Notes under the pieces: generated by a model | Database searches by the model: none | What the model saw: only the letters and a program-made list of their open reading frames with translations | Told to the model about the DNA's origin: nothing | Translations under genes and position numbers: made by a program | Shown: positions 1-64,000 of the stretch, piece after piece | How the letters are laid out: the number at the start of each line of letters is the position of its first letter | Numbering within the stretch: the stretch's first letter is position 1 | IMG/VR virus record: IMGVR_UViG_2595698513_000001 | Span: 30,745 to 94,744 of that record | DNA length: 64,000 bases | From: a virus | Lineage: Duplodnaviria; Heunggongvirae; Uroviricota; Caudoviricetes; Demerecviridae | Strand: one strand, 5' to 3'

Positions 1-1
1 T

Positions 2-1180
2 GCTTGGGCAGGTTATCTTCCAATGGATCACGGTGACTTCTATGAGGTTGTTACCTATCTGAAGAACTATCCAGATGACCTTAACCTAGGTTGGAATATC
101 TCGGATGAGTTCGTAAGAAAACTAGAAGCTGGTAATGAAGATGCAATCGATCGTCTAGCTAAGTCTCTGCACACTAAGCTGATTACAGGTAAAGGCTACT
201 ACTTCTTCCCTGATAAGGTTAATCGCCAGTCTCCACAAATGTATAAAGATCTAGGCCTAGATGTACGTGCAAGTAACTTGTGTACTGAAATCAACCTATT
301 CAGTGACCCAGACCATACATTTACATGTGTACTAAGTTCTATGAACCTAGCACGTTATGATGAGTGGAAAGATACTGATGCAGTATTCGTAGCTACAGTA
401 TTCTTGGATTGTGTTGCTCAGGAATTTATTGAACAAGCACGAGGTATTCCAGGACTAGAGAAAGCTATTCGTTTCACCGAAAAATCTCGCGCATTAGGTC
501 TAGGTGGTTTAGGTTTCCATACTTACCTACAAGATAATATGATTGCTTTCGAGACTTTCGAAGCTCATATGAAGAACCTAGAGATCTTTACTCATATGTC
601 CAATGAAGCACTACGTGCATCTAAGTGGATGGCTGAAGTTATGGGAGAACCAGAATGGTGTAAGGGCTATGGTGTTCGTAATACCCATAGATTAGCAGTT
701 GCTCCAAATACTTCTAGTGCTCTAGTATGTGGTGGTGTATCTCAGGGTATCGAACCACTACCAGGCAACAGCTATGTACAACCAAGTGCTGCTGGTGAGT
801 TAACTCGTCTTAACCCATCATTCTTGAAATTCTGTAAAGAGAAAGGTGTAGAAGTAGACCGTGAACTTATCAAATCTATTAACGATAAGCTAGGTTCTGT
901 ACAACATTTGGATTGGTTATCAGACCATGAGAAAATGGTATTCCGTACAGCATATGAAATTGACCAGAAAGCTATTATTCGTTTAGCAGCAGCTCGTCAA
1001 CCACGTATCTGTCAAGGTCAGTCTCTAAACTTATTCTTCGATGCTGACGAAGATGAAGAATACATCCTAGAAGTACACCAAGAAGCATTTACTAACGAAA
1101 ATATTAAACAACTATACTACATGCGCACTATGGCAGGTGTTCAAGCATCTAAAGGTGAATGTGTAGCTTGTGAGGGCTAA
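2..1180 (+). CDS. nrdA: ribonucleotide reductase large subunit, class I NrdA-like, C-terminal ~390 aa (5' end outside window)
   Basis: Frame open from window start; NLCTEI active-site-like motif; C-terminal CxxC tail; no glycyl-radical RVCGY motif. Confidence 0.7.
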   Translation, partial: AWAGYLPMDHGDFYEVVTYLKNYPDDLNLGWNISDEFVRKLEAGNEDAIDRLAKSLHTKLITGKGYYFFPDKVNRQSPQMYKDLGLDVRASNLCTEINLFSDPDHTFTCVLSSMNLARYDEWKDTDAVFVATVFLDCVAQEFIEQARGIPGLEKAIRFTEKSRALGLGGLGFHTYLQDNMIAFETFEAHMKNLEIFTHMSNEALRASKWMAEVMGEPEWCKGYGVRNTHRLAVAPNTSSALVCGGVSQGIEPLPGNSYVQPSAAGELTRLNPSFLKFCKEKGVEVDRELIKSINDKLGSVQHLDWLSDHEKMVFRTAYEIDQKAIIRLAAARQPRICQGQSLNLFFDADEDEEYILEVHQEAFTNENIKQLYYMRTMAGVQASKGECVACEG

Positions 1181-1181
1181 T

Positions 1182-1655
1182 ATGAATTACATGCAGTACT
1201 ACCCAACAGACGTAGTAAATGGAGAGGGGACGCGATGCGTCCTCTTCGTGTCTGGGTGCTCACACGGTTGTAATGGCTGCTATAATGAAGCAGCCTGGAA
1301 TCCTAATAGCGGGCATGAATTTACTCAAGAACTAGAAGACCAAATTATTAAAGATTTGCAGGATACTCGTATCAAACGTAGAGGATTAACTCTATCCGGA
1401 GGAGATCCACTTCATAAACGGAATTTTGCATCGGTTTTACGCTTGTGTAAGCGAGTTAGAAAGGAATGTCCAACTAAGGATATTTGGCTTTATACCGGTT
1501 ACACACTAGAGCAAGTAAAACAGGGTCGGTTTTGTGCTATACTAGACTACATTGATGTTCTAGTAGATGGTAAGTTTGAGAAAGACTTGTATGATGCAGG
1601 TCTTAAATTCCGTGGAAGTAGCAACCAAAATATCATTTACTTAGGAGCGGCGTAA
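1182..1655 (+). CDS. nrdG: anaerobic ribonucleotide reductase activating protein (radical SAM)
   Basis: MNYMQYYP...VSGCSHGCNGCYN CxxxCxxC motif; near-collinear with E. coli NrdG as recalled. Confidence 0.85.
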   Translation: MNYMQYYPTDVVNGEGTRCVLFVSGCSHGCNGCYNEAAWNPNSGHEFTQELEDQIIKDLQDTRIKRRGLTLSGGDPLHKRNFASVLRLCKRVRKECPTKDIWLYTGYTLEQVKQGRFCAILDYIDVLVDGKFEKDLYDAGLKFRGSSNQNIIYLGAA

Positions 1656-1682
1656 GCCCTCCTTTTTTATTCGAAAATTCAT

Positions 1683-1711
1683 TTGCTTTTGTGAGCGAAT
1701 TTCCGTATAAT
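1683..1711 (+). promoter_or_regulatory. early sigma70 promoter TTGCTT-17-TATAAT
   Basis: Spacing read directly; leader ...AAATTGAAAACGGAGATTAAATATG. Confidence 0.65.
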
Positions 1712-1741
1712 TATCTCATAAATTGAAAACGGAGATTAAAT

Positions 1742-2140
1742 ATGTTTTTAGACTACGAATTTTGCGAAAATAACCAAATTCTTATTGAGAAAATGTACCA
1801 TATGGGTTCTCTATTTACTGGACGTATGGATAGCGAAGTAGACGACCTAAATCGCGATTTAGATGGTTGCCAAAATCAAATTGTCATTACTGACAAAACC
1901 AAGCAATTGGCGGATATTCTAGATGAGTGTTACGAAGATAATATGGCTAATGACGATATTCTATCCCGCCTATACTCAGCAGGTTTTAATCGTGGATGTG
2001 TATTTGAGCTATCTATCACAAACCCTAGCGGTATTGGTCGTTACCTCCTATATGTATACGTAGAATCTGAGCTAGAACTAAGAGCATACGCAGAAGACTT
2101 AGCTAACCGTGTTTGGGAGAAGAGCAATGAAAGTAATTGA
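1742..2140 (+). CDS. hypothetical early protein
   Basis: ATG after early promoter 1683-1711 and conserved leader with GGAG. Confidence 0.6.
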   Translation: MFLDYEFCENNQILIEKMYHMGSLFTGRMDSEVDDLNRDLDGCQNQIVITDKTKQLADILDECYEDNMANDDILSRLYSAGFNRGCVFELSITNPSGIGRYLLYVYVESELELRAYAEDLANRVWEKSNESN

Positions 2141-2570
2141 TAGCTTTAGAGGGGAACATGCGTTCCTCTCTAATATGTTTCCAGTGGTGATTGAGCATGA
2201 CGGCATTACTTATCCTTCTAGTGAAAACTTGTATCAAGCGTTCAAAACGCCGGAAAGACGAGAGCGAAAGTTAATTGCCAAACTTCCACCAAACCAGTCT
2301 AAGAACTACTGGAAGTTTAATGCAATCAAGACACCAAACTTCCATAAAGATAAGCTAAAGTATATGGAAATAGCTCTTCGTGCTAAATTCGAAGACCCAT
2401 ACCTAGCTGCCGCTTTAATAATGGGCACAAAAGATGCCGAACTTATTGAAGGTAACTGGTGGGGCGACGGTTTTTGGGGTGTTAGTGATAAAACTGGTCA
2501 CGGACACAACCACTTAGGCAAACTATTAATGAAGATTCGAGAGGAACTTAATGGACGCACTGAAGGATAA
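2127..2570 (+). CDS. NADAR (YbiA-like) domain protein, candidate ADP-ribose-removing enzyme
   Basis: FRGEHAFLSNMFP...ENLYQAFK and WGDGFWG motifs typical of NADAR/DUF1768; RBS GGGAGAAG. Confidence 0.65.
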   Translation: MKVIDSFRGEHAFLSNMFPVVIEHDGITYPSSENLYQAFKTPERRERKLIAKLPPNQSKNYWKFNAIKTPNFHKDKLKYMEIALRAKFEDPYLAAALIMGTKDAELIEGNWWGDGFWGVSDKTGHGHNHLGKLLMKIREELNGRTEG

Positions 2571-2778
2571 ATTAATAGAGAATCCAAAGCTTCAATGTGG
2601 TGTAGGTCTAGCATCTGCTACATCAGAAGAAATAGAAGAAATGTGTGATTGGCTAGCAGTGCGTGGTATTCCTTATGTGCACCAAACCACACATCTAAAA
2701 ACAGGTAAGCCGTTACCGAAAAATGGCTTACTTATTATCAATATTATTGGAGTAAAGAATGCTAAAAATTTACACTGA
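2551..2778 (+). CDS. hypothetical protein
   Basis: ATG overlapping upstream gene end; coding-like composition. Confidence 0.45.
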   Translation: MDALKDKLIENPKLQCGVGLASATSEEIEEMCDWLAVRGIPYVHQTTHLKTGKPLPKNGLLIINIIGVKNAKNLH

Positions 2779-3217
2779 TGGAGCATGTCGTGGCAACCCT
2801 GGGGTAGGTGCTTGGGCTTTCGCTGTTTTTGAAGGCTGGGCTAAGAAAGGTACTAAAAGTGCTGCTATGCCACACACTACAAACAATGAGGCTGAACTTA
2901 CAGCCATTGTTAAAGCGTTAGAATGGGCGATTCGTGCCAACCTAACCGAAGTAGAAATCCTAACCGACTCTAACTATGCTTGCCAAGGTTATAAGACATG
3001 GATGCATGGTTGGGTTAAGAAAGGCTGGGTAACAGCAGGTGGAACTCCAGTTAAGAATCTAGAACTTTGGAAGACATTATATAATATTTCTCAAAAAATT
3101 GATGTCACCATGACAAAAGTTAAAGGTCACTCTGGTGATGAAGGTAACGAGTTGGCAGATACCTTGTGTAACTGTGCAATAGACGAGTGGGAACTCGAAA
3201 ATGTGGTGATGAAATGA
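2759..3217 (+). CDS. rnhA: ribonuclease H
   Basis: IYTDGACRGNPGVGAWAF, TNNEAEL, LTDSNY, VKGHSGDEGNELAD RNase H motifs. Confidence 0.85.
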   Translation: MLKIYTDGACRGNPGVGAWAFAVFEGWAKKGTKSAAMPHTTNNEAELTAIVKALEWAIRANLTEVEILTDSNYACQGYKTWMHGWVKKGWVTAGGTPVKNLELWKTLYNISQKIDVTMTKVKGHSGDEGNELADTLCNCAIDEWELENVVMK

Positions 3218-3414
3218 GTAATTTTACTTGGAATATTAACTTCCTAATATTCTGGCGTTTGGCATGGCTGAGAAAGTTGCCAGAAGGCTATACAGTAACT
3301 ATGGATGGTTGGGGGCATATAGGTCGTCTATACTTCACCACTCAAACTGACCCAGTAGGCTTTTACATCAAGCCTCTAGGCAAGAAAATTAAAAACCTAA
3401 TTGCTAAAGACTAA
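3214..3414 (+). CDS. hypothetical small protein
   Basis: ATGA overlap with rnhA stop. Confidence 0.4.
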   Translation: MSNFTWNINFLIFWRLAWLRKLPEGYTVTMDGWGHIGRLYFTTQTDPVGFYIKPLGKKIKNLIAKD

Positions 3415-3429
3415 AAAACAACGTATAAT
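3401..3429 (+). promoter_or_regulatory. T5-type early promoter TTGCTA-17-TATAAT plus conserved leader
   Basis: Leader AGTTCCATAAAGTTGAGAAACGGAGATTAAAAATG. Confidence 0.7.
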
Positions 3430-3461
3430 AGTTCCATAAAGTTGAGAAACGGAGATTAAAA

Positions 3462-3695
3462 ATGATTTTACCAGAAGATATTCAACCAAAAACCCATTGC
3501 ACTGTATACACCGCGAATGTCCGTTACACTGTATACACAGCTAAAGTCCCTTTCGGTGAGTTCCAGAAGGGCGACCCTGTGTTTGTGTACAAAACAATCG
3601 AAGGTCTAGGTGACTTAAAGGTACATAAAGGTATACCTATTGATAGTGATAAAGTTCACTACTTCTTTGACCATGAACTAGTTTTGGAGCAATAA
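3462..3695 (+). CDS. hypothetical early protein
   Basis: Directly after promoter 3401-3429 plus conserved leader. Confidence 0.6.
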   Translation: MILPEDIQPKTHCTVYTANVRYTVYTAKVPFGEFQKGDPVFVYKTIEGLGDLKVHKGIPIDSDKVHYFFDHELVLEQ

Positions 3696-3698
3696 AAT

Positions 3699-3890
3699 AT
3701 GCCGAAAGCAACCCTACGACAGGAAGTAACTGTCACATTAGAAATGACAGAGCATGAAGCTTACTGGCTTAGAGCCATGACTCAAAACTACCTAGGGCGT
3801 CCAGGAGATGAGCCCAAAGAAGATAAAGAGCTTCGTGAGAAGTTTTTTAATTCCTTAAAAAACTTACTAGATCAGCCTAAGATTCGTTAA
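3699..3890 (+). CDS. hypothetical small protein
   Basis: RBS GGAG then ATG. Confidence 0.5.
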   Translation: MPKATLRQEVTVTLEMTEHEAYWLRAMTQNYLGRPGDEPKEDKELREKFFNSLKNLLDQPKIR

Positions 3891-3898
3891 AAACTTAA

Positions 3899-3927
3899 TT
3901 GCTAAAGGCTGAAAAACAACGTATAAT
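3899..3927 (+). promoter_or_regulatory. T5-type early promoter TTGCTA-17-TATAAT plus conserved leader
   Basis: Near-identical copy of the 3401 element. Confidence 0.7.
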
Positions 3928-3958
3928 AGTTCCATAAAGTTGAGAAACGGAGATTGAA

Positions 3959-4225
3959 ATGGAAAGAATGAGTAAAGAGCCTGTAGTAGCCACTGGTTTC
4001 GAAGCGGTTGTTTGTAAAACTTGGGAAGGTTGGGATGCGGTTGATACAGCCTATCTGTACTTTGAACAAGTAGTTTTAACAGCGCCATACGCAACAATGC
4101 TTGGTGTAAAAGAAATCCCGTTTGTTGAGTTCGACCTCAATAACATGGTAGTCCATTTCTTCCTCTCAGACGAAGAGGGAGCAAAACCAATTACTAAGAA
4201 GCTCCAACTTAACGTGTTAGATTAA
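3959..4225 (+). CDS. hypothetical early protein
   Basis: After promoter 3899-3927 plus conserved leader. Confidence 0.6.
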   Translation: MERMSKEPVVATGFEAVVCKTWEGWDAVDTAYLYFEQVVLTAPYATMLGVKEIPFVEFDLNNMVVHFFLSDEEGAKPITKKLQLNVLD

Positions 4226-4233
4226 AAATCTAA

Positions 4234-4262
4234 TTGCTAAACACTGAAAAATTTTATATAAT
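4234..4262 (+). promoter_or_regulatory. early promoter TTGCTA-17-TATAAT
   Basis: Variant leader ATTCGCATAGTTTGAAAAGAAGGAAAAC. Confidence 0.65.
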
Positions 4263-4293
4263 ATTCGCATAGTTTGAAAAGAAGGAAAACAAT

Positions 4294-4569
4294 ATGACAG
4301 AACAAAAAGAAATCCTAAAACCTGTAGCTGGTGACTCACTTCTAATCGGTAAATACCAGTCAGGTGTTGACCGTAAAGGTAAACCAGTTTTCCGTTCTAT
4401 GCCGAAAGGTAAAGAACAACGTTCAGAAGTGAACGCTGTCTATGAAGATGGTCGTGTTCGTTCTGCGGAAGGCGATGTTTATTCAGTACGCCTACATAAG
4501 CGCCCAACAGTCATTAAGACTAAGCAGGGTAAAAAAGCAATGCCTGCTCAGTGGATTACTGTAGCGTAA
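4294..4569 (+). CDS. hypothetical early protein
   Basis: After promoter 4234-4262; RBS GAAGGAAAA. Confidence 0.6.
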   Translation: MTEQKEILKPVAGDSLLIGKYQSGVDRKGKPVFRSMPKGKEQRSEVNAVYEDGRVRSAEGDVYSVRLHKRPTVIKTKQGKKAMPAQWITVA

Positions 4570-4736
4570 TGGCTAAAGTACTTGTAGATGAGTCCCTATT
4601 ATGGGACTTACTTCACTCAAATATACTATTAATTCACCTAGAAAATGAAGGTGTAGATAATTGGTCTGGATACAACCATCCTGAAGACCTAGACGAACAA
4701 GCTGATAAACTATTGAAGGAAATAAAACATGGCTAA
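4569..4736 (+). CDS. hypothetical small protein
   Basis: TAATG overlap coupling. Confidence 0.4.
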   Translation: MAKVLVDESLLWDLLHSNILLIHLENEGVDNWSGYNHPEDLDEQADKLLKEIKHG

Positions 4737-4992
4737 GAATCTAACTACTGCTCAAAAACAAGCTCGTCGTTCTCACAAAGTAGCACAGACTGCTAAAAAT
4801 AAAGCAGCTCGTCGTGCCCGCCACGCTAAGCTACATCCTAATGATGAGCAAGTAGCAAAAGGCAAGCTTACTGAGCGCAAAGCACCTCGCGTGAAAGGTA
4901 ACTTCCGCAAAGTGAACAAGGCTTACCGTGATGATGCAGGTCACGTACTACCTGCTCCACGTTTCGCACCGCTACCTAAAGCGGAGAAATAA
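4729..4992 (+). CDS. highly basic small protein (possible nucleic-acid binding)
   Basis: K/R-rich 87 aa; ATGG overlap. Confidence 0.5.
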   Translation: MAKNLTTAQKQARRSHKVAQTAKNKAARRARHAKLHPNDEQVAKGKLTERKAPRVKGNFRKVNKAYRDDAGHVLPAPRFAPLPKAEK

Positions 4993-5189
4993 TGCGACCA
5001 CATGAGCAACGAGTGGTTGCAGAGCTCGATGAGCTAAAAACTAAGTGGAACGCTTTGTGGCAGTTCATCGACCATAATCCTGCTTTCAAGGGTATGGAAG
5101 AACAAGACCGAGACCTGTTAGTAGAACAGGCAGGTATAATGGAACAATATATGCAGATTCTAGAATCTCGCATCTCACGTTTCAAATAA
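4992..5189 (+). CDS. hypothetical small protein
   Basis: TAATG overlap. Confidence 0.45.
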   Translation: MRPHEQRVVAELDELKTKWNALWQFIDHNPAFKGMEEQDRDLLVEQAGIMEQYMQILESRISRFK

Positions 5190-5326
5190 TAAAGTAGTTG
5201 GCAGGCTTATAACAGTAAGTTAAGGTTCGACCTGACCCTGCCTACGTTTTTAGGAGACTATATGTCTAGAAAAGAAATTAACAAAAAGTGGAAACACTGG
5301 CGTCTATACCGTGATGGAGTAAAGAA

Positions 5327-5572
5327 ATGACACAACAAAATTTCGTGGCAAAACATTGCCGCACATTCAATAAAGCAACTGTCCAACGTGACAGAACCAA
5401 ATACCATCGCCCTAGCGCGCGTAGCTTGATGGATGAATGGTTTGAAGATGAAAACGACGGGTTCGAGCACCCAGGAATGGTCGAGCCAAAGGAGCTTGAG
5501 ACTCCTTCTATAAGCGATAGCGTTTATAAAAGAAGTTTCACTAACACAGGAGATAAATATGCCAGAGAATAA
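5327..5572 (+). CDS. hypothetical small protein
   Basis: ORF with ATGA coupling to a 22-aa upstream ORF. Confidence 0.4.
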   Translation: MTQQNFVAKHCRTFNKATVQRDRTKYHRPSARSLMDEWFEDENDGFEHPGMVEPKELETPSISDSVYKRSFTNTGDKYARE

Positions 5573-6317
5573 AATCGGCACAGCTTGTCCACACGCAGTA
5601 GGCGAGCCAGGAGTTGATGCAACGCAACTAATCCTTGCACATCAGCTCTATGGTAATGTAGACCCTGATTCACTAGAATTGAGTCCGGTATCACATCACC
5701 ACTTGAACTGGGTATTTGACCTAGAAACATATGCAACTAATCAGAATGCAATTGTACCTGAGCTATCAGCAGTAGCATTTGATATTCTTTCTGGTGAAGT
5801 ATTTCATGAAGCTACGTTCCACATTGATGTAGATTCTCAAGTTGCTCTGGGGCGCGAAGTTTCAGCTTCTACGTTATCATTTTGGCTAATGCAGTCAGAA
5901 GATGCTCGTCGCAAAATGTTGCTTGCTGATGCTGAATATTGTGAGAAAAATGACTTACCAGCACCTCTGCAAATTGGTGGGGCTATGGCTCAGCTAAGTC
6001 ATATTATTAAGACAGTATCAGCTACATGGGCTGAACAAACAGGTCTTAGTAAAGAACCTATGGTATGGGGTAACGGTATCACATTCGATTTAGGTAAAAC
6101 TATTTCATTATTTGAAACAGCACAAGTTCCTTTGCCTTGGCAATTCTGGGCAGAGCGTGATGCACGTACATTGATGGATTTAGCTCCAGGTATTAAGAAA
6201 GCATTTGGACAAGATTTCCAAGGCATTCCTCATTACGGTCTAGACGACTGTAAACACGAGCTACGTTACTTGTCTGCTACTTACATTAAAATCTGGGAAA
6301 TGAGCAAAAACGATTAA
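5559..6317 (+). CDS. DEDDh-type 3'-5' exonuclease (DnaQ-like)
   Basis: VFDLETYATN exo motif I; HYGLDDC motif III; RBS AGGAG. Confidence 0.6.
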   Translation: MPENKIGTACPHAVGEPGVDATQLILAHQLYGNVDPDSLELSPVSHHHLNWVFDLETYATNQNAIVPELSAVAFDILSGEVFHEATFHIDVDSQVALGREVSASTLSFWLMQSEDARRKMLLADAEYCEKNDLPAPLQIGGAMAQLSHIIKTVSATWAEQTGLSKEPMVWGNGITFDLGKTISLFETAQVPLPWQFWAERDARTLMDLAPGIKKAFGQDFQGIPHYGLDDCKHELRYLSATYIKIWEMSKND

Positions 6318-6324
6318 ACTTGAA

Positions 6325-6353
6325 TTGCTCAACTGCTAAAAACTCCGTATAAT
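6325..6353 (+). promoter_or_regulatory. early promoter TTGCTC-17-TATAAT
   Basis: Spacing read directly. Confidence 0.6.
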
Positions 6354-6392
6354 ATACACATATTCTGAAGAAAACAAAAGAAGGAAATAGAA

Positions 6393-6587
6393 ATGGCTAA
6401 ACGTTCTAAAATGATTGGTATTAAGATGGCTGACCGTACTCGTAAAATGACAGGTGAATACGGTATTAAAATGCTTGAGCAACGTCGTGCTGGTCTTGCT
6501 AAAATCCTAGGCCTGTTGGCTAAGGGTACCAACGTTTCAAACCACCCTCGTGCGGTTGAATACACGGCAGCTCAATTCGGTCTTTAA
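6393..6587 (+). CDS. hypothetical early protein
   Basis: After promoter 6325-6353. Confidence 0.55.
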   Translation: MAKRSKMIGIKMADRTRKMTGEYGIKMLEQRRAGLAKILGLLAKGTNVSNHPRAVEYTAAQFGL

Positions 6588-6638
6588 TTAGACCGATTTA
6601 AAACTCTCTTTTATTAACTAATTATAAGGATACCTAAT

Positions 6639-6875
6639 ATGAATGGTAAACAAGCAAAACTTATTCGCCGCATCGCTCGTGGTCTTACTTCTGTAGATTC
6701 TAACGAACTTGTAGAAGTAAAAGGTACTAAACGAGTACGCACAGCAGCTAACGGTGGTAAAGTAGTTACTCATACTATGGCACACGCTCAAGGTAGCTTC
6801 CGCAACATGTTGAAGGCATGTAAGTCTGACCGAGTATTCTCGTTCAATCCTGCGGAAAATGCTCACGTAGCTTAA
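6639..6875 (+). CDS. hypothetical small basic protein
   Basis: RBS TAAGGA. Confidence 0.5.
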   Translation: MNGKQAKLIRRIARGLTSVDSNELVEVKGTKRVRTAANGGKVVTHTMAHAQGSFRNMLKACKSDRVFSFNPAENAHVA

Positions 6876-6911
6876 TGTTACTAGCAGAGAGCATAAAAAT
6901 TAAAAATTGAA

Positions 6912-6940
6912 TTGCTCTCTGCTTAACTTCTTGCTATAAT
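6912..6940 (+). promoter_or_regulatory. early promoter TTGCTC-17-TATAAT (tandem upstream copy)
   Basis: No ORF for ~130 nt; second promoter at 7010. Confidence 0.5.
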
Positions 6941-7009
6941 GATTATCTACTTTGAAGAAAACCTCTTCATCAACTTTGAAAGCATTTGGTACTTAAATTA
7001 AAAATTGTC

Positions 7010-7038
7010 TTGCTAAGTGCTTTGAAACTTGATATAAT
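7010..7038 (+). promoter_or_regulatory. T5-type early promoter TTGCTA-17-TATAAT plus conserved leader
   Basis: Leader AGTTCCATAAATTGATAAGGAATTGAAGATATG. Confidence 0.65.
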
Positions 7039-7068
7039 AGTTCCATAAATTGATAAGGAATTGAAGAT

Positions 7069-7224
7069 ATGACAAAACGTGGTAAAATGCAAAAGATTGC
7101 AATGTTCTCTTTGGCTTACGGTTCTAGTGCTCCAATGGCTAGTAAGAAATCCGGTTTAGGATTACGTCGTACCAAATCATTAGCGAAACAAATTGCTGAA
7201 CGTGGATTTCGTATCAGAGACTAA
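7069..7224 (+). CDS. hypothetical 51-aa basic protein
   Basis: After promoter 7010-7038 plus conserved leader; below ORF-track cutoff. Confidence 0.45.
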   Translation: MTKRGKMQKIAMFSLAYGSSAPMASKKSGLGLRRTKSLAKQIAERGFRIRD

Positions 7225-7229
7225 ATAAT

Positions 7230-7303
7230 TGCGAGAATGGAGAAATGGCGTCTTGCGAGTTTCATAAGCTCGATAACGTGGGGTTCGAATCCCCATCTCG
7301 CAT
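7230..7303 (+). tRNA. tRNA, anticodon CAU (Met or Ile2)
   Basis: Acceptor TGCGAGA/TCTCGCA; anticodon stem CGAGT/GCTCG; loop TTCATAA; T-loop GGGGTTCGAATCCCC. Confidence 0.7.
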
Positions 7304-7312
7304 CCAAACATT

Positions 7313-7386
7313 GCGCGTGTAGCTCAGTTGGTTAGAGCATCTGACTTTTAATCAGGTGGTCGGTGGTTCGAGTCCACCTACGCGCA
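7313..7386 (+). tRNA. tRNA-Lys (UUU)
   Basis: Cloverleaf; loop CTTTTAA; T-arm GGTGGTTCGAGTCCACC; CCA follows. Confidence 0.85.
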
Positions 7387-7390
7387 CCAT

Positions 7391-7463
7391 ACACCGGAAG
7401 ACAGATGGATTGGTCGTCACCCTTTCAAGGTGGAGTTTGCGGGTTCGAGTCCCGTCCGGTGTA
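7391..7463 (+). tRNA. tRNA-Glu (UUC)
   Basis: Anticodon stem TCACC/GGTGG; loop CTTTCAA; T-arm GCGGGTTCGAGTCCCGT. Confidence 0.8.
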
Positions 7464-7472
7464 CCAAATTTC

Positions 7473-7545
7473 GGGGAATTAGCTCAGTTGGGAGAGCAGG
7501 GTCTTTGCAAGGCTCAGGTCATCGGTTCGAGTCCGATATTCTCCA
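7473..7545 (+). tRNA. tRNA-Ala (UGC)
   Basis: G3:U70; loop TTTGCAA; T-arm ATCGGTTCGAGTCCGAT. Confidence 0.85.
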
Positions 7546-7636
7546 CCACTTTCATGAAACAGGTACGCGCTAGCCTGGATTATTTCTGACATAATTAGAA
7601 ATGTTAGGGTAATTAAAAGTATGCGCACAATTTTCT

Positions 7637-7710
7637 AGAGGCTTGGCTGAGTTGGTTATAGCGACTCCTTCATGCGGAGTAAGACGGGGGTTCGAGTCCC
7701 TCAGCCTCTA
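7637..7710 (+). tRNA. tRNA, anticodon CAU (Met or Ile2)
   Basis: Anticodon stem ACTCC/GGAGT; loop TTCATGC; T-arm GGGGGTTCGAGTCCCTC. Confidence 0.75.
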
Positions 7711-7719
7711 CCAAGAACA

Positions 7720-7797
7720 ATGCGGTTGTTTGAGTCCACTATACTTGTGTGATATAAGATTAATTCTAGGAGAAAACTGACTCGACCTAGAGCCGCA
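7720..7797 (+). other. non-canonical tRNA-like element, possibly pseudo-tRNA
   Basis: Ends TGCGGTT / AGCCGCA plus CCA pair as an acceptor stem; interior lacks canonical D and T arms. Confidence 0.3.
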
Positions 7798-7805
7798 CCA
7801 AACAT

Positions 7806-7892
7806 GGTTGAATGCGACGAATTGGTAAGTCAGCGGACTGTAAATCCGTAGCCACCGAGAGGGGCATCTAGGTTCAAGTCCTAGTTCAACCA
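7806..7892 (+). tRNA. tRNA-Tyr (GUA), class II
   Basis: Loop CTGTAAA; long variable arm; T-arm CTAGGTTCAAGTCCTAG. Confidence 0.8.
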
Positions 7893-7901
7893 CCAAATTT
7901 A

Positions 7902-7974
7902 GGGGAATTAACTCAGCGGTCAGAGTGGCTGCCTGTTAAGCAGCTGGTCGTAGGTTCAAATCCTACATTCCCCG
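7902..7974 (+). tRNA. tRNA-Asn (GUU)
   Basis: Anticodon stem GCTGC/GCAGC; loop CTGTTAA. Confidence 0.85.
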
Positions 7975-7983
7975 CCAATTTAT

Positions 7984-8058
7984 GCGGCTGTGTGCGAGAT
8001 GGTTTAGGCAACCTCCCTGTCACGGAGGAGTACGTGGGTTCAAGTCCCATCGGTCGCG
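7984..8058 (+). tRNA. tRNA-Asp (GUC)
   Basis: Anticodon stem CCTCC/GGAGG; loop CTGTCAC. Confidence 0.8.
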
Positions 8059-8067
8059 CCAAATAAA

Positions 8068-8143
8068 CGGGGTGTAATGTCAGTCTGGTCAGACGGCTCG
8101 CTTTGGATGCGAGAGGTCGTAGGTTCGAATCCTACCTCCCCGA
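8068..8143 (+). tRNA. tRNA-Pro (UGG)
   Basis: Anticodon stem CTCGC/GCGAG; loop TTTGGAT; T-arm GTAGGTTCGAATCCTAC. Confidence 0.8.
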
Positions 8144-8482
8144 CCAATTTTACGAGAGACACTACTCTTTGCACTATAGGGTAGTCTGTAGAAGGGACGT
8201 GCAAATCCCGTGCAGCATTCTGTCTAGCATATGCAGAAGCGGTTAGGATCACATGTTTAGTAATGCTCCTTATATCAGCTGCGGCGGATAAGGTTGCCCC
8301 TTACTCGGTTAAGTCCAAAAACCCCTGTGGAATATGTAGAAGTGACCAGTGTGGGAACTGGCTTGTGGAGCGTATCTAAACCCTCACTTCCGAAAGAGTT
8401 ATCTTTTGACTGCTAGCAAGCCCATAGCTATAGACCGTGACGAAAGGCAGCTCACGGGGCAGTGCAAAAGATAATTTACAAT

Positions 8483-8566
8483 GCAGGAGTGGCGTAATTG
8501 GTAGCCGCGCTGGATTTAGATTCCAGTGGTCTTTGTACCGTGAGGGTTCAAGTCCCTCCTCCTGTA
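8483..8566 (+). tRNA. tRNA-Leu (UAG), class II
   Basis: Anticodon stem CTGGA/TCCAG; loop TTTAGAT; long variable arm. Confidence 0.8.
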
Positions 8567-8585
8567 CCAAACAAGGGAGAACGTT

Positions 8586-8954
8586 ATGGATAGTACATTC
8601 CAAGGCTACATAGGTGAAATGAAAGCAAAAGCTTATTTCGCAGCCCTAGGGTATTATGTATTTAGCGATGACTCTGGTAATTCGCCAGTAGACTTTTTAG
8701 TAATGAAAGACGGCATCGTAAAGAAAGTACAAGTAAAAAGCACCAGAGGACGCAACAAAGCAGACACTGGTTGGGAGGTACAACTAAAATCTGTACGCAC
8801 AAATAAGACAGCAAACAAAGTAAAGCACTTTGATAATACTGCCCAAGACTTCTTATTTGTTTACTTTCCAGAAATAGACAAGTATAAGCTACTTATCTCT
8901 AGCGAGATAACGCAAAAAGCCGCTATGCTAGTCAAAGATATAGAATTAAGGTAG
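8586..8954 (+). CDS. small PD-(D/E)xK-like nuclease (putative)
   Basis: PVDFLVMKDGIVKKVQVKS resembles D-(D/E)xK core; lies inside tRNA cluster where homing nucleases are common. Confidence 0.4.
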   Translation: MDSTFQGYIGEMKAKAYFAALGYYVFSDDSGNSPVDFLVMKDGIVKKVQVKSTRGRNKADTGWEVQLKSVRTNKTANKVKHFDNTAQDFLFVYFPEIDKYKLLISSEITQKAAMLVKDIELR

Positions 8955-9041
8955 GTCAATCCGAAAGCTGGCGACGGAAACTGGTTTGAACCCAGTCGAG
9001 TGTAGTGATACGCCTTGAGAGTTCGACCCTCTCACCTACCG
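8950..9041 (+). tRNA. tRNA-Ser (UGA), class II
   Basis: Acceptor GGTAGGT/ACCTACC; anticodon stem ACTGG/CCAGT; loop TTTGAAC; long variable arm. Confidence 0.7.
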
Positions 9042-9137
9042 CCAATTAGAGCACAGAGGTTCGGGTTCCCCTCTGTATGCGTATGAGTCCTGATGCTGGG
9101 CGGCTGCGGTGAAACTCCGAAGGGCAGATTAATTAAT

Positions 9138-9221
9138 GCGTACTGAAGACTGAGCGGTCGGTCACTAGCCTTCCAAGCTAGCGCCCTTAATCGGGATAGG
9201 GTTCGACTCCCTCTGTACGCT
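9138..9221 (+). tRNA. tRNA-Gly (UCC)-like with atypically long (~15 nt) variable region
   Basis: Acceptor GCGTACT/TGTACGC; anticodon stem CTAGC/GCTAG; loop CTTCCAA like E. coli Gly(UCC); discriminator U. Confidence 0.55.
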
Positions 9222-9345
9222 CCAAATTTCTGAATCTACTATATAAAGCACTAAGGTCAACGGTACAGTAGTTGGTAACGGGGTTCGAGTCCCGACTGGG
9301 GGTGTAAGAGACCCCGAGTGACGACCTAATTCAGAAAATATTAAA

Positions 9346-9374
9346 TTGCTAAACATCACGATTTAACGTATAAT
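9346..9374 (+). promoter_or_regulatory. T5-type early promoter driving tRNA-Thr
   Basis: TTGCTA-17-TATAAT; leader AGTTACATAAAGTTGAGAAACGAATC lacks GGAG and runs into tRNA at 9404. Confidence 0.65.
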
Positions 9375-9403
9375 AGTTACATAAAGTTGAGAAACGAATC
9401 AAA

Positions 9404-9476
9404 GCTTCCTTAGCTCAGTTGGGAGAGCAGCTCACTTGTAATGAGCAGGTCGTCCGTTCGAATCGGACAGGGAGCA
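9404..9476 (+). tRNA. tRNA-Thr (UGU)
   Basis: Anticodon stem GCTCA/TGAGC; loop CTTGTAA; driven by early promoter 9346-9374. Confidence 0.85.
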
Positions 9477-9498
9477 CCATTTATTTACGGAGAAGAAG

Positions 9499-9681
9499 AT
9501 GATTTATTTTAAAAATAAAGCAGGCAAAACTGGCGTTGTATCTTTTGATGATGCCGAATATGAGCTTCAAGCAGTCCAAAACCCGCAGGAGTTACACAAA
9601 GATGTAACTGTAGCTGTACGCGGTTTACCGAAAGACTGTTTACCCGCAGAGAAAACTGCTTTCTTAACCGTAGTCAAATAA
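9499..9681 (+). CDS. hypothetical small protein
   Basis: RBS GGAGAAGAAG then ATG; sits between tRNAs. Confidence 0.5.
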   Translation: MIYFKNKAGKTGVVSFDDAEYELQAVQNPQELHKDVTVAVRGLPKDCLPAEKTAFLTVVK

Positions 9682-9686
9682 ACAAT

Positions 9687-9759
9687 AGGGGATTAGCTCA
9701 GTTGGTAGAGCATCGGAATTTGACTCCGAGGGTCGCAGGTTCAAGTCCTGCATCCCCCG
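9687..9759 (+). tRNA. tRNA-Gln (UUG)
   Basis: Anticodon stem TCGGA/TCCGA; loop ATTTGAC; A1-C72 mismatch. Confidence 0.75.
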
Positions 9760-10027
9760 CCATTTTTGGGTACTAAACGTTACATATAACTATGTGGTGA
9801 AAGTAGCTTGTAACAATCCTAGGTGAATGTGCTAATACACCCTAGACCCAATATTTTATTACTCTATTGTGAACGTGCTATGTCTCACCGGAGACCGCTA
9901 ACGACGGATGTACTTACCGCTGCATTTGCAAGTAACCAGTTTCATTGTAGCATAAAGCTACCTAGTTGTAGTTATGACCGAGAATAAGCCAATATGAGGT
10001 CGGGTATAGAGAACATTAATCATTTTT

Positions 10028-10101
10028 GCAGGATTAGCTCAGTAGAGTAGAGCACTTCCCTTACAAGGAAGGGGTCGTAGGTTCAAGTCCTACATCCTGT
10101 A
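10028..10101 (+). tRNA. tRNA-Val (UAC)
   Basis: Anticodon stem CTTCC/GGAAG; loop CTTACAA. Confidence 0.8.
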
Positions 10102-10188
10102 CCATCTTTAAGCGGTTCAGCCAATAAAAGTTAGGATATATGCCCTAGCCTGCTTAAAAATGGTAACATAATAACAAAGGATGAAGAT

Positions 10189-10593
10189 ATGCAACTTGAT
10201 GAAATGCAAGCTAAATTGCTTGAAGTACGTAAAGCAGGTAACAAAGTTGGTCGTGCAGTAATGCAGTCACTTATTGCTGACTTTGACAAACAAGCACGTA
10301 CTGGTAAAGAAGTTGATGGTATGGCACTTATTCGTAAGTACCTAGACAACGCCAAAACTAACATGCAGCTAGAAGTACAGCGAAAGAACTCAGCAGGGGC
10401 TAAAGCATACGGCCTAGAAGCAGCATTTCTAGAGTCTCTATTGCCTAAGCAATTAACTGACGAACAGCTTCGTAACATTATCGAAACTGGTGACTTCAAA
10501 AACATTGGTGAAGTAATGAAGTTTCTTCGCTTCAACTACCAAGGTCAATATGACGGTGGTGTAGCTTCTAAAATTGCTCGTGAGGTTCTATGA
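10189..10593 (+). CDS. GatB/YqeY-domain protein
   Basis: LPKQLTDEQL...IGEVMKFL...DGGVASKIAREVL pattern typical of YqeY; RBS AAGGATG. Confidence 0.6.
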   Translation: MQLDEMQAKLLEVRKAGNKVGRAVMQSLIADFDKQARTGKEVDGMALIRKYLDNAKTNMQLEVQRKNSAGAKAYGLEAAFLESLLPKQLTDEQLRNIIETGDFKNIGEVMKFLRFNYQGQYDGGVASKIAREVL

Positions 10594-10820
10594 ATCCAGT
10601 AGAAGTTAAAACAAAACTTGACATTGTTGATGGTGAGTTAAAAGACCTCACCCTCAAAGCAAAAGTTCTAGCAGAACAAAAAAGAAAGCTAGAAAGTGAA
10701 AGAGCACGTCTACGAGCTATTCAACAAACAGCTTGTGACCATCCAAGAGAAGCTCGTAGTTCTGTTATGGTTAATAACGAACCCGAATACTTCTGTACGT
10801 TGTGTGGTAAAGATTTTTAG
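10590..10820 (+). CDS. hypothetical protein with C-terminal CxxC pairs
   Basis: ATGA overlap; coiled-coil plus C..C...C..C tail. Confidence 0.5.
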   Translation: MNPVEVKTKLDIVDGELKDLTLKAKVLAEQKRKLESERARLRAIQQTACDHPREARSSVMVNNEPEYFCTLCGKDF

Positions 10821-10887
10821 GGCTGAGCAGGTGGCTGCAAAGCGGATTCCAAACCCGCCTACGTAGGTTCGACTCCTACCAGTTCTG
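10819..10887 (+). tRNA. tRNA-Trp (CCA)
   Basis: Acceptor AGGGCTG/CAGTTCT with G:U pairs; loop TTCCAAA. Confidence 0.65.
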
Positions 10888-10974
10888 CCAAATACTTGTG
10901 CCTAGAAACAAAGGTTGTGAAGGGTGACAGCTTTATAAGTCTCGGGAGTAACGCACTTCCATAGGTACAACAAT

Positions 10975-11047
10975 ACTTCCGTAGCTCAGTTGGTAGAGCA
11001 AACGACCGATAATCGTTAGGTCACTGGTTCGAGTCCAGTCGGGAGTA
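10975..11047 (+). tRNA. tRNA-Ile (GAU)
   Basis: Anticodon stem AACGA/TCGTT; loop CCGATAA. Confidence 0.85.
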
Positions 11048-11051
11048 CCAA

Positions 11052-11124
11052 GTCCCTTTAGCTCAGTGGTTAGAGCGTCCTGCTCATAACAGGAGGGTCA
11101 CTGGTTCAAGTCCAGTAAGGGGCA
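11052..11124 (+). tRNA. tRNA-Met (CAU)
   Basis: Anticodon stem TCCTG/CAGGA; loop CTCATAA; T-arm ACTGGTTCAAGTCCAGT. Confidence 0.8.
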
Positions 11125-11153
11125 CCATATTGCAATAGCACAACCCCGTGCTT

Positions 11154-11238
11154 GGGCGGTGTTCGCACTAGAATCGTAGTTGGCGAACTAAGTAATAAAA
11201 ACTAGGGGATCGTAGCATCCGCCCACCAATTCTAATTA
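11154..11238 (+). other. non-canonical tRNA-like element
   Basis: GGGCGG... / ...CCGCCCACCA acceptor-like pairing plus CCA; atypical T-loop. Confidence 0.25.
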
Positions 11239-11259
11239 TAAATATCATGGAGATACTAT

Positions 11260-11442
11260 ATGAAAACAGCTAACCTACTAAAGTTCGCGTCTGAAAAACC
11301 ATTCGTTGTAAACCGTCACAAGCGTTCTCAAGAAAAGTTGCGCTCTCAGTGCCAACGCCTTGTGAAATCCGGTCGTCTAGTAGAAGTTGAGAAGACACAT
11401 GATCAAGTCATGTACCGTACTCCAGAGTCACAAACAGAATAA
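11260..11442 (+). CDS. hypothetical small protein
   Basis: ORF between tRNAs; RBS GGAGA. Confidence 0.5.
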   Translation: MKTANLLKFASEKPFVVNRHKRSQEKLRSQCQRLVKSGRLVEVEKTHDQVMYRTPESQTE

Positions 11443-11443
11443 A

Positions 11444-11516
11444 GCGGGAATAGCTCAGTAGGTAGAGCACTTGGTTGAAGACCTTGGTGTCGCTGGTTCA
11501 ATTCCAGCTTCCCGCA
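11444..11516 (+). tRNA. tRNA-Phe (GAA)-like
   Basis: Loop TTGAAGA; anticodon stem has two U-U mismatches; otherwise canonical. Confidence 0.65.
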
Positions 11517-11527
11517 CCACTAACAAT

Positions 11528-11602
11528 GCGCGATTAGCTCAGATGGATAGAAGCAGCACCCTACGAAGGTGAAGGTCTGGGGTTCGAGTCCCTGATCGCG
11601 CG
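11528..11602 (+). tRNA. tRNA-Arg (ACG)
   Basis: Loop CTACGAA; T-arm TGGGGTTCGAGTCCCTG. Confidence 0.8.
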
Positions 11603-11609
11603 CCAAATT

Positions 11610-11696
11610 GGAGAGATGCCCGAACTGGTTAAGGGAGCTCCCTGCTAAGGAGTCGGCTGCTAACGTGGTCTGTGAGTTCAAATCTCACTCTCTCCG
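11610..11696 (+). tRNA. tRNA-Ser (GCU), class II
   Basis: Anticodon stem GCTCC/GGAGT; loop CTGCTAA; long variable arm. Confidence 0.8.
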
Positions 11697-11826
11697 CCAA
11701 TTAATATCCTAGTAACCACTAGGGAGTCCACGAGAACTCATAAGGATGCTCGAAGATGTTTTATTACTTTAATGATTTCTTTCCTGAAACCGTAACTCCT
11801 GTTGCGGTCACTATAAGGAGAGAAAC

Positions 11827-12030
11827 ATGTGGCACAGACACAAACTAAGAGTTAATTGGCATCGCCGTCTTAAAGACGATGATATTGCAATTGAAAACGG
11901 TTTTACCAACCGCTTGTTCAGACAGACGGATGTATACATGTACGATTTGTCTTGGTGGGATTACCCAAGTAGAACAGTACAGCGTAGTTGGAAAAGCCAA
12001 TCTAAGAAACGAAAACAATGGGAACGCTAG
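11827..12030 (+). CDS. hypothetical small Trp/Arg-rich protein
   Basis: Strong RBS TAAGGAGAG then ATG. Confidence 0.55.
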   Translation: MWHRHKLRVNWHRRLKDDDIAIENGFTNRLFRQTDVYMYDLSWWDYPSRTVQRSWKSQSKKRKQWER

Positions 12031-12055
12031 ACGTTCCCTTTCTTGTGGAGTAAAT

Positions 12056-12604
12056 ATGAAGAAACAAATCTATCTAGCAGGGGATATGCTAAACCGTGGT
12101 GCTCAACTTCAACGAGCGGAAGAAAAACGAGATTTACTTAATCTAGGTTACGAATTATACGTACCACAAGATAATAAAGATATAAATGATAAAGAAAATC
12201 TCAACTCGAATGATGGTCTAGCAGAAAAAATTGTTCGTGCAGATACTGATGGTATCATGAATTCTGATATTGTGGTTATGGAAGCCCGTGAAGCAGCACT
12301 CGGTACTTGTATTGAGCTAGGTCAAATCAAGGGCATGAAAGACGTTGCTAAAACAGTTAAGTTTATGATACGAGCAGGGGCTAGTATCGAAGAAATCGAA
12401 GCTTACATGACTGAAATCGAGAATAAGCTTGTACTAGTTCACAACTCGGATATTCGTCGTGCAGGTAATCCTACAGAAACAGGGGATAGACGTAGCTATG
12501 GGCCACACCAGTATATGTATGGTGTAGTGCTGGATGTTACTAACGGTCATGGTTTTTATGATTGGGGCGAGATTACATACATTCTAGATAAAGGTAACGT
12601 GTAA
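12056..12604 (+). CDS. nucleoside 2-deoxyribosyltransferase-like (Ndt/Rcl fold) protein
   Basis: IYLAGDML...ELYVPQ...SDIVV...AALGTCIELG resembles YLAGP.F / D.GT..E.G Ndt motifs. Confidence 0.55.
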   Translation: MKKQIYLAGDMLNRGAQLQRAEEKRDLLNLGYELYVPQDNKDINDKENLNSNDGLAEKIVRADTDGIMNSDIVVMEAREAALGTCIELGQIKGMKDVAKTVKFMIRAGASIEEIEAYMTEIENKLVLVHNSDIRRAGNPTETGDRRSYGPHQYMYGVVLDVTNGHGFYDWGEITYILDKGNV

Positions 12605-13236
12605 TGGATTTGTTTCAAAAGATTTGGGCAGCATTTGCTGTCCTATTAGTAGCTCTAGCGTGTGTTATTTCTGGGGCTGATTTATTTGTATCTACTTTAT
12701 CAATGGTAGGTATTCTATTCGTACTCGGTGTTTCGTTTAAGAAACCTGAATCTCAACTACTAGGGGCAGCTTTCTGTGGCTTCCTAGCCTATGCTTCCTT
12801 TGGGGCAGGGTTCTTTGCCAACGCCCTGGTTAATGGAGCATTTCTTCTTCCTGCAACTATATTTGGTTATTTCTATTGGAAACGGCGAACGGGCGCAGGT
12901 AATCTTGAGCGTAGTCTAAGTAAAACTCAGTTCATGCAAATGAGCACTGCTATAGCTACAGCTACGATTATAACATTTTTCTTTACAATAGGGGCTGGAG
13001 GAGCATTACCTTTACTAGATGCTTTCACTGCGGTGTTACCTGTAGCAGCTACCCTATTAATGATTGGAGCCTATAGAGACCAATGGTTACTATGGATTCC
13101 TTACAACGCGATACAAGCCTTTATGTGGTTTACCGCCGCATCTTTGCAACCTGCGGTACTGGCGGTATTCGTTGTTAAATTAGTATTCTTAATCAATTCC
13201 CTGATTGGATATTATTATTGGAGAAAAGAGGCGTAA
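12604..13236 (+). CDS. pnuC: PnuC-like nicotinamide riboside transporter
   Basis: ~7 TM, 210 aa, Trp-rich helices; WLLWIPYN and YYYWRK tail as in PnuC; ATGG overlap. Confidence 0.6.
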   Translation: MDLFQKIWAAFAVLLVALACVISGADLFVSTLSMVGILFVLGVSFKKPESQLLGAAFCGFLAYASFGAGFFANALVNGAFLLPATIFGYFYWKRRTGAGNLERSLSKTQFMQMSTAIATATIITFFFTIGAGGALPLLDAFTAVLPVAATLLMIGAYRDQWLLWIPYNAIQAFMWFTAASLQPAVLAVFVVKLVFLINSLIGYYYWRKEA

Positions 13237-13250
13237 GCCTCTTTCTTTAA
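13227..13250 (+). terminator. rho-independent terminator
   Basis: GAGGCGTAAGCCTC then TTTCTTT. Confidence 0.6.
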
Positions 13251-13258
13251 AGTTTTAT

Positions 13259-13287
13259 TTGCTAAACTCTCTTATTTCACGTATAAT
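13259..13287 (+). promoter_or_regulatory. early promoter TTGCTA-17-TATAAT
   Basis: Preceded by terminator 13227-13250. Confidence 0.6.
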
Positions 13288-13318
13288 TATTATATAAATT
13301 AATGAGAGAGGTTATCAA

Positions 13319-13579
13319 ATGATTGAATGTTGGGAATGGGCAGAAGTTGCTGCACACATTTTAGGTCTTCCAGAAGAAACTGACGAAGAAGTTGTAGAAC
13401 ATCATCTACTCCAAGAATACGGTCTAGACTTGGAAGGTTTTGGCAATATTGCCGATAAACTCCTTAGCATGACCGCGCCTATTGAGACTTCCATCGCTGG
13501 TTCAGTTGTACAGGCTTTTGTTAAGTTCGAAGACACACATGTACGAGCATTAGTTAAGAAGGACTTCAAAATTGATTAA
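13319..13579 (+). CDS. hypothetical acidic protein
   Basis: After promoter 13259-13287. Confidence 0.55.
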   Translation: MIECWEWAEVAAHILGLPEETDEEVVEHHLLQEYGLDLEGFGNIADKLLSMTAPIETSIAGSVVQAFVKFEDTHVRALVKKDFKID

Positions 13580-13719
13580 GTTATCTCTAGAACAAGCAGA
13601 AGTAGCATTAACTCTTTTAAATGATATTGAAGAAGAAAAGGGTACTTTACTACCACAGGAAGAACAGCTTCAAGCATACCTAGACGCAGCCATTGATGCT
13701 GAAAAAGATAAAAACTAAA

Positions 13720-13748
13720 TTGCTAAACTGCTGAGAAATCTGTATAAT
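13720..13748 (+). promoter_or_regulatory. T5-type early promoter plus conserved leader
   Basis: TTGCTA-17-TATAAT; AGTTCCATAAAGTTGAGAAACGGAGATTGTTATG. Confidence 0.7.
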
Positions 13749-13779
13749 AGTTCCATAAAGTTGAGAAACGGAGATTGTT

Positions 13780-14085
13780 ATGAAAAACGTAGTTATCAGT
13801 GAAAGCCTATTTAAAGCAATGATGGAGCAGTTAAGTTACTGGGCTGATTATTGTGACGACTCGGAAGGCTATCTAGCTGCTCTTATGGATGAAGTTCAGG
13901 AAGTTGCTAGTACTAAGGAGCCTAGAACTATAGGTTTATTCGATAAGCTACCAGAACCTACTTCTACGGAAGATGTAGTTATCCAAGGTACAGGTACTTT
14001 ACAGAAAGTTTGGAAAGTATCAGATGCAACTCCTCGTGGAAAAGCAGACAAAGTATTCGTATGGAAACTTGTGGGTATTAGTTAA
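13780..14085 (+). CDS. hypothetical early protein
   Basis: After promoter 13720-13748 plus conserved leader. Confidence 0.6.
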   Translation: MKNVVISESLFKAMMEQLSYWADYCDDSEGYLAALMDEVQEVASTKEPRTIGLFDKLPEPTSTEDVVIQGTGTLQKVWKVSDATPRGKADKVFVWKLVGIS

Positions 14086-14093
14086 AATTAAAT

Positions 14094-14167
14094 GGGTAGT
14101 AAGCTGAAGTGAACGAAGCGCGGGATTGCAAACCCCGTCTTACTCGGTTAAAGTCCGAGACTACCCT
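14094..14167 (+). tRNA. tRNA-Cys (GCA)
   Basis: GGGATTGCAAACCCC anticodon arm; discriminator U; T-loop TTAAAGT. Confidence 0.75.
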
Positions 14168-14183
14168 CCAAGGACTTATTGGT

Positions 14184-14257
14184 GTGACGTTGGCTGATGT
14201 GGAAATGGCTCCGGGTTGTGATTCCGGAAGATGCGGGTTCGAACCCCGTACGTCACC
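14184..14257 (+). tRNA. tRNA-His (GUG)
   Basis: Anticodon stem CCGGG/TCCGG; loop TTGTGAT; T-arm GCGGGTTCGAACCCCGT. Confidence 0.7.
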
Positions 14258-14286
14258 CCAATAAGTCTTTACTAAAGGAGATAACG

Positions 14287-14481
14287 ATGATTAAGAAAAT
14301 CATTAAACGTAACAAACAAAAATTCACTGCCATCTTTAAAGAAGGTCGAACTATGTTCCCTCGTGGTGAGTTTCACAATATTACATACCTAGGTGAATCA
14401 AACGGAAATAGTTTGTTCCGTGCTGATGAAGGTTTTGCATACAAAGGCATGACTTTCTGTAATGAAGCTACCTGGTCTTAA
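14287..14481 (+). CDS. hypothetical small protein
   Basis: RBS AAGGAGATAACG then ATG. Confidence 0.55.
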   Translation: MIKKIIKRNKQKFTAIFKEGRTMFPRGEFHNITYLGESNGNSLFRADEGFAYKGMTFCNEATWS

Positions 14482-14491
14482 ATAAACAAAT

Positions 14492-14565
14492 GCGCCCTTA
14501 GCTCAGCTGGATAGAGCACGTCCCTTCTAAGGATGTGGTCGTAGGTTCGAATCCTACAGGGCGTG
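14492..14565 (+). tRNA. tRNA-Arg (UCU)
   Basis: Loop CTTCTAA; T-arm GTAGGTTCGAATCCTAC. Confidence 0.85.
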
Positions 14566-14583
14566 CCATCTTTGGAGAAGATT

Positions 14584-14748
14584 ATGTTTACACTATTCGT
14601 AGTATGGCTTGTATTCCAAGGAATAACCTGTACTGCACTATCTGATTGTAAAAGTGAAGATATGTGTAATAAAATCATGTGGATGCCAACAGTAGTACGT
14701 TGGATTATCTTTACTGTCCCATCCCTAATTGTATGGGCTAATAAATAA
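14584..14748 (+). CDS. small membrane protein
   Basis: RBS GGAGAAG then ATG; hydrophobic 54 aa. Confidence 0.45.
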   Translation: MFTLFVVWLVFQGITCTALSDCKSEDMCNKIMWMPTVVRWIIFTVPSLIVWANK

Positions 14749-14752
14749 CAAC

Positions 14753-14836
14753 GCTGGCGTGGTGGAATTGGTAATACACGTGGGACTTAAAATCCCATGC
14801 CCTAGAGGATTGAGAGTTCGAGTCTCTCCGCCAGTA
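14753..14836 (+). tRNA. tRNA-Leu (UAA), class II
   Basis: Anticodon stem TGGGA/TCCCA; loop CTTAAAA; long variable arm. Confidence 0.8.
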
Positions 14837-14857
14837 CCAAATTCCTAAAAACTTGAG

Positions 14858-14886
14858 TTGCTAAGTAAGTCAATCTCAAGTATAAT
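14858..14886 (+). promoter_or_regulatory. early promoter TTGCTA-17-TATAAT
   Basis: Leader ATACACATAAATTGAAGAAGGAAACAGAATTATG. Confidence 0.65.
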
Positions 14887-14917
14887 ATACACATAAATTG
14901 AAGAAGGAAACAGAATT

Positions 14918-15541
14918 ATGAAAATGACAGTAACTAAAGCTCTTACTGAAATCAAAAAACTTGACAAACAAATCGCTAAGCTAGTTCAAAGCGGTCAGTT
15001 TATCCTAACAGCAACCCGTGGACATGTCCCAGGCTTCACAACTACTGAAGATGCTAGCAAAGCTGTTAAAGCTAACATGGATAAAGTACGCGCTCTTATG
15101 AAACGTCGTGCTCTTATCAAAGCTAAAGTTACTGCGTCTAACGCTGCAACTAAAGTTACAATCGGCGGAGTCGAAATGACTGTTGCAGAAGCAATTGAGC
15201 GTAAAGCCTCAATTGAGATGGACGAGACACTTCTTCAAGTCCTAAAACAACAGTTTAATCAAGTTACTAACAAACAAGTACGCCATGAGCAAATGGTTCA
15301 ATCTCAGATTGATTCTAAAGTCGAACAAGTATTCGGTAACGTGAAGAAAATCGACGCTAATGATGGTACTTACAAGGCTATCAAAGAACAGGTTGAACAA
15401 GCCAACAAGTTCGATATTGTTGACCCTAATAAACTTGCTGATGAAATCGAGAAGCTTGAAGAGTCTATCGACGACTTCAAAGCTAACGTTGACGTAGAGC
15501 TATCCGTAGCTAACGCGACTACTGAAATCGAAGTAGAATAA
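14918..15541 (+). CDS. coiled-coil early protein
   Basis: After promoter 14858-14886. Confidence 0.6.
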   Translation: MKMTVTKALTEIKKLDKQIAKLVQSGQFILTATRGHVPGFTTTEDASKAVKANMDKVRALMKRRALIKAKVTASNAATKVTIGGVEMTVAEAIERKASIEMDETLLQVLKQQFNQVTNKQVRHEQMVQSQIDSKVEQVFGNVKKIDANDGTYKAIKEQVEQANKFDIVDPNKLADEIEKLEESIDDFKANVDVELSVANATTEIEVE

Positions 15542-15864
15542 CGAATTTTCTAGGGGTTGGTGAAAAGATGTAACTAGCTCACTCCCACAAAGCGGTGGGG
15601 AGTATAATTACACCGCTTACCAACTAACGAATATTACAGAGGTTAATGTATGAACGCGTTTCGACTCTTGCAGGTCTAACCGCTTTCCTTAAATGAAAGT
15701 TCAGCTATTAACGGTCAATGTTCAAAGTTTAGTTGTTAAGTATTAAGTATTAGGTTTTATACTCTTATACTTTAACCCTTATAAAATCCCAGAGTAGTTT
15801 AGAGAGTGTTGAGGCTATCGACTCCAATCTTTGTACTGGGCTGCCAATTCCTAGAAACCCATTC

Positions 15865-15892
15865 AGCCCTTCACAACCGTGAGGGGCTTTTT
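15865..15892 (+). terminator. rho-independent terminator
   Basis: AGCCCTTCACAACCGTGAGGGGCT then TTTTT. Confidence 0.6.
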
Positions 15893-15908
15893 CGTAGGTG
15901 TCAAATTT

Positions 15909-16175
15909 ATGACAAAAATTGTTAATATAAAGAACGAAGATTGTGACGTGTATATCGGTAGAGGCTCACCATTAGGTAATCCTTTTTCTCGTGCTACATT
16001 TGGGAGACTGAAAGCAATCGAATTGTACCATAAACATTACTTACCTGCTCTCAGAGAACAAGGAAAGATTACGGATGAATATCTAATATCTCTAAAAGGT
16101 AAGAGACTAGGATGCCATTGCAAGCCACAACCTTGTCATGGAGATAAGCTAGTAGAGATTATAAACAATGCCTAA
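15909..16175 (+). CDS. DUF4326-like small protein
   Basis: VYIGRGSPLGNPF...CHCKPQPCHGD pattern. Confidence 0.5.
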   Translation: MTKIVNIKNEDCDVYIGRGSPLGNPFSRATFGRLKAIELYHKHYLPALREQGKITDEYLISLKGKRLGCHCKPQPCHGDKLVEIINNA

Positions 16176-16539
16176 CACATACGTAATTATTGGTGTACTT
16201 TTAATGTTGCTAGCGGGCGCAGGGGGTTTTGGGTATTACCAAACGAAGCAGCTAGCTGCTACGGAAGTGAAGCTAGAAGCTGCGAATTTGAAAGTTAAAG
16301 AGAAAGAAGCTACCATTACACAGCTTCAAATCGAAAATGGAAAAATTATAGAAAAAGCTCAACGGTATCAAGCCGATGCTCAGCGTACTCAGCAAGAAAA
16401 AGATAAAATACAGCAACAAGCTGTTAAAGACCTTGATAGGGTCGAGAAGATAGCTAAAAGAAAATCTAAGTTATATGAAAAAATTATAAATAGAGATTAT
16501 AAAGAGACACAGCAGGAGCTAGAGGAGTTAACACAATGA
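16168..16539 (+). CDS. i-spanin (Rz-like)
   Basis: N-terminal TM followed by long coiled-coil. Confidence 0.6.
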   Translation: MPNTYVIIGVLLMLLAGAGGFGYYQTKQLAATEVKLEAANLKVKEKEATITQLQIENGKIIEKAQRYQADAQRTQQEKDKIQQQAVKDLDRVEKIAKRKSKLYEKIINRDYKETQQELEELTQ

Positions 16540-16829
16540 GACGCTTACTACTACCTATACTCTTGTTGTCAGGCTGCGTATCTGTTGAACCTAAACCTGA
16601 AAATATAGAACTTCAAAAATACATACCCAATAAACCAAGCCCTGTCCAAACTTATTCCGTTAATTGGAAAGTAGATAGCAATGGTAACGTTTATCTTTCT
16701 AGCACAGATGGTGTAAAAGTCAATGCGGAAAGAAAGGATATGATTAGATATATAAAAGATTTACAAAATATTGTTTGTTATTACGAAAACTCATACTCAT
16801 TCTGTAAGGAGAATATTAATGAAAAATAA
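16536..16829 (+). CDS. outer-membrane lipoprotein, putative o-spanin
   Basis: Lipobox LLLSGC; ATGA coupling to i-spanin. Confidence 0.45.
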   Translation: MRRLLLPILLLSGCVSVEPKPENIELQKYIPNKPSPVQTYSVNWKVDSNGNVYLSSTDGVKVNAERKDMIRYIKDLQNIVCYYENSYSFCKENINEK

Positions 16830-17466
16830 GTGTACCGCAGGCTTTGCTCGTTCAGGAAAAGATACCTTTGCTGGCTTTCTAGCTAGTGAACTAAACATGG
16901 ATACCTATGCCCTAGCTCAACCTATTAAAGATATTATGTGTGCTTTATTTGGTTGGGGAGAAGAACACCGTGATGGCTCTTATAAAGAAATTGAGATGTT
17001 ATATTCAATCTCACCAGAAACACTAGATGCTGCCGGTATTATTTATAACACCTACGGTTTAAACTACTATGAAGAATTTCATGATTGTTGGGGTAAGCTA
17101 GTAGGACTGTTTGATATAATGATTAAGGAAGATGATTTAGGCTATTGTATTATTAGCCCTAGACGTGCATTCCAGCTATTTGGTACAGAATGGGGCAGAG
17201 CTATTGATGACGACATCTGGCTAGATATTGCTCCGAAAGAAAATACTATTATTACAGATGTTCGTTTCGATAATGAGGCAAAATACTTCAAAGACTTAGG
17301 TGCACAAGTTATCTTGATTGAACGTCCAGGATTCCGTCCAGTAACAAATGGACATGCTAGCGAGGCCGGAGTATCTCGTGAATTTGTAGATATTGTAGTT
17401 ACAAATGACAAAGGATTAAAAGAGTTACAAGAATCCGCCAAAGCAATCGCTACTGGCCAATTATAA
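16819..17466 (+). CDS. deoxynucleoside monophosphate kinase (T4 gp1-like)
   Basis: GFARSGKDT P-loop; LAQPIKD; ITDVRFDNE; IERPG; HASEAGV; VVTNDKGLKEL. Confidence 0.8.
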   Translation: MKNKCTAGFARSGKDTFAGFLASELNMDTYALAQPIKDIMCALFGWGEEHRDGSYKEIEMLYSISPETLDAAGIIYNTYGLNYYEEFHDCWGKLVGLFDIMIKEDDLGYCIISPRRAFQLFGTEWGRAIDDDIWLDIAPKENTIITDVRFDNEAKYFKDLGAQVILIERPGFRPVTNGHASEAGVSREFVDIVVTNDKGLKELQESAKAIATGQL

Positions 17467-17478
17467 TAAGTAAGACTA

Positions 17479-17509
17479 AGCCCCTGTAGAAATACAGGGG
17501 CTTTTTTGT
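17479..17509 (+). terminator. rho-independent terminator
   Basis: AGCCCCTGTAGAAATACAGGGGCT then TTTTTT. Confidence 0.75.
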
Positions 17510-17552
17510 ATCTGAATGAAATAATCTTCATGTAACATTTATTAAACATTTC

Positions 17553-17581
17553 TTTACATTTTTGTAAAATTCTCCTATAAT
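17553..17581 (+). promoter_or_regulatory. sigma70-like promoter TTTACA-17-TATAAT for fibre/secreted-protein operon
   Basis: Lacks the conserved T5-type leader; follows terminator 17479-17509. Confidence 0.55.
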
Positions 17582-17623
17582 ATTAACAAATATTGAAAAC
17601 AGTTTATAAGGAGAAACAAATAA

Positions 17624-17959
17624 ATGGCATATCAAATTTTTTCAAGTGATAAAAAGGGTATAGGAGAGATTATCGAGTTACCTATTTCTCCAGAGTACGC
17701 TCACTGCTTCGCTGGTGTTCGTTACTTTGACTCGAACGACGCACAAATTATACCTAGTGCTGGCTCAGTGAACATCATGGCTAAACACCTCACAAATAAT
17801 AATTATGATGAAGTAGTTAATGCTGATCTAGACGCTACTGAAGCTGGAGCTGAGGCAGAATGGGGCGGAAACGTTACAGCAGTTAAAGTTACTCCATCAA
17901 GCCTTGCAGGAACAGACTTAGCTACTTATCAGCTAGTTGTAGTTCAAAACCTAAGTTAA
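17624..17959 (+). CDS. hypothetical protein, first gene of fibre operon
   Basis: After promoter 17553-17581. Confidence 0.55.
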   Translation: MAYQIFSSDKKGIGEIIELPISPEYAHCFAGVRYFDSNDAQIIPSAGSVNIMAKHLTNNNYDEVVNADLDATEAGAEAEWGGNVTAVKVTPSSLAGTDLATYQLVVVQNLS

Positions 17960-17969
17960 GGAGAAATAT

Positions 17970-20477
17970 ATGGGATTTGGCCCAGCCTATGGTACTGGTA
18001 GGGGCGGTGGTGCAGTTGACATTTTCACAAAGAAAGATGGAAACCCTGCCATATTCGCCAACACTGGTGCTAGAGACACATATTTTACATCAAACCCAGA
18101 TGAATTAGCGAAAGTTAAATCTTCTGGTGATGCAGTTGCTATTGGTACAGCTAACCAAATTACAGCAGCTTACGTATATAAACAAAACGCGTGGCAACCT
18201 ATTGCTACTAACTTCAAAGGAGATAAAGGTGCTCCAGGTACTCCTGGCGATGGTATTGATTACAGCCATCTTACTCAAGGACAAATTCCTAAATGGGACG
18301 CGACTGCTAAGAGATTTACTAATTCAGGTGTTACTTCGAAAGAAGATGGCTCGATTACCCTAGAGCCTGCATCATTACATCTAGGCTCACATTCTATTTC
18401 AAGTAGTGCAGAAAACGTAACATTCACTAACGTAGTTACAAATAAAGTGTACGCCCCTTTATGGCAAGAAGTAGGTTACGGTACTAAAACAGGGTACATT
18501 AGGTCACATGGACCAAGACTTGAGGTAGAGCTAGAAACAGATAACAGTAAAGATTTAGTTAACCCTTTCTTCAACTATACAGCACCTGCCGATGCTTCTT
18601 TATTTGGTGCTAAAATAGAAGTAGCTCAAGATGCTACCAACGTAGAAGTGCATGTACTCCTAAATAACGAAGAATTGTGGTTAGCTAGATTAGGGGATCT
18701 ATCTGCTGGAGAACAGGATATTTTCTTCACAAACCCAGCAGACTTTAAAGCTGGTAATACCTATGATGTTAGGGTGGCTAGCTCTGATGGGTCTGATGTT
18801 ATACTTAAAGGTAGTCAGTATGACACCCCAAAAGCTACGTTACATGTAGCTAAATGGACAGACGAGATAGTAGCTTCTCAAGAATGGTTAAAAACCCTAA
18901 AATTAGTAAATGACATTACATTAAGTGGTGATCAGTTCAGTTTTACAATGCTGGATGGTACTAGTAAGACTGTTACACTACCTGTTGGAGGTTCGGCTAA
19001 AGCGGCACCGTACAACTTTATAGAGTTGTTAACAGATAGGGGCATCTCAGTATCCGAACTGACTAACTCTACTCCTATTTTTAGTTTTGAAGAAGATACT
19101 TCTATTACTCTTACAATGCCTGCTACAAGTACTCTTCCGGTAGGTCGAGATAGTGCATTTATAGTAGAAAATAGGACTACTACACCCGCAGCAGTAGTAG
19201 AAGTAAAAGCAAGTAACACAGATATAGTTAATAGGCCTGGACTTACTTCTTTCAATGTGCCTACCAACCATACCATACTATTTGTAAGCAACGTAGCAAG
19301 CAACTCCTGGCATGCAATAGTGCTGGCCTCTGGTGGCACCGGTGGTTCTAGTTTGAACGAGGGGCAAGTAGTAAAAGCTCTAGAAACTACATCTAGTGGT
19401 AAAGACTTACTTGTACGCTACTACGACGATACCAGTTCTACCCTTACGTTCAACCCATGGGTAGACGATATTGCCAAACTAAATAAAGCTGTATCTGACT
19501 TAGAAAGACACCTAAAAAACAAAACTAAGTTTTATGTATATAAAGGTGATACTATACCTACCGATGTGCCTAGAGGCTCTCGCGGAGGGTACTACTTTAC
19601 TTTCTATGGTACAACTTCTGAGCTAACTCTCACAACCCCTGTAACAGCTAGTAAGATTAGTGATGGTACTATATTATTCATAGATAATAATTCACCTGAT
19701 TATTCTGTAACAGTAAACACACCGCAAGGAGAGACAATAGCAGGGCAGGCCTCTGTATCTATAGCTCCTGAAGCCGCCGCATGGTATGTTAGAAATGACA
19801 ATAACTGGCAGGAATTATACTCTGGATTTTTACCGCGCTCCCACAAAGATCTTATTAACGAGATGAAGGCGTTAGTGAGTGCTGATAATAACTTTATTCG
19901 TAACTTAAATGTACAGAGTGACGATCCTACCCAAACTGCTGTAGCTGCTACTTCATTGGAATTCAAAGGGTTTGACGTTACCACTCCTGCTGATGATACT
20001 ACAAAAGGTATTATTAAGTTCAAAGGGGCTACATTCGAGAACCCTGATGGTAGTAAAGTAGTTACAGATGTATTGAAACTTGTTGGTATGGAGGTTGTTG
20101 ATCCAGGCGATGGTACACCACCAAAACTAATGTTAACTGGTGGAGCGTTACCTTTACCACACCCAACTAGCGCATATGCATTCTTTGATGCAGCTGCTAC
20201 GGTACCAGATACAGTAGACTTCACTTCATTAACTAAGTTTACTAACGGTAAGGTTACAGTTACTAAATCTACTGCTGACCCTCAATATGTGTATATTCTT
20301 ATTCCTGCTGCTGAAGGGGCAGGGGCTGACCGTATTGGAGAGCAAGGTGGACTACCTGCATTCTGGGATAAAAGCTCTAAAACTTATACCGTCAATGGAC
20401 AGAGTGAAACATTCACAGTGTTCCGTTCTCCTTACCCACTAAAAGAGCAGGACGTTACACTAATAATTTACCATTAA
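17970..20477 (+). CDS. tail-fibre-like large fibrous protein (835 aa)
   Basis: Gly/Thr/Ser-rich; collagen-like GDKGAPGTPGDG; no signal peptide. Confidence 0.5.
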   Translation: MGFGPAYGTGRGGGAVDIFTKKDGNPAIFANTGARDTYFTSNPDELAKVKSSGDAVAIGTANQITAAYVYKQNAWQPIATNFKGDKGAPGTPGDGIDYSHLTQGQIPKWDATAKRFTNSGVTSKEDGSITLEPASLHLGSHSISSSAENVTFTNVVTNKVYAPLWQEVGYGTKTGYIRSHGPRLEVELETDNSKDLVNPFFNYTAPADASLFGAKIEVAQDATNVEVHVLLNNEELWLARLGDLSAGEQDIFFTNPADFKAGNTYDVRVASSDGSDVILKGSQYDTPKATLHVAKWTDEIVASQEWLKTLKLVNDITLSGDQFSFTMLDGTSKTVTLPVGGSAKAAPYNFIELLTDRGISVSELTNSTPIFSFEEDTSITLTMPATSTLPVGRDSAFIVENRTTTPAAVVEVKASNTDIVNRPGLTSFNVPTNHTILFVSNVASNSWHAIVLASGGTGGSSLNEGQVVKALETTSSGKDLLVRYYDDTSSTLTFNPWVDDIAKLNKAVSDLERHLKNKTKFYVYKGDTIPTDVPRGSRGGYYFTFYGTTSELTLTTPVTASKISDGTILFIDNNSPDYSVTVNTPQGETIAGQASVSIAPEAAAWYVRNDNNWQELYSGFLPRSHKDLINEMKALVSADNNFIRNLNVQSDDPTQTAVAATSLEFKGFDVTTPADDTTKGIIKFKGATFENPDGSKVVTDVLKLVGMEVVDPGDGTPPKLMLTGGALPLPHPTSAYAFFDAAATVPDTVDFTSLTKFTNGKVTVTKSTADPQYVYILIPAAEGAGADRIGEQGGLPAFWDKSSKTYTVNGQSETFTVFRSPYPLKEQDVTLIIYH

Positions 20478-20490
20478 GGAGTAAATATAT

Positions 20491-23076
20491 ATGACAACAA
20501 TAACTGTAGGTACTCCAGTTACCGCCCCGATTACTCCGGGGCGTGATGACTCTAATGTGTGGCCTACCCATATTGCAAAATACGGTAAAGGCGGTTTTGA
20601 AGTAGTAGACGCTATCCAAGACCGCGACTTAATTACCGACGAAAGACGAGAAGATAAAGCAGTACTAGTAAGGTCTGCTGCAAACGGTAAACCAGCACTA
20701 TTCGAATATTCTAATGGTAACTGGAATGAAATCCCATTAGAAGGTGGTTCTAGTAACGGCATGACCTTTAAGGACGACCTCTTTACCACCGATAATGTTG
20801 ATACTGCTACATTCGAGAGCTCTTCCGTAAAAGAGATTAATGATGCAGGTACTAGCGTGTCCGTTACGCCATTCACTACCTATACTGATGAGCGTACTAG
20901 CGGAACTACTGACGAAGGCGGACAAACCTACGTTCCAGTACGAGCTAATAAAGTATCCCTAATGTCCCCATTACAAATGTTCTCAGACCCTAATGAGGAA
21001 TTAGGTGTAGTAATGGAAATTCAGCATGACGCATTCGAAGCTAAACGTGCTGACGGATATTTAGCATATATTGGCTACCCTATTGAGATTATCGCACAAC
21101 CAGAAGCAGAGAATTACCATGCTAAGGGTAAGATATGGCCTACCGACTTAGTGGTAGATAGTCAAGGTACTTCCATTGCTATCAATAAAGCACAGAAAAC
21201 CGTGGGTATCCAAGAAGGTGATAACCTAGACCCTAACGTTACAGGCGGGGCTGACTTCCTAGTAGCATATCGCATATCTCTAGCAGGTGTTGCGCCAAAC
21301 GAAGGTAGAGTTCGCATCTATCTAGCTCAAGGACAGCAGTTCGATGAGTCTTCTGATATTGTAGTAGATGTCGACGGTCAAGCACTAGCAGCAGAAAAAC
21401 ACTATAAAGCAGGCGATACTCTAGGGGACTTGGAAGTAGTTGGAGTACTAAATGCCAAAGGCTTAACAAACCTAACAATGCACGTAGTACATACATTTAC
21501 TACTGATAATATCATGATTAATGAGAGGGCTAAAGGAATCTCAGGTATTATGGTTCAGGCTCTTGACGAAAACAGTAAGACAGGTCAAGCACTAGTACAG
21601 TACGAGTTAGATACTAGACAAGTTATTGAGTTCTCTAGAGAATGGCTTGGTCAGAAGAGAATGAGCTTTGACAGTGTAGTAAATCATGACTCTAAAAGAC
21701 AAACCGGAGCAGCCGGACAGGGTATATCTCTAGCAGATGGGTTGCATTTTTATAACCCACACCCTGCGGCAACTGAAGTAAAAGATGGGCAATTAATCAT
21801 TAGTGATGATGGCTCTAATATCTGTGACTTTAGCTTAGGTAAGTTCTTCAGTACAGCGGAAACAGTAGCTCTGCGTGGCAAACAAGTAGACGTTACACTA
21901 GAGGTTAATAATAGCACTAACGGCTGGAACTTGTATCTATTAAAATGGACAGGAGCTCCAGACAAGTACACCAAAGAACTCTATAAAACTAGAGATGGCG
22001 GTGGTATGCCTATTTGGGAAGATGGTTGGGGTGTAAGTGACGTTAAGTTTATTTCAGAAGATATTACATCAGGAACACACGCAGTAACCAAGACGTTTAC
22101 AGTACCACAAGATGCTAATAACTACGCTGTAATAGTTGCGCCAGTTGAAGCCGAAATCCCAATGACTCTTAAGGTATCCAAGTTCGAATTAGATGTAGTA
22201 AATCCATTCTATATGTATGAGATGTACCAATCAAATAAGTTAGACGAAGTACACTTGAGAGCCAGCGAAGAGTTCCTAGAAACTATCCAAGATAACCAAG
22301 GACTTGGTGGGCTTAGATATACTATCAATACTGCTGCGGATGGGCTGCCAATGCCTTGTGGTAAAATCCATAAAGGTAGAGCAGACATTACTCTAGATAG
22401 TACAGTAAATACTGTTGCTGGTTCTGGGGCTAGTGGTGGTGAGGGTGCTCTTAAGTTCATGGCAGAAGGTACGGCTACTATTAATACAGAACTACGTATC
22501 TGGTCTGAACAAGCTAAGGGTACTAACTCTGTAGTAACTTTCTGGTGGGTTATTATTGCAGCCAATGGAACAGAGTCTAAGATACTTAAATCGGAAACTT
22601 CCTTTAATATTCCTGGTGGTTCTCAAGCAGTTTACACCATGAAGCCTTTCGACCTGCTAGTAGCTCCTGGTGATAGAATTGCTCTTAAAGCATCTGCTGA
22701 CAAAGCTGACGGTGCCTTCATTGAGTCTGTGTCCCCAAGCAAACCAATGGTAGATGTTAAAATCAACTTCAAGGAGTTACTGGCTACAACAGCAGATGAC
22801 CCGCTATCTGGACTGGATTTAAGTGGCTTCGATGATGTGTTACAAGCGCCAATAATTTTAACTAAGACTGTTGTTAACAGAAGCTCTATAGATATTCCTT
22901 TCGAAGTACCAGATGGGGCGGACTTAGTAGTACTTGGTGCAGTAAAAGAAGCAGTTTCAGGGATTATTGAGCCTGTAGACGACTTACATTACTCTTACAA
23001 TACTATTACAAATATATTAACTGTTTCCTTTGGCGAAGTAGCCACGGTACAGCTAACTTTAGGTCTTTACATGTAA
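20491..23076 (+). CDS. tail-fibre-like large fibrous protein (861 aa)
   Basis: Beta-rich T/S/G/N composition typical of fibres or receptor-binding proteins. Confidence 0.5.
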   Translation: MTTITVGTPVTAPITPGRDDSNVWPTHIAKYGKGGFEVVDAIQDRDLITDERREDKAVLVRSAANGKPALFEYSNGNWNEIPLEGGSSNGMTFKDDLFTTDNVDTATFESSSVKEINDAGTSVSVTPFTTYTDERTSGTTDEGGQTYVPVRANKVSLMSPLQMFSDPNEELGVVMEIQHDAFEAKRADGYLAYIGYPIEIIAQPEAENYHAKGKIWPTDLVVDSQGTSIAINKAQKTVGIQEGDNLDPNVTGGADFLVAYRISLAGVAPNEGRVRIYLAQGQQFDESSDIVVDVDGQALAAEKHYKAGDTLGDLEVVGVLNAKGLTNLTMHVVHTFTTDNIMINERAKGISGIMVQALDENSKTGQALVQYELDTRQVIEFSREWLGQKRMSFDSVVNHDSKRQTGAAGQGISLADGLHFYNPHPAATEVKDGQLIISDDGSNICDFSLGKFFSTAETVALRGKQVDVTLEVNNSTNGWNLYLLKWTGAPDKYTKELYKTRDGGGMPIWEDGWGVSDVKFISEDITSGTHAVTKTFTVPQDANNYAVIVAPVEAEIPMTLKVSKFELDVVNPFYMYEMYQSNKLDEVHLRASEEFLETIQDNQGLGGLRYTINTAADGLPMPCGKIHKGRADITLDSTVNTVAGSGASGGEGALKFMAEGTATINTELRIWSEQAKGTNSVVTFWWVIIAANGTESKILKSETSFNIPGGSQAVYTMKPFDLLVAPGDRIALKASADKADGAFIESVSPSKPMVDVKINFKELLATTADDPLSGLDLSGFDDVLQAPIILTKTVVNRSSIDIPFEVPDGADLVVLGAVKEAVSGIIEPVDDLHYSYNTITNILTVSFGEVATVQLTLGLYM

Positions 23077-23105
23077 AAACGAGGGGCGAGAGCCCCTAAA
23101 CATAG

Positions 23106-23585
23106 GTGAATACTATGAATAAAATTAAATTAACAACACTAGCAATCCTAGCTTCTCTAGGAATGTCAGGTGCTGCATTAGCTGACAACGCTAACGCTAA
23201 CTTCTCAACAACAGTACAAAGCTTCTGTACAGTAGGTCAAACAGCTCCTGGTATTATGCACTTGGATGGTGTTAACCTTACTACAGATACTCCTGCTGAG
23301 ATGGTTGTTAACAACAACGATGCTAACAAGTATCAAGTGAGTATTTCAAAGCCTTCTGACTTTACTACTCGTCCTAACTCATACACAGGTAGTACTACAT
23401 TTACATCTGCATTTGGTGTAACAGGAGCTAACTCTACAGTTAACCCAGTACCTAACGATACTGCACATAACCTAGCAAATATCGGTACAGATAACCTAAG
23501 TATTTCTCTGTTTGGTACATCTGATGTAAATTACACAGCCGGTGACTATACCGCAGTTGTAGTAGCATCATGCGTCGCTCAGTAA
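23106..23585 (+). CDS. secreted SCPU-domain / fimbrial-subunit-like protein
   Basis: Signal peptide ending AALA; ANFSTTVQSFCTVGQ N-terminus; ...GDYTAVVVASCVAQ tail; two Cys. Confidence 0.5.
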   Translation: MNTMNKIKLTTLAILASLGMSGAALADNANANFSTTVQSFCTVGQTAPGIMHLDGVNLTTDTPAEMVVNNNDANKYQVSISKPSDFTTRPNSYTGSTTFTSAFGVTGANSTVNPVPNDTAHNLANIGTDNLSISLFGTSDVNYTAGDYTAVVVASCVAQ

Positions 23586-23977
23586 TACTACTAGGGCTCT
23601 TAATATCAGGGTGGGCTAACGCGCTCACCCTAGCTCCAATGTACTTTGATGAGTTAGTATATCAAGATATGTATATAGCTAAATTCAGGTTAGATAATAC
23701 TGATGTGGATTTACGCTATTTTGATGTAACTGTACATGAAGACTCACTAGACGGTAACGTAGTGTATAGTAACACTGAAGTACTAGGTGGGGAGAGCTAC
23801 AAGTCTTTAAGAGCACCTATTTATAACCTGAAACCTGATAAATTACAGAAGTTTTACGTTTGTGTAACCGAAAAACCTAAGGAGGGTCAGAAATGGGGAG
23901 TTGTTGGAAGAGCTTGTGCAAAAGTGCGATTATATTGGCCACAATCACAGCTACAACAGTTAACGCAGCAGGATTAA
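23570..23977 (+). CDS. secreted protein
   Basis: Signal peptide ending WANA; overlap-coupled to upstream gene. Confidence 0.45.
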   Translation: MRRSVILLGLLISGWANALTLAPMYFDELVYQDMYIAKFRLDNTDVDLRYFDVTVHEDSLDGNVVYSNTEVLGGESYKSLRAPIYNLKPDKLQKFYVCVTEKPKEGQKWGVVGRACAKVRLYWPQSQLQQLTQQD

Positions 23978-24270
23978 TACCTAGCCCAGAACTACCATAT
24001 GGTAATGACTCTATCAGGACTCCAGATGGTTTTCAATGCTCTAGCGCTATAGCACCATCAGCATATCTAGACGGCGGTGTATACCAAGAAGACGATAACA
24101 GTAAGTATGGAGATCCTGATAGAGGGGTCTATGTACGAATAATGGTACCATTATATAGTGGTACGAAACGGCTTGATTGTAGTCAGCTATACAAACAAGC
24201 ACTAAGGGAGCGACAACGTGAACAAGCTCTCAGCGATATTAAAGACAGCGTTTTTAAGTCTGATGATTAG
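23893..24270 (+). CDS. secreted protein
   Basis: RBS AAGGAGGG then ATG; N-terminal signal peptide. Confidence 0.5.
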   Translation: MGSCWKSLCKSAIILATITATTVNAAGLIPSPELPYGNDSIRTPDGFQCSSAIAPSAYLDGGVYQEDDNSKYGDPDRGVYVRIMVPLYSGTKRLDCSQLYKQALRERQREQALSDIKDSVFKSDD

Positions 24271-24421
24271 TGGCTGTACTTTTAACTTTACAATAGACAC
24301 CGATTACGCTGCACAAAGAGACCACGGTGGACCAATTGAAGAAGAAGTCACAACTAATAACAAAACTGAGACAGATCCTAACGTCGACGCGAATGTAGAA
24401 GTACCAGGAGGAGTCTTATGA
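24218..24421 (+). CDS. small lipoprotein (Llp-like candidate)
   Basis: GTG start with RBS AGGGAG; lipobox LMISGC. Confidence 0.45.
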   Translation: MNKLSAILKTAFLSLMISGCTFNFTIDTDYAAQRDHGGPIEEEVTTNNKTETDPNVDANVEVPGGVL

Positions 24422-24627
24422 GGCTATCTCCGGACGTTGAGAGAATACTAGAAGCCATTAATGTAATAAAAGGTGGGGCTAGTATTGTACCAGAGGATAT
24501 TGACTCGGCAGTTAGTCATGTATTATCTACACTACCTAAGAAAGCACGGATGGAATGCTTGGGTATGAGACCTGAGCAGAAGCGAGCATTTCTATTAGGA
24601 TATGCAGCATGCATGCAGTTTCATTAA
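24418..24627 (+). CDS. hypothetical protein
   Basis: ATGA overlap; terminator follows at 24716-24744. Confidence 0.45.
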   Translation: MRLSPDVERILEAINVIKGGASIVPEDIDSAVSHVLSTLPKKARMECLGMRPEQKRAFLLGYAACMQFH

Positions 24628-24715
24628 TACTAGTAGCAACTCTAAGTAGTTATTTACTAGATTGGAGTATACCAAAATCATTAGCAGTATTAATGATTAC
24701 ACTATTAATTATATA

Positions 24716-24744
24716 GCCGAGGTCAAAAGCCTCGGCTTTTTATT
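24716..24744 (+). terminator. rho-independent terminator ending the fibre/secreted-protein operon
   Basis: AGCCGAGGTCAAAAGCCTCGGCT then TTTTAT. Confidence 0.75.
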
Positions 24745-24800
24745 TGTTACAAGTCTATAACACTTCTCCCCACATACTCTTAACATCTCTACGAATTGTC

Positions 24801-24829
24801 TTGAAATTGAGACATGTATGTTATATAAT
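24801..24829 (+). promoter_or_regulatory. promoter TTGAAA-17-TATAAT for holin-endolysin
   Basis: Spacing read directly. Confidence 0.55.
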
Positions 24830-24850
24830 AACAATTGGGGGTGTTTATAT

Positions 24851-25522
24851 ATGAACAAAATGAATCTTTTAGCCTCTCTATATGCTTTATTGCAGGATAT
24901 AAAAGATCCAAAAACTCTGTTAATGAGAGTAATTTCTATTTTTATTCTCTTGGTTAGCTACCTGATAGTTACCAATCAGAGCACCCTCTTTGACTTTGCT
25001 AAGAACTTTTCAAGAACCACCGTTATAGAACAAGTACAAGCAGAAAGAGAAGCGCAATATCCTAGGGTTGCCAAGGAAAAAGCATCAATGCTATATGTGC
25101 AAGCTAACTCGGATGCTGTATTTATTGCGGAGTATACTCCCAAGTTTATCAATAACTACCAAGACATTGTTGCTTGGGAGGGTAAAATCAACGTAGACCC
25201 ATCGAAACTTAAAAAAGCAGTTATAGATAAATCAAGTGTTACTTACCAAAACCATTTGGTGGGTAGAAACCAGTCTATTCTGTTTGAAAAAGTAGTACCA
25301 ATGAGGGGGGCATTCGTTACTAATGGCTTAGAGTATGAATCTTTAGGCATAAAGTACATGTACACTTGCCCTATCTTTAACCAAGCAAATAGCTACTCTG
25401 GTTACGTTGGTATAGCATGGGCAGAAGAACCTTACGGGGATAAAAAAGAAAAGGCTCTATTGGAAGCATACCTAGAAAGGGTATGTAATCCACAAGCAAG
25501 GGCACTGGGGAGATATAAGTAA
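24851..25522 (+). CDS. putative holin (large, single TM)
   Basis: After promoter 24801-24829; RBS GGGGG; TM VISIFILLVSYLIV; immediately upstream of endolysin. Confidence 0.45.
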   Translation: MNKMNLLASLYALLQDIKDPKTLLMRVISIFILLVSYLIVTNQSTLFDFAKNFSRTTVIEQVQAEREAQYPRVAKEKASMLYVQANSDAVFIAEYTPKFINNYQDIVAWEGKINVDPSKLKKAVIDKSSVTYQNHLVGRNQSILFEKVVPMRGAFVTNGLEYESLGIKYMYTCPIFNQANSYSGYVGIAWAEEPYGDKKEKALLEAYLERVCNPQARALGRYK

Positions 25523-25523
25523 T

Positions 25524-25913
25524 ATGGGATGGTCATTACCTTTTGGAAAACTATGGACTGGGTTCAGTCGTAAAGAGTTCGCATGTAAGTGTGGGTGTGG
25601 GTATGATACAGTAGATGCAGAGCTATTACAAGTACTGAAACGCCTTAAAAAACACTTTAAAGGCAAAGCAGTATTTATTGATAGTGGTTGCAGATGTGTT
25701 CAGCACAACAAAAAAGTTGGAGGAGCTTCTAAGTCTCAGCACTTATTCGGTAGGGCAGCCGATGTAAGAGTTGCTGGAGTATTTCCCGACACTGTTGCAG
25801 AGTATCTATTAGAAACATACCCTGGTAAGTATGGTATTGGACGTTACCGTTCATTCACTCATATTGATACCAGAAAAGTGGAAGCACGATGGGACTATCG
25901 TGCTAAAGTGTAA
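25524..25913 (+). CDS. endolysin, peptidase M15 family
   Basis: FSRKEFACKCGCG...SGCRCVQHN...SQHLFGRAADV...FTHIDTR zinc-peptidase motifs. Confidence 0.8.
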   Translation: MGWSLPFGKLWTGFSRKEFACKCGCGYDTVDAELLQVLKRLKKHFKGKAVFIDSGCRCVQHNKKVGGASKSQHLFGRAADVRVAGVFPDTVAEYLLETYPGKYGIGRYRSFTHIDTRKVEARWDYRAKV

Positions 25914-25915
25914 AT

Positions 25916-25940
25916 TAAGAGAGCTTCGGCTCTCTTTTTT
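25916..25940 (+). terminator. rho-independent terminator after endolysin
   Basis: AGAGAGCTTCGGCTCTCT then TTTTTATTTT. Confidence 0.75.
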
Positions 25941-25950
25941 ATTTTCTTGA

Positions 25951-25979
25951 ATTGTCAAACTTCAAAAATTTTCATATAA
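25951..25979 (+). promoter_or_regulatory. early promoter TTGTCA-17-TATAAT
   Basis: Follows terminator 25916-25940. Confidence 0.6.
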
Positions 25980-26006
25980 TATATAAATAGATTGTGAGGG
26001 GAGCTT

Positions 26007-26468
26007 ATGAAAATTGAAAAACTAGAACATTTAGTGGATACAGCTCGCGAATGGGCTAAGTTACATCATGCTGGTCAAAAATACGCATATGGCTCGGATT
26101 ACTTTGAGACACATATTCTAGAAGTAGAAAAGACCGTTATAGAATTAATGCATAGCCCACATTACACAAGAACAGACAGATACCTAGCTAGGGCTGTTGC
26201 ACTTCTACATGACATAGTAGAAGATACAGACGTGAGTATTACAGAAATCCAACGCACATTCGGGCATAGAATAGCACAATGCGTATTAGACCTAACCAAA
26301 CTAAGTGGAGAAGACTGGGAATCTCAATGGTCTAGAGCCAAACGAAACTACCTATCTCTAGTAGTTAAGAAAGCAGATATTCTAGTAAACTTGAAAGTAT
26401 CAGTAGCGACAAACAAATTAAATTTGGTTGACAAATACACAACTGGCTTACGTTATTTATCTTTGTAA
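26007..26468 (+). CDS. HD-domain small alarmone hydrolase-like (RelA/SpoT HD family)
   Basis: LHHAGQKYAYGSDYFETH and LLHDIVEDTD motifs. Confidence 0.6.
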   Translation: MKIEKLEHLVDTAREWAKLHHAGQKYAYGSDYFETHILEVEKTVIELMHSPHYTRTDRYLARAVALLHDIVEDTDVSITEIQRTFGHRIAQCVLDLTKLSGEDWESQWSRAKRNYLSLVVKKADILVNLKVSVATNKLNLVDKYTTGLRYLSL

Positions 26469-26497
26469 TTGCTAAACAACTCAAATTTTCGTATAAT
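26469..26497 (+). promoter_or_regulatory. early promoter TTGCTA-17-TATAAT
   Basis: Leader ATACGCATAGTTTGAAAGGAGATTG. Confidence 0.65.
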
Positions 26498-26524
26498 ATA
26501 CGCATAGTTTGAAAGGAGATTGTC

Positions 26525-27565
26525 TTGAATATTTTTGTTTTAGATTTAGACCCGAAAGTGGCTGCACAATACCACTGTGATAAGCATGTTATCTCTCAGA
26601 TGAAAGAGGGTGTACAAATGCTTACAACTACTATGATGCGTTGGGGTAACACACCCCCACTCAATAAATCTGGCGAGCCATACAAGAAAGCTCATGAAAA
26701 TCATCCATGTACTAAATGGGTATACGAAGGGCTTGAAAACTATCATTGGCTGTGGGATTTAACTTATGCACTTGTCGAAGAAGCGGAGTTTCGCTTTGGT
26801 GGTACTTACCATATTGCAAGTATTATGCGTGATGGATCACTACCTCGTACTCCGAAACAACATCCCACTCCAAGGACTCGTACACCTTTTGCTAATGCTA
26901 CAGCAGACTGGCTTAAATCTAGTGATAATTGGGATGATAAGTCGTCGTTCGTAACATTAAATGCTGTAGATATTTATCGTCTATATTATATTGTAGACAA
27001 GATGCATATGACAGCAGTAGACATGGGTGAGCAGAACATACATTGGCAGTCTAAGCATACACTAGGCGAGCATTTCGATGAATATTCAATTTGGACTAAA
27101 CGTGGGGCACCGGAATTTATGAGCGATCGTTTCTATGCACAGCAATGTGAGTACTTCGGTATCAAGCCAGCAGAACTTATCCACATGGGTCGTTACCCTG
27201 ACTCAGAAGATGCCAAAAAGCTTAAAGCCAAAATGTATCGTAAGCTAGGTAAAAAGTCTAGCGGTTCTGTAACTGTGGCTAAGGCTAAGAAGACTACTAA
27301 AGCTGATGTATTAGTAGATATTCGTGAGCTAATGGGTCACGACGGTATGGATTGCCTAATGAAGCTAACCTTACCTGATATGCAAAAGGTTAAGCTAGCA
27401 CTTATAGCTATGCACGAGAATCAGACCGAGTGCCCAGATATGCCAACTGGTCGTGCTAAGGCACCTTATGTTGCAGCAGTTAAGCAGCTATTTAACTGTG
27501 ACGCAGACTTTTCTAAGCTAACTATGGTTGGATTAAAAGAGTTACTTGAGCACTTCGGTGCTTAA
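26525..27565 (+). CDS. hypothetical 346-aa protein (TTG start)
   Basis: After promoter 26469-26497; RBS AAAGGAGA then TTG. Confidence 0.5.
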   Translation: MNIFVLDLDPKVAAQYHCDKHVISQMKEGVQMLTTTMMRWGNTPPLNKSGEPYKKAHENHPCTKWVYEGLENYHWLWDLTYALVEEAEFRFGGTYHIASIMRDGSLPRTPKQHPTPRTRTPFANATADWLKSSDNWDDKSSFVTLNAVDIYRLYYIVDKMHMTAVDMGEQNIHWQSKHTLGEHFDEYSIWTKRGAPEFMSDRFYAQQCEYFGIKPAELIHMGRYPDSEDAKKLKAKMYRKLGKKSSGSVTVAKAKKTTKADVLVDIRELMGHDGMDCLMKLTLPDMQKVKLALIAMHENQTECPDMPTGRAKAPYVAAVKQLFNCDADFSKLTMVGLKELLEHFGA

Positions 27566-27581
27566 AATCGCAAATCTTGAT

Positions 27582-27610
27582 TTGCTTAACTTACTAAAAT
27601 TTTATATAAT
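27582..27610 (+). promoter_or_regulatory. early promoter TTGCTT-17-TATAAT
   Basis: Same leader as the 26469 element; upstream AAATCTTGATTTGCTT shared with 41288. Confidence 0.65.
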
Positions 27611-27637
27611 ATACGCATAGTTTGAAAGGAGATTAGC

Positions 27638-27940
27638 ATGGCTAAAGAAGAATTTGAAAAAGCAGCAAATGATTACGATAAACCAACTCTAGTGTACGCA
27701 GTTGGTCTGATGCTTAACCTGCACGATATGCCTCAAGAGACTAATAAGCTCTCTAAAAAGGCACTATGGCGTATTTACGACGACCTGCAAGCTCGTGGTA
27801 ACTCGTTTGCAAACCTAGAAGATGAACTTCGTAAGGCAGAACGCGAACGTAATGAGTGGCGTACTCGTGCAGAAGTCGCTGAACGTAAAGTTAAAAAGAT
27901 GGAGGCTAATCGTGGTAAACGTACCAAAGCACGTAAATAG
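27638..27940 (+). CDS. coiled-coil early protein
   Basis: After promoter 27582-27610. Confidence 0.6.
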   Translation: MAKEEFEKAANDYDKPTLVYAVGLMLNLHDMPQETNKLSKKALWRIYDDLQARGNSFANLEDELRKAERERNEWRTRAEVAERKVKKMEANRGKRTKARK

Positions 27941-28096
27941 TACACTTCCACCAGTAGATTTGTATATCTATGTTAAGGTTGGTGACGACTTTATTCGTTG
28001 TAAACGTAAGACTTGGGCTACCTCTCATCATCCGAACCATTTCGAAGTGTTCGAAGAAGACGGTACATCCCATCTAGTAAAAATGGAGAAAGCACA

Positions 28097-28303
28097 ATGG
28101 TTCTATCCGTAAAACAAAAAACAACAGACCGCATTTTTACAGCAGCAACCGTGTTTGGTGGTTGCGCAGCTTGTATAGCCTTTTTAAGGGCAGGTGACTT
28201 TGCCGCTCTAAATAACATGTTAAGTTTCCTATGGGGTTATTGGGAATTTTTCCGTGGCGTAGGTGACTATGAATACGATATTAAGGGGATTTCGTGTCAG
28301 TAG
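28097..28303 (+). CDS. small membrane protein
   Basis: RBS GGAGAAAG then ATG. Confidence 0.45.
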   Translation: MVLSVKQKTTDRIFTAATVFGGCAACIAFLRAGDFAALNNMLSFLWGYWEFFRGVGDYEYDIKGISCQ

Positions 28304-28665
28304 AATTAAAAGAATTTTTAGAAGAAAAAATTAAGCCAACCTATGATGCTGATAGTAATGCTTTTCCTGCACATATTCAGGAAGAGTACCTAACAAATGA
28401 AGGTTGGCTAGATAAAGCCTATATATGTAAGTCTTTGAAACTACATATGGCGACCTCTACTTTTAGAAAAGTAGTAAAACAGGTGTTTAATGAAACCCAA
28501 TTCACTATTATGCCAACAGAAACCGAACTAACAAAAGAAGAGTTCCTAGAACATTACGAGTTCGAGAAATTCCCATTTGGTCGTGGTTGGATTGGGTATA
28601 TGTACGGGCTAACTGGTAAGGTGGCAAAACGTGAAGATATTTTTGAGTGGATTTGTAGTGCTTAG
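28294..28665 (+). CDS. hypothetical protein (GTG start)
   Basis: RBS AAGGGGA then GTG. Confidence 0.45.
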   Translation: MSVELKEFLEEKIKPTYDADSNAFPAHIQEEYLTNEGWLDKAYICKSLKLHMATSTFRKVVKQVFNETQFTIMPTETELTKEEFLEHYEFEKFPFGRGWIGYMYGLTGKVAKREDIFEWICSA

Positions 28666-28883
28666 TTTTTGTGTCTCCAGTTTCTTTGCTGGAGCGTATG
28701 TACAGAAACTACGATTAGAAGCGGTTGAAAAACCCTTCCCACTACGTGCAATCCAAGCTACGTGTACTAAAACTAACGATTGTACTATATATCTTTACCA
28801 GAATATTCCAGAGATACAATCTGTAGCATCTGGTAAAGACCAAACGCCTAGAAAGGCAAAAACAGTTATAGTAAGGAACTAGT

Positions 28884-29207
28884 ATGAAGATGGTAATCCC
28901 ACAAGACCCAATTGATTCTCTAATATCTAGAGAAGATTTTCTAAAACGAGTAGAAGAACTAGTGCAGGCAGAAAACGTACGCATTATAGGGATTGCCTTG
29001 TACAACGTTACTTCTATTAACGCAAAAGCAGGTGAGCATATTCTGAACGCCATAGCAAAACTTAAACCGTTAGCTATGGATAACCCAGAATTAGTTGAGC
29101 AAGTGATTAAAGAGCTACATGCAGCTTCTACTCAACTTACTCAGCTAGCGCAACACTTTGAAATCGAAAAAGCTATGGGAGAAAAAGTATATGCAACAAA
29201 ACATTAA
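28884..29207 (+). CDS. hypothetical protein
   Basis: ATG after AGGAAC. Confidence 0.5.
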   Translation: MKMVIPQDPIDSLISREDFLKRVEELVQAENVRIIGIALYNVTSINAKAGEHILNAIAKLKPLAMDNPELVEQVIKELHAASTQLTQLAQHFEIEKAMGEKVYATKH

Positions 29208-29409
29208 AGTAGCAGAGATTAATAAGTTCTTAGATACTACCCATAGCCAAAACTTAGAACGACTACGAGCGAAGTTGGCACAAGGTCAATGGCATTGGAT
29301 GTTCCCAGACAATTGGGAAAATAATAATACTAATAGAGGCGTCCTATTTCATGCCATTAATGCTAAGCTGATGCCTACGCCAACTTTCTTCAGGAGAAAT
29401 AAGAAGTGA
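29191..29409 (+). CDS. hypothetical small protein
   Basis: RBS GGAGAAAAAG then ATG. Confidence 0.45.
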   Translation: MQQNIKVAEINKFLDTTHSQNLERLRAKLAQGQWHWMFPDNWENNNTNRGVLFHAINAKLMPTPTFFRRNKK

Positions 29410-29570
29410 GTTGGATTGGTATTACGGCTATCATAGGGGTTTTGGTAGTCTTTGCCGGATTGATAGCCGCATATTTAAGAGGGTATAAAGAAGGCTACCA
29501 GGATGGTGAAGTATCTGGGCAAGTGTTAAACTCACTGGACTCACTAGATCCAGAGGAGGTAATGAAATGA
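29406..29570 (+). CDS. small membrane protein (GTG start)
   Basis: Overlap-coupled; one TM; 54 aa. Confidence 0.35.
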   Translation: MSWIGITAIIGVLVVFAGLIAAYLRGYKEGYQDGEVSGQVLNSLDSLDPEEVMK

Positions 29571-29878
29571 AAGGCTCAATGAAGTTAAAGTTTGACTTAG
29601 GTTGGGTGTTCTCGCTGATGCTTGCAATTAGTTTTATAGTTTTTGGTGCAGCTAGACTAAGTTTAGCTATAGAAGTACAAGAACGATTAGCAACATCTTG
29701 TCAGTTGTTTGAAGAGAGCTTATATGAAGCTTTAGATAGAGACCACGATGATAAATTTGGTCTAGTTACAAAACAATGTGTCAATGAATACAAGAAATCA
29801 ACACTTGCTATTGCCATGGACTTCGATAAATGGTCTTATCAGGAATTTTATGCTGATTCGATAAAAACTTTAAAATAA
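29567..29878 (+). CDS. membrane-anchored hypothetical protein
   Basis: RBS GAGGAGG; ATGA overlap. Confidence 0.5.
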   Translation: MKGSMKLKFDLGWVFSLMLAISFIVFGAARLSLAIEVQERLATSCQLFEESLYEALDRDHDDKFGLVTKQCVNEYKKSTLAIAMDFDKWSYQEFYADSIKTLK

Positions 29879-29881
29879 TAA

Positions 29882-29910
29882 TTGTCAAGCAGCTTAATTT
29901 TCTCTATAAT
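29882..29910 (+). promoter_or_regulatory. early promoter TTGTCA-17-TATAAT
   Basis: Spacing read directly. Confidence 0.6.
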
Positions 29911-29942
29911 ATATACATAAATTAAAGAGAAGGAAGATTAAA

Positions 29943-31181
29943 ATGTTAAACAAGAATATGGACGGTAAGATGTTATCGCAAGAGCTTGCTCTGGCATTAG
30001 CTAATACCGTTCCAAAAGCTAAAAATGTCCAAGACATGCTACGAGGCGGTATGGTGGACAGAATCTTTGAAAAGTCTCGTGGGATTATCAGTATCCCAAT
30101 TAAACACGCCACGTATTACGCATGGTCTAAAGACAAACCTAGCAAGCACGGGTTTAGTTTCGATAAGCGTTTCGATTTTTGGGCAGAATCTAAGAAAGGT
30201 ATGGAAGGTGTTGCCTTTGTAACTACTTCCCACCAGTTAGTATTGCCTATGTATAGAAACGATGATACTGTACGATGCGCTCACTTAGAGTCAGGTCGTA
30301 TAGTATGGGTAGATATGGTAGACTTAATGCCTTTATTCCCTCGTGCTGTACTGGCTAGTATTGACCCTAAAGATAAAGACGCATTTAATAAGTTCCAAGA
30401 CCACATTGCTAAGTTGTGCGATATTCGTACACGGTGGCTAGAGGGTAAAGGAACCTACCCTAGAAATGGTAACTTAGATGTGAATTATGAAGGCAGCATT
30501 ACTCCTGCGGAACAGGAAGCTGTATCAGAGTTAGAGAACGAAAGTATGACAACTTGGGCAACCGTAGGTCGTCGTGGAGTTGGTGGAAATCCATTTGCGG
30601 TCAAAAAAGAATCAAACCCTTGGTGGGTAAAAACTCCAGAAGGTAATGCATTCATTACTAAAGAAATGCTTGAAAAAGCAGAAGTAAGAGCCAAAAAAGA
30701 AACAATTGTAAACTCAGTACTAAATAAAGACAAACTAGAAGGTAAAGAAGATATGACTAAAGCAACTCAAGTAAAAGCAGGCATGATCAACGTAAACAAA
30801 GAAGCTCTAAAACAAGTAGGTTACTTGAACGCAGGTCGTGCTTCTAACAAACTAATCAAAGAATCAATTCGTCCACTATTGAACGCCATGTTCAAACCAA
30901 CTTTCATGCAAAAAATCGCTATGAAGCTGTTTAAAATGGAAAACCCAGTGGATGTAGCACTAAAATCTGGTATGTCAGACTTGCTATGTGCTCAAATGGT
31001 TCAAGCGATTGTTGAAATCAAAGGCGTTGATAATCCATACGTTCGTCAAGTAACTCAAGCGGGTATCACTCAAGCAGGTTACGAGCTATCTAAAGCAATT
31101 CCTTTCGAAGATGCTATCGACAAGGTAGTTGAAAACCTAGAAAAAGGTGCTGAAGGCATCGTGGCAAAAATCTCAAAATAA
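29943..31181 (+). CDS. hypothetical 412-aa early protein
   Basis: After promoter 29882-29910. Confidence 0.6.
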   Translation: MLNKNMDGKMLSQELALALANTVPKAKNVQDMLRGGMVDRIFEKSRGIISIPIKHATYYAWSKDKPSKHGFSFDKRFDFWAESKKGMEGVAFVTTSHQLVLPMYRNDDTVRCAHLESGRIVWVDMVDLMPLFPRAVLASIDPKDKDAFNKFQDHIAKLCDIRTRWLEGKGTYPRNGNLDVNYEGSITPAEQEAVSELENESMTTWATVGRRGVGGNPFAVKKESNPWWVKTPEGNAFITKEMLEKAEVRAKKETIVNSVLNKDKLEGKEDMTKATQVKAGMINVNKEALKQVGYLNAGRASNKLIKESIRPLLNAMFKPTFMQKIAMKLFKMENPVDVALKSGMSDLLCAQMVQAIVEIKGVDNPYVRQVTQAGITQAGYELSKAIPFEDAIDKVVENLEKGAEGIVAKISK

Positions 31182-31184
31182 CAA

Positions 31185-31214
31185 TTGCTATAGCGGGTGA
31201 AAACCCGCTATAAT
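31185..31214 (+). promoter_or_regulatory. early promoter TTGCTA-18-TATAAT with hairpin in spacer
   Basis: Spacer AGCGGGTGAAAACCCGCT is an inverted repeat; conserved leader follows. Confidence 0.55.
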
Positions 31215-31240
31215 AGTCCCATAAAGTTAAGGAGATTAAA

Positions 31241-31399
31241 ATGCTTAAAATTATCTGGGCAGTGATAGTGCTAGGGAGTGCACTGTTTCTCATCTTCGGA
31301 CGAAATATTATCAAGGAAGCCTTTCGCAGTGGAAAACGAGACATTGACGCTGTAGCAAACGAACTTAAAGAACAAAACGACAAACAGGAATCTAAATAA
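31241..31399 (+). CDS. small membrane protein (52 aa)
   Basis: After promoter 31185-31214; RBS AAGGAG. Confidence 0.5.
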   Translation: MLKIIWAVIVLGSALFLIFGRNIIKEAFRSGKRDIDAVANELKEQNDKQESK

Positions 31400-31400
31400 T

Positions 31401-32648
31401 ATGATGAATAAAGCGCAAGTAATTCTAGCCTCTACAATTGGTTCAGTAGCAATCCTAGCAGGCTCTCTAGTATGGGGTATTGGTAATAACGACCTCGGCT
31501 TCCGACAAGTTATCCAGTCTCCTAGCGGTGAGATTTCGGTTAAGTTTGACCAAGGTTGGTACTGGCAAGGTTTTGATACGGTAACTACTTACCCTGACAA
31601 CATTAACTACGAAACACCAGACTCTAAAATTATAGATTCCCAAGGTCGTCAAGTAATTAAAGAAGGTATCAACGTTCAGTACCAAGATGGTGGTATCGGT
31701 TATGTAGACGGCTCAGTAATGATCGCTTTACCTAATGACAAAGACAACATGATTGCACTTCACAAAGCGGCAAACAGTCCAGCAGGTTTGATTAGCAAAA
31801 TTATCAGCCGTGAAGTACGTCAAGGTCTTAACCTGACAGCAGGTCTAATGACCTCAGAAGAAGCCTACGCAGTGCGTCGTAATGACTATGCAAACTGGGC
31901 ACGAATGCAGGTTGAAAAAGGTCGCTTCTCTACCGTCCTAAAAGAGAAGAAAGTCGAAATGGAAGACGGCAAGATTCAGAAGAAAATGGTGCCAACCATT
32001 AAATACCAAAAAGATGGTATTACTCCTGAGTACCAAGATGGTATGTTCGCCGATTACGGTCTAAAAGTAACAGGTTTCCAGATTACATCATGGGACTTCG
32101 AAGATAAGACCAAAGAACAGATTGCTAAAAAACGCGATGCGGAAATGGCAATCATTACTGCGAAAGCTAACGCTGACCGAGCTGATTGGGAAACCAAAGA
32201 AGTAGAAGCTAAAGGTAAGAAAGCTATCGCTAAAGTTAAATACGAACAGCTACAGATTAAAGAAAAAGCCACAATCGCTGCTGACCGTGAAAAAGAAGTT
32301 GCTATTACCAACGCTAAACGTAAGGTTGAAGTTGCAAAACAACTTGTACAAGAACAAACACAACGAGCTATCGCTGCTAAGAAAGAAGCAGAAGCATTTA
32401 CAACCATGTCTGTAGCGCGAGCTAATGACAAAAAACGTATGATGCAATCAGATGGTGCTCTACAACAAAAACTAGAAGCTTATGTTCAAACTCAAAAAGT
32501 ATGGGCTGATGCTTACGCTAAACGTGCTGTCCCAACTATCCAAATGGGTGATGCACAAGGCACAAACGGTGACGCTTCGCAGTTCCAACAAATGCTTAAC
32601 GCAATGGTGGCGAAAGACCTAATGGTTAAGACACAAGTCACTAAATAA
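31401..32648 (+). CDS. membrane-anchored protein with SPFH/band-7-like region and long coiled coil
   Basis: N-terminal TM; K/E-rich coiled coil. Confidence 0.4.
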   Translation: MMNKAQVILASTIGSVAILAGSLVWGIGNNDLGFRQVIQSPSGEISVKFDQGWYWQGFDTVTTYPDNINYETPDSKIIDSQGRQVIKEGINVQYQDGGIGYVDGSVMIALPNDKDNMIALHKAANSPAGLISKIISREVRQGLNLTAGLMTSEEAYAVRRNDYANWARMQVEKGRFSTVLKEKKVEMEDGKIQKKMVPTIKYQKDGITPEYQDGMFADYGLKVTGFQITSWDFEDKTKEQIAKKRDAEMAIITAKANADRADWETKEVEAKGKKAIAKVKYEQLQIKEKATIAADREKEVAITNAKRKVEVAKQLVQEQTQRAIAAKKEAEAFTTMSVARANDKKRMMQSDGALQQKLEAYVQTQKVWADAYAKRAVPTIQMGDAQGTNGDASQFQQMLNAMVAKDLMVKTQVTK

Positions 32649-32657
32649 TAACATAAT

Positions 32658-32680
32658 TAGCCACCTTCGGGTGGCTTTTT
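32658..32680 (+). terminator. rho-independent terminator
   Basis: AGCCACCTTCGGGTGGCT then TTTT. Confidence 0.75.
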
Positions 32681-32711
32681 GCGTACCCACACGTAATATT
32701 TGGAGGATTTC

Positions 32712-33110
32712 ATGAATTGGCGGCAAGGCGCGGGTAAGATTTGCAAAGGTATATGTTATACAGGTATCTGTATGTATTTCGCTGTAGTAGCGTCTATAGT
32801 GCTTTACTATACTAGTATACCTACCTTGTTTGCGGCTACAGTACTTCTTCTAGCGGTAGCTTTTTGGGGCATGATAGACAAACTAGAACGCAACACTAAG
32901 CTTATTTATGCGGAGATGGAAAAACAAAGGATACTACAAGCAATACAAGATGATCTCGCATGGAATAATATATCTAGAGATATTAAAACTGTACTTGTAG
33001 ACCAAATGTATGAAAAACCTGTTGTAACAATAGAAGGGTTACAATTCAAAACTTGGTATGTTAATAAAATGCGTGGCATTACTATAGGAGAAAGAGTATG
33101 GCGAATATAG
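32712..33110 (+). CDS. membrane protein
   Basis: RBS GGAGG; 2 TM. Confidence 0.5.
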   Translation: MNWRQGAGKICKGICYTGICMYFAVVASIVLYYTSIPTLFAATVLLLAVAFWGMIDKLERNTKLIYAEMEKQRILQAIQDDLAWNNISRDIKTVLVDQMYEKPVVTIEGLQFKTWYVNKMRGITIGERVWRI

Positions 33111-33499
33111 ACCAATTTGCAAAGAAATTTAGTGTGTTATCACTTGAAGAAAAACAACAATTGCTAGATCTAGTAAAACTTGATAAAATAAAGGCTGAAT
33201 TTGAAAAACACAAAAAATCACTTTCAGAGAAGGGCTACTCCATAGCTTCTCATAATGGATGCTATACATGGGCTAGTTTTAATAAGAATATTTTGGAAGA
33301 TGAACCTACTTTACATATTACACTCCATAGAACAGACTTAGGTGAGTGGCGATGTGAAATCTCGCATATGATAGGGCTAGTTAAAGTCACATCTGGCGAA
33401 TTTTGCTATCCTCATGATAATTTTGAAAAATTCTTTGAGAGTAAAGTAGAGGCAGTAGCTAAATCATCTGCACATTTGCAACCTAGGAGTCAAATATGA
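33098..33499 (+). CDS. hypothetical protein
   Basis: Overlap-coupled ORF. Confidence 0.5.
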   Translation: MANIDQFAKKFSVLSLEEKQQLLDLVKLDKIKAEFEKHKKSLSEKGYSIASHNGCYTWASFNKNILEDEPTLHITLHRTDLGEWRCEISHMIGLVKVTSGEFCYPHDNFEKFFESKVEAVAKSSAHLQPRSQI

Positions 33500-33606
33500 A
33501 AGAAAGACTGATTTGGGCGTCCATACTAGCATTAATAGGCTATGTTTTTACTACTAGCTTACCAGTAGCGGTTATTTGTGCAATTATAGGAGCAATATTA
33601 CCATGA
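33496..33606 (+). CDS. 36-aa membrane peptide
   Basis: ATGA couplings on both sides. Confidence 0.3.
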   Translation: MKERLIWASILALIGYVFTTSLPVAVICAIIGAILP

Positions 33607-34343
33607 GCGTAATTGATATTACAGATAGACGAAATATTTACTTTGTTGGAGACCTGCACGGTGACTGGAAAGCCTTAAAGTTCTTCTTAGACCAAGTAGA
33701 ATTTAACTACAGAGATATTATTGTTTCTGTAGGGGATTTATTCGACCGTGGAGAGCAGAACCTAGAAGTAGTTAACTTTTTTCTATTTACCGAGAACGCA
33801 TTAGCAGTACGGGGTAATCATGAAGATATGGCTATCCAAGGGTTACTGCACGGAGAAAACAACCAGGCAGCAAGCTGGATTATGAATGGTGGCGGGTGGT
33901 CTCTAGACTTTCCACAAGCCATGATTGAAGGTATTCTGCGAAAAATGGAGCAAGAATTTCCTCTTGTTCTTACACTTAGACACGAAAACACTAAATTTGG
34001 AGTAACACATGCAGAATGCCCAACAGAGGTCTGGGATGACTATGTTCAAAGAGCTGGCAAATACTTCCCTGACGATAATCGAGCAGTTTGGGGACGTGAC
34101 GCTATCAAAGGTCGTAGATTTTCTAAAATACGCGGTGTTGACTACACTATTCATGGGCATAGTGTCCGTGACTGTGTCACTAGCATTGGTAATCAAATGT
34201 GGATTGATACTGGCTCAGTCTTTGATGGCGGAGACAGAAAATACGGACTCACAGTAATGGAATGGGATAACGGTGGTTGGGTAAATCATCGTATTATCAG
34301 AAATCACTTTGAACCTAACGGCCTAGAACATTTAATTATTTAA
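33603..34343 (+). CDS. Ser/Thr protein phosphatase (PPP/lambda-PPase-like metallophosphoesterase)
   Basis: GDLHGD, GDLFDRG, GNHE motifs. Confidence 0.8.
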   Translation: MSVIDITDRRNIYFVGDLHGDWKALKFFLDQVEFNYRDIIVSVGDLFDRGEQNLEVVNFFLFTENALAVRGNHEDMAIQGLLHGENNQAASWIMNGGGWSLDFPQAMIEGILRKMEQEFPLVLTLRHENTKFGVTHAECPTEVWDDYVQRAGKYFPDDNRAVWGRDAIKGRRFSKIRGVDYTIHGHSVRDCVTSIGNQMWIDTGSVFDGGDRKYGLTVMEWDNGGWVNHRIIRNHFEPNGLEHLII

Positions 34344-34372
34344 TTGCTAAATAACGTTAAAAAGCGTATAAT
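34344..34372 (+). promoter_or_regulatory. T5-type early promoter plus conserved leader
   Basis: TTGCTA-17-TATAAT; AGTTACATAAAGTTGAGAAACGGAGATTG. Confidence 0.7.
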
Positions 34373-34404
34373 AGTTACATAAAGTTGAGAAACGGAGATT
34401 GTTT

Positions 34405-34605
34405 ATGTATTTAATGAGTGTTACTGCTTACTTCGCCACTACTTTCTTTAAGTATGGCTTCCTAGCTACTACAACCGAAACGTTCCCTACAAAGGAGCAA
34501 TGTGAGCAAGCCAAAGAACAAGTAGTTTACCAAATCCGTCAAACTACTAAAGGGGATATTGATAAACTTAATGCATCTTGTACTTACATTGGAGAAGATA
34601 AATAA
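34405..34605 (+). CDS. hypothetical small protein
   Basis: After promoter 34344-34372. Confidence 0.55.
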   Translation: MYLMSVTAYFATTFFKYGFLATTTETFPTKEQCEQAKEQVVYQIRQTTKGDIDKLNASCTYIGEDK

Positions 34606-34901
34606 TGAAAGTAACCTTAAATACTATGTTTGAAAGCAATGGTAACTACTGGATTTCTGTGTTAGTAAGCAATGGAATATGTACTGGAATTCTTGACACA
34701 GATAACTATGCCGAGTTTAACTGTGAAAAGGGTATACGTACAGCAATAGATAAAGCTGCAAAAATGCGCAAAGTTTTAGATACAGGACAGAAGTTGCTAG
34801 ACGAAGATGAGCTTTGGGTTCTAGTGGAACGTGGTGTGGTTACTGCCGAACAACTAAAAGAAGCATATGCCGATGTGGAGATGATGTATGAGCGTTACTA
34901 A
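34605..34901 (+). CDS. hypothetical protein
   Basis: TAATG coupling. Confidence 0.5.
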   Translation: MKVTLNTMFESNGNYWISVLVSNGICTGILDTDNYAEFNCEKGIRTAIDKAAKMRKVLDTGQKLLDEDELWVLVERGVVTAEQLKEAYADVEMMYERY

Positions 34902-35271
34902 TATGAAAGCATTTGAAGTAAACCTACAAACAGAGCCAGTAATAGTATTTTGTGACCCTGAGAAGGCACAGCAATTCTTTATTGATGACAATGCCAAAGA
35001 TGCGTGGCGTAATTACTTTTGGGGCTGTGACGACCTTGGTGACTTAGCAGAGAATCTAGCTAAAATGTTCTACTACCAAAAGGATTGCCTAGGCGACCCT
35101 TTCATTGAAGGTTTTGGTGCGGCTAAGTTCAATACTACTAAAAAAGTATGGGAGATTGAAGACTCTCATTTCGGTAAGATTATTATAGAAATGGACGACC
35201 TTGACCACCACTGGGATGTACAAGACGTTAGCAAAAAACTTAATTCTTCACTTGCTCGTTTAGTTAAATAA
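34888..35271 (+). CDS. hypothetical protein
   Basis: Overlap-coupled. Confidence 0.5.
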   Translation: MSVTNMKAFEVNLQTEPVIVFCDPEKAQQFFIDDNAKDAWRNYFWGCDDLGDLAENLAKMFYYQKDCLGDPFIEGFGAAKFNTTKKVWEIEDSHFGKIIIEMDDLDHHWDVQDVSKKLNSSLARLVK

Positions 35272-35280
35272 ACGTATAAT
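35252..35280 (+). promoter_or_regulatory. T5-type early promoter plus conserved leader (-35 inside upstream CDS)
   Basis: TTGCTC-17-TATAAT. Confidence 0.65.
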
Positions 35281-35311
35281 AGTTACATAAAGTTGAGAAA
35301 CGGAGATTGTC

Positions 35312-35830
35312 ATGGAAAATACAGAAAAGAAAGTATGGGTTTACCGAGCTGGTAGTGGTCGTATATGGCATACACCTTCTCCCTCTAGCTTTCATTTAAT
35401 GAATAACGGCGAGCCAATGACCCGTGAAGATGCTCAAGATTATTTATGGGAAGAACGAGAGACTTACGCTGATGGTAAAGAAGAGTACGAAATGTGCATG
35501 GACTGCCAGGGTGATGGGTGTGAGTCTTGTGACGGCGAAGGTGGTTGGTATGAAGATTGGTCTGAAACAGTAGAACGCACCACTTACTGCTACTTAGAAG
35601 AATATGACCCTAAAGTACACTACATGGTTAAGTCTAACTTCCCTGAATATCTACTATGGAAAGCCAGAGAAGTAGAGAAGCAATGCCAACGTCAAGCCAA
35701 TATGCTAGATAATAAAATAGCCGAGCTAGAAGAACAGCTTTATGCGTTGAAAGTTCAACGTGGCGAAACAGGATACAAACTAGCAGCAGCTAAGCTTAAT
35801 CTTAAAGAAACAGAAGAGAAATACGCATGA
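35312..35830 (+). CDS. hypothetical protein with Cys cluster
   Basis: After promoter 35252-35280. Confidence 0.6.
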   Translation: MENTEKKVWVYRAGSGRIWHTPSPSSFHLMNNGEPMTREDAQDYLWEERETYADGKEEYEMCMDCQGDGCESCDGEGGWYEDWSETVERTTYCYLEEYDPKVHYMVKSNFPEYLLWKAREVEKQCQRQANMLDNKIAELEEQLYALKVQRGETGYKLAAAKLNLKETEEKYA

Positions 35831-36201
35831 TTAAAGATACACTAAAACTTCAAATGGCGAGCCTAATTGATTTTGCTAACGTTCTAGGCTTCTACCTAAC
35901 TCAGAACGAACGTGGTCACAAGTTCTTTGAAGATGAGCGTGGCTTTAAAGTGTCAATGACACGTATGATTGAGTACCATAATGGTAACATCAAAGGCTGT
36001 CATACATTCCACACATTCCATGATGTTGCTCGTAGTCTATCTAACATCTTGTGTACTGAATTTACTGTTAACCAAGTTGAAGTAGCATACAATAGCCGTC
36101 GCTGTTATACTTTCAAATACCGATATGATAAAAAGACAGCTAAGTTCATTGGCTCACAATATGACAACGTTGTCAAACTATTACCAGGAGTAACCCTATG
36201 A
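35827..36201 (+). CDS. hypothetical protein
   Basis: ATGA coupling. Confidence 0.5.
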   Translation: MIKDTLKLQMASLIDFANVLGFYLTQNERGHKFFEDERGFKVSMTRMIEYHNGNIKGCHTFHTFHDVARSLSNILCTEFTVNQVEVAYNSRRCYTFKYRYDKKTAKFIGSQYDNVVKLLPGVTL

Positions 36202-36404
36202 GAATGTTAATGCTACCTTTGTGCCTAATCGCAGGGTTTGGGGTTGGTCAATTGATAAAAAACCATTGGAATGACCCTGCAACTTGGGGAAACATGTCCT
36301 GCACTGAGCTTGTAGAAGTTCAAGATACTTCCTACTACAACCAAGAAGCTAAAGACATGGCGTTTAGCATTTACGAAGAAAAATGCCTCACTAAACAACA
36401 ATAA
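36198..36404 (+). CDS. small secreted or membrane protein
   Basis: ATGA coupling; hydrophobic N-terminus. Confidence 0.45.
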   Translation: MRMLMLPLCLIAGFGVGQLIKNHWNDPATWGNMSCTELVEVQDTSYYNQEAKDMAFSIYEEKCLTKQQ

Positions 36405-36416
36405 GTTAAATATAAC
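36388..36416 (+). promoter_or_regulatory. weak promoter-like element (TATAAC, poor -35) with conserved leader
   Basis: Leader ATAAAGTTGGGAAACGGAGATTGAAAATG conserved despite weak hexamers. Confidence 0.35.
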
Positions 36417-36442
36417 ATAAAGTTGGGAAACGGAGATTGAAA

Positions 36443-37519
36443 ATGTTTTACTTTTTACTTATATTAATACCTTCTGTCCTCTCAGTGTTTGGGTGGAAGT
36501 TATACTACAAACATGAGATAACACCCAAAGAAATCGGTATGGGGCTAGGAGCTACATTGGTTGTCTCGTTGCTCCTAACAGGGCTTACCGAAATGTCCAA
36601 ATATTCAGGGATGTGGGATACAGAGATATTAAATGGGTATGTTGAGAGTAAAGCACCTGTTGAAGTATCTTGTGAGCACAGTTATCCATGCAACCCTAGA
36701 ACAGTTTGTTCAGGTTCTGGTAAAAACAGGTCTTGTACTACAGTGTATGATACTTGTTATGACCATAGTTATGATGTAGACTGGGATGTTAAAACAACTG
36801 TAGGTAATGTTACTATAGACCGTGTTGACCGTCAAGGTACTACAGAGCCACCACGTTTCACAGCAGTACAAATTGGAGAACCAGCTAGTGCAGCGCATGC
36901 TTACGTTAACTACTTGAAAGGGGCTAAGGACTCTTTACTATACACTAAGCAAGAAACTGACAAAAACTACCAAGATATTCTGGTAAGCTATCCTAGAGTG
37001 TTTGATTATTACCGTGTCAAAACAGTAATTAACCAAACCAAACTAGACACACGACTAGAGGAGGTTTATCTACGTCAACGAATGAAAGAATTAGGAGCCA
37101 AAAAACAAGTAAATATCATAGTAGTATTTACTAATCAAAATCCTGATTTCTTCAACGTCTTACTGTCTCATTGGGGCGGTGTTAAGAAAAACGATGTACT
37201 CATGATGTTTGGCATGAAAGGAGACACTGTACAATGGTTTAAATCTACAAGCTTTGCAGATGGCATGGATAACCGAGACTTACATGTGCAGCTGAGAAAT
37301 AATGCAATAACCAAACCATACAGCATTGAGTTATTTAAAGAACAGATTAATTTGGTAGATGAGAAGTTCACTAGACTACCAAACAAAAAGTTCGAGTACA
37401 TGATTGAGAATATCGACCCACCGGCTTGGTTAGTGTTCATTAATATCATTGTAAACCTATTTATTACTGGTATTATCAGTCACCAGTTAGCAAACAACTA
37501 TGAAAGAGAGCGAGTATAA
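36443..37519 (+). CDS. Cys-rich membrane protein (N- and C-terminal TM)
   Basis: Conserved leader upstream; TM helices at both ends. Confidence 0.55.
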   Translation: MFYFLLILIPSVLSVFGWKLYYKHEITPKEIGMGLGATLVVSLLLTGLTEMSKYSGMWDTEILNGYVESKAPVEVSCEHSYPCNPRTVCSGSGKNRSCTTVYDTCYDHSYDVDWDVKTTVGNVTIDRVDRQGTTEPPRFTAVQIGEPASAAHAYVNYLKGAKDSLLYTKQETDKNYQDILVSYPRVFDYYRVKTVINQTKLDTRLEEVYLRQRMKELGAKKQVNIIVVFTNQNPDFFNVLLSHWGGVKKNDVLMMFGMKGDTVQWFKSTSFADGMDNRDLHVQLRNNAITKPYSIELFKEQINLVDEKFTRLPNKKFEYMIENIDPPAWLVFINIIVNLFITGIISHQLANNYERERV

Positions 37520-37522
37520 TAT

Positions 37523-38083
37523 ATGAAAACATGGCAAATTATTACACTAATCGTTGTTACATTCCTAGCAGCTATTATTGGCCTACCAGCAGCGTCCTAC
37601 ATCTCTGCACATAACACGGCTGTCAACTTCGAAGCCCAGATTAACAAGTTTGATAAGGATTCACAGAACGTCCTTAGCAACTACACTCTAAAAATCAAAG
37701 AAATGGCTCAAGTACCGGATATGTACTCAGCCGCACTAAAAGAACAAATTGAAGCTACCTTCCAAGGTCGTTATGGCGAAGATGGTAGTAAAGCAATGTT
37801 CCAGTGGATTCAAGAGCAGAACATCCAGTTCGATTCTTCTATGTTCACTAACCTACAAGCAGCAATGGAATCTGGACGTGATGAGTTCCGACTGTCACAA
37901 ACTAAGAAAATCGACGTGTGTGGTGAGTATGAAAAACTACGTAACGTCTTCTGGTCTGGTATGTTCGTAAGAATGGCTGGATTCCCTAAAGCGGATATTG
38001 ACACTAAATGTCGTGTTGTCCTTGACCAAGGTACTAAAGCGACTTTCGAAACAGGAATTGCAGAGCCGATTTCCATTAAATAA
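37523..38083 (+). CDS. LemA-family protein
   Basis: N-terminal TM; C-terminal FWSGMFVRMAGFPK region resembles LemA signature. Confidence 0.55.
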   Translation: MKTWQIITLIVVTFLAAIIGLPAASYISAHNTAVNFEAQINKFDKDSQNVLSNYTLKIKEMAQVPDMYSAALKEQIEATFQGRYGEDGSKAMFQWIQEQNIQFDSSMFTNLQAAMESGRDEFRLSQTKKIDVCGEYEKLRNVFWSGMFVRMAGFPKADIDTKCRVVLDQGTKATFETGIAEPISIK

Positions 38084-38096
38084 CTTAAATAAAGGG

Positions 38097-38125
38097 TTGC
38101 TTCGGCAGCCCTTTTCGCGTATAAT
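38097..38125 (+). promoter_or_regulatory. early promoter TTGCTT-17-TATAAT overlapping a terminator hairpin
   Basis: -35 and spacer lie inside hairpin GGGTTGCTTCGGCAGCCC followed by TTTT. Confidence 0.6.
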
Positions 38126-38157
38126 AGTTACATAAAGTTGAGAGAGGGAAGAAGATT

Positions 38158-38439
38158 ATGTCAAACATCCAACAGATTTTCCGCGTACAGATGATGCTAG
38201 GTAACAAAGGCCAGGAAGACTTTGAAACGTTTTATAACAATTTTAGCAAGGACTCTCAATACTCAGCAGGACGCCATGAGTTCTATATCGAGTATATGGG
38301 CAAAGAGTGGTGGATTGACACATTCTCTCGCCACCTATGTTGTGTCACTGAGTTCAGCACTATCGAAGCGGCACAGGAAGCAGAACAGGAAGGTTTTGAA
38401 ATCCTATCGTCTTATGGTTATTGGAAGGAGGAAGAATAA
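38158..38439 (+). CDS. hypothetical protein
   Basis: After promoter 38097-38125. Confidence 0.55.
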   Translation: MSNIQQIFRVQMMLGNKGQEDFETFYNNFSKDSQYSAGRHEFYIEYMGKEWWIDTFSRHLCCVTEFSTIEAAQEAEQEGFEILSSYGYWKEEE

Positions 38440-38765
38440 TGAAAAGCCTAATTGATGAACTACAACTTCTAGTAGAAACAGAGGGTCTAGGTATTATCAA
38501 GCGCAAGCGCTTCCTTCGTATGTGTAAGCGTCATGGTGTTAGCTACCATACTGCTACGGAAATACTTATTTGGACAGGTATTCTTATACCTAAAACAGAA
38601 AAACAGTGGCACCCTTGTCTTATCAACCTAACACCAAGAGAATGGCACACATACCACGGTTGGAAACATAAGGGTTGGCAGGTTCTTCGTGGTGAAGTGG
38701 CAACCAGTATCAATAATAAACCTATGTTTAGTAACTTACAAGTAAAGTGGATTCCTTATGATTAG
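38439..38765 (+). CDS. hypothetical protein
   Basis: RBS GGAGGAAG then ATG. Confidence 0.5.
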   Translation: MKSLIDELQLLVETEGLGIIKRKRFLRMCKRHGVSYHTATEILIWTGILIPKTEKQWHPCLINLTPREWHTYHGWKHKGWQVLRGEVATSINNKPMFSNLQVKWIPYD

Positions 38766-38964
38766 TTTATATTTTAATTTATGTTTTGCGTGGATGCTGT
38801 TTATGTTATATGATGCATCTAATGAGAAATACAACCTAGATGGGTGGAAGCATCCTACAGCGATGATACTATTCCCAGGTACATTCGCTGCGGTTATTTT
38901 AGGTACGCTTTTCACCTTGTTTGATGAGTTAATTCCAAAAATCTTGAATTGCTTCAAACGATAA
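38758..38964 (+). CDS. small membrane protein
   Basis: 2 TM. Confidence 0.45.
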   Translation: MISLYFNLCFAWMLFMLYDASNEKYNLDGWKHPTAMILFPGTFAAVILGTLFTLFDELIPKILNCFKR

Positions 38965-38977
38965 ATTCTTATATAAT
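38949..38977 (+). promoter_or_regulatory. T5-type early promoter plus conserved leader
   Basis: TTGCTT-17-TATAAT. Confidence 0.65.
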
Positions 38978-39010
38978 ATATACATAAAGTTGAGAAACGG
39001 AGATTGTCTT

Positions 39011-39568
39011 ATGAAATTTGATATGTACTGTGATTGGGCACCATTTGGTATCGGCGTTGTTGTGGTAGAAGAAGGTCGTGGTGTTTATTATAATCGTTAC
39101 GAAACACAATGGACTAACCAAAGCAACTCATGCCAAGGTGAGCTAGAAGCTATCAACATTTGTTTAGATATTATTGATGAGCTAGGCTTACAGAATGTCA
39201 CAGTACATACAGACCATGAGCCTCTTATCCAGTCACTAGAGCGTGGTACTATTCCTAGCTGTAAGAAAACTAGAAAGAAAACCTCTCGTGCTAATAAGGT
39301 TGCTCTATACACTAAAACAATCAATCGTATTAAAGAAGGCGGCATTGATATAGTACATTGTAAAGCTCACTCGGGACATATCTTTAGTAACGCAGCAGAT
39401 GTATTAACTCGTAAACCTACGGAAAGTAATCCAGAATGGGCTGACCGTCTAAGAGCTAACAATAAATTCCATAGTAAAGCTAAATCAATTACTAAACCAA
39501 ACCCAACACTATGGGATGTTGTACAGGCTTGGTTTGTTAACCTAACTTACGGAGCAGTAGCATGTTAA
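39011..39568 (+). CDS. divergent RNase H-like protein (second paralog)
   Basis: After promoter 38949-38977; GELEAINI, TDHEPLI, CKAHSGHIFSNAADVL resemble RNase H motifs. Confidence 0.45.
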   Translation: MKFDMYCDWAPFGIGVVVVEEGRGVYYNRYETQWTNQSNSCQGELEAINICLDIIDELGLQNVTVHTDHEPLIQSLERGTIPSCKKTRKKTSRANKVALYTKTINRIKEGGIDIVHCKAHSGHIFSNAADVLTRKPTESNPEWADRLRANNKFHSKAKSITKPNPTLWDVVQAWFVNLTYGAVAC

Positions 39569-39711
39569 AAGATATTCCAGCAGATGTATGGAAGGTAGCA
39601 GCAGTAAGTATCCCAATCTTAATGGGGTTTGGGGCTCCTTTTATGCTTGCTCTTCTTAATGTACTTATTTGTATTTACACTCGCCAATTATCGGTAAAGA
39701 TGGGATTATAA
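39562..39711 (+). CDS. 49-aa membrane peptide
   Basis: Overlap-coupled; single TM. Confidence 0.3.
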   Translation: MLKDIPADVWKVAAVSIPILMGFGAPFMLALLNVLICIYTRQLSVKMGL

Positions 39712-39712
39712 A

Positions 39713-40348
39713 ATGAAACTAGAATATACTATGACACCTAAGTTCAAGTGCGCTGTACGAGAACTTAGAAACACCCTCAAGGAACGTCGTGCACTCTTTG
39801 AAAAGCTAGAAAAAGACTTCTATGAAGAAGTAAGTAAGTATCGTATTGAGCTATATGGCTTGGCACAGAAATTCCTTAAAAACAGGGTTGAGATTAATAA
39901 ACAACGTCCTGTTAAGTGGGGGTTGTTCAAACTAAATACAAGATACGAAACATACACTGTAGAAGACTTTGATGCGGAAAAAGCAATAGAAGCACTCAAG
40001 CCACACACTGTAAACCCTATTAGTCGTGATGCGTTTGTTTGTAATTTATACTGGGAAGAGCCAAAACTAGAAAAGTATGATATACCTGGTGTTTGTTATG
40101 TAGATGCAAATATGAGTTATGCTAACGCTCGTAGTAATAATCGTTACAGAGAGTATATTGGCGGAGCTAGAAACCCTAGACAACTTTCTATTTGTATTAC
40201 TAATATACCACCAACGTACCGCCTAGTACCGCAGGTTAGTGAGCATCGAATTGAACAGCTAACAAAAATACTAGAATGTCAAGCTGATAGGCTTATTTTT
40301 GAAGAAAAGGAAATCAACGCACTAATCCGACTAGGTTTAAAACTTTAG
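39713..40348 (+). CDS. hypothetical protein
   Basis: ATG directly after upstream stop. Confidence 0.5.
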   Translation: MKLEYTMTPKFKCAVRELRNTLKERRALFEKLEKDFYEEVSKYRIELYGLAQKFLKNRVEINKQRPVKWGLFKLNTRYETYTVEDFDAEKAIEALKPHTVNPISRDAFVCNLYWEEPKLEKYDIPGVCYVDANMSYANARSNNRYREYIGGARNPRQLSICITNIPPTYRLVPQVSEHRIEQLTKILECQADRLIFEEKEINALIRLGLKL

Positions 40349-40377
40349 TTGCTTGAGTTTGTAATTTCTTATATAAT
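40349..40377 (+). promoter_or_regulatory. T5-type early promoter
   Basis: TTGCTT-17-TATAAT; leader ATATATACATAAATTGAAACGGAGATAG. Confidence 0.65.
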
Positions 40378-40408
40378 ATATACATAAATTGAAACGGAGA
40401 TAGTCTTT

Positions 40409-40741
40409 ATGAGAAAATATTTATACGTTGTTCGCATGGATGGTGATATTTGTGGTATCGAACAGCACGACTTGGTAGCATTCGAAACTGATACTCCGGC
40501 AAAACTTACACAGTTCTACCGATACATTGAAGACATGGCTCGTGACCACGTTTCTATGTACATCGACGAAGATGAGTACGAAGAAGAGACTGGCACTGAG
40601 ATGGAAGTGGACTCTGAAATCTTCCACTACACACCTGAGCAATGGGGTGATTGGTATACTTGTGCAGAAGGCTTGTGGCATGTTAAAGAAGGATACCACA
40701 ACATCGAACAAGATGAAAATGGTTTCTGGTATGTGGCCTAA
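40409..40741 (+). CDS. acidic hypothetical protein
   Basis: After promoter 40349-40377. Confidence 0.6.
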   Translation: MRKYLYVVRMDGDICGIEQHDLVAFETDTPAKLTQFYRYIEDMARDHVSMYIDEDEYEEETGTEMEVDSEIFHYTPEQWGDWYTCAEGLWHVKEGYHNIEQDENGFWYVA

Positions 40742-40970
40742 GAAGTATCAAATAGAGCATATGCTATGTGAAGTAGCATATAGCTTTCCAAAGGTTTTTC
40801 ATTCTCTATTAATTACAGATGACTCTAACAAAGAGTATACTGCTAGAGTCTGTAGTGAGAAATGTGAGCCACTAATCGTTACCAAGAAAACCTGGGAATA
40901 CGACAAACTAATATTAGAAGTAGAACAAAGATTACTGGAGATTAATGATGTTAAAGGCAACACTTACTGA
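40731..40970 (+). CDS. hypothetical small protein
   Basis: Overlap-coupled ATG; alternative start possible. Confidence 0.3.
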   Translation: MWPKKYQIEHMLCEVAYSFPKVFHSLLITDDSNKEYTARVCSEKCEPLIVTKKTWEYDKLILEVEQRLLEINDVKGNTY

Positions 40971-41274
40971 TGGTATAGTAATTGAGATCAACGAAACAGG
41001 CGACTTGTGTGCTAGTAACTATGGGTCGGATATTGACGACGTTTTTGGTTGGAGAGTGGTAAATAAAGATATTCGTGATAAAGTAGTAAGTTATGCAAAA
41101 GGTAATAGATTCTCAGGTCTATATAGTGACAATGACCCAGATGAGCCTAGCAATATCCGCTACATAGCTGTACGAAGCCTAGAAGTGGAAGAAGTGACTA
41201 GAATCGACAAGCTGATTAAAGCACTGAATGACGATGATCTTATCTTCTGCTTGATTGAAGAGACCTATTGTTAA
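40945..41274 (+). CDS. hypothetical protein
   Basis: Overlap-coupled. Confidence 0.45.
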   Translation: MMLKATLTDGIVIEINETGDLCASNYGSDIDDVFGWRVVNKDIRDKVVSYAKGNRFSGLYSDNDPDEPSNIRYIAVRSLEVEEVTRIDKLIKALNDDDLIFCLIEETYC

Positions 41275-41287
41275 TAAAAATCTTGAT

Positions 41288-41316
41288 TTGCTTGAACATC
41301 AAAATCTTTATATAAT
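41288..41316 (+). promoter_or_regulatory. T5-type early promoter
   Basis: Near-identical copy of the 40349 element. Confidence 0.65.
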
Positions 41317-41345
41317 ATATACATAAATTGAAACGGAGATAGTCT

Positions 41346-41726
41346 ATGAAATTCAATGTTGGCAATCCAGTAGCACCTAAATACACTAACGCATTTGTTC
41401 TAGAAACCGAATGGATGCACGGAGATGCAGATGCGTACACTAAAGAAGATACTGTATTCGATAGCAACACACCATGTCTCGAAGAGCTAGAAGAACAAAT
41501 CTACATGTACGGTGTTATTGATGCGATGTTCAAGCATGGTATGGGCGGTTGTGATACCTATGCTCAAGAAGCTAAACGTCTAGGTATTGTACTTCCAGAC
41601 GAGTTTCTAGATGCTATCCCTGTAAACCAGTTCTCACACGATGGTGACGCCTACTTTGAGGGGTACAAACTTTGGTGGTTTGACAAAAACGGTACTAAGT
41701 ATCCAGTGACTATCGAGGATTACTAA
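41346..41726 (+). CDS. hypothetical protein
   Basis: After promoter 41288-41316. Confidence 0.6.
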   Translation: MKFNVGNPVAPKYTNAFVLETEWMHGDADAYTKEDTVFDSNTPCLEELEEQIYMYGVIDAMFKHGMGGCDTYAQEAKRLGIVLPDEFLDAIPVNQFSHDGDAYFEGYKLWWFDKNGTKYPVTIEDY

Positions 41727-41727
41727 T

Positions 41728-41970
41728 ATGAGAGTATCGCTAGCAGAATTTGCAGGTATGGTTGAAGCATCTAACGCCCTGTTCTGTCTAAGGCAGCGAA
41801 CAACAAGGCTAGAGCCATTAGCCTTAGCCAAACAGTGTCAGAAAGACGTTTACGGCGTTTACGCCGGATTGGAGCAGGGATGTAGTAGCCTAGAAGAGAG
41901 AACAGTTATGGCGGTTATCACTAAAGTATTGGAGACAGCCCATGAAAATATTAAGAAACGTTCGCGGTAA
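41728..41970 (+). CDS. hypothetical protein
   Basis: TAATATG coupling. Confidence 0.45.
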   Translation: MRVSLAEFAGMVEASNALFCLRQRTTRLEPLALAKQCQKDVYGVYAGLEQGCSSLEERTVMAVITKVLETAHENIKKRSR

Positions 41971-42166
41971 ATATGTAATTAAGACTATAGACCAGACCGA
42001 CGACTACGAGGGCTGGGAAATCTACAACGGTTACGGTGATTATGTCAAAATCACCATCTGGTTAAAACACAACACCTTCGAAGTCTACGGCGAAGACGAT
42101 GTTCTAGTAGGCAAAGAAGACATTCCTCTTGATAAGCTAGAGGATTTATTGGAGATTATACTATGA
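41942..42166 (+). CDS. hypothetical protein
   Basis: Overlap-coupled. Confidence 0.45.
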   Translation: MKILRNVRGKYVIKTIDQTDDYEGWEIYNGYGDYVKITIWLKHNTFEVYGEDDVLVGKEDIPLDKLEDLLEIIL

Positions 42167-42402
42167 AATCTAAGTTTTGGCTAACCATCGCATCAATCCT
42201 AGCGCCTTTTACAGCACAAGCTAATATTGATTTACACGCTAAAGAACAATGGGTTATTAAAGTACGTAGCCAACTCTACAATGTAGAAATTCTAGAAGTG
42301 CAAGGCAATACGGTTCGTGTTAAGTATGACGACGGCATGGTTGGTATGGCTAATAAGGATGACATTACATGGTTAACAAAACTATCCTCAGACTTCATCT
42401 AA
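42163..42402 (+). CDS. small secreted protein
   Basis: Signal peptide ending FTAQA. Confidence 0.5.
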   Translation: MKSKFWLTIASILAPFTAQANIDLHAKEQWVIKVRSQLYNVEILEVQGNTVRVKYDDGMVGMANKDDITWLTKLSSDFI

Positions 42403-42501
42403 GAGTATTACGATGGTTACGTGGTATAGCCATTGACACAGAAGACCAAATAGCTATCGAGCATGAGATAGCAGATGTATTAAGAAAGTTACACAATAAT
42501 T

Positions 42502-42525
42502 AAGCCCCCAATTGGGGGCTTTTTC
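42502..42525 (+). terminator. rho-independent terminator
   Basis: AAGCCCCCAATTGGGGGCTT then TTT. Confidence 0.75.
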
Positions 42526-42715
42526 ACACCATAAAGATACTGGTAATAACGATTACAATAAAGTTGATTATTGCACTTACAATAATCCTTAATATATCTC
42601 TTTTACTCATTATATATCAATTGTCTACCTAAATAAGGTCTGTTATTAATAATATAGTCAGCATACCACAGTTGACACAAAAGTCAATTGTGATTTTTAT
42701 ATCTGAAAAATGTAA

Positions 42716-42744
42716 TTGCTAATCTGGTATCTGTTTGCTATAAT
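42716..42744 (+). promoter_or_regulatory. early promoter TTGCTA-17-TATAAT
   Basis: Possible second upstream TTGACA at 42672. Confidence 0.55.
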
Positions 42745-42769
42745 AGAACAGAAGAAAGGAGAATATTAT

Positions 42770-43918
42770 ATGAATCTAACACAGAACCAAGTATTAAAAC
42801 TATCTATAATCTATAAAGTATATAAAGGCATTACAAAAATAAGTGAACTTGACGACGATGATAAAATCGTTTTCGCTACTTGCACCAAGAGATGCATGAA
42901 TACTAGTAAAGGGGAGAAAGAGCGTTGGGCACCAGATTGGCAAGCTTTAGGCTTCTCTAAGCTAGGTAGTAAAGAGCGTGACGCTATCTGGAAAAGAATA
43001 GCTGAATTTGTTCATCAGGCAGTGCAAACCAAACAGAGCCTACCTAGAAAAACTATGGCAGCCCAATGGGAGGACTTCGCAGAGCTAGATGAAGATACTA
43101 TTAAGTGTATAAATAAAGAGGAAACGTCTTTCCAGAATGTATATAATATCTATGAAGGTACTAAAAAGGTAGTACACAAACGACAGATAGAGAAGCTATC
43201 AGATAAGCTAGGTGGTGAGAGCGCTGATGCTAAGGTTATTGAGGTACTCAAGAAACTTAACCCTACTATTCCACAGATCGCTGCAATTCAGCGATACATC
43301 AACATTGCAGTTCGTAATAAAACCAAGGCTAGAATTGATATGTTTCTACTACCAGAGCATATTTTGGAACTGCGTAATAAGTTTAGGGAGAAAGAGTTCA
43401 GCACTATCCCACTAATAAGCTTTAAAAAGGATGCGGAAAAGATCATTGCTAACCTAGGGTTGTGTGGCTATCGAATGGCACTAGTAGAACCTGTAAAGAA
43501 TAAGCAAGGTGATATAGCTTTCTACAAACCTAAGGAGATTCTAGATGTACTACAAGTTAAGCTATTACAAACTAATGAGCTAATGGGTTTAGCCTCTATT
43601 TATAAGCACGAGGGTAGACCTACTCAAATGTTTCTAGGAACCACAGGTGATACAGTTAAAACTAGAATCACCCCTAAACAGTATATTGATCTAATACTAC
43701 AGAGATATGAAGCTAATAAAGAAGTAATTGATAAATATATAGACAAGCCTAAGTCTTTCTATATTAAGTCTATTAAAGACGAACCTTATCAATGGAATTA
43801 CGAAGCTATTGCATTAGATATATTCCATAATGAGAAGTTAGCGTTAAACCCAGAACTATTTATGCTAGTTCCTATTTTTCAAGATAAAGAACCTGTGGAG
43901 TGGTTAAATGAAATTTAG
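42770..43918 (+). CDS. hypothetical 382-aa protein
   Basis: After promoter 42716-42744; RBS AAAGGAGAA. Confidence 0.6.
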   Translation: MNLTQNQVLKLSIIYKVYKGITKISELDDDDKIVFATCTKRCMNTSKGEKERWAPDWQALGFSKLGSKERDAIWKRIAEFVHQAVQTKQSLPRKTMAAQWEDFAELDEDTIKCINKEETSFQNVYNIYEGTKKVVHKRQIEKLSDKLGGESADAKVIEVLKKLNPTIPQIAAIQRYINIAVRNKTKARIDMFLLPEHILELRNKFREKEFSTIPLISFKKDAEKIIANLGLCGYRMALVEPVKNKQGDIAFYKPKEILDVLQVKLLQTNELMGLASIYKHEGRPTQMFLGTTGDTVKTRITPKQYIDLILQRYEANKEVIDKYIDKPKSFYIKSIKDEPYQWNYEAIALDIFHNEKLALNPELFMLVPIFQDKEPVEWLNEI

Positions 43919-44267
43919 ATATTTAGGGGATGTTTACAGCATCCCTAGAAAAACATTCGACTTCTGTATTGCTAGAAACTTACTGCGCAAGCTTTTCGCG
44001 GAGGCTATACCAGACAATCCATGTCATGAACGTCAAACGTTCTTTATTCTCAGTACATACGACCCAGACTTCCGCTGGTTTAGCGCAAGCTCTAAGAACC
44101 CAAAATATTATAAGAGATTCAATGATACTGTCAAGCACCTAGCAATACCAAATCTCACCAAGAATCAATGCAAGTTCTTGGACAAAATTACTAGAGAACA
44201 AGAGGATTTTCGTGATGCCATTAAGATAGCCAAGGAAGCTGTAAAAACCATATACGAAATTTCTTGA
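43908..44267 (+). CDS. hypothetical protein; last early-region gene before repeat region
   Basis: Overlap-coupled ATG. Confidence 0.5.
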   Translation: MKFRYLGDVYSIPRKTFDFCIARNLLRKLFAEAIPDNPCHERQTFFILSTYDPDFRWFSASSKNPKYYKRFNDTVKHLAIPNLTKNQCKFLDKITREQEDFRDAIKIAKEAVKTIYEIS

Positions 44268-44291
44268 CAGTTACACAAAGAACCTTTATAA
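44263..44291 (+). promoter_or_regulatory. perfect-consensus sigma70 promoter TTGACA-17-TATAAT firing into non-coding repeat region
   Basis: Both hexamers and spacing exact; no ORF longer than 20 aa downstream. Confidence 0.6.
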
Positions 44292-44544
44292 TATACTAAA
44301 GCCCAAAGGAAATTCTGGCAGGGCTAGGTGTCAGTGCTTGCATGACCGACTACATCTAAGGAGAGTCTGGAGCGAGCACTGAAGAACCTTGACCGCCGCG
44401 CTTGTATAAGGGGGAGTCTTATATGAAGAAAATTGTAAATATAGATGAACAGAATACGCCCCGCTATTCAATCCTAGTGCTATGATTATTACCCTAGTCT
44501 TTCCTATGAGAGCCTAGGGTTTTCTTATATCTGCCTACATAGAT

Positions 44545-45009
44545 TTTGCACCCTAGAATCTGCACCAAAATATCCTCCCTAGCTTGGGCAAATTTAGTGC
44601 GAAGCACATATCTAGCCCAGATTCCCCATGTCAATTCTAAAGCCTAGGATTTGCACCTATTGTATAAGGTCTTCTGATTATAGTATTAGTCGGATTGAGA
44701 CCGGTTCAAGGAGCGACCCCCGTAATTGTCAATTGGTTTTTTCAAAAATCTGCACCAAACGCCCCAAAACTTTATTTTCCTCCATAAAACCCACCAAATA
44801 GCACCAAAATCTCCATATATCTCTAGAATTCGCACCTACCTCACCGCCCTAGCACCTATCAATTTTGCACCTCCCCCAATAGCGGCATGTTTTGTGCGCA
44901 GCACGAGTCTAGCCGCAGATAGGGGTGTAGTTTTTGCACCTACATAGAATTTGCACCTATAGTTTTCGCACCTACATGTATCACTTTTGCACCAGTCGGA
45001 TTTGCACCC
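44545..45009. repeat. iteron-like array: at least 13 copies of (T)TTGCACC(T)
   Basis: Copies at 44545, 44559, 44650, 44749, 44829, 44851, 44864, 44931, 44950, 44963, 44985, 45001; irregular spacing. Confidence 0.7.
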
Positions 45010-45090
45010 GCAGGCGCAGAGGATTAGAGGTTGCTAATAAAGTATGCCCTAAATTAGTGATCCCTATATTAGTGATTGCTTATAGACTTC

Positions 45091-45150
45091 TAGCCATCCA
45101 GCCATCCAGACGTTTAGCCGTCTATCCGTCTAGCCATCCAGACTTCTAGA
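45091..45150. repeat. short tandem repeats AGCCATCCAG x3, CCGTCTA x2, ACTTCTAG x2
   Basis: Read directly. Confidence 0.7.
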
Positions 45151-45203
45151 CTTCCGTATGCCATACCGTATAAAATATGGCACGATTTTTGCTTATTAAA
45201 AAG

Positions 45204-45299
45204 TTATCCACAACTGTATATTTATACATGGCTCTAAAACGCTCTATACAGAGTTATCCACAACCTTATCCACCGCAAAACTACTGTATATTTATACAG
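45204..45299. repeat. DnaA-box cluster (2x TTATCCACA, 1x TTATCCACC) interleaved with two copies of palindrome CTGTATA-TT-TATACAG
   Basis: Boxes at 45204, 45254, 45266; palindromes at 45213 and 45284. Confidence 0.65.
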
Positions 45300-45550
45300 T
45301 GCTTTTCAGGTAGCAGATTATTCCGAATACCGTTTAAAGCTCCTATAAGCCTCGCTAACAGCATCCTAGCGTCATAGCAATACCCTAGCAAGGGGTAAGC
45401 CCTAAACAGCCCACACGCAGCACATGCAAGAACCATGCCAACCTGCCCGACGGGCGCGGTCAAATGAGAACTATTCTCATTTACATGTTTACAGTACGCC
45501 ATACGGTAAAAGGCAAAAAATTACAGCGTCATAGTGACGCTGTAACAGTT

Positions 45551-45772
45551 TTAATCTATTTGAAAATCACGCACTATCTCTAGAAACTCGCTGATTAAAA
45601 TTCCATCACATCGAATCTCTTCATCGCTCATATGCAAATAGCGTACCACAAATTTATCGTATTCTATTTGCTCTATTGACTCTACTAGCTCATTTTTATA
45701 GTACAGTGGGCGGAAACCGGATTCTTGCAAATGTTGCAAGAATGATACTAACATTTCACTAGGTCTTAACAT
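45551..45772 (-). CDS. hypothetical small protein (minus-strand island)
   Basis: ATGA-coupled to upstream gene. Confidence 0.45.
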   Translation of the reverse strand: MLRPSEMLVSFLQHLQESGFRPLYYKNELVESIEQIEYDKFVVRYLHMSDEEIRCDGILISEFLEIVRDFQID

Positions 45773-45966
45773 TACCAGTTAGCCTCCAATTGATAAAGCT
45801 TCTCAATTACATCGAATTGCTCGCCTTGCTCATTTTGCCAAACTTGCCCAAATTCGGTGTTTTCTACGTGCTTCATTGCCATAGGTATTGTGTAATATTG
45901 CATTTCCCCCATAAATGCAATATTACACATCCAGACTTGCCCTAGTGTTTCAACGTGCTGTTTCAC
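45772..45966 (-). CDS. hypothetical small protein
   Basis: Part of collinear minus-strand block. Confidence 0.45.
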   Translation of the reverse strand: MKQHVETLGQVWMCNIAFMGEMQYYTIPMAMKHVENTEFGQVWQNEQGEQFDVIEKLYQLEANW

Positions 45967-46226
45967 TGGTCTAACTCCAATCCAAGGTAATAGAAAGCAG
46001 TGGCGAAAAAGTAACTAATCAAAAACTGGTCACTAAACTCATAATGACCGGATACACTAGCAATACCTATCCAACCTGTAATAAAAACTAACAATCCATT
46101 AACATGAAATAAGCTTTTCATTTTTCAATCACCAAAATCTTGTTATAGTCCATCCGTACAGTAAAAAACGGCTTGCCATTTCTAACCGCCCACAATAGGG
46201 CGGTAGCGTAGTTGTCAAATTCCATA

Positions 46227-46544
46227 CTAGGCTTTTAACCAACCATTAACAAAAGTTGCGCCCTCATAGATAGCTCGCCATGTTAACAAGTCAGCCCTAG
46301 CATACTGAAAAAGCATACCGCCATTAGTTGCGCCCTTAGCAAAAGCAATAGCATACGTTAAAACTTTTGCTTTAAGAATTTCCTCGACTGACTCAAACAA
46401 GCTAATGTGAGTTGTCAAGTCAAAATGATACTCTTTGTTTGACAAAAAGCATTGCGCCATTTCCATACGCTTGCTGATACTAGTTTCTGCGTTTAGTTGG
46501 TATGCAGTGCTTACTACTGGATTAGTTAGATATTGCTTGTGCAT
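46227..46544 (-). CDS. hypothetical protein
   Basis: Minus-strand block. Confidence 0.45.
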   Translation of the reverse strand: MHKQYLTNPVVSTAYQLNAETSISKRMEMAQCFLSNKEYHFDLTTHISLFESVEEILKAKVLTYAIAFAKGATNGGMLFQYARADLLTWRAIYEGATFVNGWLKA

Positions 46545-46571
46545 TTTGTTGTCCTCGCTTTCTAGCGGTAA

Positions 46572-46964
46572 TTAATGTTTTGTAGCTGTCATAATGCAAT
46601 CAGGATTTTCCCCGATTACGGTATATTCTTCTATAGCACGCTTGCCAGCGCTCTCCCAAGATTGGTCGTTTTTTGTTTTATTAGCTACACCGTGTAGGTA
46701 ATAGCCGTTACCAGTATCACGCTCTAATGAGAATGGTTTACCCATATCAAAAGCATTGTTATAAAAGTGATGTTCCCAAGTACCCTCGACATCAAACCAA
46801 CGCCACATATAATGCTCGAACATGGCTTTCATTTTGTCAAGTGCTAGCTGACATTCAACCTCGCTGATAATATCAGCCTCAAAGCCGTTGCGAACAATAG
46901 CAACCGCTTTATTCCAACCTAGTGAATCAATAGTTTCAGACAAAACAAGGAAATCAATTTTCAT
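46572..46964 (-). CDS. hypothetical protein
   Basis: Minus-strand block; start chosen at MKIDFLV. Confidence 0.4.
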   Translation of the reverse strand: MKIDFLVLSETIDSLGWNKAVAIVRNGFEADIISEVECQLALDKMKAMFEHYMWRWFDVEGTWEHHFYNNAFDMGKPFSLERDTGNGYYLHGVANKTKNDQSWESAGKRAIEEYTVIGENPDCIMTATKH

Positions 46965-47060
46965 GGTAAAACCCCTCGCCAAAATCGGTGGCGGTATCCG
47001 TTTAGGCATCAATTGCCTAGGTCTTTATAATACTAAAACCTAGGCATTATGTAAAGTGAT

Positions 47061-47381
47061 TTAGTTCACAAAATGGTAATCTATTTGGTCTATGCCAATT
47101 TCACGCCATACCATAGAACTTGTATCTAGTCCATAGTTATCTAGCATAGCAGATAAATCTGTTACACAATCTAGGTCGCACATCCCCTCGATACCCATAT
47201 CAGAGTTATAGAACATCATACAGAATGCAGGGTGTACCATAACTGCTAGTTCGTTGTCAGCGTCAATATACCAGATGGTAGATTCTGGGTCTTCTACAAA
47301 ACTGCTACGTTCTTCCTTGACATAGCGCACAATTGAGTCAAGACTCAATAGAGTAGGTGTTTCGTTACAGTTAAAAGCCAT
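47061..47381 (-). CDS. hypothetical acidic protein
   Basis: First gene of minus-strand block. Confidence 0.45.
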   Translation of the reverse strand: MAFNCNETPTLLSLDSIVRYVKEERSSFVEDPESTIWYIDADNELAVMVHPAFCMMFYNSDMGIEGMCDLDCVTDLSAMLDNYGLDTSSMVWREIGIDQIDYHFVN

Positions 47382-47735
47382 ATTATTTCAATCTCCAATA
47401 AGGGTAAAATCCAATTGCCATAGCTAGGCAAAATGCGATACTGAAAACTAATTCAAACATACTATGCCTACCTTGTCAAATAGTTTTTTCATACTAGCAG
47501 CCGTAGCCACACACTCGCCAGTCTCCGTACTGACACACCACCAAATAACATCAAAAAATATACGATACATTTTTTAAGCCCTCCGTGTTGGGTAGGTCTA
47601 TATAGTATCAATTCTAGCTCATTTGTCTAATAACGTTTTGTTATAAGCGGCAGCAAAACGATGCCCAGGCGTTATAAGCGCTGTAAGCGATTTTGAGAGG
47701 TTTTATATAAAAGCCTTACTTTAATATGTCTAGGT

Positions 47736-47846
47736 TGTGGATAACCGCTTAGAATGGATTCTACAGCCTAGAAACGCCATACTGTTATTTATAAGCTGTG
47801 ATTTAGGGTAGATAACTTTCGTTTTCCTGTTGATAAGTTGTGGATA
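47736..47846. repeat. inverted DnaA boxes TGTGGATAA and TGTGGATAT
   Basis: Complement orientation of TTATCCACA; matching palindrome copy at 48067-48082. Confidence 0.55.
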
Positions 47847-48310
47847 TACAGTATATAACCAGTATTATTAGACTTTGCTAATGTGAATAAGTCTGTTGAT
47901 AAAAAGTTGGCATGAAACCTGCTAGTGTATGCAAAAGTCGTGCCATGTCAAAAATCGTGCCAACTTTTCGAAATTTTCCTATTTGCTGCGAAAAGAATGT
48001 TTTAATACTAGGGCATAGCTAAGGGCTAAAATCGCTTAGAATCGCATACAGAGCGTTTTAGCGATACTGTATAAATATACAGTTAGTTGACTTTACTTGA
48101 AAAGTATGCTACACGCGCGCCCGTTCCTTATATTTGTGGGCAAAATTCGCTGATAGCCAAAACCTATCAATCTAGTGATTTTTAAAGATTTAAACGATTA
48201 GACTAATTTTCAAGATTCGCTATTATATACCCATACCAACGAGACAGGGCAGCAACAAAAACCCTAGCGAGTTGAGTATAGAAAGACTGAAAAGTTTTTC
48301 AAAAAAGTAG

Positions 48311-48339
48311 TTGACAAGCCAAACGGCTTTTGAGATACT
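48311..48339 (+). promoter_or_regulatory. candidate pre-early promoter TTGACA-17-GATACT
   Basis: A-tract upstream; ~165 nt before the 48504 CDS. Confidence 0.5.
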
Positions 48340-48413
48340 ACTAACGTTCTCAAGGGAACACGCTCTTTAAAAATTTGGAATATGCGATTTGACCTATTGC
48401 TTACTTGATTGGA

Positions 48414-48470
48414 TTGTTTGAGTGTTAACCGTTAACCGATTCATTGCGAGTCGGTTAACTGAGAAACACT
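48414..48470 (+). promoter_or_regulatory. nested inverted repeat in 5' UTR of first pre-early gene
   Basis: GAGTGTTAACCG...AACCGATTCATTGCGAGTCGGTT...AACACTC. Confidence 0.5.
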
Positions 48471-48503
48471 CTCATTTAACTAACCTATTAAGAGGAAAAT
48501 ATC

Positions 48504-48974
48504 ATGGCTAAGAAATGGACAGAAGAATCAGCAGCAAAAGCAGCAGAACTTTACAATGCTAAACTAGAAGCAGACGGTAAAGAAGCAGCAGCACACAACG
48601 ATTTTCTAGACACAATTGCAGCGCACGCAGAAGTGCAAGCCGTGTCAGGTAAAGCGGTTCGCTCAAAACTGACAGTTATGGGTATCTACCAAAAACCGGA
48701 CGCAGTTGCAAGTGTTGCGAAAACTAACACAGTGCGTAAAGAACACTATGTTCGTGCTCTAGCTCACAGCTTGAAAGTTGACGCAGAAGAACTAGACAGC
48801 CTCAAAAACGCTAAAATGTCAGCCCTAGCAGCTATCACAGAAGCTATTGGTATCACTGATATTATGGCAGCAAGCGCAAAAGATTATACGCCTAATGAGT
48901 TGATTCTCATTAAAGGTTTTGCGTTAGCGAATGGTATAGACCTAGCCGATATTGTAGACGACTTGGAAGACTAA
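48504..48974 (+). CDS. pre-early-region protein (Ala-rich, acidic)
   Basis: RBS AAGAGGAAAA; follows promoter 48311-48339 and 5'-UTR hairpin. Confidence 0.6.
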   Translation: MAKKWTEESAAKAAELYNAKLEADGKEAAAHNDFLDTIAAHAEVQAVSGKAVRSKLTVMGIYQKPDAVASVAKTNTVRKEHYVRALAHSLKVDAEELDSLKNAKMSALAAITEAIGITDIMAASAKDYTPNELILIKGFALANGIDLADIVDDLED

Positions 48975-48982
48975 CCCTAAAC

Positions 48983-49047
48983 AATTAAAGGGGAAATTTC
49001 CCCTTTAATTTACAGTGTAAATTGATGGACAGTTTACACTGTAAATT
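48983..49047 (+). promoter_or_regulatory. 28-bp perfect palindrome plus double-palindrome operator-like element (copy 1)
   Basis: AATTAAAGGGGAAATTTCCCCTTTAATT then AATTTACAGTGTAAA-11-TTTACACTGTAAATT. Confidence 0.6.
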
Positions 49048-49070
49048 AACCCATAATTGGAGATAAAACC

Positions 49071-49442
49071 ATGTCAAATCAAACTCAAATCATTGCGCTA
49101 GGTTCACTATTAGAAGCAGGTAATGCAAAAAGTGAGCTACAGCAAAAAGTGTCTAAACTGATTAACGTTCGTTTCGGTTGGCGAGTCAATGACCGTATTT
49201 CTAGCAAAACATTGCAAACCGTAATTGATTTAATAGAAAATCACGGCGGTAAAAAGCTATTCAACCCTAGCGAGCTAGATTCATTAGTTTATGCTAATAA
49301 AGCGGCAAAACTAACCGTGTTCAGCCTACTATGTGAAGCGTTAAAAATCACTGAGCTAACAGAGCGTAAAAATATTATGTCTATTGTTACTAGTGGCGGT
49401 GAACGTGAATTTCCGGTTCAAGTTCTAAAGGCATTCAGTTAA
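49071..49442 (+). CDS. A2-sized (123 aa) pre-early protein
   Basis: Size and position upstream of the A1-like gene, as in T5 FST DNA. Confidence 0.4.
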   Translation: MSNQTQIIALGSLLEAGNAKSELQQKVSKLINVRFGWRVNDRISSKTLQTVIDLIENHGGKKLFNPSELDSLVYANKAAKLTVFSLLCEALKITELTERKNIMSIVTSGGEREFPVQVLKAFS

Positions 49443-49450
49443 TAACGGGT

Positions 49451-49515
49451 TTACGCCCTTAAACTAGGGCGTAAATTTACAGTGTAAATTGATGGACAGT
49501 TTACACTGTAAATTT
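49451..49515 (+). promoter_or_regulatory. hairpin plus double-palindrome operator-like element (copy 2)
   Basis: TTTACGCCCTTAAACTAGGGCGTAAA then the identical 38-bp AATTTACAGTGTAAATTGATGGACAGTTTACACTGTAAATT. Confidence 0.6.
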
Positions 49516-49543
49516 CAACCAACCCCATAGCGGAGTATAAACA

Positions 49544-51199
49544 ATGTCTAAAGTATTAGTAGAAAACAAAGCGCAAATCCTTAAACTAGCAAAAGGCGAA
49601 AACTTTTGGGGCAAACGCCTTGACTCAAAACGTCGTGAGGTTGCAATCTCGATTCGTGATGCTCTTAAAATTGATGTACATTCTAGCAAGTTAATTGAGT
49701 TTCTGGACGATAACAAACCAGTAAACAAGACGCAGAAAAAATCGCATAGTCAGCAAGCGAAAGAAGATATTGAGCCAACGTTTGCAGGTTCAATGACAGG
49801 GCGTGATTATGAAAACCTAGACGATGGTTTATATATCATTACAGCAGCCCAAAACAATACACGCCCACACCCAGTATTAAATACTTTGTTGTCAATGGCT
49901 AAATCGTTGGATGCTGAGTTCGGTATCATGCCAATTAAATACACAACAACGTTGCAAGGTTTGGAGCGTAAAAAGCCTAGTTTTCACGCAGAAATCAAAA
50001 AGCATTTACTTGATTACACTGATACATGGTTGGGCGGTGAAGGTAACGTGCTACTCGCTAACAGTGCTCAAATTCTACCGACTGCAAAACAACCTATCAA
50101 TGCAGCCGAAAAGCTAAACACTGGCGAATCAATGACAGTAGTTGCAAGCCCTAGACGACAAACAAAAACCCTACCACGCCAGAAAAACGGCTCACATCGT
50201 TGGGTTTATACAACGGCAGTTTGTACGCTTAAACACTACACTGACAGTCGTGCAGGGGCAGAAGCGGAAGCAGAGCATTGTTTCGGTGGTATCTTGATTC
50301 AAGTTACTAACGGCATGGTTAATCACCGTCGATTAGTAGCAGACGAAAACGGCGTTATTGTTGATAATGGTTCGGTGTACTTCCCTGACGGTACAATCAA
50401 AGCTTACAATGATGTATTTGACAATCAGCCCGTAATTGTGCTAGGTGATTTGCATTGCGAAAAAATGTGCGACGACTCATTCACTCGTGCAACAAATTGG
50501 GCATTCGCTCAAAACCCTAAACTGATTGTTGTGCATGATGCTCTAGACTTTATGAGCCGTAATCACCACAACCGCGAGGACTGGACATTCTTATACCAGA
50601 TGCAAGACCGTGCAGTAATCGAAGATTTAGCCGATGTTATTAATCACTTGAATGCACTTGCTGACATTGCGCCTGTCTTTATTGTTGAGTCAAACCATGA
50701 TTTAGCCCTTGATTCGTGGCTACGTGATAATAAATTCGATGTACGAAAAGACCCGAAAAACGCCCGTACATATCATGCTCTAATGCTTGCTTATATTGAA
50801 GCAATGGACAACGGCACATTTAACGACCTAGCAAAAATGGATTTAGCATTCGCAGCCCTAGCCGACCAATTGCCAGAACTGAGCGAAAATATCGAGTTCG
50901 GCAAAATCGACGAACAAAAACTAGCGTATGGTTATGATATTTCAATGCATGGTCACGTGGGTACAGGTGGGGCTCGTGGTTCGGCTGTCAGCTTTAAGAA
51001 AATGCGAATCAAAACCATCACAGGACATACACACTCACCATTCGAAGATAACAACAATATTGTTGTCGGTGTAACTGGTAGTATGGAAATGGGTTACAAC
51101 AAAGGCGGTACAACTTGGGACAGAGCTAACGCTATTGTTTACCCGAACTCAACTTGTCAGCTAATCCCTATGTACTTGATTGGCGAACAACAATACTAA
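49544..51199 (+). CDS. A1: A1-like metallophosphoesterase (551 aa)
   Basis: GDLHCE, NHD, GHTH calcineurin-like motifs; size close to T5 A1 (556 aa); adjacent to dmp-like gene. Confidence 0.5.
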   Translation: MSKVLVENKAQILKLAKGENFWGKRLDSKRREVAISIRDALKIDVHSSKLIEFLDDNKPVNKTQKKSHSQQAKEDIEPTFAGSMTGRDYENLDDGLYIITAAQNNTRPHPVLNTLLSMAKSLDAEFGIMPIKYTTTLQGLERKKPSFHAEIKKHLLDYTDTWLGGEGNVLLANSAQILPTAKQPINAAEKLNTGESMTVVASPRRQTKTLPRQKNGSHRWVYTTAVCTLKHYTDSRAGAEAEAEHCFGGILIQVTNGMVNHRRLVADENGVIVDNGSVYFPDGTIKAYNDVFDNQPVIVLGDLHCEKMCDDSFTRATNWAFAQNPKLIVVHDALDFMSRNHHNREDWTFLYQMQDRAVIEDLADVINHLNALADIAPVFIVESNHDLALDSWLRDNKFDVRKDPKNARTYHALMLAYIEAMDNGTFNDLAKMDLAFAALADQLPELSENIEFGKIDEQKLAYGYDISMHGHVGTGGARGSAVSFKKMRIKTITGHTHSPFEDNNNIVVGVTGSMEMGYNKGGTTWDRANAIVYPNSTCQLIPMYLIGEQQY

Positions 51200-51279
51200 T
51201 CCTTAGCCTAACGGCTCGACGGGCGCAAATGTGACGCCCGTCACACTTTACAACTTACCCATATTTGGAGATTTTATTC

Positions 51280-51918
51280 ATGAAAAAAGCATATGTATTC
51301 GACCTTGACGGCACAACAATTGATTCATTCCACCGTGTTGAGCCTTGCCTAGATTCACAAGGCAACTTAAACCTTGACAAATACATTAAAGAGGCTTGCA
51401 CACCTGAGAAAGTCGCAGATGATACGCTCTTACCACTTGCCGGATATATGCAACAACTAATTGAGCAAGGTGAATTAGTAATCATTCTCACAGCACGATT
51501 CATGCTTAACCATGATTATGTTTATTTACGCAAAAATAAACTACGTGCGCCAATCATTTGCAGCCGTGACCAGTTGCCTCGTGTATTTGGTGAAGGCAAT
51601 GCAGCCCGTATCAGTGCAATGTCAGACGCGCCATATAAACATGAATGGTTTAATCACTTGTTTGCTAGTATGCCTCAAGTTACTGAGTGGTGTTTCTTTG
51701 ACGACCACGACGGTATATTAGAAATGGCTAATCAATTAAAAGGTGTTACAGCTACCGACGCCAAATTGATGAATGAGCTGTTACAGATGCAATGGGCTGA
51801 CATTTACCGCCAAGGTGAACAGGACACCGCCGAGCTAATACAAGACCTAATAGATGAATGTTCAACTCAAGACGTGATTTGCAAACCGGAATGGATTGAT
51901 GAGCTTTTAGCTCAATAA
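51280..51918 (+). CDS. dmp: HAD-family phosphatase, candidate 5'-deoxyribonucleotidase
   Basis: VFDLDGTT HAD motif I; position next to the A1-like gene. Confidence 0.5.
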   Translation: MKKAYVFDLDGTTIDSFHRVEPCLDSQGNLNLDKYIKEACTPEKVADDTLLPLAGYMQQLIEQGELVIILTARFMLNHDYVYLRKNKLRAPIICSRDQLPRVFGEGNAARISAMSDAPYKHEWFNHLFASMPQVTEWCFFDDHDGILEMANQLKGVTATDAKLMNELLQMQWADIYRQGEQDTAELIQDLIDECSTQDVICKPEWIDELLAQ

Positions 51919-52065
51919 TCAAAGAAAAGCTGTACAAATAAGAATGGCTCTCAATTGAGAGCCATTATCATATAGGGGGCGGTAATGAGACTAGTTCTCA
52001 TTTGGCTATGGCGGTACACCCCCTATCTTGTACAACTTTGTGAAAATTGAAGATTCGAAAGGGTG

Positions 52066-52734
52066 CTATAATACCTGTATCAATGATTTTACCTCCTGTG
52101 CCATATTTTCATCTAAAAGCAGAAACTCCGTGCCACCGTCTCCATCAAGTTTGTGCCTAAACTCTACATAGTTATATAGAATACTACTCTCTATCTCTTT
52201 GGCAGCCTCTGTATTTCTTATTAGAATTATCTCCGGCTCTGTAATATTTTGCCCAGATGCTACTCGTTTTATCCTTGACTTTACTAACTGAGTAGTACTT
52301 ACCCCTATCTTGTATATATTGGTTGAAGGTACTCTCCACATGTATACAGTATTAAATATCTTGCCTGCGCATACTGGACATCCTGAGCCCCTAACTACTT
52401 GTCCATATTCTGCTTCCCATTCATGGGAGCATATATCGCAGTGGAAAAGATGCTTACTATGTCTATTTACATATGTAGATATTAATTTAATATTACCGTG
52501 TACTTCTAGTATATCGGATTCTGCTTCTTCTTGAGTACGTTTTCTAGAACTACAGTGAGGGCACTTAGTCCCTCTGAATATATTATCAGGAGTTGTTTTC
52601 CAAGTATGTTTCTTATTACACTTAAATGTGTGTTGTTTATTAGAGCCTTTATACGGCTCAGCTAACATGATTGTTTCTCCATGTATCTCTAATATACGTT
52701 TATTTGCTTCTTCTGTAGTTAACTTCCTGCCCAT
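52066..52734 (-). CDS. tandem zinc-ribbon protein with C-terminal GIY-YIG-like region
   Basis: Two CxxC...CPxC ribbons; VYMWRV...IYKIGVS...R...E spacing resembles GIY-YIG. Confidence 0.35.
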   Translation of the reverse strand: MGRKLTTEEANKRILEIHGETIMLAEPYKGSNKQHTFKCNKKHTWKTTPDNIFRGTKCPHCSSRKRTQEEAESDILEVHGNIKLISTYVNRHSKHLFHCDICSHEWEAEYGQVVRGSGCPVCAGKIFNTVYMWRVPSTNIYKIGVSTTQLVKSRIKRVASGQNITEPEIILIRNTEAAKEIESSILYNYVEFRHKLDGDGGTEFLLLDENMAQEVKSLIQVL

Positions 52735-52745
52735 ATAAACCTCAC

Positions 52746-54683
52746 TTATGCCGTACCCGTTACATAAAACCCAAATCGAGCTTCGGGTATCTTGTATACT
52801 ACATCGCGCTCGCCTAACTTGTTATAGTATGTGTTACGCCCCCATTCATTCGCCAGAATCTGTGCATTAGTTAGTTGGTAGCTTCCTACTAGTTCTACCT
52901 CATTCCTTACCCAGTTTACACGTACTTTATATCGTATACGAACTGCCTGCATCTTATTGCCACTGCTAGAAGTTGGCCAATAGCTTGAGCCGATTCTACC
53001 TTCACTATGCCTAGATAAAGATACATCGCGAATAACACTATATCCTAGATCTCCTACTATAATCTCTTTCTCTGGACGCGCACGCTCAAAAGTATATAAT
53101 CTTAACGCTGCCCAGCCATCGAACCCATTTACACTTGCCTGCATACTTGACTTTTTACCTGCAATCGTGCTGCTCGCCTCCCCGTGCATGTATATAGGGC
53201 TGATATGTACAGTTAAGTAGTTTTTACTAGTACTGCCTGGTGGTAGTTTGATCCTTTGTTTAACTATCTCTTTCTTATATACGCCTATATCATTAGGGTT
53301 ATATATTGAGATACGTGGACCACTAAAGGTCTTTTTCTGGAAGTATGTACCTTGCCGCAGTTGTGCAAATGTCTTAGTTTCTGCCGGAAATATCGCCGTG
53401 ATAGCTGTATCCCCACCAAGAATGTAGGGTGTGTATTTCCTAGCTTTAGATGCTATTAAAAACTCGCCTTTACTTCCTTTATATTTAATTTCATCAGCAC
53501 TAAACTCTAGCGATATATTACTCCCTAGCAACGCGGATGGACTATGTACTAGAGGTATTGTAGAAGCCCCACTAGCCCGCCATGCTTTAGTTTTCAAGTT
53601 ATACTGAAAGTAATGTAGGAATGGGTAGTCTGCTAGTTGAGACGGTGTTAACCCCTTTATTAGTTTTTCGAAATAAGTAGGCTTTACCTTATTGTATATG
53701 GTATTGAGTCTAGTGGAATCCATGCTAGTTTCCATTGGGGCTGGGTCTGATAGTAGCATACCATTCTTCATAGATAGGTCGCCAATAACCATATCTTCTC
53801 TAGAGATTTTAATACCATCTGCTTTAGGTGGTTTAACATGCTCTACATTATTTTGACTATTATATTTAACATTAAGAACATAGATTCTTAATTTAAAGTT
53901 ACTTGAAGATGGTTTGGTTGACGAGTACGTCAGGGTTTTAGGTGCTGATTGACTCTGACTTGAGAATACCTGTCTACCTGTACCTCCCCTACCAAATAAG
54001 TGTACCAAGTCTCTAGTTGGGTTAGAGTAATTGGCACTAGTGCTTCTTGAAGTCTTTGAAATATTTGCTGTTCTATAATATTGATAGTAAGTAGATATAG
54101 TGTCTCTTTGTAGTCCTGATACATTCCATACACCTTCCCTGTCAGATCTACCAGCTCTAATACCTTGATCTATATTCCAGTTTTTATCTTGTAATGCTGC
54201 CTTGAATACAGTAAGCGGATCCCAATGTCCATAGATATTACTTGTGTTCGGTACTGGGCTGCTAGGGTATGGTGAGCCATCCCTACCGAAAGAAGAACCT
54301 TGGAAATTACCTATAAATATGCCGAAACGACCAGCCTCTGGACTTCTAGATGTAGGAGTACCTAGAGGTGTGTGTGTTACAGTAGCATCATTGTAATATA
54401 CTTGTGTACCAAACATGATTTGTCGTTGATTAATGTAGTCCCATACTTTTTGTGGGACTATAGGTTCATAGTAGTGATCCCATCTTTTATATCCTTTTAC
54501 TGTTTCTACATGACGGAATTGGGTGATTTCTACTATATCATAAATTGCTAGATACGGGATATCAGAGTGAAATAGCGTTGACGCTATCGGTGCTCCATCT
54601 AGTTGTGAAAGAGACTCATTACCACTAGTTACATGCAGTAAAGGTCTATTATCTGAGGGCTTTCTGCCCATAAATAATGCCAT
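52746..54683 (-). CDS. pb5 (oad)-like receptor-binding tail protein, 645 aa
   Basis: Size (~640 aa) and position: divergent from terminase next to TR, as T5 oad; own consensus promoter. Confidence 0.4.
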   Translation of the reverse strand: MALFMGRKPSDNRPLLHVTSGNESLSQLDGAPIASTLFHSDIPYLAIYDIVEITQFRHVETVKGYKRWDHYYEPIVPQKVWDYINQRQIMFGTQVYYNDATVTHTPLGTPTSRSPEAGRFGIFIGNFQGSSFGRDGSPYPSSPVPNTSNIYGHWDPLTVFKAALQDKNWNIDQGIRAGRSDREGVWNVSGLQRDTISTYYQYYRTANISKTSRSTSANYSNPTRDLVHLFGRGGTGRQVFSSQSQSAPKTLTYSSTKPSSSNFKLRIYVLNVKYNSQNNVEHVKPPKADGIKISREDMVIGDLSMKNGMLLSDPAPMETSMDSTRLNTIYNKVKPTYFEKLIKGLTPSQLADYPFLHYFQYNLKTKAWRASGASTIPLVHSPSALLGSNISLEFSADEIKYKGSKGEFLIASKARKYTPYILGGDTAITAIFPAETKTFAQLRQGTYFQKKTFSGPRISIYNPNDIGVYKKEIVKQRIKLPPGSTSKNYLTVHISPIYMHGEASSTIAGKKSSMQASVNGFDGWAALRLYTFERARPEKEIIVGDLGYSVIRDVSLSRHSEGRIGSSYWPTSSSGNKMQAVRIRYKVRVNWVRNEVELVGSYQLTNAQILANEWGRNTYYNKLGERDVVYKIPEARFGFYVTGTA

Positions 54684-54706
54684 GAATATTCCTCCTTTTA
54701 TGTACT

Positions 54707-54735
54707 ATTATATCTGGGTTTGAGTGCTTTGTCAA
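54707..54735 (-). promoter_or_regulatory. consensus sigma70 promoter for pb5-like gene (TTGACA-17-TATAAT on minus strand)
   Basis: Reverse complement reads TTGACAAAGCACTCAAACCCAGATATAAT; RBS AAGGAGG follows. Confidence 0.6.
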
Positions 54736-54755
54736 ATTTGATTTTTAAATTTTTG

Positions 54756-54784
54756 TTGACATTTGTGATTGTTAATGTTATATT
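54756..54784 (+). promoter_or_regulatory. sigma70-like promoter TTGACA-17-TATATT upstream of terS
   Basis: Divergent from the pb5 promoter. Confidence 0.5.
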
Positions 54785-54804
54785 AGTTGGAAAAGGAGAG
54801 GAGT

Positions 54805-55275
54805 ATGACAGATAAACTACTACCAGATATTATACAACCGGAAGGGTTACAGGTTGCTGAAGCATACCTTACATTCGGTGGTGACTCTAAGAAGGTTGCC
54901 CAAGAATTAAACCTTCCTGTGGCAGAAGTGGATGCCCAATTAAAGAATAGAGAAGTTAAAGCATATATAGATAGACAGTTCCATGAACAAGGATTCAGAA
55001 ATAGACATAGAATCTTTGGTGTTATGGATCAACTTATGAATATGAAGCTTGAAGAAATACAAGAAACAGGTGTTGGTACTAGTGCTGATATCCTAGAACT
55101 AGCTAAAGTATACCATAAGATGAAGATGGATGAAATGAAGATGGAGATAGAACGTGCTAAAGCTACTGCGGCATCGGGTGGTCCAACTAATCAAACCAAC
55201 ATTCAAAATAATATTAACATACCTGGCGGTGAGGATGAGAACTACATGGCTCTTATCAATAAACTGGTGGGATAA
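54805..55275 (+). CDS. terS: terminase small subunit
   Basis: ~157 aa directly upstream of and overlapping terL. Confidence 0.6.
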   Translation: MTDKLLPDIIQPEGLQVAEAYLTFGGDSKKVAQELNLPVAEVDAQLKNREVKAYIDRQFHEQGFRNRHRIFGVMDQLMNMKLEEIQETGVGTSADILELAKVYHKMKMDEMKMEIERAKATAASGGPTNQTNIQNNINIPGGEDENYMALINKLVG

Positions 55276-56594
55276 TGTATTGTTCTAGAGATTATATAAA
55301 TTGTGATTATATAGAAGAATTTCCATTAGATCAAAGATTCTTTGCATTTGATGTAAATAATTTCATACAGCAAGTAAGAGCAGATAATGGTAGTCCAATC
55401 GTACCGAATAGACCACAAATAGCTATTATCAATGCTGTAAATGACCCTAGGCATCGTTTCGTGGTAGCATGTGTATCACGTCGTGTAGGTAAGTCATTTA
55501 TATCGTTCGCCCTAGCATTCTTAAAGGCATTAGAACCTAACAATAAGATTCTAGTCGTTGCACCTAACTACTCACTAGCCGAAATCGGTTGGGGTGAGAT
55601 TAAGAAGTATATTAAACAATTTGGATTGAAGACAGTCAAAGAGAATGCTAAAGATAGAGAAATTCTTCTATCTAACAACACACTAATCAAGCTAGCATCT
55701 GCTGAACGTGCTGACTCAGCTGTAGGTCGTTCATATGATTTGATTATCTTTGATGAGGCTGCCCTATCAGATAAAGGTGGAGAAGCGTTCCAGGTTGCTC
55801 TACGTCCTACACTGGATAAACCTAACTCTAAAGCAATCTTTATCAGTACACCTCGTGGTTCTAACTACTTTAAGACTTTCTTTGAGCAAGGTAAATCAAA
55901 TGACCCTGCATTATCTAACTGGGTTGCGATTCATGGTACCTGGCGTGATAACCCTCGTGCTAGCCCAGAGGATATTGAACAAGCTCGTATCACTAACTCG
56001 GATGCTTACTTCCGTCAAGAATACGAAGCTGACTTCTCGGTATTCGAAGGACGTATCTATGAAGGGTTTGTGTTTGATAGACATGTTAAAGACCTTAGTG
56101 AAATGGACTTTGATGATGAAAATCAATATGAGACTATCATGGGTGTCGACCATGGGTACAGAGACCCAACAGCTAGTGTTGTTATTAAGTACGATTTAGA
56201 AGAAGATAAGTTCTATATTATAGATGAGTATGAGAAACAGTCTAAGACTACTCGTGTACATGCAGAGAAGTTCCAACAACAGATTGATGATTATGATGTA
56301 GATATGATATTCTGTGACTCGGCAGCAGCTCAATTCCGTGCTGACCTTGCCTATGAATACGATATTGCTAGTATGCCTAGTAAGAAATCTCAGAATGATG
56401 GTATTAATTATATCGCAGCTCTAATAGAGCAAGATAAAATCATAGTAGATATTAATTGTCCTCTAACTCGTGAGATGTTTATTAACTACAGATGGGATCC
56501 TAAAGAAGGGCTCTTGAAAGAACGCCCACTTCATAACCAGTACTCACATATTGCGGATGCTGTGAGATATGCAATCTACTCATACTGTAGATAA
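55275..56594 (+). CDS. terL: terminase large subunit
   Basis: Walker A VSRRVGKS; Walker B LIIFDEAA; C-terminal nuclease acidic residues. Confidence 0.85.
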   Translation: MYCSRDYINCDYIEEFPLDQRFFAFDVNNFIQQVRADNGSPIVPNRPQIAIINAVNDPRHRFVVACVSRRVGKSFISFALAFLKALEPNNKILVVAPNYSLAEIGWGEIKKYIKQFGLKTVKENAKDREILLSNNTLIKLASAERADSAVGRSYDLIIFDEAALSDKGGEAFQVALRPTLDKPNSKAIFISTPRGSNYFKTFFEQGKSNDPALSNWVAIHGTWRDNPRASPEDIEQARITNSDAYFRQEYEADFSVFEGRIYEGFVFDRHVKDLSEMDFDDENQYETIMGVDHGYRDPTASVVIKYDLEEDKFYIIDEYEKQSKTTRVHAEKFQQQIDDYDVDMIFCDSAAAQFRADLAYEYDIASMPSKKSQNDGINYIAALIEQDKIIVDINCPLTREMFINYRWDPKEGLLKERPLHNQYSHIADAVRYAIYSYCR

Positions 56595-56675
56595 GCCGAG
56601 TAGAAATTATAAAACAGACTTTACAATTTCATTCATATCATATATACTAATCACATAAGTTAAGGAGAAGAAGTT

Positions 56676-57146
56676 ATGGCAACTAATACCAACAAACGAG
56701 TAGCAACAAAACATATTCGCGATGGTATTAAGTCTAACTATTCCAAGAAAGATCATTGTGAAATTTGTGGTACTAGTGACAGCTTGGAGCTACACCACTA
56801 CCATACGGTATCTCTACTATTGAAAAAGTATGCCAAAGAGAATGGTATTCCCATCTCAACTGACGAACAAGTTCTCGCGATGCGGGACGACTTCTATAAA
56901 GCACACTGGCATGAACTAGTCGAGGATACCGTAACCCTTTGCAACGGTCATCACGTAAAACTACACCAGATATATTCTCAAGAGCCTGACCTATCAACTG
57001 CTAGCAAGCAGAGAAGATGGGTTAAGATACAACGAGATAGGCAAGGTGGCACTGTTGAAGAGCTACCAACTAGCTCAGGTTATGATATGACTTCATTATG
57101 TAACCTGATGGTTGAGAAAGTATCTTTAGACAGATTCAAGGTGTAA
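56676..57146 (+). CDS. HNH endonuclease
   Basis: HCEICG...LELHHYH...LCNGHH HNH motif. Confidence 0.75.
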   Translation: MATNTNKRVATKHIRDGIKSNYSKKDHCEICGTSDSLELHHYHTVSLLLKKYAKENGIPISTDEQVLAMRDDFYKAHWHELVEDTVTLCNGHHVKLHQIYSQEPDLSTASKQRRWVKIQRDRQGGTVEELPTSSGYDMTSLCNLMVEKVSLDRFKV

Positions 57147-57148
57147 AC

Positions 57149-58375
57149 ATGGGATTAAGAGATTGGTTAGTCAATAAATTGAACCCAGCCCAAGAACTTA
57201 TTGCTAGGGAAGACCCAAGTGCTACAACTAGTAATAGGAAGCCTTTAACAACAACTCGTGCTTTTGAGGACGTTGAGGTTGTAAACCGTTGTGTTAACCT
57301 TTTAGTTGATAATGCTTGTCAAGTTAGATATGATATTAAGGATGCATATTCTTTTACTCCACTAGGGGCTGGTAAAGCCAAGGGTGGTATTCGTCAAGAA
57401 AAAGTAAAAGAGTTACTTAATGTTAGACCTAATCCGTTTATGGATGCTAGTACGTTCTGGCGTTTAGTTATAATGGACTTTATCATGGAAGGTTGGGCGT
57501 TCATTCATTGGGATGGTTACTCATTATATCATCTACCCGCAGCTAATATGGAAGTATACGCTGACAAGAAAAACTATGTCAATAGATATATTTATGGCGC
57601 GCAGGTAGAATTCCAACCAAATGAGATTATCTTTATCAAAGATAATGCTTATAATAGAGGTCAGTCAACTCAGATTGAAGGATTCTCTAGAATCTTATCT
57701 AGCTTAGAAGGCTTGGTGAGAAGAGACAAACTGCTACAGTTCAAGGAGAAATTCTTTGATAACGGCGCTGTGTTTAGCTTAATATTAGAGACCGAAGCTG
57801 TTCTTAACAAGAAATTGAAGAAACGTTTCGAGGAAGAAATCTCTTTAGATTATAACCCTCGTACTGGTCGCTCTAGTGTTAAAGTACTAGATGCAGGTAT
57901 GAAAGCTAAGACACTTACACCTACTAGCTCTAAGGATTTAGATGTTAAAGCAGACATTGATGATTTTGAGCGTAAGGCGTGTATCGCACTAGGTATCCCA
58001 CCATTGCTACTAGATTCTGGTAACAATGCTAATATTCGTCCTAATATAGAACTATTCTTTTATATGACGATTCTACCTATGATGCGTAAGTTCGAGTCAG
58101 TATTCGAGACATTCTTTGGTTACGATGTTAAACTTACCACAGATGATATTACTGCACTAGCACCAGATGCTAAGGCAGAAGCCGAAGCAGTAACTTCTAA
58201 AGTAAACAATGGTCTTATCACCCCTAATGAGGGTCGTAAAGAACTTCGTTACGAAGAGCTAGAAGGCCAAGATATGGATAAGATTCGTATACCACAGAAT
58301 ATTGCAGGTTCTGGTACTGGGGTATCGGGACAGGAGGGTGGAAAACCTTCAAACTCGGACTCAGATGACAACTAA
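57149..58375 (+). CDS. portal protein
   Basis: ~408 aa between terL and prohead protease. Confidence 0.7.
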   Translation: MGLRDWLVNKLNPAQELIAREDPSATTSNRKPLTTTRAFEDVEVVNRCVNLLVDNACQVRYDIKDAYSFTPLGAGKAKGGIRQEKVKELLNVRPNPFMDASTFWRLVIMDFIMEGWAFIHWDGYSLYHLPAANMEVYADKKNYVNRYIYGAQVEFQPNEIIFIKDNAYNRGQSTQIEGFSRILSSLEGLVRRDKLLQFKEKFFDNGAVFSLILETEAVLNKKLKKRFEEEISLDYNPRTGRSSVKVLDAGMKAKTLTPTSSKDLDVKADIDDFERKACIALGIPPLLLDSGNNANIRPNIELFFYMTILPMMRKFESVFETFFGYDVKLTTDDITALAPDAKAEAEAVTSKVNNGLITPNEGRKELRYEELEGQDMDKIRIPQNIAGSGTGVSGQEGGKPSNSDSDDN

Positions 58376-58610
58376 AAAAGTTAATTTTAATACTGTATAT
58401 AATGATTTTGGAGATACACTACCAGATAAAAGTACATTCTTTAACGCCTCTAATAATGAGGTCTCTAGAGTAATGCTTCGATATCGTTATAAGGTTGATA
58501 GTGACTGCCGTGCATTCAAGCTATTCCAAAAGGAATATGCTGAATTTGTAGCTAGTCTAAAGGCAGCGAAGACTGAACCAACCAAGGAGAAGAAGGATGA
58601 AGTTAAATAA
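58365..58610 (+). CDS. hypothetical small protein between portal and protease
   Basis: ATG overlapping portal stop. Confidence 0.4.
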   Translation: MTTKKVNFNTVYNDFGDTLPDKSTFFNASNNEVSRVMLRYRYKVDSDCRAFKLFQKEYAEFVASLKAAKTEPTKEKKDEVK

Positions 58611-59202
58611 GCCTATTGATATGGAACTATCTGCTAGTTTCGTAGCTAAAGCAGCTTCGGACGAAGAAGATTCTCCGTTGATAATTAAGGGTTATGCTAA
58701 TACAGTAACGAAAGATCGTGCTGGTGATGTAATCCCTAAAGATGCATGGTTAGGCCCAAATGCCCTACCTAACTATGAAAAGAACCCAATCATTCTTGCA
58801 TTCCACAATCACGCTATGCCTATCGGTAAGATGGTTAGTTATGATGTAACTGACGAAGGCTTACAGATTGAAGCAGAGATTAGCAAAGCAGCAGGCCCAG
58901 TATACCAGCTTATCAAAGATGGTGTTTTGAAAACATTTAGTGTAGGTTTCCGCTGCCTAGATGCTGAATGGAAGAAAGAAGAAGACATTTACTTAATTAA
59001 AGAACTAGAACTATTTGAGGTATCAGTAGTTTCAGTTCCATGTAATCAGGACTCAGTGTTCGAAGTCTCCAAGAGCTTGAACTCTGCTGATTATAATGAT
59101 TTTAGAAAACAACTTCAAGCAAAGGCTAGCAAGCCGAGCGAAACTAACGAAGTTGACGTGTTAGAAAAGCTAGCCATCGAGCTAGGAGTTATTAAAGGAT
59201 AA
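58597..59202 (+). CDS. prohead protease (HK97 family)
   Basis: ~200 aa directly upstream of MCP; AFHNH and VSVVSVP regions. Confidence 0.65.
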   Translation: MKLNKPIDMELSASFVAKAASDEEDSPLIIKGYANTVTKDRAGDVIPKDAWLGPNALPNYEKNPIILAFHNHAMPIGKMVSYDVTDEGLQIEAEISKAAGPVYQLIKDGVLKTFSVGFRCLDAEWKKEEDIYLIKELELFEVSVVSVPCNQDSVFEVSKSLNSADYNDFRKQLQAKASKPSETNEVDVLEKLAIELGVIKG

Positions 59203-59209
59203 ATTTATT

Positions 59210-60607
59210 ATGCCAATGACAGCAGAACAAATTGCAGAACTACAAGAAAAACTAGGTCTGAAAACAGTAATTGAAGCAGCTAATAAGCTAACTGCGAAAG
59301 AAGAGCAGGAAGCAAAAGAAAAAGCTCTAGCAGAGCAACGAAAAGCTGAAGAAGCACGCGTTAAGGCTCTTGTAGATGAAGCTACTGGTGAACAAAAAGA
59401 AAAACTAGAAACAGCACTACAACTAGTTAAAGCTCTATCAGAGAAGCTAGAGTCCGGTGATGTTGATGGTTTCGCTAAATCAGTAGAAAAAACACAAAAC
59501 GAAATTAAGTCAGTACGTGACGAAATCGCTCAACTAATGGCAGCACGCGAAGGTAAAAATTCTGTAGCAGTTGCAGTTGGTAAGGCATTTAATCTAAATA
59601 CTCAAACTGATTTCGAAGAAGAAGCTGAAAAAGCTGTACTTCTATCTTTCATGACTAAGAAAGGTGTATTCGAAACAGAATTTGGTGCTAAACTAGAGAA
59701 AGCGGTAAACGATAGCTCTTCTATCCAAGTTTCTAGCGAAAACTACGAAACAGTATTCTCAAACCGTATCCTACGTGACATTCAGAAACTTCTAGTTGTT
59801 GGTGCAATGTTCCAAGAACTACCAATGTCAAGTAAGAAACTTACAATGCAAATCGAACCTGATGCACAAGATGCAACATGGGTAGATGCATCAACTTACG
59901 GTAAAGATACTACTGTAGGTAACGAAGTTAAAGTTGCACTTACTGATATTACATTCAGTACGTTCAAACTAGCAGCTAAAGCTTACATGACTGATGAAAC
60001 AGAAGAAGATGCAATCACATCACTTCTACCAATCATCCGTCGTCACCTAATCGAAGCTCACGTACAAGCTATCGAAAAAGCATTCATGGGTGATGGTACA
60101 GGTGCTAAAACTGGTAAACCAACAGGTCTACTAGACTTTGCTAAAATCGACAGCAAACTAATCGCTACTACAGCTACTCATGACGGTGCTACTAAAGTAA
60201 CCGCTAAAATGATTCACCAACTACGTCGTAACTTAGGTCTTAAAGGTCTACGTCTAGACGCTCTTGCTCTAATCGTGTCTATGGACGCGTACTACGATCT
60301 TCTAGAAGATGACGAATGGCAAGATGTTAACCAAGTAGGTGCTAACGCATCACTTAAACTACAAGGTCAAGTAGGTCGAATCTACGGTATGCCAGTAGTT
60401 GTTTCTAGCTACTTCCCAGCTAAGGCAGCTAAAGCAGCATTCTGTGCGATTGTATATCGTAACGAGTTCGTAGTTCCTCGTCAACGTCGAGTAACAGTTG
60501 AATACGAACGTCGTGCAAGCGAACAACGTGACGCTTACTACGTTACGCAACGCTTGAACCTACAACGTTACTTCGATAAGAACGTAGTTGCAGGTACATA
60601 CGCTTAA
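59210..60607 (+). CDS. major capsid protein with N-terminal scaffold-like (delta) domain
   Basis: ~130-aa coiled-coil N-terminus then HK97-fold-sized body; strong terminator follows. Confidence 0.7.
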   Translation: MPMTAEQIAELQEKLGLKTVIEAANKLTAKEEQEAKEKALAEQRKAEEARVKALVDEATGEQKEKLETALQLVKALSEKLESGDVDGFAKSVEKTQNEIKSVRDEIAQLMAAREGKNSVAVAVGKAFNLNTQTDFEEEAEKAVLLSFMTKKGVFETEFGAKLEKAVNDSSSIQVSSENYETVFSNRILRDIQKLLVVGAMFQELPMSSKKLTMQIEPDAQDATWVDASTYGKDTTVGNEVKVALTDITFSTFKLAAKAYMTDETEEDAITSLLPIIRRHLIEAHVQAIEKAFMGDGTGAKTGKPTGLLDFAKIDSKLIATTATHDGATKVTAKMIHQLRRNLGLKGLRLDALALIVSMDAYYDLLEDDEWQDVNQVGANASLKLQGQVGRIYGMPVVVSSYFPAKAAKAAFCAIVYRNEFVVPRQRRVTVEYERRASEQRDAYYVTQRLNLQRYFDKNVVAGTYA

Positions 60608-60619
60608 TAGCAAACTTTA

Positions 60620-60653
60620 GGAGGAGTGGGGCATTTGCTCCACTCCTTTTTGT
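60620..60653 (+). terminator. rho-independent terminator after major capsid gene
   Basis: GGAGGAGTGG...CCACTCCT then TTTTGTTT. Confidence 0.65.
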
Positions 60654-60667
60654 TTATGGAGAACAAG

Positions 60668-61210
60668 ATGGCAGAAATAATTACAATAGATCAATACAAA
60701 GCGTTTGCTAGTATTGAAGGTAAGAAGAATGACCCACAAATAGAGGCTCTAATTAAGTCTTGTTCTGAAATAGTTCAGGATTATATCGGCTACCCATTAA
60801 CATCTACTGGAGCTATTGAGACTACAATCAGAACACGTAATAATACCACTTCGTACATGTTGCCCGCTATTGATATGGACGTTCAGCAACTAAAGTATAT
60901 TCCTAGAGGTTATGATACAGCAGACGGTAAAGAGCTTACTCTTGCAGATTATAGCGTATCTGAGACAGGATTACTAGAGCTATATACTGTAAAACCTAGA
61001 GACGGCGACACTTTACTAGTATCCTATCAAGTGGCTCCAAAAGAGCTAGAGGCTATTCAGTTAGCTACGATGTTGCTAGTCAAGTATTATTATAAAGAAG
61101 AATTTAATAAAACATCTGTTGGAGCAGGTGGTCAGACAGTATCTTACCAGACAGGTAAAAACTTCCCTCCTCATGTCAGAGCCATACTATTAATGCACAG
61201 GATGTTCTAA
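60668..61210 (+). CDS. head-tail connector (gp6-like), putative
   Basis: RBS GGAG; position after MCP. Confidence 0.45.
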   Translation: MAEIITIDQYKAFASIEGKKNDPQIEALIKSCSEIVQDYIGYPLTSTGAIETTIRTRNNTTSYMLPAIDMDVQQLKYIPRGYDTADGKELTLADYSVSETGLLELYTVKPRDGDTLLVSYQVAPKELEAIQLATMLLVKYYYKEEFNKTSVGAGGQTVSYQTGKNFPPHVRAILLMHRMF

Positions 61211-61956
61211 TGGCAATGTCTAATATGTTAGAGCAAATAATCCATAAAGAGCTCGATGATAGGGCCAAGCGTGGTAATAAGAGACAGGTACGTTATGATG
61301 TAACGACTGATGATTCTCGCTCTGATAATAACGTAGCTACTATATCTTTTAAATTTAGTAAGCCTCTAGCGGAAAATGAGGCACGTGAAAGAGGTGGGCA
61401 CGTACTAAGAAGAGTAGCTGATAATTTAGACGCCAGACAGTTAGGTGTGGTAGATGCAATACTAGCTCAATACGGCTTAGCAGACAGTGTCGGTAGAAAA
61501 CGTTCGAAAGGCTCAGTTCAAGTAAGGTTAGGAGACTACCTCGAAGAAGGTAGAACTGTAGGTATAAATACCATCAGGGGTAAACTTATTTCTGAGAATA
61601 ATCTAAAAGGCCTACTAGAAATAGTAGCTAAAGATTACTTGATTAGAGATATGAAGAAGCCAAACGCTCCTTTAAAATATCGTACTGGTAGGTTTGCCAA
61701 CTCTCTAGATGTTAGGTCTGTCCGTATACAGGACAATGATAGAGGTAGGAAGCCACAACTATCTATCTTTTATTCTTATATGACATACCCATATGCTACA
61801 TTTGACCCTATGAAGTCTACTAGACCTGCTATGTACATGAGGCCGTCCTTCGGTGCTAGAAACCCTCAAACACATATAGGAGAGGCATTAGCAAAAGCTG
61901 CTAGAGATATAATCCATACTAGATATAATATAGACGTCAGGGAGGCGTTACTATGA
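61210..61956 (+). CDS. head completion or neck protein, putative
   Basis: ATGG coupling in structural module. Confidence 0.4.
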   Translation: MAMSNMLEQIIHKELDDRAKRGNKRQVRYDVTTDDSRSDNNVATISFKFSKPLAENEARERGGHVLRRVADNLDARQLGVVDAILAQYGLADSVGRKRSKGSVQVRLGDYLEEGRTVGINTIRGKLISENNLKGLLEIVAKDYLIRDMKKPNAPLKYRTGRFANSLDVRSVRIQDNDRGRKPQLSIFYSYMTYPYATFDPMKSTRPAMYMRPSFGARNPQTHIGEALAKAARDIIHTRYNIDVREALL

Positions 61957-62438
61957 CACATAGAGCTAGTATAAGAGACAAAATTGTTGAGGTTATGAAG
62001 CAAGAGCTTTCTGACCAAAACTTAGATAAGTACTACACTGATATAGATATGAATGTACACAATAAAAATCTATATCTAGATCAGGTAGAAACTTTTCCTG
62101 CTATAACAGTAGGCCTCGGACCGGAAAGACCTGAGTATCAACCTGGTGGGTTTAGGTGGATGTTCCTTACTCTAACCATCCGAGCCTACGTTAAGTCCGA
62201 GGACAGAGCAGACGAAGAATTAGAGTTACTAATTCAAGATATAAAAACCTTTATTGACACACACGAGGATATAGAATATACTATAACTACACCTCAGGGA
62301 GCTGAAAAGAAATACGAAGCTACTCAAATGACCGTAATCAGTATAAATACAGATGAAGGTATACTGCACCCAATGGGTATAGGTGAAGTAGCTATCGAAA
62401 TCAGATACCCGGACAGAAATGTTAGATTTAAGAGATAA
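61953..62438 (+). CDS. tail completion or neck protein, putative
   Basis: ATGA coupling. Confidence 0.4.
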   Translation: MTHRASIRDKIVEVMKQELSDQNLDKYYTDIDMNVHNKNLYLDQVETFPAITVGLGPERPEYQPGGFRWMFLTLTIRAYVKSEDRADEELELLIQDIKTFIDTHEDIEYTITTPQGAEKKYEATQMTVISINTDEGILHPMGIGEVAIEIRYPDRNVRFKR

Positions 62439-62452
62439 GGAGTCTACTATAA

Positions 62453-63868
62453 ATGTCAGTCCAATTATTACGTAACACTAGACTATGGGCTAGTGTAGCA
62501 AAGCCTACAGATACCATTGATAATACTAACACTTGGGAAGTACTTATTCAGGAAGACTTTGCTTTTAACCAAGACGGTAACTCTACCGACATTAACTTAG
62601 ATGAAGCAGGCCCACGTCCAACTCGTGGTTCTAAGAGATTCAATGATAATCTAAACCCTGCTGACTGGAACTTCTCAACATACTTGATTCCTTATGAGGA
62701 GAATTCGGTTAAGATTACACCAGACTTTGCATTGTGGCACTGTCTATCTAGTGGCTCTCCTTTAGATATTACAGATGATAATGGAGTTAAAGCTACTGCC
62801 AAAAATATGTTGGTTAAGTTTACAGATAACCAATATCACCAACTTAATACTCTTACCCTATACTACCTAGTAGATAATGTATGGTATAAGATTCACGATG
62901 TGCAAATTAACCAAGCAGAAATTAGTGTAGATATCGAAGGTATTGGTATGACTGCATGGTCAGGTCAAGGTACTAAAGTAGAGCCTCTGGGTACTGCGCA
63001 GCCTTTCGATCCAAGTACTATCGTATTTGATGACGATAAAGTATTTAATCCTAGAAAGGGTAACGGTAAGTATATCAAGAATAAACTTACTACTCTATTA
63101 ATTAAAGATAATAGAGACGGTAAGGAGTATGATATCCCAATTACTGGTGGTACCATTACCATCAACAACAATATCAGTTACCTAACTCCTAATACTCTAT
63201 CTAGATTAGACCTACCTATTGGTTCGTTTACTGGTACATTTGAAGTTTCTGGTACTTTAGAAGCATATCTACGTAATAGAGACGGAAATGATCCTAGAGA
63301 AAAAGATAGAGCTGCTGAGTTACTAAATAAAATGATCTCAGCTCGTGATATTACTAATAGTTTTCGAATAGGTATCTGCCTAGGCGGGATTTATGCTACT
63401 CCTGCTGAAGGGGTAGTAGTAGTGTTACCTACCGCACATTTATCAGTACCAACTACGGAAACAGCCGATGTACTAGGTACTAGTATAGAATTTAAGGGTA
63501 TCCCTACTGAACTTGACGCGGGTAACGAAGTGTACTTGGGTATGAGTAATACTTTTATCAAAGACGAAATAAGAGCACTAGTTAAACTAGGGGATGCTGG
63601 AGAGAATATAGCACCCCTACCTACAATCACAACCCAGCCTACTAACCAGGTACTTGGTAGTGGCGAACAACTACAATTAACAGTAGCGGCTAGTGGTGGT
63701 ACTCGTTATCAGTGGTATAAAGATGGTGCTGTTATTAGTGGAGCTACCTCAGCTACCTATACTAAGGATAATGCACAATCTGCAGATGCTGGTAACTACT
63801 ACGTTGAAGTATACAATAGTGACGGCGACAAGAAAGTTAGTAATGTAGTTACAGTCGCAATTAGTTAA
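62453..63868 (+). CDS. major tail tube protein with C-terminal Ig-like domain (pb6-like)
   Basis: 471 aa; C-terminal QWYKDGAVISGATSATYT Ig-like motif; size and position as T5 pb6. Confidence 0.6.
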   Translation: MSVQLLRNTRLWASVAKPTDTIDNTNTWEVLIQEDFAFNQDGNSTDINLDEAGPRPTRGSKRFNDNLNPADWNFSTYLIPYEENSVKITPDFALWHCLSSGSPLDITDDNGVKATAKNMLVKFTDNQYHQLNTLTLYYLVDNVWYKIHDVQINQAEISVDIEGIGMTAWSGQGTKVEPLGTAQPFDPSTIVFDDDKVFNPRKGNGKYIKNKLTTLLIKDNRDGKEYDIPITGGTITINNNISYLTPNTLSRLDLPIGSFTGTFEVSGTLEAYLRNRDGNDPREKDRAAELLNKMISARDITNSFRIGICLGGIYATPAEGVVVVLPTAHLSVPTTETADVLGTSIEFKGIPTELDAGNEVYLGMSNTFIKDEIRALVKLGDAGENIAPLPTITTQPTNQVLGSGEQLQLTVAASGGTRYQWYKDGAVISGATSATYTKDNAQSADAGNYYVEVYNSDGDKKVSNVVTVAIS

Positions 63869-63873
63869 TAAAT

Positions 63874-64000
63874 ATGGCATACACTCTACTAAAAGAGTGC
63901 ACCGTTGTTTTAGTTTACAAAGGGGTAGGGTATCATTTCGATGCCCTAACCCAACTTGATTTTAGTCAGACATTTAATAAAACTTCTGGTTCAAGAAAAA
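63874..64000 (+). CDS. structural gene, 5' fragment (continues past window)
   Basis: ATG at 63874; open to window end. Confidence 0.35.
   Translation, partial: MAYTLLKECTVVLVYKGVGYHFDALTQLDFSQTFNKTSGSRK

Follow-up and report, generated by a model that had tools for sequence, protein, structure and literature searches.

The interval 44292-48503, which lies between the last early gene and the pre-early genes, raises the question of what kind of element it represents. It is part of a window of 64,000 nucleotides (the whole stretch of DNA analysed here) from Vibrio phage pVp-1, a T5-like phage of the subfamily Ermolyevavirinae. The initial annotation had proposed a T5-type terminal-repeat or injection-stop region next to dmp/A1/A2-like genes, or alternatively a replication origin, and had described the interval as a single non-coding element almost devoid of long ORFs. 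The first proposal stands, as in relatives this DNA is present in the form of exact terminal repeats and its motifs are similar to those of T5 and occur in the same order; the neighbouring genes were confirmed as A2, A1 and dmp. The description as non-coding does not stand: six annotated minus-strand genes render about 48% of the interval coding (~2 kb of 4.2 kb), and instead of a single element two untranslated repeat regions flank this small pre-early gene block. Since iteron, palindrome and DnaA-box pair resemble their T5 equivalents and follow each other in the same order, the interval is, judged from sequence, very probably the Vibrio-phage counterpart of T5 repeat region 3 (the putative injection-stop signal, iss), of the small pre-early gene block and of repeat regions 1/2, which carry the pre-early promoters.

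The architecture of the T5 left terminal repeat (LTR) has been presented together with a DnaA hypothesis by Davison (bioRxiv 10.1101/866236). Region 3 comprises IRD'-spacer-IRC', DRC/DRE and nine DRD repeats, and Heusterspreute 1987, Wang 2005 and Davison 2015/2020 are among the sources cited for it in this preprint. According to the literature searched, experimental studies of the T5 injection-stop sites are lacking, and no report of two-step DNA transfer in any Vibrio T5-like phage was found in the searchable literature.

The GenBank record of pVp-1 is a permuted assembly with a single copy of the terminal repeat (TR), and therefore the TR given in Table 1 (record positions 75457-82763) is a projection. 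For mapping the edges we used the relatives VF16 (TR of 7,427 bp, PhageTerm) and Ceto (8,301 bp, both copies identical), in which start and end of the TR fall on identical homologous bases and coincide to the base once projected on the window. Position 44713 is accordingly the projected inner TR edge and right physical end of the virion DNA, and 52019 the projected dmp-side end. The boundary is thus located inside the interval, not at its border, and the interval consists of ~420 bp of unique DNA and the inner 3.8 kb of the ~7.3-kb TR. Conservation peaks at 44700-44750, exactly at this edge. Among three Thalassavirus genomes, the recorded TR starts are up to about 600 bp apart; either imprecise ends or a variable cut site would account for this.

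Table 1 Features of the interval and its surroundings (window positions)
Feature	Position	Strand	Remark
Strong sigma-70 promoter	44264..44292	+	TTGACA-17-TATAAT (12/12); end of last early gene, toward repeat
Intrinsic terminator hairpin	44489..44530	+	ACCCTAG...CTAGGGT, then T-run; closes promoter-to-terminator unit of 230-300 nt
13 same-strand iterons	44545..45008	+	(A/G)ATTTGCACC; counterpart of T5 direct repeat D (DRD)
Palindrome with d(GCGAAGC) mini-hairpin motif	44597..44607	+	GTGCGAAGCAC; core of first longer motif
Projected direct TR	44713..52019		7,307 bp; from VF16 and Ceto TRs
Second mini-hairpin copy	44894..44904	+	GTGCGCAGCAC (GCGCAGC); inside TR, core of second longer motif
8-bp (16-bp) tandem array	45079..45154		About 9.5 units, AGMCNTCY; AGCCATCCAG/CCGTCTA units
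Sigma-54 (-24/-12) consensus, module A	45178..45193	+	Exact; TGGCACGATTTTTGCT
DnaA boxes, module A	45204..45274	+	Single box 45204-45212; pair TTATCCACA-ACC-TTATCCACC 45254-45274
LexA-type operator, module A	45282..45301		TACTGTATATTTATACAGTG; 18/20 to E. coli SOS-box consensus
Palindrome motif	45457..45483	+	CGGTCAAATGAGAACTATTCTCATTTA; more copies 48452-48478, 51981-52006; resembles T5 DRC/IRC
Bidirectional terminator hairpin	45520..45546		End of small-gene operon; compensating stem changes in relatives
Six annotated small genes, one unannotated ORF	45551..47570	-	Counterpart of variable ORF block, T5 LTR
DnaA boxes, module B	47736..47902	-	47736-47744 exact; pairs 47828-47847 (2-bp gap) and 47882-47902 (TGTGAATAA-GTC-TGTTGATAA, 3-bp gap as in T5 IRC')
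Sigma-54 consensus, module B	47930..47964	-	Exact TGGCACGACTTTTGCA (47930-47945), near-copy (47949-47964); toward small genes
LexA-type operator, module B	48065..48084		TACTGTATAAATATACAGTT; 18/20
Two tandem sigma-70 pre-early promoters for A2-A1-dmp	48199..48339	+	TAGACT-16-TATTAT 48199-48226; TTGACA-17-GATACT with TG 48311-48339; parallel to T5 P1/P2 annotation
Structured leader hairpin	48420..48471	+	Directly upstream of A2 ribosome-binding site
Pre-early genes	48504..51918	+	A2 48504-48974, conserved ORF 49071-49442, A1 49544-51199, dmp 51280-51918; anchor context

The TR edge lies inside an array of one-directional iterons, three of which are outside and ten inside the projected repeat. 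The 13 copies claimed earlier hold for the GCACC core, all on the plus strand within 461 nt (Poisson p about 4e-19), but not for the full TTTGCACC, of which there are 7 exact copies (all 7 within the array, against an expectation of 2.2 for the entire 64 kb window) and 11 with at most one mismatch. The innermost copy, GTCGGATTTGCAC, matches the DRD consensus of T5 in 13/13 positions, a score reached by 0/300 shuffles, and the array is kept in relatives. As in T5, the array with this core is situated at the inner end of a long direct TR, beyond dmp-A1-A2 and a block of small ORFs, the iterons run past the TR end by 2-3 copies and a GCGCAG motif directly follows the last iteron (in T5 the annotated 7.9% nick site). 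At the TR edge itself, T5 and pVp-1 are no more similar than expected by chance. On the side of the unique DNA, the strong promoter is kept at its place in Ceto, VF16 and VPT02 with differing sequence, and every relative examined has the terminator hairpin with its T-run, with altered bases in the stem in the case of Ceto. The two longer repeated motifs described before are present at about 44593-44618 and 44891-44914, and both contain the GCGNAGC mini-hairpin motif as defined in PMC13037366. The arms of GTGCGAAGCAC change symmetrically in relatives (ATGCGAAGCAT, TTGCGAAGCAA, GCCGCGAAGCGGC).

It is conceivable, with a chance somewhat below even, that the iterons chiefly mark the DNA end or serve packaging instead of stopping injection: a phage protein such as the small terminase subunit would bind the one-directional repeats on either side of the cut site and guide the cleavage that yields the right genome end. 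The TR edge falls inside the array in 10/10 genomes tested with both repeat copies (5-8 iterons inside, 2-3 outside, none on the other strand) as well as in the pVp-1 projection; seven enteric genomes have one exact edge sequence in common, at the same site as T5, and VF16 and Ceto have another one; and the conservation peak coincides with the edge. DnaA and LexA boxes are missing from more distant A1 lineages, some of which nevertheless carry dense arrays of a different 8-mer, the pattern expected for a co-evolving phage-encoded binder. Moreover, the estimated T5 shear point (about 9618) is on the entered, terminus-proximal side of all DRD copies, and therefore the iterons may be outside the cell at the pause. 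Terminase recognition repeats are known to flank the cut site, such as the R sites of lambda cosB and pacL/pacR of SPP1, where multiple short repeats likewise stand on both sides of the genome-end cut. Those of pVp-1, however, all have one orientation, are irregularly spread over about 460 bp and occur at one end only, since no iteron cluster was found at the dmp-side terminus. A packaging role also needs a very conserved DNA-binding surface, because the iteron is identical in T5 and pVp-1 though the proteins share about 32-38% identity, and it takes the packaging direction solely from "last in, first out". With such a role, a stop function, if any, would reside only in module A, and this is compatible with our favoured reading of the remainder as the counterpart of the T5 regions.

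Module A, about 0.5 kb further into the repeat, combines DnaA boxes with a palindrome. Two of the three forward DnaA boxes previously counted are exact copies of TTATCCACA (45204 and 45254) while the third reads TTATCCACC (45266); of the two inverted ones, 47736 is exact and the other is ATATCCACA (47839). Half of the boxes in the window (9/18, at most one mismatch) fall in the interval, which makes up 6.6% of the sequence (p = 6.5e-7). Three copies of CTGTATA-TT-TATACAG had also been listed: the one at 45284 is as described, the one at 48067 has an AA centre and the one at 45214 (part of a degenerate LexA-type copy at 45212-45231) contains one mismatch, against a chance expectation of 0.04 for CTGTATA-NN-TATACAG. 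The iteron, the CTGTATA-WW-TATACAG palindrome and the DnaA pair with 3-bp gap are significantly similar to T5 DRD, palD/IRD' and IRC'/IRD', respectively, and the order of the repeat elements is collinear. The operator of module A is homologous to palD/IRD', the IRD' module reaches a local score of 46 (shuffle maximum 31) and 48064-48083 in module B is identical to T5 9329-9348 in 20/20 positions.

The palindrome represents a near-consensus LexA operator and is a predicted LexA site. It follows the gamma-proteobacterial SOS operator CTGT-N8-ACAG (18/20 positions of TACTGTATATATATACAGTA in pVp-1, 19/20 in T5) and is one base away from CTGTATATATATACAG, the (AT)4-spacer design, which had the lowest baseline among the spacer variants tested (PMC8601168). 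In contrast to such operators, the predicted site does not overlap a recognised promoter and has a fixed spacing beside DnaA boxes. The composite of DnaA box and palindrome was detected in 51 stretches among 2.9 million viral contigs, nearly all of them on contigs of 103-128 kb, with 7-10 same-strand iterons invariably upstream of the IRD'-type copy. The module of DnaA pair and LexA-type palindrome occurs in 34/56 A1-anchored loci, always with the palindrome 30-31 nt after the start of the pair.

Clustered DnaA boxes and an array of direct repeats superficially resemble the architecture of plasmid and chromosomal origins, but the alternative of a DnaA-dependent replication origin is highly improbable. 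There is no AT-rich unwinding element beside the boxes (region A has a G+C content of 40-46%, above its surroundings) and no replication initiator gene adjacent, and the boxes form two mirror modules, in each of which a LexA-type palindrome stands at a set distance from them, exactly as it does in the iss modules of T5. Furthermore, the T5 origins are near the genome centre and the replication genes outside the first-step DNA (Davison, bioRxiv 10.1101/866236).

Module A is the most conserved segment and the most constrained non-coding DNA of the interval. Its conservation exceeds even that of the A2 coding sequence: across five relatives belonging to three genera, 45150-45300 shows about 98% identity. 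The CGGTCAAATGAGAACTATTCTCATTTA motif is kept in relatives with 49% A1 identity. The 8-bp tandem array, which confirms the repeated units reported earlier, varies in copy number and unit orientation between relatives. The exact sigma-54 consensus has only two matches in the 64 kb window, one in each module, and is kept in all Vibrio relatives examined, with changes confined to the spacer; the T5 LTR lacks it. Beyond the marine clade, whose modules contain it, it occurs in one distant metagenomic contig.

Module B mirrors module A 2.5 kb away, at the opposite end of the highly variable gene block. Conservation of this block is patchy, and five of six tested ORFs match PHROG families (E = 4e-38 to 1.6e-90); no family match was obtained for the unannotated ORF 45963-46121. 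Both tandem promoters are kept in most of six aligned phages (the downstream one is degraded in Pontus), and in the leader alignment of 6 phages (22 predicted pairs overall) 8/19 stem pairs keep pairing via two-sided changes.

These conserved sigma-70 promoters and the covarying leader in region B, the module-B sigma-54 motif directed into the small-gene operon, and the classical role of LexA operators and DnaA boxes as repressor sites (PMC8601168) would also suit modules that serve ordinary transcription control by DnaA, LexA and sigma-54 RNA polymerase (with an activator), acting on the pre-early promoters and the small-gene operon without any role in DNA transfer. We consider this unlikely, as module A lies past the operon terminator with no gene downstream on its strand, where no conserved ORF or RNA fold was found either, and yet it is the best conserved segment. 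The LexA-type boxes are clear of predicted or annotated promoters in both pVp-1 and T5, and the opposite orientation of the modules at both ends of the variable block also argues against it.

The counterpart of T5 regions 1/2 (IRA, IRB, IRC-spacer-IRD and promoters P1-P4) shares with T5 the untranslated stretch between A2 and the small ORFs, the tandem promoters toward A2-A1-dmp, the mirrored module of DnaA pair and palindrome, and the TGAGAAACACT-TCATTTAA element. However, the sub-elements are in a different order, and the TGAGAAACACTC element of pVp-1 forms the 3' arm of the covarying A2-leader hairpin. In VF16, an additional ORF is inserted between A2 and the small ORFs. Region 3 has the palindrome (T)ACTGTATAWWTATACAG(T) and the 3-bp gap of the DnaA pair in common with T5, but module A contains one pair, a single box and a half-degenerate second palindrome where T5 has two pairs with a fixed spacer, so that pVp-1 departs from the T5 rule of four such pairs. 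An 8-bp tandem array and 15-bp repeats take the place of the DRC/DRE palindromes of T5, the sigma-54 consensus is added, and the small genes are encoded on the strand opposite to that of T5 ORF011-017, a situation also seen in the type 2/3 phages of Davison. The TR is shorter (7.3 kb vs 10.1 kb in T5), the host is a Vibrio, and A2 is 38% identical to its T5 homolog.

Taken together, the following workings can be proposed. The terminator at the end of the unique DNA would keep early transcription from entering the iterons and the repeat. The iterons, probably bound by a phage protein, would flank the position at which cleavage of concatemers creates the right genome end. A pause of DNA entry in pVp-1 is postulated purely by homology: because of its homology with T5 IRD'-spacer-IRC', module A is the best candidate for the pause site of first-step transfer, and the pause would occur there after the dmp-A1-A2 end has entered the cell. 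Binding of host proteins at module A is likewise postulated, as is the assignment of particular proteins to particular repeats. It speaks against such a stop that proteins binding inside the cell would be expected to pull DNA in, not to halt it. Module B would repeat the same building blocks in mirrored form beside the sigma-70 promoters and the leader from which A2, A1 and dmp are expressed; in T5, the homologs A1 and A2 restart the transfer. The interval therefore belongs to an element type that is already known, found here in a new host lineage and with some details that have not been reported before.

The initial annotation had read the interval 44292-48503 as a T5-type terminal-repeat and injection-stop region, and this reading is essentially right, since T5-like iterons, modules, element order and pre-early genes were all found. 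The element is therefore of a known kind, but it is strongly constrained and belongs to a Vibrio lineage outside Davison's comparison (10.1101/866236). The interval has 100% identity to pVp-1, a Vibrio phage of the Demerecviridae (Vipunavirus; JQ340389, 111,506 bp), where window positions equal record positions minus 30744. In relatives of pVp-1 the same DNA is located at the record ends, generally in two copies per record. The pVp-1 record is a permuted 111,506-bp assembly, in which dmp, A1 and A2 are internal and the repeat DNA is present as a single copy. Such records have been described as apparent sequencing or assembly errors, for which trouble of the software with large terminal repeats was blamed (Davison, 10.1101/866236).

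The extent of the repeat can be projected from two relatives. The PhageTerm-derived repeat of phage VF16 comprises 7,427 bp with two identical copies, 8,301 bp are identical between the two ends of phage Ceto, and eight further genomes likewise carry a long (7-10 kb) exact direct repeat, one copy at each end. Aligned to pVp-1, the inner repeat edges of VF16 and Ceto fall on the same base, 44713 (...GGTTCAAGGA|GCGACCCCCGTAATTG...), and their dmp-side ends coincide at 52019|52020 (...GGTACAC|CCCC...). Since both edges coincide, the pVp-1 repeat is projected to 44713-52019 (7,307 bp, record positions 75457-82763) and the virion genome would therefore measure approximately 118.8 kb. The GenBank/RefSeq entry of pVp-1 seems to represent a permuted assembly, opened at an arbitrary point, with one copy of this approximately 7.3-kb repeat. 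VPT02, whose record is opened inside the repeat, was left out of the mapping. The recorded repeat starts of Pontus, Quinn and Chester (Thalassavirus) lie up to approximately 600 bp from the base at 44713, namely immediately in front of the iteron array, directly behind its last copy and within the 8-bp array. Because these close relatives contradict VF16, Ceto and one another, their recorded ends are regarded as imprecise and were not counted as evidence for variable ends.

Directly beyond the dmp-side terminus there is a minus-strand ORF of 222 amino acids (52066-52734). The nucleotide similarity between pVp-1 and VF16 is interrupted over 52025-52751, so that the ORF appears to have been inserted, or to have replaced other sequence, at the end of the unique DNA in pVp-1.

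The projected inner edge falls within the iteron array, with ten copies inside the repeat and three outside. All seven exact copies of TTTGCACC in the 64-kb window (2.2 expected) are confined to 44545-45008. At least 13 copies had been claimed for this iteron; this number holds for the GCACC core (13 copies, all on the plus strand within 461 nt, Poisson p ~4e-19), but not for the iteron at up to one mismatch (11 copies) or for the exact sequence. The edge is likewise found within the array in all ten genomes that carry the repeat twice; 5-8 iterons lie inside the repeat and 2-3 outside, and the opposite strand has none. Seven enteric genomes have one exact edge sequence in common, at the site of T5, and a base-by-base comparison with five relatives from three genera revealed a secondary conservation peak at the edge (44700-44750). 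Since the genome end always lies within the array and the iteron sequence is lineage-specific in distant relatives, the iterons most plausibly serve end formation; they may be bound by a phage protein.

Some further features lie in or next to the array. The two longer repeated motifs of the initial annotation hold GCGAAGC (44597-44607) and GCGCAGC (44894-44904), both in palindromes among the iterons and both fitting GCGNAGC, an extraordinarily stable DNA mini-hairpin motif (PMC13037366). The arms of these palindromes differ symmetrically between phages, the retrieved locus L192 included. The annotated CDS pVp-1_0125 (44494-44634, minus strand, 46 amino acids) overlaps a terminator hairpin and three iterons and is probably not a real gene. 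Directly past the last iteron, CGCAGGCGCAGAGG (45008-45022) aligns with the annotated 7.9% nick site of T5 (AAGCGCAGGG). The recorded repeat start of Quinn (position 1814) falls exactly at this nick-site-like motif, and it is possible that a nick might have been taken for the genome end in this case.

The initial annotation had also counted five DnaA boxes, three of which are exact (Table), while the others have one mismatch. Altogether nine boxes lie in the interval, three of them exact and six differing from the consensus at one position, which amounts to half of the 18 boxes at up to one mismatch in the window (p = 6.5e-7). A DnaA-dependent replication origin, offered as the alternative reading, could draw on this cluster of consensus boxes, but it is unlikely, because no AT-rich unwinding element adjoins them (the G+C content of region A, 40-46%, exceeds the local average, and its C-skew is strong), because they belong to T5-type modules, and because the origins of T5 map elsewhere (Davison, 10.1101/866236).

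Features of the window, with the palindrome positions in T5
Feature	Position	Strand	Remark
Exact DnaA boxes	45204, 45254	+	motif search of the window
Exact DnaA box	47736	-	motif search of the window
DnaA pairs with 3-bp gap	45254/45266 and 47882/47894		modules A and B
LexA-type palindromes, pVp-1	45282-45301, 48065-48084		
LexA-type palindromes, T5	9330-9349, 6135-6154		T5 positions
Sigma-54 consensus	45178-45193	+	exact, module A
Sigma-54 consensus	47930-47945	-	exact, module B
Sigma-54 near-copy	47949-47964	-	module B
Perfect sigma-70 promoter and conserved intrinsic terminator	44264-44530	+	last unique DNA before the repeat
A2 5' leader hairpin	48420-48471	+	just upstream of the ribosome-binding site
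CGGT-AA-TGAGA...TCTCATTT motif	45457-45483, 48452-48478, 51981-52006		three copies, same strand

The boxes are organized in two modules, A (45170-45300) and B (47730-48085), which have common sub-elements in inverted orientation and flank a block of small genes, in the manner of the mirror-image T5 modules IRC-spacer-IRD and IRD'-spacer-IRC'. Module A contains one DnaA pair and one single box, 50 bp from start to start, and module B contains two pairs with 2-bp and 3-bp gaps and additional single boxes. The palindrome CTGTATA-NN-TATACAG (chance expectation 0.04) is exact at 45284 and 48067, while the third copy that had been listed, at 45214, has one mismatch. Non-coding module A, taken as 45150-45300, is the most conserved segment in the comparison with the five relatives (4.8-4.96 of 5 identical per base); its conservation exceeds that of the A2 coding sequence and far exceeds that of the small genes.

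In the orientation of the window, the elements of the T5 left repeat occur in the same order as in pVp-1: three DRD iterons outside the repeat, the repeat end, a C-rich tract with CTGCACC, further DRD iterons (six in T5), GCGCAG (the annotated 7.9% nick site in T5), short palindromic repeats, paired DnaA boxes and the palindrome. Over 13 nt, the innermost iteron of pVp-1 is identical to the T5 DRD consensus GTCGGATTTGCAC, a score that none of 300 dinucleotide shuffles reached. The IRD' module of T5 aligns locally with pVp-1 at a score of 46 (shuffle maximum 31), positions 9329-9348 of T5 and 48064-48083 of the window are identical at 20 of 20 bases, and the module-B pair TGTGAATAA-GTC-TGTTGATAA has a 3-bp gap like the T5 element IRC'. 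The two A2 proteins are 38% identical, and A1 and A2 of the Vibrio phages generally have approximately 32-38% identity to the T5 proteins. An apparent likeness at the repeat edge itself (TTGTCAA) was discarded, since its local score equals the shuffle mean and is thus at chance level.

There are also differences to T5. According to Davison (10.1101/866236), the eight DnaA boxes of T5 form four pairs, and a spacer of constant length separates the two pairs within each module; the enteric T5-like phages have two DnaA pairs 61 bp apart. pVp-1 breaks this rule, as module A has only one pair and a single box. The Vibrio clade represents a variant form of the four-pair rule, from which Davison's types 2-4 also depart (10.1101/866236).

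In the IMG/VR collection, the composite 'TTATCnnC, 9-11 nt, CTGTATAWWTATACAG' was found in 51 stretches, nearly all on contigs of 103-128 kb. In the 1 kb upstream of an IRD'-type copy, its own strand always carries 7-10 TT[TC]GCAC iterons and the other strand carries none, and copies of the IRD type have none or one in this stretch. A scan of viral contigs for the DnaA pair alone was swamped by chance matches in small contigs and was dropped; loci were instead retrieved by the A1 protein, which replaced the search for DNA motifs, and 56 of them were analysed. In 34 of these the palindrome lies 30-31 nt past the start of the DnaA pair, and de novo detection gave GTCGGATT or TTTGCAC as the most clustered 8-mer in most of the 34. 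More distant A1 lineages have neither DnaA boxes nor the LexA-type palindrome. Some of these lineages possess dense arrays of other 8-mers (TATTAGCA 19 times, CCAAGATC 16 times, CCTGTAGG 13 and 8 times). Four metagenomic contigs with approximately 30-47% identical A1 proteins (L206, L186, L232 and L237) have such arrays on the A2 side of A1, in L232 and L237 approximately 0.7 kb from the contig end, and L192, another of the distant lineages, has 11 phased copies of TTTTGCAC.

The palindrome itself deserves attention. Compared with the LexA operator TACTGTATATATATACAGTA, it matches at 18 of 20 positions at two sites in pVp-1 and at 19 of 20 in T5, with a maximum of 16 of 20 among shuffles, and it is invariant across T5-like genomes. 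Judged by its sequence, the palindrome of the T5-like injection-stop signal, named palD/IRD in T5, is a near-consensus LexA/SOS operator. None of the sites overlaps a predicted or annotated promoter. The CTGT-N8-ACAG pattern is common to LexA of E. coli and Vibrio, and of the LexA-box spacer variants tested, (AT)4 was the one with the lowest baseline (PMC8601168). LexA or SOS is absent from Davison's T5 analysis (10.1101/866236), and no paper linking T5 with a LexA box was found in the literature searched. A restart of DNA transfer triggered by LexA cleavage would be attractive, because A1 degrades host DNA. It was not adopted, as the literature searched contained nothing either way and T5 is able to grow on recA hosts.

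A second element of both modules is retained in the marine relatives. TGGCAC-N5-TTGCW, the -24 GG/-12 GC consensus of sigma-54, occurs only twice exactly in the 64-kb window, once per module. Both copies face the small-gene block, and the one in module B aims into the small-gene operon. Every Vibrio or marine relative examined, L177, L183 and L192 included, has the motif, with changes limited to the spacer and in differing flanks; the spacers in seven Vibrio and marine lineages are ATTT, CTTT, ATTC, TTAA, ATCT and ATCC. The consensus is lacking in T5 and the enteric T5-like group. Neither a conserved ORF nor an RNA fold was found 3' of the module-A motif, and no sites for an activator (enhancer-binding protein) were identifiable near the motifs.

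The initial annotation had described the interval as almost devoid of long ORFs, which does not apply, since six annotated minus-strand genes are located at 45551-47570 and five of six tested ORFs match conserved PHROG families. Its assignment of the neighboring genes, on the other hand, is borne out by PHROG matches of A2 (2e-37), A1 (3e-169) and dmp (1.5e-39). These genes are arranged in the order A2-A1-dmp, are all read toward the terminus and end 101 bp short of its projected position. Upstream of them, region B (47571-48503) carries two sigma-70 promoters conserved in most aligned relatives. The hairpin in the A2 leader has compensatory changes at 8 of 19 stem pairs among six phages, and the TGAGAAACACTC element, which also occurs in IRC of T5, forms its 3' arm.

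The CGGT-AA-TGAGA...TCTCATTT motif resembles the DRC/DRE/IRC elements of T5 and is retained in relatives with 49% A1 identity; its last copy (51981-52006) is 13-38 bp away from the genome end on the dmp side. A search for AATGAGA-N7-TCTCATTT at three mismatches, a mis-specified pattern, gave no significance. A Fur box was considered for the AATGAGA...TCTCATT palindromes and rejected, as the best match in pVp-1 has six mismatches and shuffles are as good; Fur-box-like sites of T5 have three mismatches, a level also reached by shuffles. The repeated AGCCATCCAG/CCGTCTA units noticed earlier do form an 8-bp tandem array (45079-45154, consensus AGMCNTCY), the copy number and unit orientation of which vary among close relatives and which is absent from more distant ones. 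The metbox of MetJ is AGACGTCT, and five fixed columns agree with the array consensus. Allowing for the possible phases and the many motifs available for comparison, this resemblance is statistically weak.

The promoter-terminator unit before the repeat spans 230-300 nt without a conserved ORF. Its part at 44299-44530 has a folding z of -1.9 and conserved ends, without clear covariation in the alignment. The unit could encode a small RNA or could simply be the end of the early operon; a scan against Rfam (43500-53000, E ≤ 1) returned only a chance plastid match and no known RNA family.

By homology with T5, the dmp end would enter the cell first, and A2, A1 and dmp would then be expressed from the promoters of region B. 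Transfer of T5 DNA is thought to pause in this region until A1 and A2 act (Davison, 10.1101/866236), and the same homology would place the pause of pVp-1 near module A, the candidate pause site. The literature searched contained no report of two-step transfer for T5-like phages of Vibrio, and the agent stopping the DNA is unknown even for T5 (PMC10644984). In vitro, the pauses of ejection are correlated with the positions of nicks (PMC2771126); directly past the last iteron, the motif of the T5 7.9% nick has been conserved. The DnaA pair, set at a fixed distance from a near-perfect LexA operator, together with the sigma-54 element in the marine clade, leads to a speculative extension, which we consider improbable: the stop module might serve as a binding platform not for DnaA alone but for several host proteins common to E. 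coli and Vibrio. LexA and, in vibrios, the sigma-54 polymerase would bind the incoming DNA and help to pause it, to anchor it or to time the resumed transfer, and a phage protein would read the iterons for the genome end. In the marine/Vibrio clade, the sigma-54 element could keep RNA polymerase bound as a closed complex that stays silent.

The missing copy of the 7.3-kb repeat and the arbitrary opening point in the records of pVp-1 and similar phages matter for engineering and comparing these aquaculture-relevant phages. Beyond that, the halt of T5 after approximately 8% of its DNA has been without explanation for more than 50 years, and the cis-acting site at which it stops is not known to have been dissected. 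Testable leads are the binding of LexA to the invariant palindrome, the sigma-54 element of the marine clade, and the iteron array, which always straddles the genome end and thereby suggests a role in end formation and not in the stop. The near base-for-base survival of iteron, palindrome and DnaA pair, compared with the diverged A1 and A2 proteins, separates the truly constrained parts of the T5 element from the lineage-specific ones.

Follow-up and report, generated by a model that had tools for sequence, protein, structure and literature searches.

What is a compact run of small leftward genes doing in the early half of a T5-like phage genome, and why is it bracketed on both sides by DnaA boxes and by copies of one palindrome? 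The region that raises this question lies in a 64,000-nt window (the whole stretch of DNA that was analysed, with positions counted from its first letter) and is 100% identical to Vibrio phage pVp-1, a T5-like member of the Demerecviridae. A first-pass annotation, made from the letters alone, took the mirrored flanks to suggest one of two answers: an invertible or mobile unit, or a divergently regulated pre-early transcription unit controlled by host DnaA. After comparison with related phages, we consider it very probable that the block is a variable second pre-early operon and that its flanks are versions of the T5 repeat modules, which we read as arrays of sites for host proteins.

Genomic setting of the block

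The architecture of the T5 terminal repeat has been mapped since 1987 (Heusterspreute, 1987; Wang, 2005; Davison, 2015; all as relayed in Davison, 2020, bioRxiv 10.1101/866236). According to the literature, the T5 repeat contains inverted-repeat modules and eight DnaA boxes in pairs 3 bp apart, with a variable block between them. The T5 block is deletable, several of the genes in it harm the host when expressed or are otherwise toxic, and experimental work has characterised a promoter that precedes gene 011. T5 and BF23 are the only phages for which two-step transfer has been demonstrated, and the comparison in Davison (2020) covers 25 enterobacterial relatives, Vibrio phages not included.

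Adjacent homologues of A2, A1 and dmp place the pVp-1 block in the same setting. A2 is the first gene of an A2-gp133-A1-dmp operon that diverges from the block, A1 matches T5-like A1 proteins over 98% of its length, and the dmp homologue is assigned by the annotation of pVp-1. Because the deposited record holds one copy of the terminal repeat only, the limits of the repeat were inferred through relatives. The end of the VF16 left terminal repeat (PhageTerm-defined, 7,427 bp) maps to ~44724, VF16 record position 1 to 52019, and Ceto record position 1 to 44713. By this mapping, 52019 would be the dmp-side physical end, ~44715 would limit the left repeat on its inner side and the right repeat on its outer side, and the minus-strand block, as placed via VF16, would lie inside the long direct terminal repeat.

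The block is a variable pre-early accessory operon of the T5-like terminal repeat, and this layout is already known. The reading of the DNA as a T5-like phage with a pre-early unit divergent from A2-A1-dmp, set between DnaA-box and palindrome modules, is supported. The description of the unit as the only sizeable minus-strand block holds for positions 1-52000, but a second minus-strand pair, gp136/gp137, lies at 52066-54683. As first described, the island adds little, being the Vibrio-phage version of a known T5 architecture; its value is comparative.

Genes, promoter and terminator

The block consists of eight small minus-strand genes, gp131 to gp126 and two unannotated open reading frames (ORFs) (Table 1). 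Five ORFs had been reported, and all five exist (they are gp126 to gp130), but the true count is eight. The one given as 146 aa is present in the shorter form of gp129, which starts at ATG 46964 after a GAGGGG Shine-Dalgarno sequence. Two smaller candidates proved to be real genes of 35 and 52 aa that are kept in relatives, and the start and stop of the 52-aa ORF (hydropathy peak 1.62) overlap both of its neighbours. The eighth gene, gp131, had been missed; it is found in all eight Vibrio relatives, and because it belongs to the block the unit extends over 45551-47570.

In PHROGs, seven of the eight ORFs fall into phage-only families whose function is unknown, none of the eight reached the threshold for a Pfam family, and NCBIfam gave nothing for the seven submitted (the 35-aa ORF was left out). 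No PDB sequence match was found for gp129 or gp130, and Foldseek searches of the PDB with their AF2 models (pLDDT 69.8 and 69, respectively) returned no match, hence no known fold for gp129. Homology searches with the block proteins returned a handful of clusters, in which the named members are Vibrio phage proteins and the rest metagenome sequences; for gp130 there were only seven protein clusters, those with a named source again being Vibrio phage proteins. Across the eight Vibrio relatives, gene presence and absence form a mosaic within a constant order and strand. The block is a source of eight orphan pre-early proteins. By analogy with the T5 block (genes hegG to 017), they most likely serve in host takeover or anti-defence as accessories that a phage can do without and that are exchanged between phages.

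The minus-strand promoter search that the first-pass annotation had proposed yielded a predicted sigma70-type promoter upstream of gp131. Its -35 block, GTTATTAGAC, is invariant in eight relatives, while the -10 element differs among them (TACTAT, TATGAT or GTAAAT/TAAATA, all plausible hexamers). At the other end, no hairpin in the region is stronger than the predicted intrinsic terminator, and a hairpin of differing sequence is retained at this place in relatives. Read from the sequence and from comparison with relatives, the operon would be transcribed leftward by host sigma70 RNA polymerase from 47629-47602 and end at the 45546-45520 hairpin. Two further ORFs within 45300-45550, of 73 aa on the minus strand and 36 aa on the plus strand, are probably spurious, because the indels of relatives in this interval are not multiples of three. 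An Rfam search of 44000-48700 gave nothing credible (best match rnk leader, E = 0.61).

Table 1. Features of the block, its flanks and its surroundings in the window.
Feature	Position	Strand	Details
Direct-repeat array of TTTGCACC type, counterpart of T5 direct repeat D	44530..45010		Repeat families D2, D3, D5
Inferred terminal repeat (first-step-transfer DNA)	44715..52019		Single (collapsed) copy in the deposited pVp-1 record
8-bp periodic repeat, overlapping copies (TAGCCATCCAG and similar)	45075..45154		Repeat family D1
Exact sigma54 -24/-12 consensus TGGCACGATTTTTGCT (putative site)	45178..45193	+	0 mismatches; faces inward to the block
Left DnaA-box set	45204..45274	+	45204-45212; pair 45254-45262 and 45266-45274, 3-bp gap
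Distal palindrome D TACTGTATATTTATACAGTG	45282..45301		LexA matrix 24.8 bits; consensus-grade LexA-box sequence
Sigma54-like motif TGGCATGGTTCTTGCA	45425..45440	-	Conserved in VF16, VPT02, Ceto, PVo5
Palindrome AAATGAGAA-N3-TTCTCATTT	45459..45483		Inverted repeat I1, direct repeat D10
Predicted intrinsic terminator, 12-bp stem then U6	45520..45546	-	-16.6 kcal/mol, z = -5.8
gp126, 73 aa	45551..45772	-	phrog_15257, E = 4e-38; in 6 relatives
gp127, 64 aa	45772..45966	-	phrog_16136; in 6 relatives
Unannotated hydrophobic ORF, 52 aa	45963..46121	-	71-73% identity in Quinn, PVo5
Unannotated ORF, 35 aa	46118..46225	-	phrog_17073, E = 2e-30; 94-100% identity in 6 relatives
gp128, 105 aa	46227..46544	-	phrog_11691; in 6 relatives
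gp129, 130 aa, helical	46572..46964	-	phrog_24651; among 8 relatives only VPT02, Ceto
gp130, 106 aa, acidic (pI 4.1)	47061..47381	-	phrog_16450; in 8/8 relatives
gp131, 40 aa, first gene of the operon	47448..47570	-	phrog_16279; 8/8 relatives; GGAGGG Shine-Dalgarno
Predicted sigma70-type promoter, TAGACA-16 nt-(TG)TACTAT	47602..47629	-	Promoter scan; relatives
Right DnaA-box set	47736..47902	-	47736; 47828 and 47839 (2-bp gap); 47882 and 47894 (3-bp gap)
Sigma54-like cluster	47908..47962	-	Exact 47930-47945 (-); weaker 47947-47962 (-); weak 47908-47923 (+)
T5 IRB-like element (48047-48061), then proximal palindrome D TACTGTATAAATATACAGTT (48065-48084)	48047..48084		LexA matrix 24.7 bits
T5 IRC-like element TGAGAAACACTCTCATTTAA, just upstream of A2	48452..48480		Repeats D10, I1
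A2 homologue gp132	48504..48974	+	37.5% identity to T5 A2; alignment; annotation

The flanks as versions of the T5 repeat modules

DnaA boxes do flank the block, three on the plus strand to the left and five on the minus strand to the right. At one mismatch or fewer the whole 64-kb window holds 18 matches, eight of which are packed into ~240 bp of the flanks where ~0.07 would be expected. The left set encloses a degenerate palindrome copy (45212-45231) and an element like T5 IRB' (45234-45248). The right set also holds the conserved ATTAGACTTTGCTAAT (47867-47882) and is largely conserved in the eight-phage alignment, its first box, TGTGGATAA, being invariant. The second shared feature, three copies of one palindrome across the two flanks (45214, with one mismatch; 45284; 48067), was borne out as well, against 0.17 copies expected, and none of 100 shuffles reached three. 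The claim that the flanks are mirrored is true of the DnaA-box strands and of short inverted-repeat patches, but the right flank is no simple mirror image: there, the DnaA boxes stand between the block and the palindrome. Of the two modules, only the right one falls within the region of the divergent promoters; the left one is situated past the terminator, from where it cannot regulate transcription of the block.

The same elements recur in T5. An identical 16-mer, CTGTATAAATATACAG, is shared by T5 at both modules, each time beside DnaA boxes (position 6137, at the end of IRD, and position 9332, palindrome D inside IRD'). In pVp-1, as in T5, palindrome D is accompanied by DnaA pairs ~3 bp apart at fixed and matching distances: the box offsets from the distal palindrome are -80, -30 and -18 in pVp-1 and -92, -80, -31 and -19 in 30 T5-type genomes found through A2. 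Motifs resembling T5 IRB, IRC, DR-C and DR-D are also present. The IRC-like element compares with T5 GTGAGAAACACTATCATTTAA, the palindrome at 45459-45483 resembles T5 direct repeat C and T5 palindromes E to I (T5 9480-9640), and the reverse complement of 44993-45008 is GGTGCAAATCCGACTG, compared with TGTGCAAATCCGACA in T5 DR-D. The direct-repeat array runs across the repeat boundary, as in T5. A blastn search with 45196-45306 matched 393 records, mostly T5-like-sized phages of Salmonella, Klebsiella, Vibrio and Escherichia, and one match falls on a T5 feature annotated as "injection stop signal". In IMG/VR, contigs of 103-128 kb account for nearly all occurrences of DnaA boxes combined with the palindrome.

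This comparison shows that the flanks are not recombination sites but the pVp-1 counterparts of two T5 modules, IRC-spacer-IRD (repeat region 2) and IRD'-spacer-IRC' (repeat region 3, which is annotated as the injection stop signal). They are non-coding cis elements that across the family are better conserved than the genes between them. As in the T5 left terminal repeat, the block is divergent from the neighbouring A2-A1-dmp genes and carries small, poorly conserved genes with their own promoter and terminator. Several differences separate the two phages. First, no gene of the pVp-1 block is common to T5 (hegG/011 to 017). Second, the T5 inverted repeat is 131 bp long and nearly perfect, whereas that linking the pVp-1 flanks is fragmentary, with patches of 15-25 nt or less. 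Third, the proximal module is rearranged, its DnaA boxes lying on the block side of the palindrome in pVp-1 and on the A2 side in T5. Finally, an additional, degenerate copy of the palindrome stands between the distal boxes of pVp-1, and of the two phages only pVp-1 has sigma54-like motifs.

Palindrome D as a predicted LexA site

Palindrome D has the form of a LexA box, CTGT-N8-ACAG, which is also the Vibrio LexA motif. It agrees with the LexA consensus at 18-19 of 20 positions. Scored with a matrix built from 17 E. coli boxes, the two full palindromes reach 24.8 and 24.7 bits, compared with 12.9-23.8 bits for the 17 E. coli sites and 15.7 bits for the best of 30 shuffles. The pVp-1 palindrome is thus as near to consensus as any natural LexA operator, such as those of E. 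coli dinD, sulA and recA. In phages of Aeromonas, Providencia and V. crassostreae, CTGT and ACAG are kept and the central 8 bp differ, and phage 70E37.6 carries two different palindrome centres in one genome. Fixed outer tetranucleotides around a variable centre across clades are likewise what LexA operators display, and the LexA of the hosts uses this motif. The proximal copy in relatives often reads ATGT or TTGT, which would weaken one LexA half-site. The central TT/AA was considered as an orientation mark and dropped, since it is not conserved among relatives.

In other respects the palindrome departs from known LexA operators. It belongs to a strictly lytic phage, has DnaA boxes as neighbours and, in one copy, lies past a terminator. 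A simple sigma70 scan detected no promoter overlapping either palindrome (45282-45301 and 48065-48084); because neither overlaps a recognisable promoter, classical LexA repression is not evident. The palindromes are not ordinary terminators either, their AT-rich stems having free energies of -7.6 to -9.5 kcal/mol and no U-tract of their own, with a negative terminator scan. E. coli DH5a is a recA1 strain, and a T5-like phage is recorded on this host (H64). Since recA1 hosts thus support T5-like phages, these phages cannot strictly require LexA cleavage, and a role for LexA would therefore be modulatory or dependent on occupancy. Hosts with another LexA motif would offer a natural comparison, but all true Demerecviridae hosts found are gammaproteobacteria with the same motif, and although A1 homologues also occur in phages of Rhizobium, Caulobacter and Flavobacterium, the genomes of these phages are not organised like that of T5. 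No paper linking T5 with LexA or an SOS box was found in the literature that could be searched, and the shared palindrome, as a predicted LexA site of consensus strength, looks new.

Sigma54-type motifs in the flanks

The flanks also contain motifs that match the promoters of sigma54 (RpoN), TGGCACG-N4-TTGCW, with the -24 GG and -12 GC at exact spacing. The strict pattern TGGCAYG-N4-TTGC has three exact matches against 0.00 expected. The copy at 45178-45193 is conserved in nine of nine Vibrio phages with substitutions confined to the N4 spacer, and across Vibrio and Aeromonas phages fixed -24/-12 elements with variable spacers resemble genuine sigma54 promoters. This conserved copy faces non-coding DNA and the terminator at the 3' end of the block, and no gene. 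Counterparts of the right-hand cluster are found in VF16, VPT02, X1 and PG07 and are absent in Ceto, Quinn and Brizo; its exact copy, at 47930-47945, forms the spacer of a sigma70-like site, TTGACA-16-TACACT. Neither T5 nor Providencia PSTCR5 has the motif. A literature search for sigma54 promoters in phages returned nothing relevant, and the clustering of these putative sites in the flanks appears to be new.

Possible functions of the flanks

The Vibrio, Aeromonas and Providencia clades are distant enough (A2 30-37% identical) to reveal where selection acts in the T5 injection-stop region, namely on DnaA boxes that are paired and keep their offsets and on a palindrome, CTGT-N8-ACAG, with a free centre. 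This pattern points to host LexA as a second host protein at the ~60-year-old injection-stop question. We hypothesize that the flanks serve as high-affinity arrays for host proteins, the paired boxes binding DnaA and the palindrome LexA, and with the sigma54 holoenzyme as a further member in phages of Vibrio and Aeromonas. Such proteins would load onto the first DNA entering the cell, at a proximal array between the two divergent pre-early operons and at a distal array; the latter is ~460-590 bp away from the repeat boundary, on its inner side, in the part of the repeat where transfer of T5 DNA comes to a pause. Host-protein occupancy could then contribute to pausing, anchoring or timing DNA transfer and the pre-early programme, as could loss of LexA, acting as a signal once A1 begins chromosome destruction. 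In its full form, the proposal is that the injection-stop and pre-early modules of the T5 family are arrays of consensus-strength host-protein sites, that LexA truly uses palindrome D as an operator, placed at a constant spacing from paired DnaA boxes, that sigma54 sites were added in Vibrio and Aeromonas phages, and that the phage makes use of their occupancy. We put this forward tentatively and consider it improbable as a whole.

The palindrome could instead be the operator of a phage protein, A2 alone or together with A1, with its likeness to a LexA box arising from coincidence or mimicry. A2 is present in every palindrome-carrying phage and has an invariant core (VRSKL...YQK...K.HY.R), and according to the literature its dimer binds double-stranded DNA and second-step transfer requires it; one palindrome sits at the injection-stop region, the place at which action of A1 and A2 is required. 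However, a phage operator would have to match the LexA consensus at 18-19 of 20 positions and outscore natural SOS boxes by chance or imitation, its fixed CTGT/ACAG and drifting centre in distant clades follow the known recognition pattern of LexA, and its neighbours are unambiguous sites for a host factor, DnaA. We regard this alternative as possible though somewhat unlikely.

A different reading confines the modules to gene control, the DnaA boxes (perhaps with the palindrome) being mainly transcriptional operators that tune both divergent operons and the distal copy a by-product of duplication. The 930 bp that separate the divergent genes gp131 and A2 are taken up by the right module, the invariant 47736 box abuts a conserved TAGACA, and a minus-strand sigma70-like site at 47951-47924 would read through five DnaA boxes. 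In 70E37.6, Quinn and Brizo, moreover, the palindrome stands 12-14 nt upstream of a plus-strand sigma54-like motif facing A2. Yet the distal module, past the terminator, is the better conserved of the two, and box-palindrome spacing is fixed in all clades examined; the conserved promoter at 47629-47602 is free of boxes and palindromes, and the T5 modules lie ~200 bp from the annotated promoters P3 and P4. We therefore doubt that transcriptional control is their main function.

A phage replication origin dependent on host DnaA is very improbable, for although eight DnaA boxes in ~240 bp include some oriC-like close pairs, no markedly AT-rich segment was seen beside either cluster at 400-bp resolution (GC 0.355-0.45 in 400-bp windows, compared with ~0.31-0.46 across 16 kb), the literature maps T5 origins near the middle of the genome with replication genes silent during first-step transfer, and clusters duplicated and mirrored around a gene block are unlike known origins.

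Orientation of the block

There remains the suggestion that the block is an invertible or mobile cassette, which recombination between the mirrored flanks would flip or move, switching gene expression. A gene block between inversely oriented elements does recall the Mu G, P1 C and Salmonella hin segments, and the mirrored DnaA-box strands, the inverted-repeat patches linking the flanks and the mosaic gene content between them in relatives fit such a unit. Those segments differ in that pVp-1 has no invertase gene, its close relatives lack a second orientation, and its flanks are multi-motif arrays common to the T5 injection-stop region. No recombinase, transposase or homing endonuclease gene was found in or adjoining the block (eight block proteins compared with Pfam and PHROGs, seven with NCBIfam). 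The inverted arms are at most 25 nt long and 73-100% matched, the longest perfect one (18 nt) being the palindrome itself. Gene order and strand are identical in all eight Vibrio relatives, so that orientation and context are conserved at this range, and the block is divergent from A2 also in three further clades and in 31 of 33 T5-like IMG/VR genomes. These results contradict an invertible or mobile unit, which we consider highly improbable. In the other two IMG/VR genomes, and in the annotated record of My1, the genes between the repeats are mostly co-directional with A2, and orientation has therefore changed over family-level evolution. Where it differs, Davison (2020) reports replacement by different genes and no flipped copy.

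Location of the Block Within the Predicted Terminal Repeat

The stretch from 45000 to 48300 is identical (100%) to Vibrio phage pVp-1 (NC_019529; Demerecviridae, Vipunavirus), and subtracting 30744 from a position in that record gives the window position. In relatives with determined ends, the record opens with the counterpart of the block region, and in phage VF16 the corresponding DNA falls inside the left terminal repeat (7,427 bp, PhageTerm-defined). With boundaries mapped back from VF16 and Ceto, the pVp-1 terminal repeat is predicted to span about 44715-52019, where 52019 (the dmp side) would be the physical left end and ~44715 would bound the left repeat on its inner side and the right repeat on its outer side. 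Because the block region maps within the terminal repeat, it is the counterpart of the T5 first-step-transfer, pre-early DNA, in keeping with the pre-early location guessed in the first-pass annotation.

Comparison with VF16 and Ceto suggests that the pVp-1 record, deposited at 111,506 bp, is a permuted assembly in which the two terminal repeats have been merged into one; the virion genome should measure ~118.8 kb, with repeats of ~7.3 kb each and ends near ~44715 and ~52019. Annotated gp125 (46 aa, minus strand, 44494-44634) lies wholly inside an array of TTTGCACC-type repeats that runs across the repeat boundary, and is unlikely to be a true gene. Directly past the repeat on its dmp side, and ahead of the small terminase gene, another two minus-strand genes occupy 52066-54683, gp136 (222 aa) and gp137 (645 aa).

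Comparison of the Flank Modules With T5

Both flanks carry DnaA boxes and palindrome copies, as had been claimed: 8 of the 18 DnaA-box matches of the whole window fall in the flanks within about 240 bp, and three copies of the palindrome are present where 0.17 would be expected. Their description as mirrored holds only in part, since several short inverted-repeat patches join the flanks but the right one is no simple mirror image of the left. In T5, an identical 16-mer, CTGTATAAATATACAG, is present twice, each time beside DnaA boxes. The layout of the T5 terminal repeat (LTR) is as in pVp-1: dmp, A1, and A2 share one strand and are followed by IRC, IRD, and a promoter, after which the small genes 011-017 run on the opposite strand; past this block, T5 has terminators, palindrome D together with IRD' and IRC', then direct repeats C and D, and finally the repeat end. 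Counterparts of individual T5 elements are listed in the table.

Features of the block and its flanks in pVp-1 and related phages
Feature	Genome	Position	Strand	Detail
Block promoter, sigma70-type	pVp-1	47629-47602	-	TAGACA-16-(TG)TACTAT
gp131	pVp-1	47448-47570	-	40 aa; strong GGAGGG ribosome-binding site upstream; in 8/8 relatives examined
35-aa ORF	pVp-1	within 45963-46225	-	matches phrog_17073; 94-100% identity in six relatives; unannotated in pVp-1 record
52-aa hydrophobic ORF	pVp-1	within 45963-46225	-	conserved in Quinn and PVo5; unannotated in pVp-1 record
DnaA boxes (<=1 mismatch)	pVp-1	45204, 45254, 45266	+	
DnaA boxes (<=1 mismatch)	pVp-1	47736, 47828, 47839, 47882, 47894	-	
IRB/IRB' counterparts	pVp-1	45234 and 48047		CTAAAACGCT...; match to T5 element
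IRC counterpart	pVp-1	48456		TGAGAAACACT.TCATTTAA; match to T5 element
DR-C counterpart	pVp-1	45459		AAATGAGAA...; match to T5 element
DR-D counterpart	pVp-1	within array 44530-45010		GTGCAAATCCGAC; match to T5 element
16-mer copy 1	T5	6137-6152		end of inverted repeat D
16-mer copy 2	T5	9332-9347		palindrome D, inside inverted repeat D'
Palindrome	pVp-1	45282		LexA matrix score 24.8 bits
Palindrome	pVp-1	48065		LexA matrix score 24.7 bits
Palindrome	T5	9330		LexA matrix score 25.5 bits
Palindrome	T5	6135		LexA matrix score 20.8 bits
Candidate sigma54-type -24/-12 motif	pVp-1	45178-45193	+	
Candidate sigma54-type -24/-12 motifs	pVp-1	45425-45440, 47930-47945, 47947-47962	-	
Candidate sigma54-type motifs	T5-like relative L106	4051-7999		pre-early module
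Candidate sigma54-type motifs	T5-like relative L104	3832-5581		pre-early module

The family was surveyed in 37 T5-like IMG/VR genomes picked via A2, without selecting on the palindrome, and 33 of them have the palindrome at both modules. Thirty are T5-type genomes, in which 1.6-4.1 kb separates the two palindromes; relative to the distal palindrome, DnaA boxes stand on the plus strand at -92, -80, -31, and -19, and relative to the proximal one on the minus strand at +26, +38, +87, and +99. In the three Vibrio-type genomes the proximal module is rearranged, as in pVp-1. The distal boxes of pVp-1 stand at -80, -30, and -18, and the -31 box is retained in My1, PSTCR5, X1, and AhSzq-1. A 111-nt left-flank query matched 393 phage records, chiefly of Salmonella, Klebsiella, Vibrio, and Escherichia phages with genomes of T5-like size, including a feature of the T5 record AY692264 annotated as 'injection stop signal'. 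Within IMG/VR, the combined DnaA-plus-palindrome pattern is almost confined to contigs of 103-128 kb. The assignment of the flanks to T5-type modules is thus well supported, and the island with its flanks represents the T5 first-step-transfer architecture in a Vibrio phage, with the proximal module rearranged.

A comparison of 25 enterobacterial T5-like phages described the same architecture of RR modules and a variable block, found that conservation is higher in the repeat modules than in the genes they enclose, and proposed that membrane-bound DnaA stops injection (Davison, bioRxiv 10.1101/866236); Vibrio phages, LexA, and promoters were not covered there. Control of the block itself by host DnaA, as the first-pass annotation suggested, would by position be plausible for the right module alone.

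The AAATGAGAA...TTCTCATTT palindromes at 45459-45483 and 48452-48480 recur in T5 direct repeat C and T5 palindromes E to I (T5 9470-9640). One T5 copy, TTAAATGAGAATCATTATC, shares by eye about 15 of the 19 positions of the Fur-box consensus GATAATGATAATCATTATC, the pVp-1 copies being poorer, a curious likeness given that the T5 receptor FhuA is Fur-regulated.

Orientation, Expression, and Gene Content of the Block

An invertible or mobile unit, one of two readings first offered for this block, finds no support: none of the eight products matches a recombinase, the arms measure at most 25 nt, and the orientation is constant in all close relatives and most of the family, but not universal. The genes between the palindromes are mostly co-directional with A2 in two IMG/VR T5-like genomes (L084, 111,103 bp; L095, 123,490 bp) and in the annotated record of My1, and therefore the block between the modules must have switched direction at least once during the history of the family. 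Such differences have been attributed to replacement by different genes (Davison, bioRxiv 10.1101/866236). The other reading, a divergent pre-early unit, is borne out. The -35 block of its promoter, GTTATTAGAC, is unchanged across eight phages, and the -10 differs among plausible hexamers (TACTAT, TATGAT, GTAAAT/TAAATA). Directly 3' of the gp126 stop is a terminator, a GC-containing 12-bp hairpin with a U6 tail (-16.6 kcal/mol, z = -5.8); at the equivalent position, relatives carry a hairpin made of differing sequences. The 250 bp between terminator and left palindrome are non-coding, with indels among relatives that are not multiples of three. We conclude that the best mechanistic reading would be a sigma70-driven accessory operon set between cis-acting arrays for host proteins.

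A terminator scan and folding rejected the palindromes themselves as terminators. Between the proximal palindrome and A2 (48090-48500), VF16, VPT02, and X1 have an annotated 86-aa plus-strand ORF, and pVp-1 only a 32-aa ORF.

All five minus-strand ORFs of the first-pass annotation are present as gp126-gp130, the one given as 146 aa being 130 aa long, and its two small candidates are real genes; gp131 was missed, so that the block holds eight genes, not five. For the most part they encode acidic orphan proteins. Matches to PHROGs of unknown function were obtained for seven of them, Pfam gave none for any of the eight, and NCBIfam none for the seven submitted (the 35-aa ORF left out). Neither gp129 nor gp130 has a sequence match in the PDB, and their AlphaFold models (pLDDT about 69-70) matched no solved fold. 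Across the eight Vibrio relatives gene content is mosaic, with gp131 and gp130 in all and gp129 in only two; gene order and strand are constant. The T5 counterpart block can be deleted with small plaques as the sole phenotype, and a number of the genes in it are toxic to E. coli, data which by analogy suggest an accessory host-takeover role for the pVp-1 genes. Within the gp127 coding sequence, 45889-45929 is an inverted repeat whose perfect 17-bp arms enclose a 7-nt loop (TGTGTAATATTGCATTT ... AAATGCAATATTACACA).

Similarity of the Palindrome to a LexA Box

The palindrome is a near-perfect LexA-box sequence (TACTGTATATTTATACAGTG and TACTGTATAAATATACAGTT). On the LexA matrix, which was derived from 17 E. 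coli SOS boxes, the scores in the table compare with 23.8 bits for the best training site and 15.7 bits for the best site in 30 window shuffles. In deeper clades CTGT and ACAG are retained and the central 8 bp altered, as in Aeromonas AhSzq-1 (CTGTATGGATATACAG), Providencia PSTCR5 (CTGTTTATTTATACAG), and the single genome of V. crassostreae phage 70E37.6 (CTGTATATCCATACAG and CTGTATATTTATACAG). Fixed ends with a free centre are the constraint expected of LexA recognition, and Vibrio LexA recognizes the same motif. This likeness appears to be new; no link between T5 and LexA was found in the literature searched, the 1987 and 2005 primary papers and a 2015 review lying outside its reach.

Four considerations weigh against a classical SOS role. 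The palindromes overlap no recognizable promoter, and in the proximal copy of relatives ATGT or TTGT is frequent. A T5-like phage has been recorded on E. coli DH5a, a recA1 strain, and therefore LexA cleavage must be dispensable. A credible alternative ligand is A2, the dimeric DNA-binding protein of the phage itself. We consider it unlikely that LexA acts alongside DnaA in the region of injection stop and pre-early control; if it did, it would be a second host protein acting there.

Sigma54-Type Motifs in the Flanks

Three matches to the strict pattern TGGCAYG-N4-TTGC are present in the window, where 0.00 would be expected, and all of them fall within the flanks. The motifs cluster in the non-coding pre-early modules of T5-like phages of Vibrio and Aeromonas, and among these phages the N4 spacer differs and the -24 and -12 elements are constant; T5 and Providencia PSTCR5 have no such motif. 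The clustering of these candidate sites seems to be new. In 70E37.6, Quinn, and Brizo, one motif follows a palindrome by 12-14 nt and points at A2.

Follow-up and report, generated by a model that had tools for sequence, protein, structure and literature searches.

The pre-early region of the T5-like Vibrio phage pVp-1 contains two identical 41 bp elements, each of which is probably a closely spaced pair of parS2 sites, with one site in each arm and the host protein ParB2 as their reader. Judged from the sequence, the binding protein is most likely this host protein rather than a pre-early regulator of the phage, and the phage appears to recruit it onto the first DNA that is injected. At the sequence level the support comes from the identity of the sites, their clustering, conservation of the single site, restriction to Vibrio, the pair geometry found in the host and the co-occurrence with parS1 in one lineage.

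The analyzed stretch of phage DNA (the window) is 64,000 nucleotides long and the elements are located at window positions 49007-49047 and 49474-49514. Their sequence is AATTTACAGTGTAAATT-GATGGAC-AGTTTACACTGTAAATT. Inside each arm lies the 13 bp palindrome TTTACA-N-TGTAAA (49009-49021, 49033-49045, 49476-49488, and 49500-49512), and in the first arm of each pair the palindromy extends to 17 bp. The preliminary description of this DNA had correctly reported the repeat, the position of the first copy, the palindrome in all four arms and a GC-rich hairpin directly in front of each copy (48987-49006 and 49453-49472, plus strand). It placed the second copy one base off, at 49475-49515, and gave the length of the element as 38 bp in its title; the two dyads that it noted in each copy are real, with centers 24 bp and not approximately 26 bp apart. 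A search of the window with TTTACANTGTAAA, allowing at most one mismatch, yielded four matches where 0.52 are expected, and four or more were found in none of 100 shuffled sequences.

The site parS2 is the centromere of chromosome 2 in the Vibrionaceae, to which the protein ParB2 binds (Yamaichi et al., 2007, as reported in PMC7022226, PMC3141006, and PMC3688505). Its 15 bp consensus, NTTTACANTGTAAAN, was taken from these three sources, of which one is a table in a review and two are primary papers of later date. The published consensus for parS1 is NGTTNCACGTGAAACN. According to the published data, the TGTAAA half-site is kept in 10 of 10 ParB2-competent sites, parS2 is confined to vibrios and photobacteria, and the ParB2 footprint covers approximately 20 bp. 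All four sites of pVp-1 fit the parS2 consensus perfectly, including the invariant TGTAAA half-site. The first element consists of site 1a (ATTTACAGTGTAAAT, 49008-49022) and, 24 bp away, site 1b (GTTTACACTGTAAAT, 49032-49046), the second of sites 2a (49475-49489) and 2b (49499-49513); the variable spacer is located at 49023-49031 in element 1, and the same sequence is present at 49490-49498 in element 2. The rebuilt pVp-1 genome (111,506 bp) contains exactly these four perfect parS2 sites, all in the two elements, and no site with one mismatch, while only 0.027 perfect sites are expected from the base composition. Three of the features by which parS2 is recognized are found here: the consensus, restriction to replicons of Vibrio and Photobacterium and the elements resident in them, and local pairing.

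Both elements are located between genes of the pre-early operon, which are encoded on the plus strand. The first lies between the A2 homologue (156 aa, 48504-48974, annotated as "DNA binding protein"), which is directly 5' of this pair, and gp133 (123 aa, 49071-49442), which is bracketed by the two elements. The second lies between gp133 and the A1 homologue (551 aa, 49544-51199), for which a weak Metallophos match is found. The gene dmp, coding for deoxynucleoside-5'-monophosphatase (51280-51918, plus strand), is followed by no other gene up to the predicted physical left end. This end was located at approximately window position 52019 from its homology with the left end of VF16, which had been defined by PhageTerm. 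The copies do precede pre-early genes, as described earlier; the gene following the first copy, previously taken for the A2-sized gene, is however gp133 and not A2. The parS2 pairs belong to the terminal repeat. The predicted left end is about 2.5-3.0 kb away from them, and by analogy with T5-type infection the DNA carrying them would be the first to enter the cell. The terminal repeat region of pVp-1 also contains LexA-like boxes and perfect DnaA boxes.

Since the phage encodes neither ParA nor ParB, the reader of the sites would be the ParB2 resident in the host. Searches of the whole pVp-1 genome with Photobacterium proteins (tblastn and phmmer --max) resulted in noise only, with a best E above 1 for ParB2 and of 0.47 for ParA2. 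The whole JSF10 genome gave no tblastn match to ParA2 or ParB2 at E ≤ 1, and the phage annotation that we viewed lists no ParB. A self-contained ParABS system has its own ParA ATPase and ParB, which are found in neither pVp-1 nor JSF10. A2 was rejected as a ParB-like protein, because its sequence has no match in the PDB, its AlphaFold model (all-helical, pLDDT 84.8) none in Foldseek (best E 0.98), and A2, like gp133, no significant one in the Pfam copy used. A2, a DNA-binding protein that is always encoded just 5' of the first site, could conceivably be a second reader of the sites. Homologues of A2 were detected by tblastn in 596 T5-like records, and the protein carries a precomputed PF26822 label that added nothing to its interpretation.

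The preliminary description had proposed searching the rest of the genome and related phages, and had named absence from relatives as a refutation. Outside the four sites nothing further was found in pVp-1, and related Vibrio phages do carry paired or single sites. In Ceto, VF16, KIT04, Thalassa, and JSF10 the arms are invariant, site 1a included, and the spacers are variable: among pVp-1 and its relatives they read GATGGAC, GCTTATC, TACCCA, GATAGGC, and CGTTGTG, and in JSF10 the spacer is 12 nt long. From center to center, the paired sites are 23-24 bp apart in pVp-1 and its clade, compared with 29 bp in JSF10. In D260 and JSF10, which are distant Vibrio T5-likes, A1 is flanked by single parS2 sites (two in D260 and one in JSF10). 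Because single copies occur in these two phages and the spacers vary, the conserved unit is, as far as this comparison goes, the single 15 bp site. Altogether, JSF10 contains three perfect parS2 sites, all of them pre-early, with 0.019 expected. Achelous has one uncompensated change; since the change breaks the parS2 consensus as well, it is weak evidence regarding a pairing of the arms. The first site is directly 3' of A2 in all relatives compared, and gp133 comes and goes: KIT04, which lacks gp133, has exactly one element, and Thalassa keeps a gp133 homologue (53% identity) and has no element in front of A1. JSF10 and D260 also lack gp133, and parS2 sites are present in all three phages without this gene. 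As direct repeats on either side of gp133, the two pairs would also explain its gain and loss among the relatives.

Every T5-like phage in which we found a parS2 site infects Vibrio. The corresponding loci of T5, S124, and PWKp9S contain no parS2 site, even if one mismatch is allowed. The A2 protein of D260 is 39-41% identical to enteric A2 proteins and 27-32% identical to those of other Vibrio phages, and the parS2 site is unchanged across A2 proteins that share only 27-47% identity. The presence of the sites, as seen in these comparisons, tracks the host genus and not the phylogeny of A2 or A1. Since enteric T5-likes manage without a par site, the parS2 sites would be an add-on and not a part of core T5 biology.

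The same sites are found in host DNA. A scan of genome contigs with a pattern of 14 specified bases, which covers a sample and returns mostly single chance matches in AT-rich genomes, gave Vibrionaceae for 11 of 120 genome loci among the matches listed and for five of the seven loci with at least two sites. The host parS2 sites flank a ParA/ParB pair with a TIGR00180 match above cutoff. Metagenomic loci with an inverted pair, whose species assignment comes from ParA2/ParB2 similarity only, encode ParA2/ParB2 homologues in 15 of 22 cases, with the pair being located within a few kb of parA2/parB2; A1, A2, or dmp is present in none of the 22. The pairs are spaced 24-34 bp from center to center. 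The 15-mers ATTTACAGTGTAAAT and GTTTACACTGTAAAT also adjoin parA2/parB2 in Vibrionaceae DNA, the latter being found on host chromosomes for instance at two of our loci, L081 and L257. The phage sites therefore share with native parS2 the 15 bp consensus, the very same 15-mers and the close pairing; they differ in being located on a virulent phage, in the pre-early operon of a terminal repeat, without parA/parB or a chromosome 2 origin nearby. Capture from a particular host was considered for a pair with the spacer GAAGGAC (GATGGAC in pVp-1), which is identical at 37 of 41 positions, and was rejected, as with the number of comparisons made approximately 0.3 matches of this quality would be expected. 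In one JSF10-like contig (L155) a perfect parS1 site, TGTTTCACGTGAAACA, abuts the parS2 pair, and JSF10 itself has two parS1-like sites with one mismatch, both pre-early, where 0.13 are expected.

The dyads had been interpreted earlier as tandem operators for a dimeric regulator. They are indeed of the type bound by dimeric proteins; given the exact consensus match they are however most likely host parS2, and we find no support for an operator of a phage pre-early protein. We consider it improbable that the sites are operators for a dimeric pre-early regulator of the phage (A2, gp133, or another) and that the parS2 match is coincidental or mimicked. Such operators would agree with the dyad symmetry of the sites, their location inside the pre-early operon, the constant position of the annotated DNA-binding protein A2 directly 5' of the first site, and the requirement of T5 pre-early shut-off for a pre-early product, A1. 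They would not explain the exact fit to a host-specific consensus of 12 positions, a pair geometry as on host chromosomes, or a distribution that follows the host genus and not the A2/A1 phylogeny. The perfect parS1 beside the pair in L155 would be superfluous for a phage regulator, the same sites are found in X29 and MAR10/SSP002 at loci without an A1, A2, or dmp homologue, and gp133 is missing from KIT04, JSF10, and D260. An operator should adjoin a promoter and co-vary with the gene for its cognate regulator, and neither was observed. The promoter scan identified no sigma-70-like promoter overlapping either element, and the nearest plus strand candidates, upstream of A2 at 48199-48505 (best-scoring 48311-48339), are about 0.5-0.8 kb 5' of the first element. 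TTTACA resembles a −35 hexamer and was rejected as such, since manual checking of the copies and relatives revealed no conserved −10 with a suitable spacing. By inspection, TyrR boxes (TGTAAA-N6-TTTACA) and LacI-family operators have the opposite order of half-sites or a different spacing, and there is no fit to CRP, Fur, IHF, or HapR/LuxR-type motifs.

RNase III or antitermination sites had been suggested as another possibility. In RNA the inverted pair would form a hairpin of approximately 19 bp, which could act, together with the GC hairpin, as an RNase III site, a stabilizer, or an attenuator; this we regard as slightly less probable still than a phage operator. The predicted stem is perfect over 19 bp with a loop of 5 nt (dG −21 to −22 kcal/mol, z about −8), is intercistronic, directly follows the GC hairpin and is located approximately 25-30 nt ahead of the start codon that comes next. 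The loop sequence varies freely, as a hairpin would allow, a short second hairpin is present at analogous positions in T5 and enteric relatives, and the one in front of A2 covaries in the Klebsiella phage PWKp9S. The arms themselves, however, never vary and thus provide no covariation, whereas the neighboring GC hairpins do vary with compensation: in the relatives their sequence changes and the pairing is kept. The single sites of D260 and JSF10 allow only a weak, AU-rich hairpin of 5-6 bp and cannot form the long stem, so a conserved function in RNase III cleavage or antitermination is unsupported; the approximately 20 bp stem typical of RNase III-type sites is present in pVp-1, but the long stem is not conserved in relatives. 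In addition, the D260 site lies before and not after the GC hairpin, Thalassa has no element before A1, a search of 47400-52200 identified no Rfam family beyond chance, and the same pair is found on host chromosomes outside the operon context. The arrangement resembles the RNase III sites of T7 early mRNA in having an intercistronic hairpin of approximately 19 bp beside a stable GC hairpin, and differs from them in that the conserved unit is a single 15 bp site and the pairing has no covariation support. The long RNA hairpin is probably incidental; its formation and cleavage may still occur as a by-product of the sites being inverted. Regarding the GC hairpins, the one after A2 was flagged as terminator-like, and on both strands, and the one after gp133 was not; terminator-like sites are no commoner in this region than in shuffled sequences, and T5 has similar hairpins after most of its pre-early genes.

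The least probable explanation is that the repeats are recombination scars or cassette boundaries for gain and loss of gp133, like the promoter-stem-loop cassettes of T4-type phages, without any role in protein binding: identical 41 bp direct repeats bracketing gp133, the one element of KIT04 and the missing downstream element of Thalassa would agree with this, but it accounts for the duplication and not for the sequence, and leaves unexplained the exact parS2 identity, why the arms are invariant and the spacers free, why D260 and JSF10 have single sites flanking A1, the neighboring parS1 and the sites in unrelated phages.

If the sites are parS2, the published behavior of ParB2 suggests that ParB2 dimers would bind each of them and that a partition complex would start there and spread along the incoming DNA. 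On chromosomal sites ParB2 has been reported to spread and to silence promoters approximately 1 kb away, and about 20 ectopic parS2 copies block the replication of an oriCII plasmid. By analogy with phi29 and Spo0J, the selected function might be to couple the phage DNA to the ParA2/ParB2 positioning or segregation machinery of the host, which we put forward tentatively. We are more doubtful that the sites mainly serve to damp the A2-gp133-A1-dmp operon, through a roadblock or the spreading of ParB2, and a function in titrating ParB2 off chromosome 2 as the phage genomes multiply seems rather unlikely, although both effects would follow automatically from ParB2 binding. Pre-early shut-off was proposed earlier to be controlled by these elements, and a link through ParB2-mediated silencing is conceivable; in T5 this shut-off requires A1. 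An early destruction of host DNA by way of A1, as assumed for T5-type phages, makes a segregation role and a need to sabotage chromosome 2 less obvious. The first-step DNA is short and linear, and ParB clamps could be lost from it by sliding over its free end, which is a further point against this proposal.

A precedent is the Bacillus phage phi29, which contains five host parS sites that are bound by Spo0J and serve spore entrapment (PMC2731898). Like phi29, pVp-1 is a virulent phage without its own ParB that carries several copies of a host ParB-binding site, and while the phi29 sites co-occur with Spo0A boxes, those of pVp-1 share their terminal repeat region with LexA-like and DnaA boxes. 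It differs in its host clade, which is non-sporulating, in the clustering of the sites in the DNA that is presumably injected first, and in the protein, as ParB2 is of the plasmid type and serves a secondary chromosome, whereas Spo0J serves the primary one; the JSF10-likes add parS1. Plasmid prophages and phage-plasmids such as P1 and N15 likewise have centromere-like parS repeats on phage DNA, but they persist as plasmids and have genes for a cognate ParA and ParB; the virulent T5-likes pVp-1 and JSF10 encode neither protein. For T5-like phages an injection-stop region rich in DnaA boxes has been proposed (Davison, bioRxiv 10.1101/866236). There too, first-step-transfer DNA would present sites for a host chromosome-maintenance protein, which is DnaA in the untranslated iss region, and would be ParB2 in the A2-A1 spacers of pVp-1.

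If ParB2 is loaded onto these sites, a virulent phage would use the segregation protein of the secondary host chromosome from the first minutes of infection, and phage takeover would be tied to the two-chromosome biology that is specific for Vibrio. In T5-type infection the sites would offer a mutable handle on how pre-early genes are shut off, how first-step DNA is handled and how DNA transfer restarts. What is known from phi29 and Spo0J would gain a counterpart with a plasmid-type ParB in marine pathogens that are Gram-negative. As these phages are candidate therapeutics in aquaculture and against cholera, a dependence or effect on ParB2 would bear on host range, resistance, and carrier states.

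Clusters of parS2 are also present in X29/phi 2 and MAR10/SSP002, which are unrelated to the T5-likes. As an overview, lineages with parS2 comprise the T5-like Ermolyevavirinae, the Mardecavirus group (MAR10/SSP002) and the integrase-bearing X29/phi 2. We found no homologues of A1, A2, or dmp at the site-bearing loci of X29 and MAR10/SSP002. At least three unrelated vibriophage lineages could thus have captured host centromeres independently, and such "centromere piracy" might be a general infection strategy, which is at present a speculative generalization. Three outcomes are conceivable: ParB complexes on the DNA that enters first would control the pre-early program or the restart of DNA transfer, a stalled genome would be partitioned together with chromosome 2 in slow-growing cells, resulting in a carrier state, or replication and segregation of chromosome 2 would be crippled through titration of ParB2. 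A 125 kb viral contig (L171) has no relative in the phage collection. The exact double element of pVp-1 is found in two IMG/VR contigs only.

The window aligns at 100% identity to the T5-like Vibrio phage pVp-1 (NC_019529; Demerecviridae, Ermolyevavirinae, Vipunavirus), and subtracting 30744 from a position of the pVp-1 record gives the window position. Four genes on the + strand are relevant here: A2 (48504-48974, 156 aa, annotated as 'DNA binding protein'), gp133 (49071-49442, 123 aa), A1 (49544-51199, 551 aa) and dmp (51280-51918), which codes for deoxynucleoside-5'-monophosphatase. In the related phage VF16 the same genes are located inside the 7.4-kb left terminal repeat defined by PhageTerm (1-7427), with dmp at its extreme end. 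Judged by this gene arrangement, pVp-1 was deposited in permuted form; the record seems to contain a single copy of the terminal repeat (about 44600-52019), and the physical left end is predicted by homology to VF16 at about 52019. The terminal-repeat DNA of T5 is the first-step-transfer DNA and the earliest to enter the cell; by homology, we assume first-step entry for the pVp-1 repeat as well.

A preliminary description had reported two identical copies of a double palindrome in this region. Both were found, 41 bp each, with the sequence AATTTACAGTGTAAATT-GATGGAC-AGTTTACACTGTAAATT at 49007-49047 and 49474-49514; the second interval had originally been shifted by one base. The palindrome TTTACA-N-TGTAAA is present within every arm and a GC-rich hairpin lies directly 5' of both copies, as described. 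The dyad centres of an element are 24 bp apart, and the elements are located 2.5-3.0 kb from the predicted left end. A search of the window allowing one mismatch gave four matches, compared to 0.52 expected. In the whole pVp-1 genome, assembled from the window and two further pieces of the record, the four sites of the elements are the only perfect ones (0.027 expected from composition), and sites with one mismatch do not occur.

The arms in the close relatives Ceto, VF16, KIT04 and Thalassa are both identical to those of pVp-1, while the spacers between them differ in length and sequence (GATGGAC, GCTTATC, TACCCA, GATAGGC and CGTTGTG in pVp-1 and these relatives). The sequence of the GC hairpin 5' of the element is altered among the four relatives but its pairing is kept. 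The arms are thus constrained in sequence and the hairpin in structure only. KIT04 lacks gp133 and has one element; Thalassa encodes a gp133 homologue (53% identity) and lacks the element before A1. The two elements are thus direct repeats bracketing a gene that is variably present. No Pfam family matches gp133, and the gene is absent from KIT04 and from the deeper-branching T5-like vibriophages JSF10 and D260; its position between identical direct repeats of 41 bp suggests that recombination has added or removed it. JSF10 (A2 47% identical) carries a site pair with a 12-nt spacer and one single site directly 3' of A1. D260 (A2 32% identical) has two single sites only, one adjoining the stop codon of A2, the other 3' of the gene following A1, and both are located 5', not 3', of a GC hairpin. 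Because JSF10 and D260 carry single sites, the conserved unit is the single 15-bp palindrome ATTTACA(G/C)TGTAAAT, and neither the long hairpin nor the hairpin-plus-element layout.

By sequence identity, this 15-mer is the published centromere sequence of Vibrio chromosome 2. The parS2 site of V. cholerae chromosome II is NTTTACANTGTAAAN (10 sites) and the parS1 site of chromosome I is NGTTNCACGTGAAACN; the half-site 5'-TGTAAA is fully conserved across all 10 ParB2-competent sites, parS2 is confined to vibrios and photobacteria, and the ParB2 footprint covers about 20 bp around parS2 (PMC7022226, PMC3141006, PMC3688505). A scan for ATTTACANTGTAAAT with one genome per species gave mostly lone chance matches in AT-rich genomes among the matches listed. 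Vibrionaceae nevertheless account for 11 of the 120 listed loci and for five of the seven listed loci that have at least two sites; these Vibrionaceae loci carry the exact phage 15-mers with G or C at the centre. At two Photobacterium loci the sites flank a pair of partition proteins, a ParA of the plasmid type and a ParB/RepB/Spo0J protein. Scanning metagenomes for the inverted pair gave 22 loci, 15 of them with ParA2/ParB2 homologues, whose similarity gave the taxonomic identity, within a few kb; none of the 22 encodes phage A1, A2 or dmp. The two sites of a host pair are separated by 24-34 bp from centre to centre (24-26 bp in 13 of 22). In phages of the pVp-1 clade this distance is 23-24 bp, in JSF10 it is 29 bp, and in the V. 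cholerae phage X29 it is 33 bp. Since the 15-mer equals parS2 and the host spacing matches, the double palindrome is a parS2 pair in its native geometry.

An RNA-level role of the element hairpin, as an RNase III or attenuation site, had also been considered. As RNA the element would form an uninterrupted stem of 19 bp closed by 5 loop nucleotides, with dG -21 to -22 kcal/mol and z about -8; its intercistronic position would fit, and short second hairpins are found at analogous places in T5 and enteric relatives, one of them covarying. However, the single sites of D260 and JSF10, the invariant arms and the host-chromosome identity argue otherwise, and the RNA fold is probably a by-product.

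Clusters of parS2 also occur in unrelated vibriophages. X29 / phi 2 (41.6 kb, integrase-bearing; NC_024369 about 24880-24930) has a parS2 pair (99-150 of its locus L195) 3' of a terminator and 5' of a gene near the integrase. The Mardecavirus siphophages MAR10 (NC_019713 about 76.8-77.6 kb; 811, 1380 and 1600 of locus L145) and SSP002 (2534 and 3100 of locus L278) have three and two sites near one record end. Two sites are shared between them, and two Mardecavirus sites are located about 35 bp 5' of small genes with a common leader sequence. Outside these phages, a 125-kb viral contig (L171, IMGVR_UViG_3300033688_000038) without relatives in the phage collection searched carries parS2 at 6075 and 6127, two sites of like orientation separated by 52 bp and directly upstream of a gene.

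Four results point to a host protein as the likely reader of the sites, among them this occurrence in unrelated vibriophages. No ParA2/ParB2 homologue is detectable in pVp-1 or JSF10. Site presence tracks the host and not phage protein phylogeny: D260 carries exact sites despite an A2 that is nearer to enteric A2 (39-41%) than to that of pVp-1 (32%) or JSF10 (27%), and the loci of the enteric phages T5, S124 and PWKp9S have no sites, even with one mismatch allowed. In addition, a JSF10-like contig (L155, IMGVR_UViG_2706795039, about 2925-3000) has a perfect parS1 site, TGTTTCACGTGAAACA, in the A2-A1 spacer adjoining the parS2 pair, and JSF10 (locus L011, 4530-4550 and 6700-6720) contains TGTTTCACATGAAACA and TGTTCCACATGAAACA, each one mismatch from parS1 and both pre-early (0.13 expected genome-wide). 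Beside the binding sites of a phage regulator, the centromere of the other chromosome would not be expected. These four results disfavour an operator for a phage-encoded regulator, the main idea of the preliminary description, as does the lack of promoters overlapping the sites; the best promoter candidate is ~0.7 kb upstream of the first pair. A2, whose AlphaFold model is all-helical and which matches nothing in the PDB by sequence or by structure, is a possible second reader. A mere recombination scar would account for the duplication around gp133 but leaves the sequence unexplained.

The data establish what the sites are, that they cluster, that they are conserved and that they are restricted to particular hosts. 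Going by published ParB2 behaviour, resident ParB2 dimers would attach to the individual sites as the terminal repeat comes in and would seed a partition complex that spreads from there. In published work ParB2 spreads from one parS2 and silences promoters at a distance of about 1 kb, and when parS2 copies rise from about 10 to about 20, titration blocks oriCII-based replication. The pVp-1 sites are within the A2-gp133-A1-dmp operon, and given the terminal-repeat structure each genome would carry sites in both repeats. Among virulent phages, host parS sites are documented before only in phi29; its five sites, with host Spo0J, steer the genome into the prespore, and it also has Spo0A boxes that repress early promoters (PMC2731898). 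Because of this precedent, we tentatively put first, as the most likely selected function, a coupling of the phage DNA to the host machinery that positions and segregates DNA through ParA2/ParB2. Local silencing or a roadblock of the pre-early operon is a somewhat less probable main function and ParB2 titration a still less probable one; both would follow from ParB2 binding anyway, and either may be the main point.

Phage use of host parS is established for phi29/Spo0J. In the literature searched, parS2 appears for chromosomes or as a labelling tool only, and par sites of T5-like vibriophages were not found. New are the plasmid-type ParB2 centromere of a secondary chromosome on a phage, the location of sites in what would be, by analogy to T5, the first-injected DNA, the apparent recurrence in other vibriophage lineages, and the additional parS1 of one lineage. 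Davison's work on palindromes in the T5 terminal repeat is about the injection-stop region and leaves Vibrio unmentioned (bioRxiv 10.1101/866236).

The predicted terminal repeat contains further motifs. All three LexA/SOS-box-like palindromes of the window (CTGTAT-N4-ATACAG; 45214-45229, 45284-45299 and 48067-48082; two perfect, one with one mismatch) are located there (0.27 expected), the copy at 48067 in a divergent non-coding region of roughly 900 bp that lies upstream of A2. Three of the window's four perfect DnaA boxes, TTATCCACA, are also in the repeat (45204-45212, 45254-45262 and 47736-47744, - strand; 0.78 expected window-wide), and two abut or neighbour LexA-like boxes. This grouping is reminiscent of the DnaA-box model that Davison proposed for the injection-stop region of T5 (bioRxiv 10.1101/866236). 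About eight degenerate 8-bp units (TAGCCATC / CAGCCATC / TAGACGTT and similar) at 45075-45154 adjoin the DnaA and LexA boxes and possibly belong to an iss-like repeat region. The palindrome AATGAGA-N-TTCTCATTT has three terminal-repeat copies (45461-45482, 48458-48477 and 51984-52004); the last, just 3' of dmp and about 15-35 bp from the predicted physical end, is kept in Ceto, VF16, Thalassa and JSF10. The GC hairpin GACGGGCGCAAATGTGACGCCCGTC between A1 and dmp (51220-51250) is strongly conserved and near-identical in Ceto, VF16 and KIT04; the remaining intercistronic hairpins are variable. A pre-early leader motif just 5' of the Shine-Dalgarno sequence (49048-49070, 49516-49543 and 51255-51279) reads ACCCAT-N-(T)GGAG in Vibrio phages and, in intergenic regions of T5, AATCCCTT-N-GGAG; it could fold into a small hairpin sequestering the ribosome-binding site. 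Different short palindromes are located directly 3' of GC hairpins in T5 (locus L010), GATTAACATTATGTTAATC before A2 (4160-4180) and TTGGCAATATTGCCAA before A1 (3410-3430). Comparable enteric palindromes are at analogous positions in loci L013 and L014, and in Klebsiella phage PWKp9S the one before A2 is changed with compensation (GGCTAACTTTCTAGCC).
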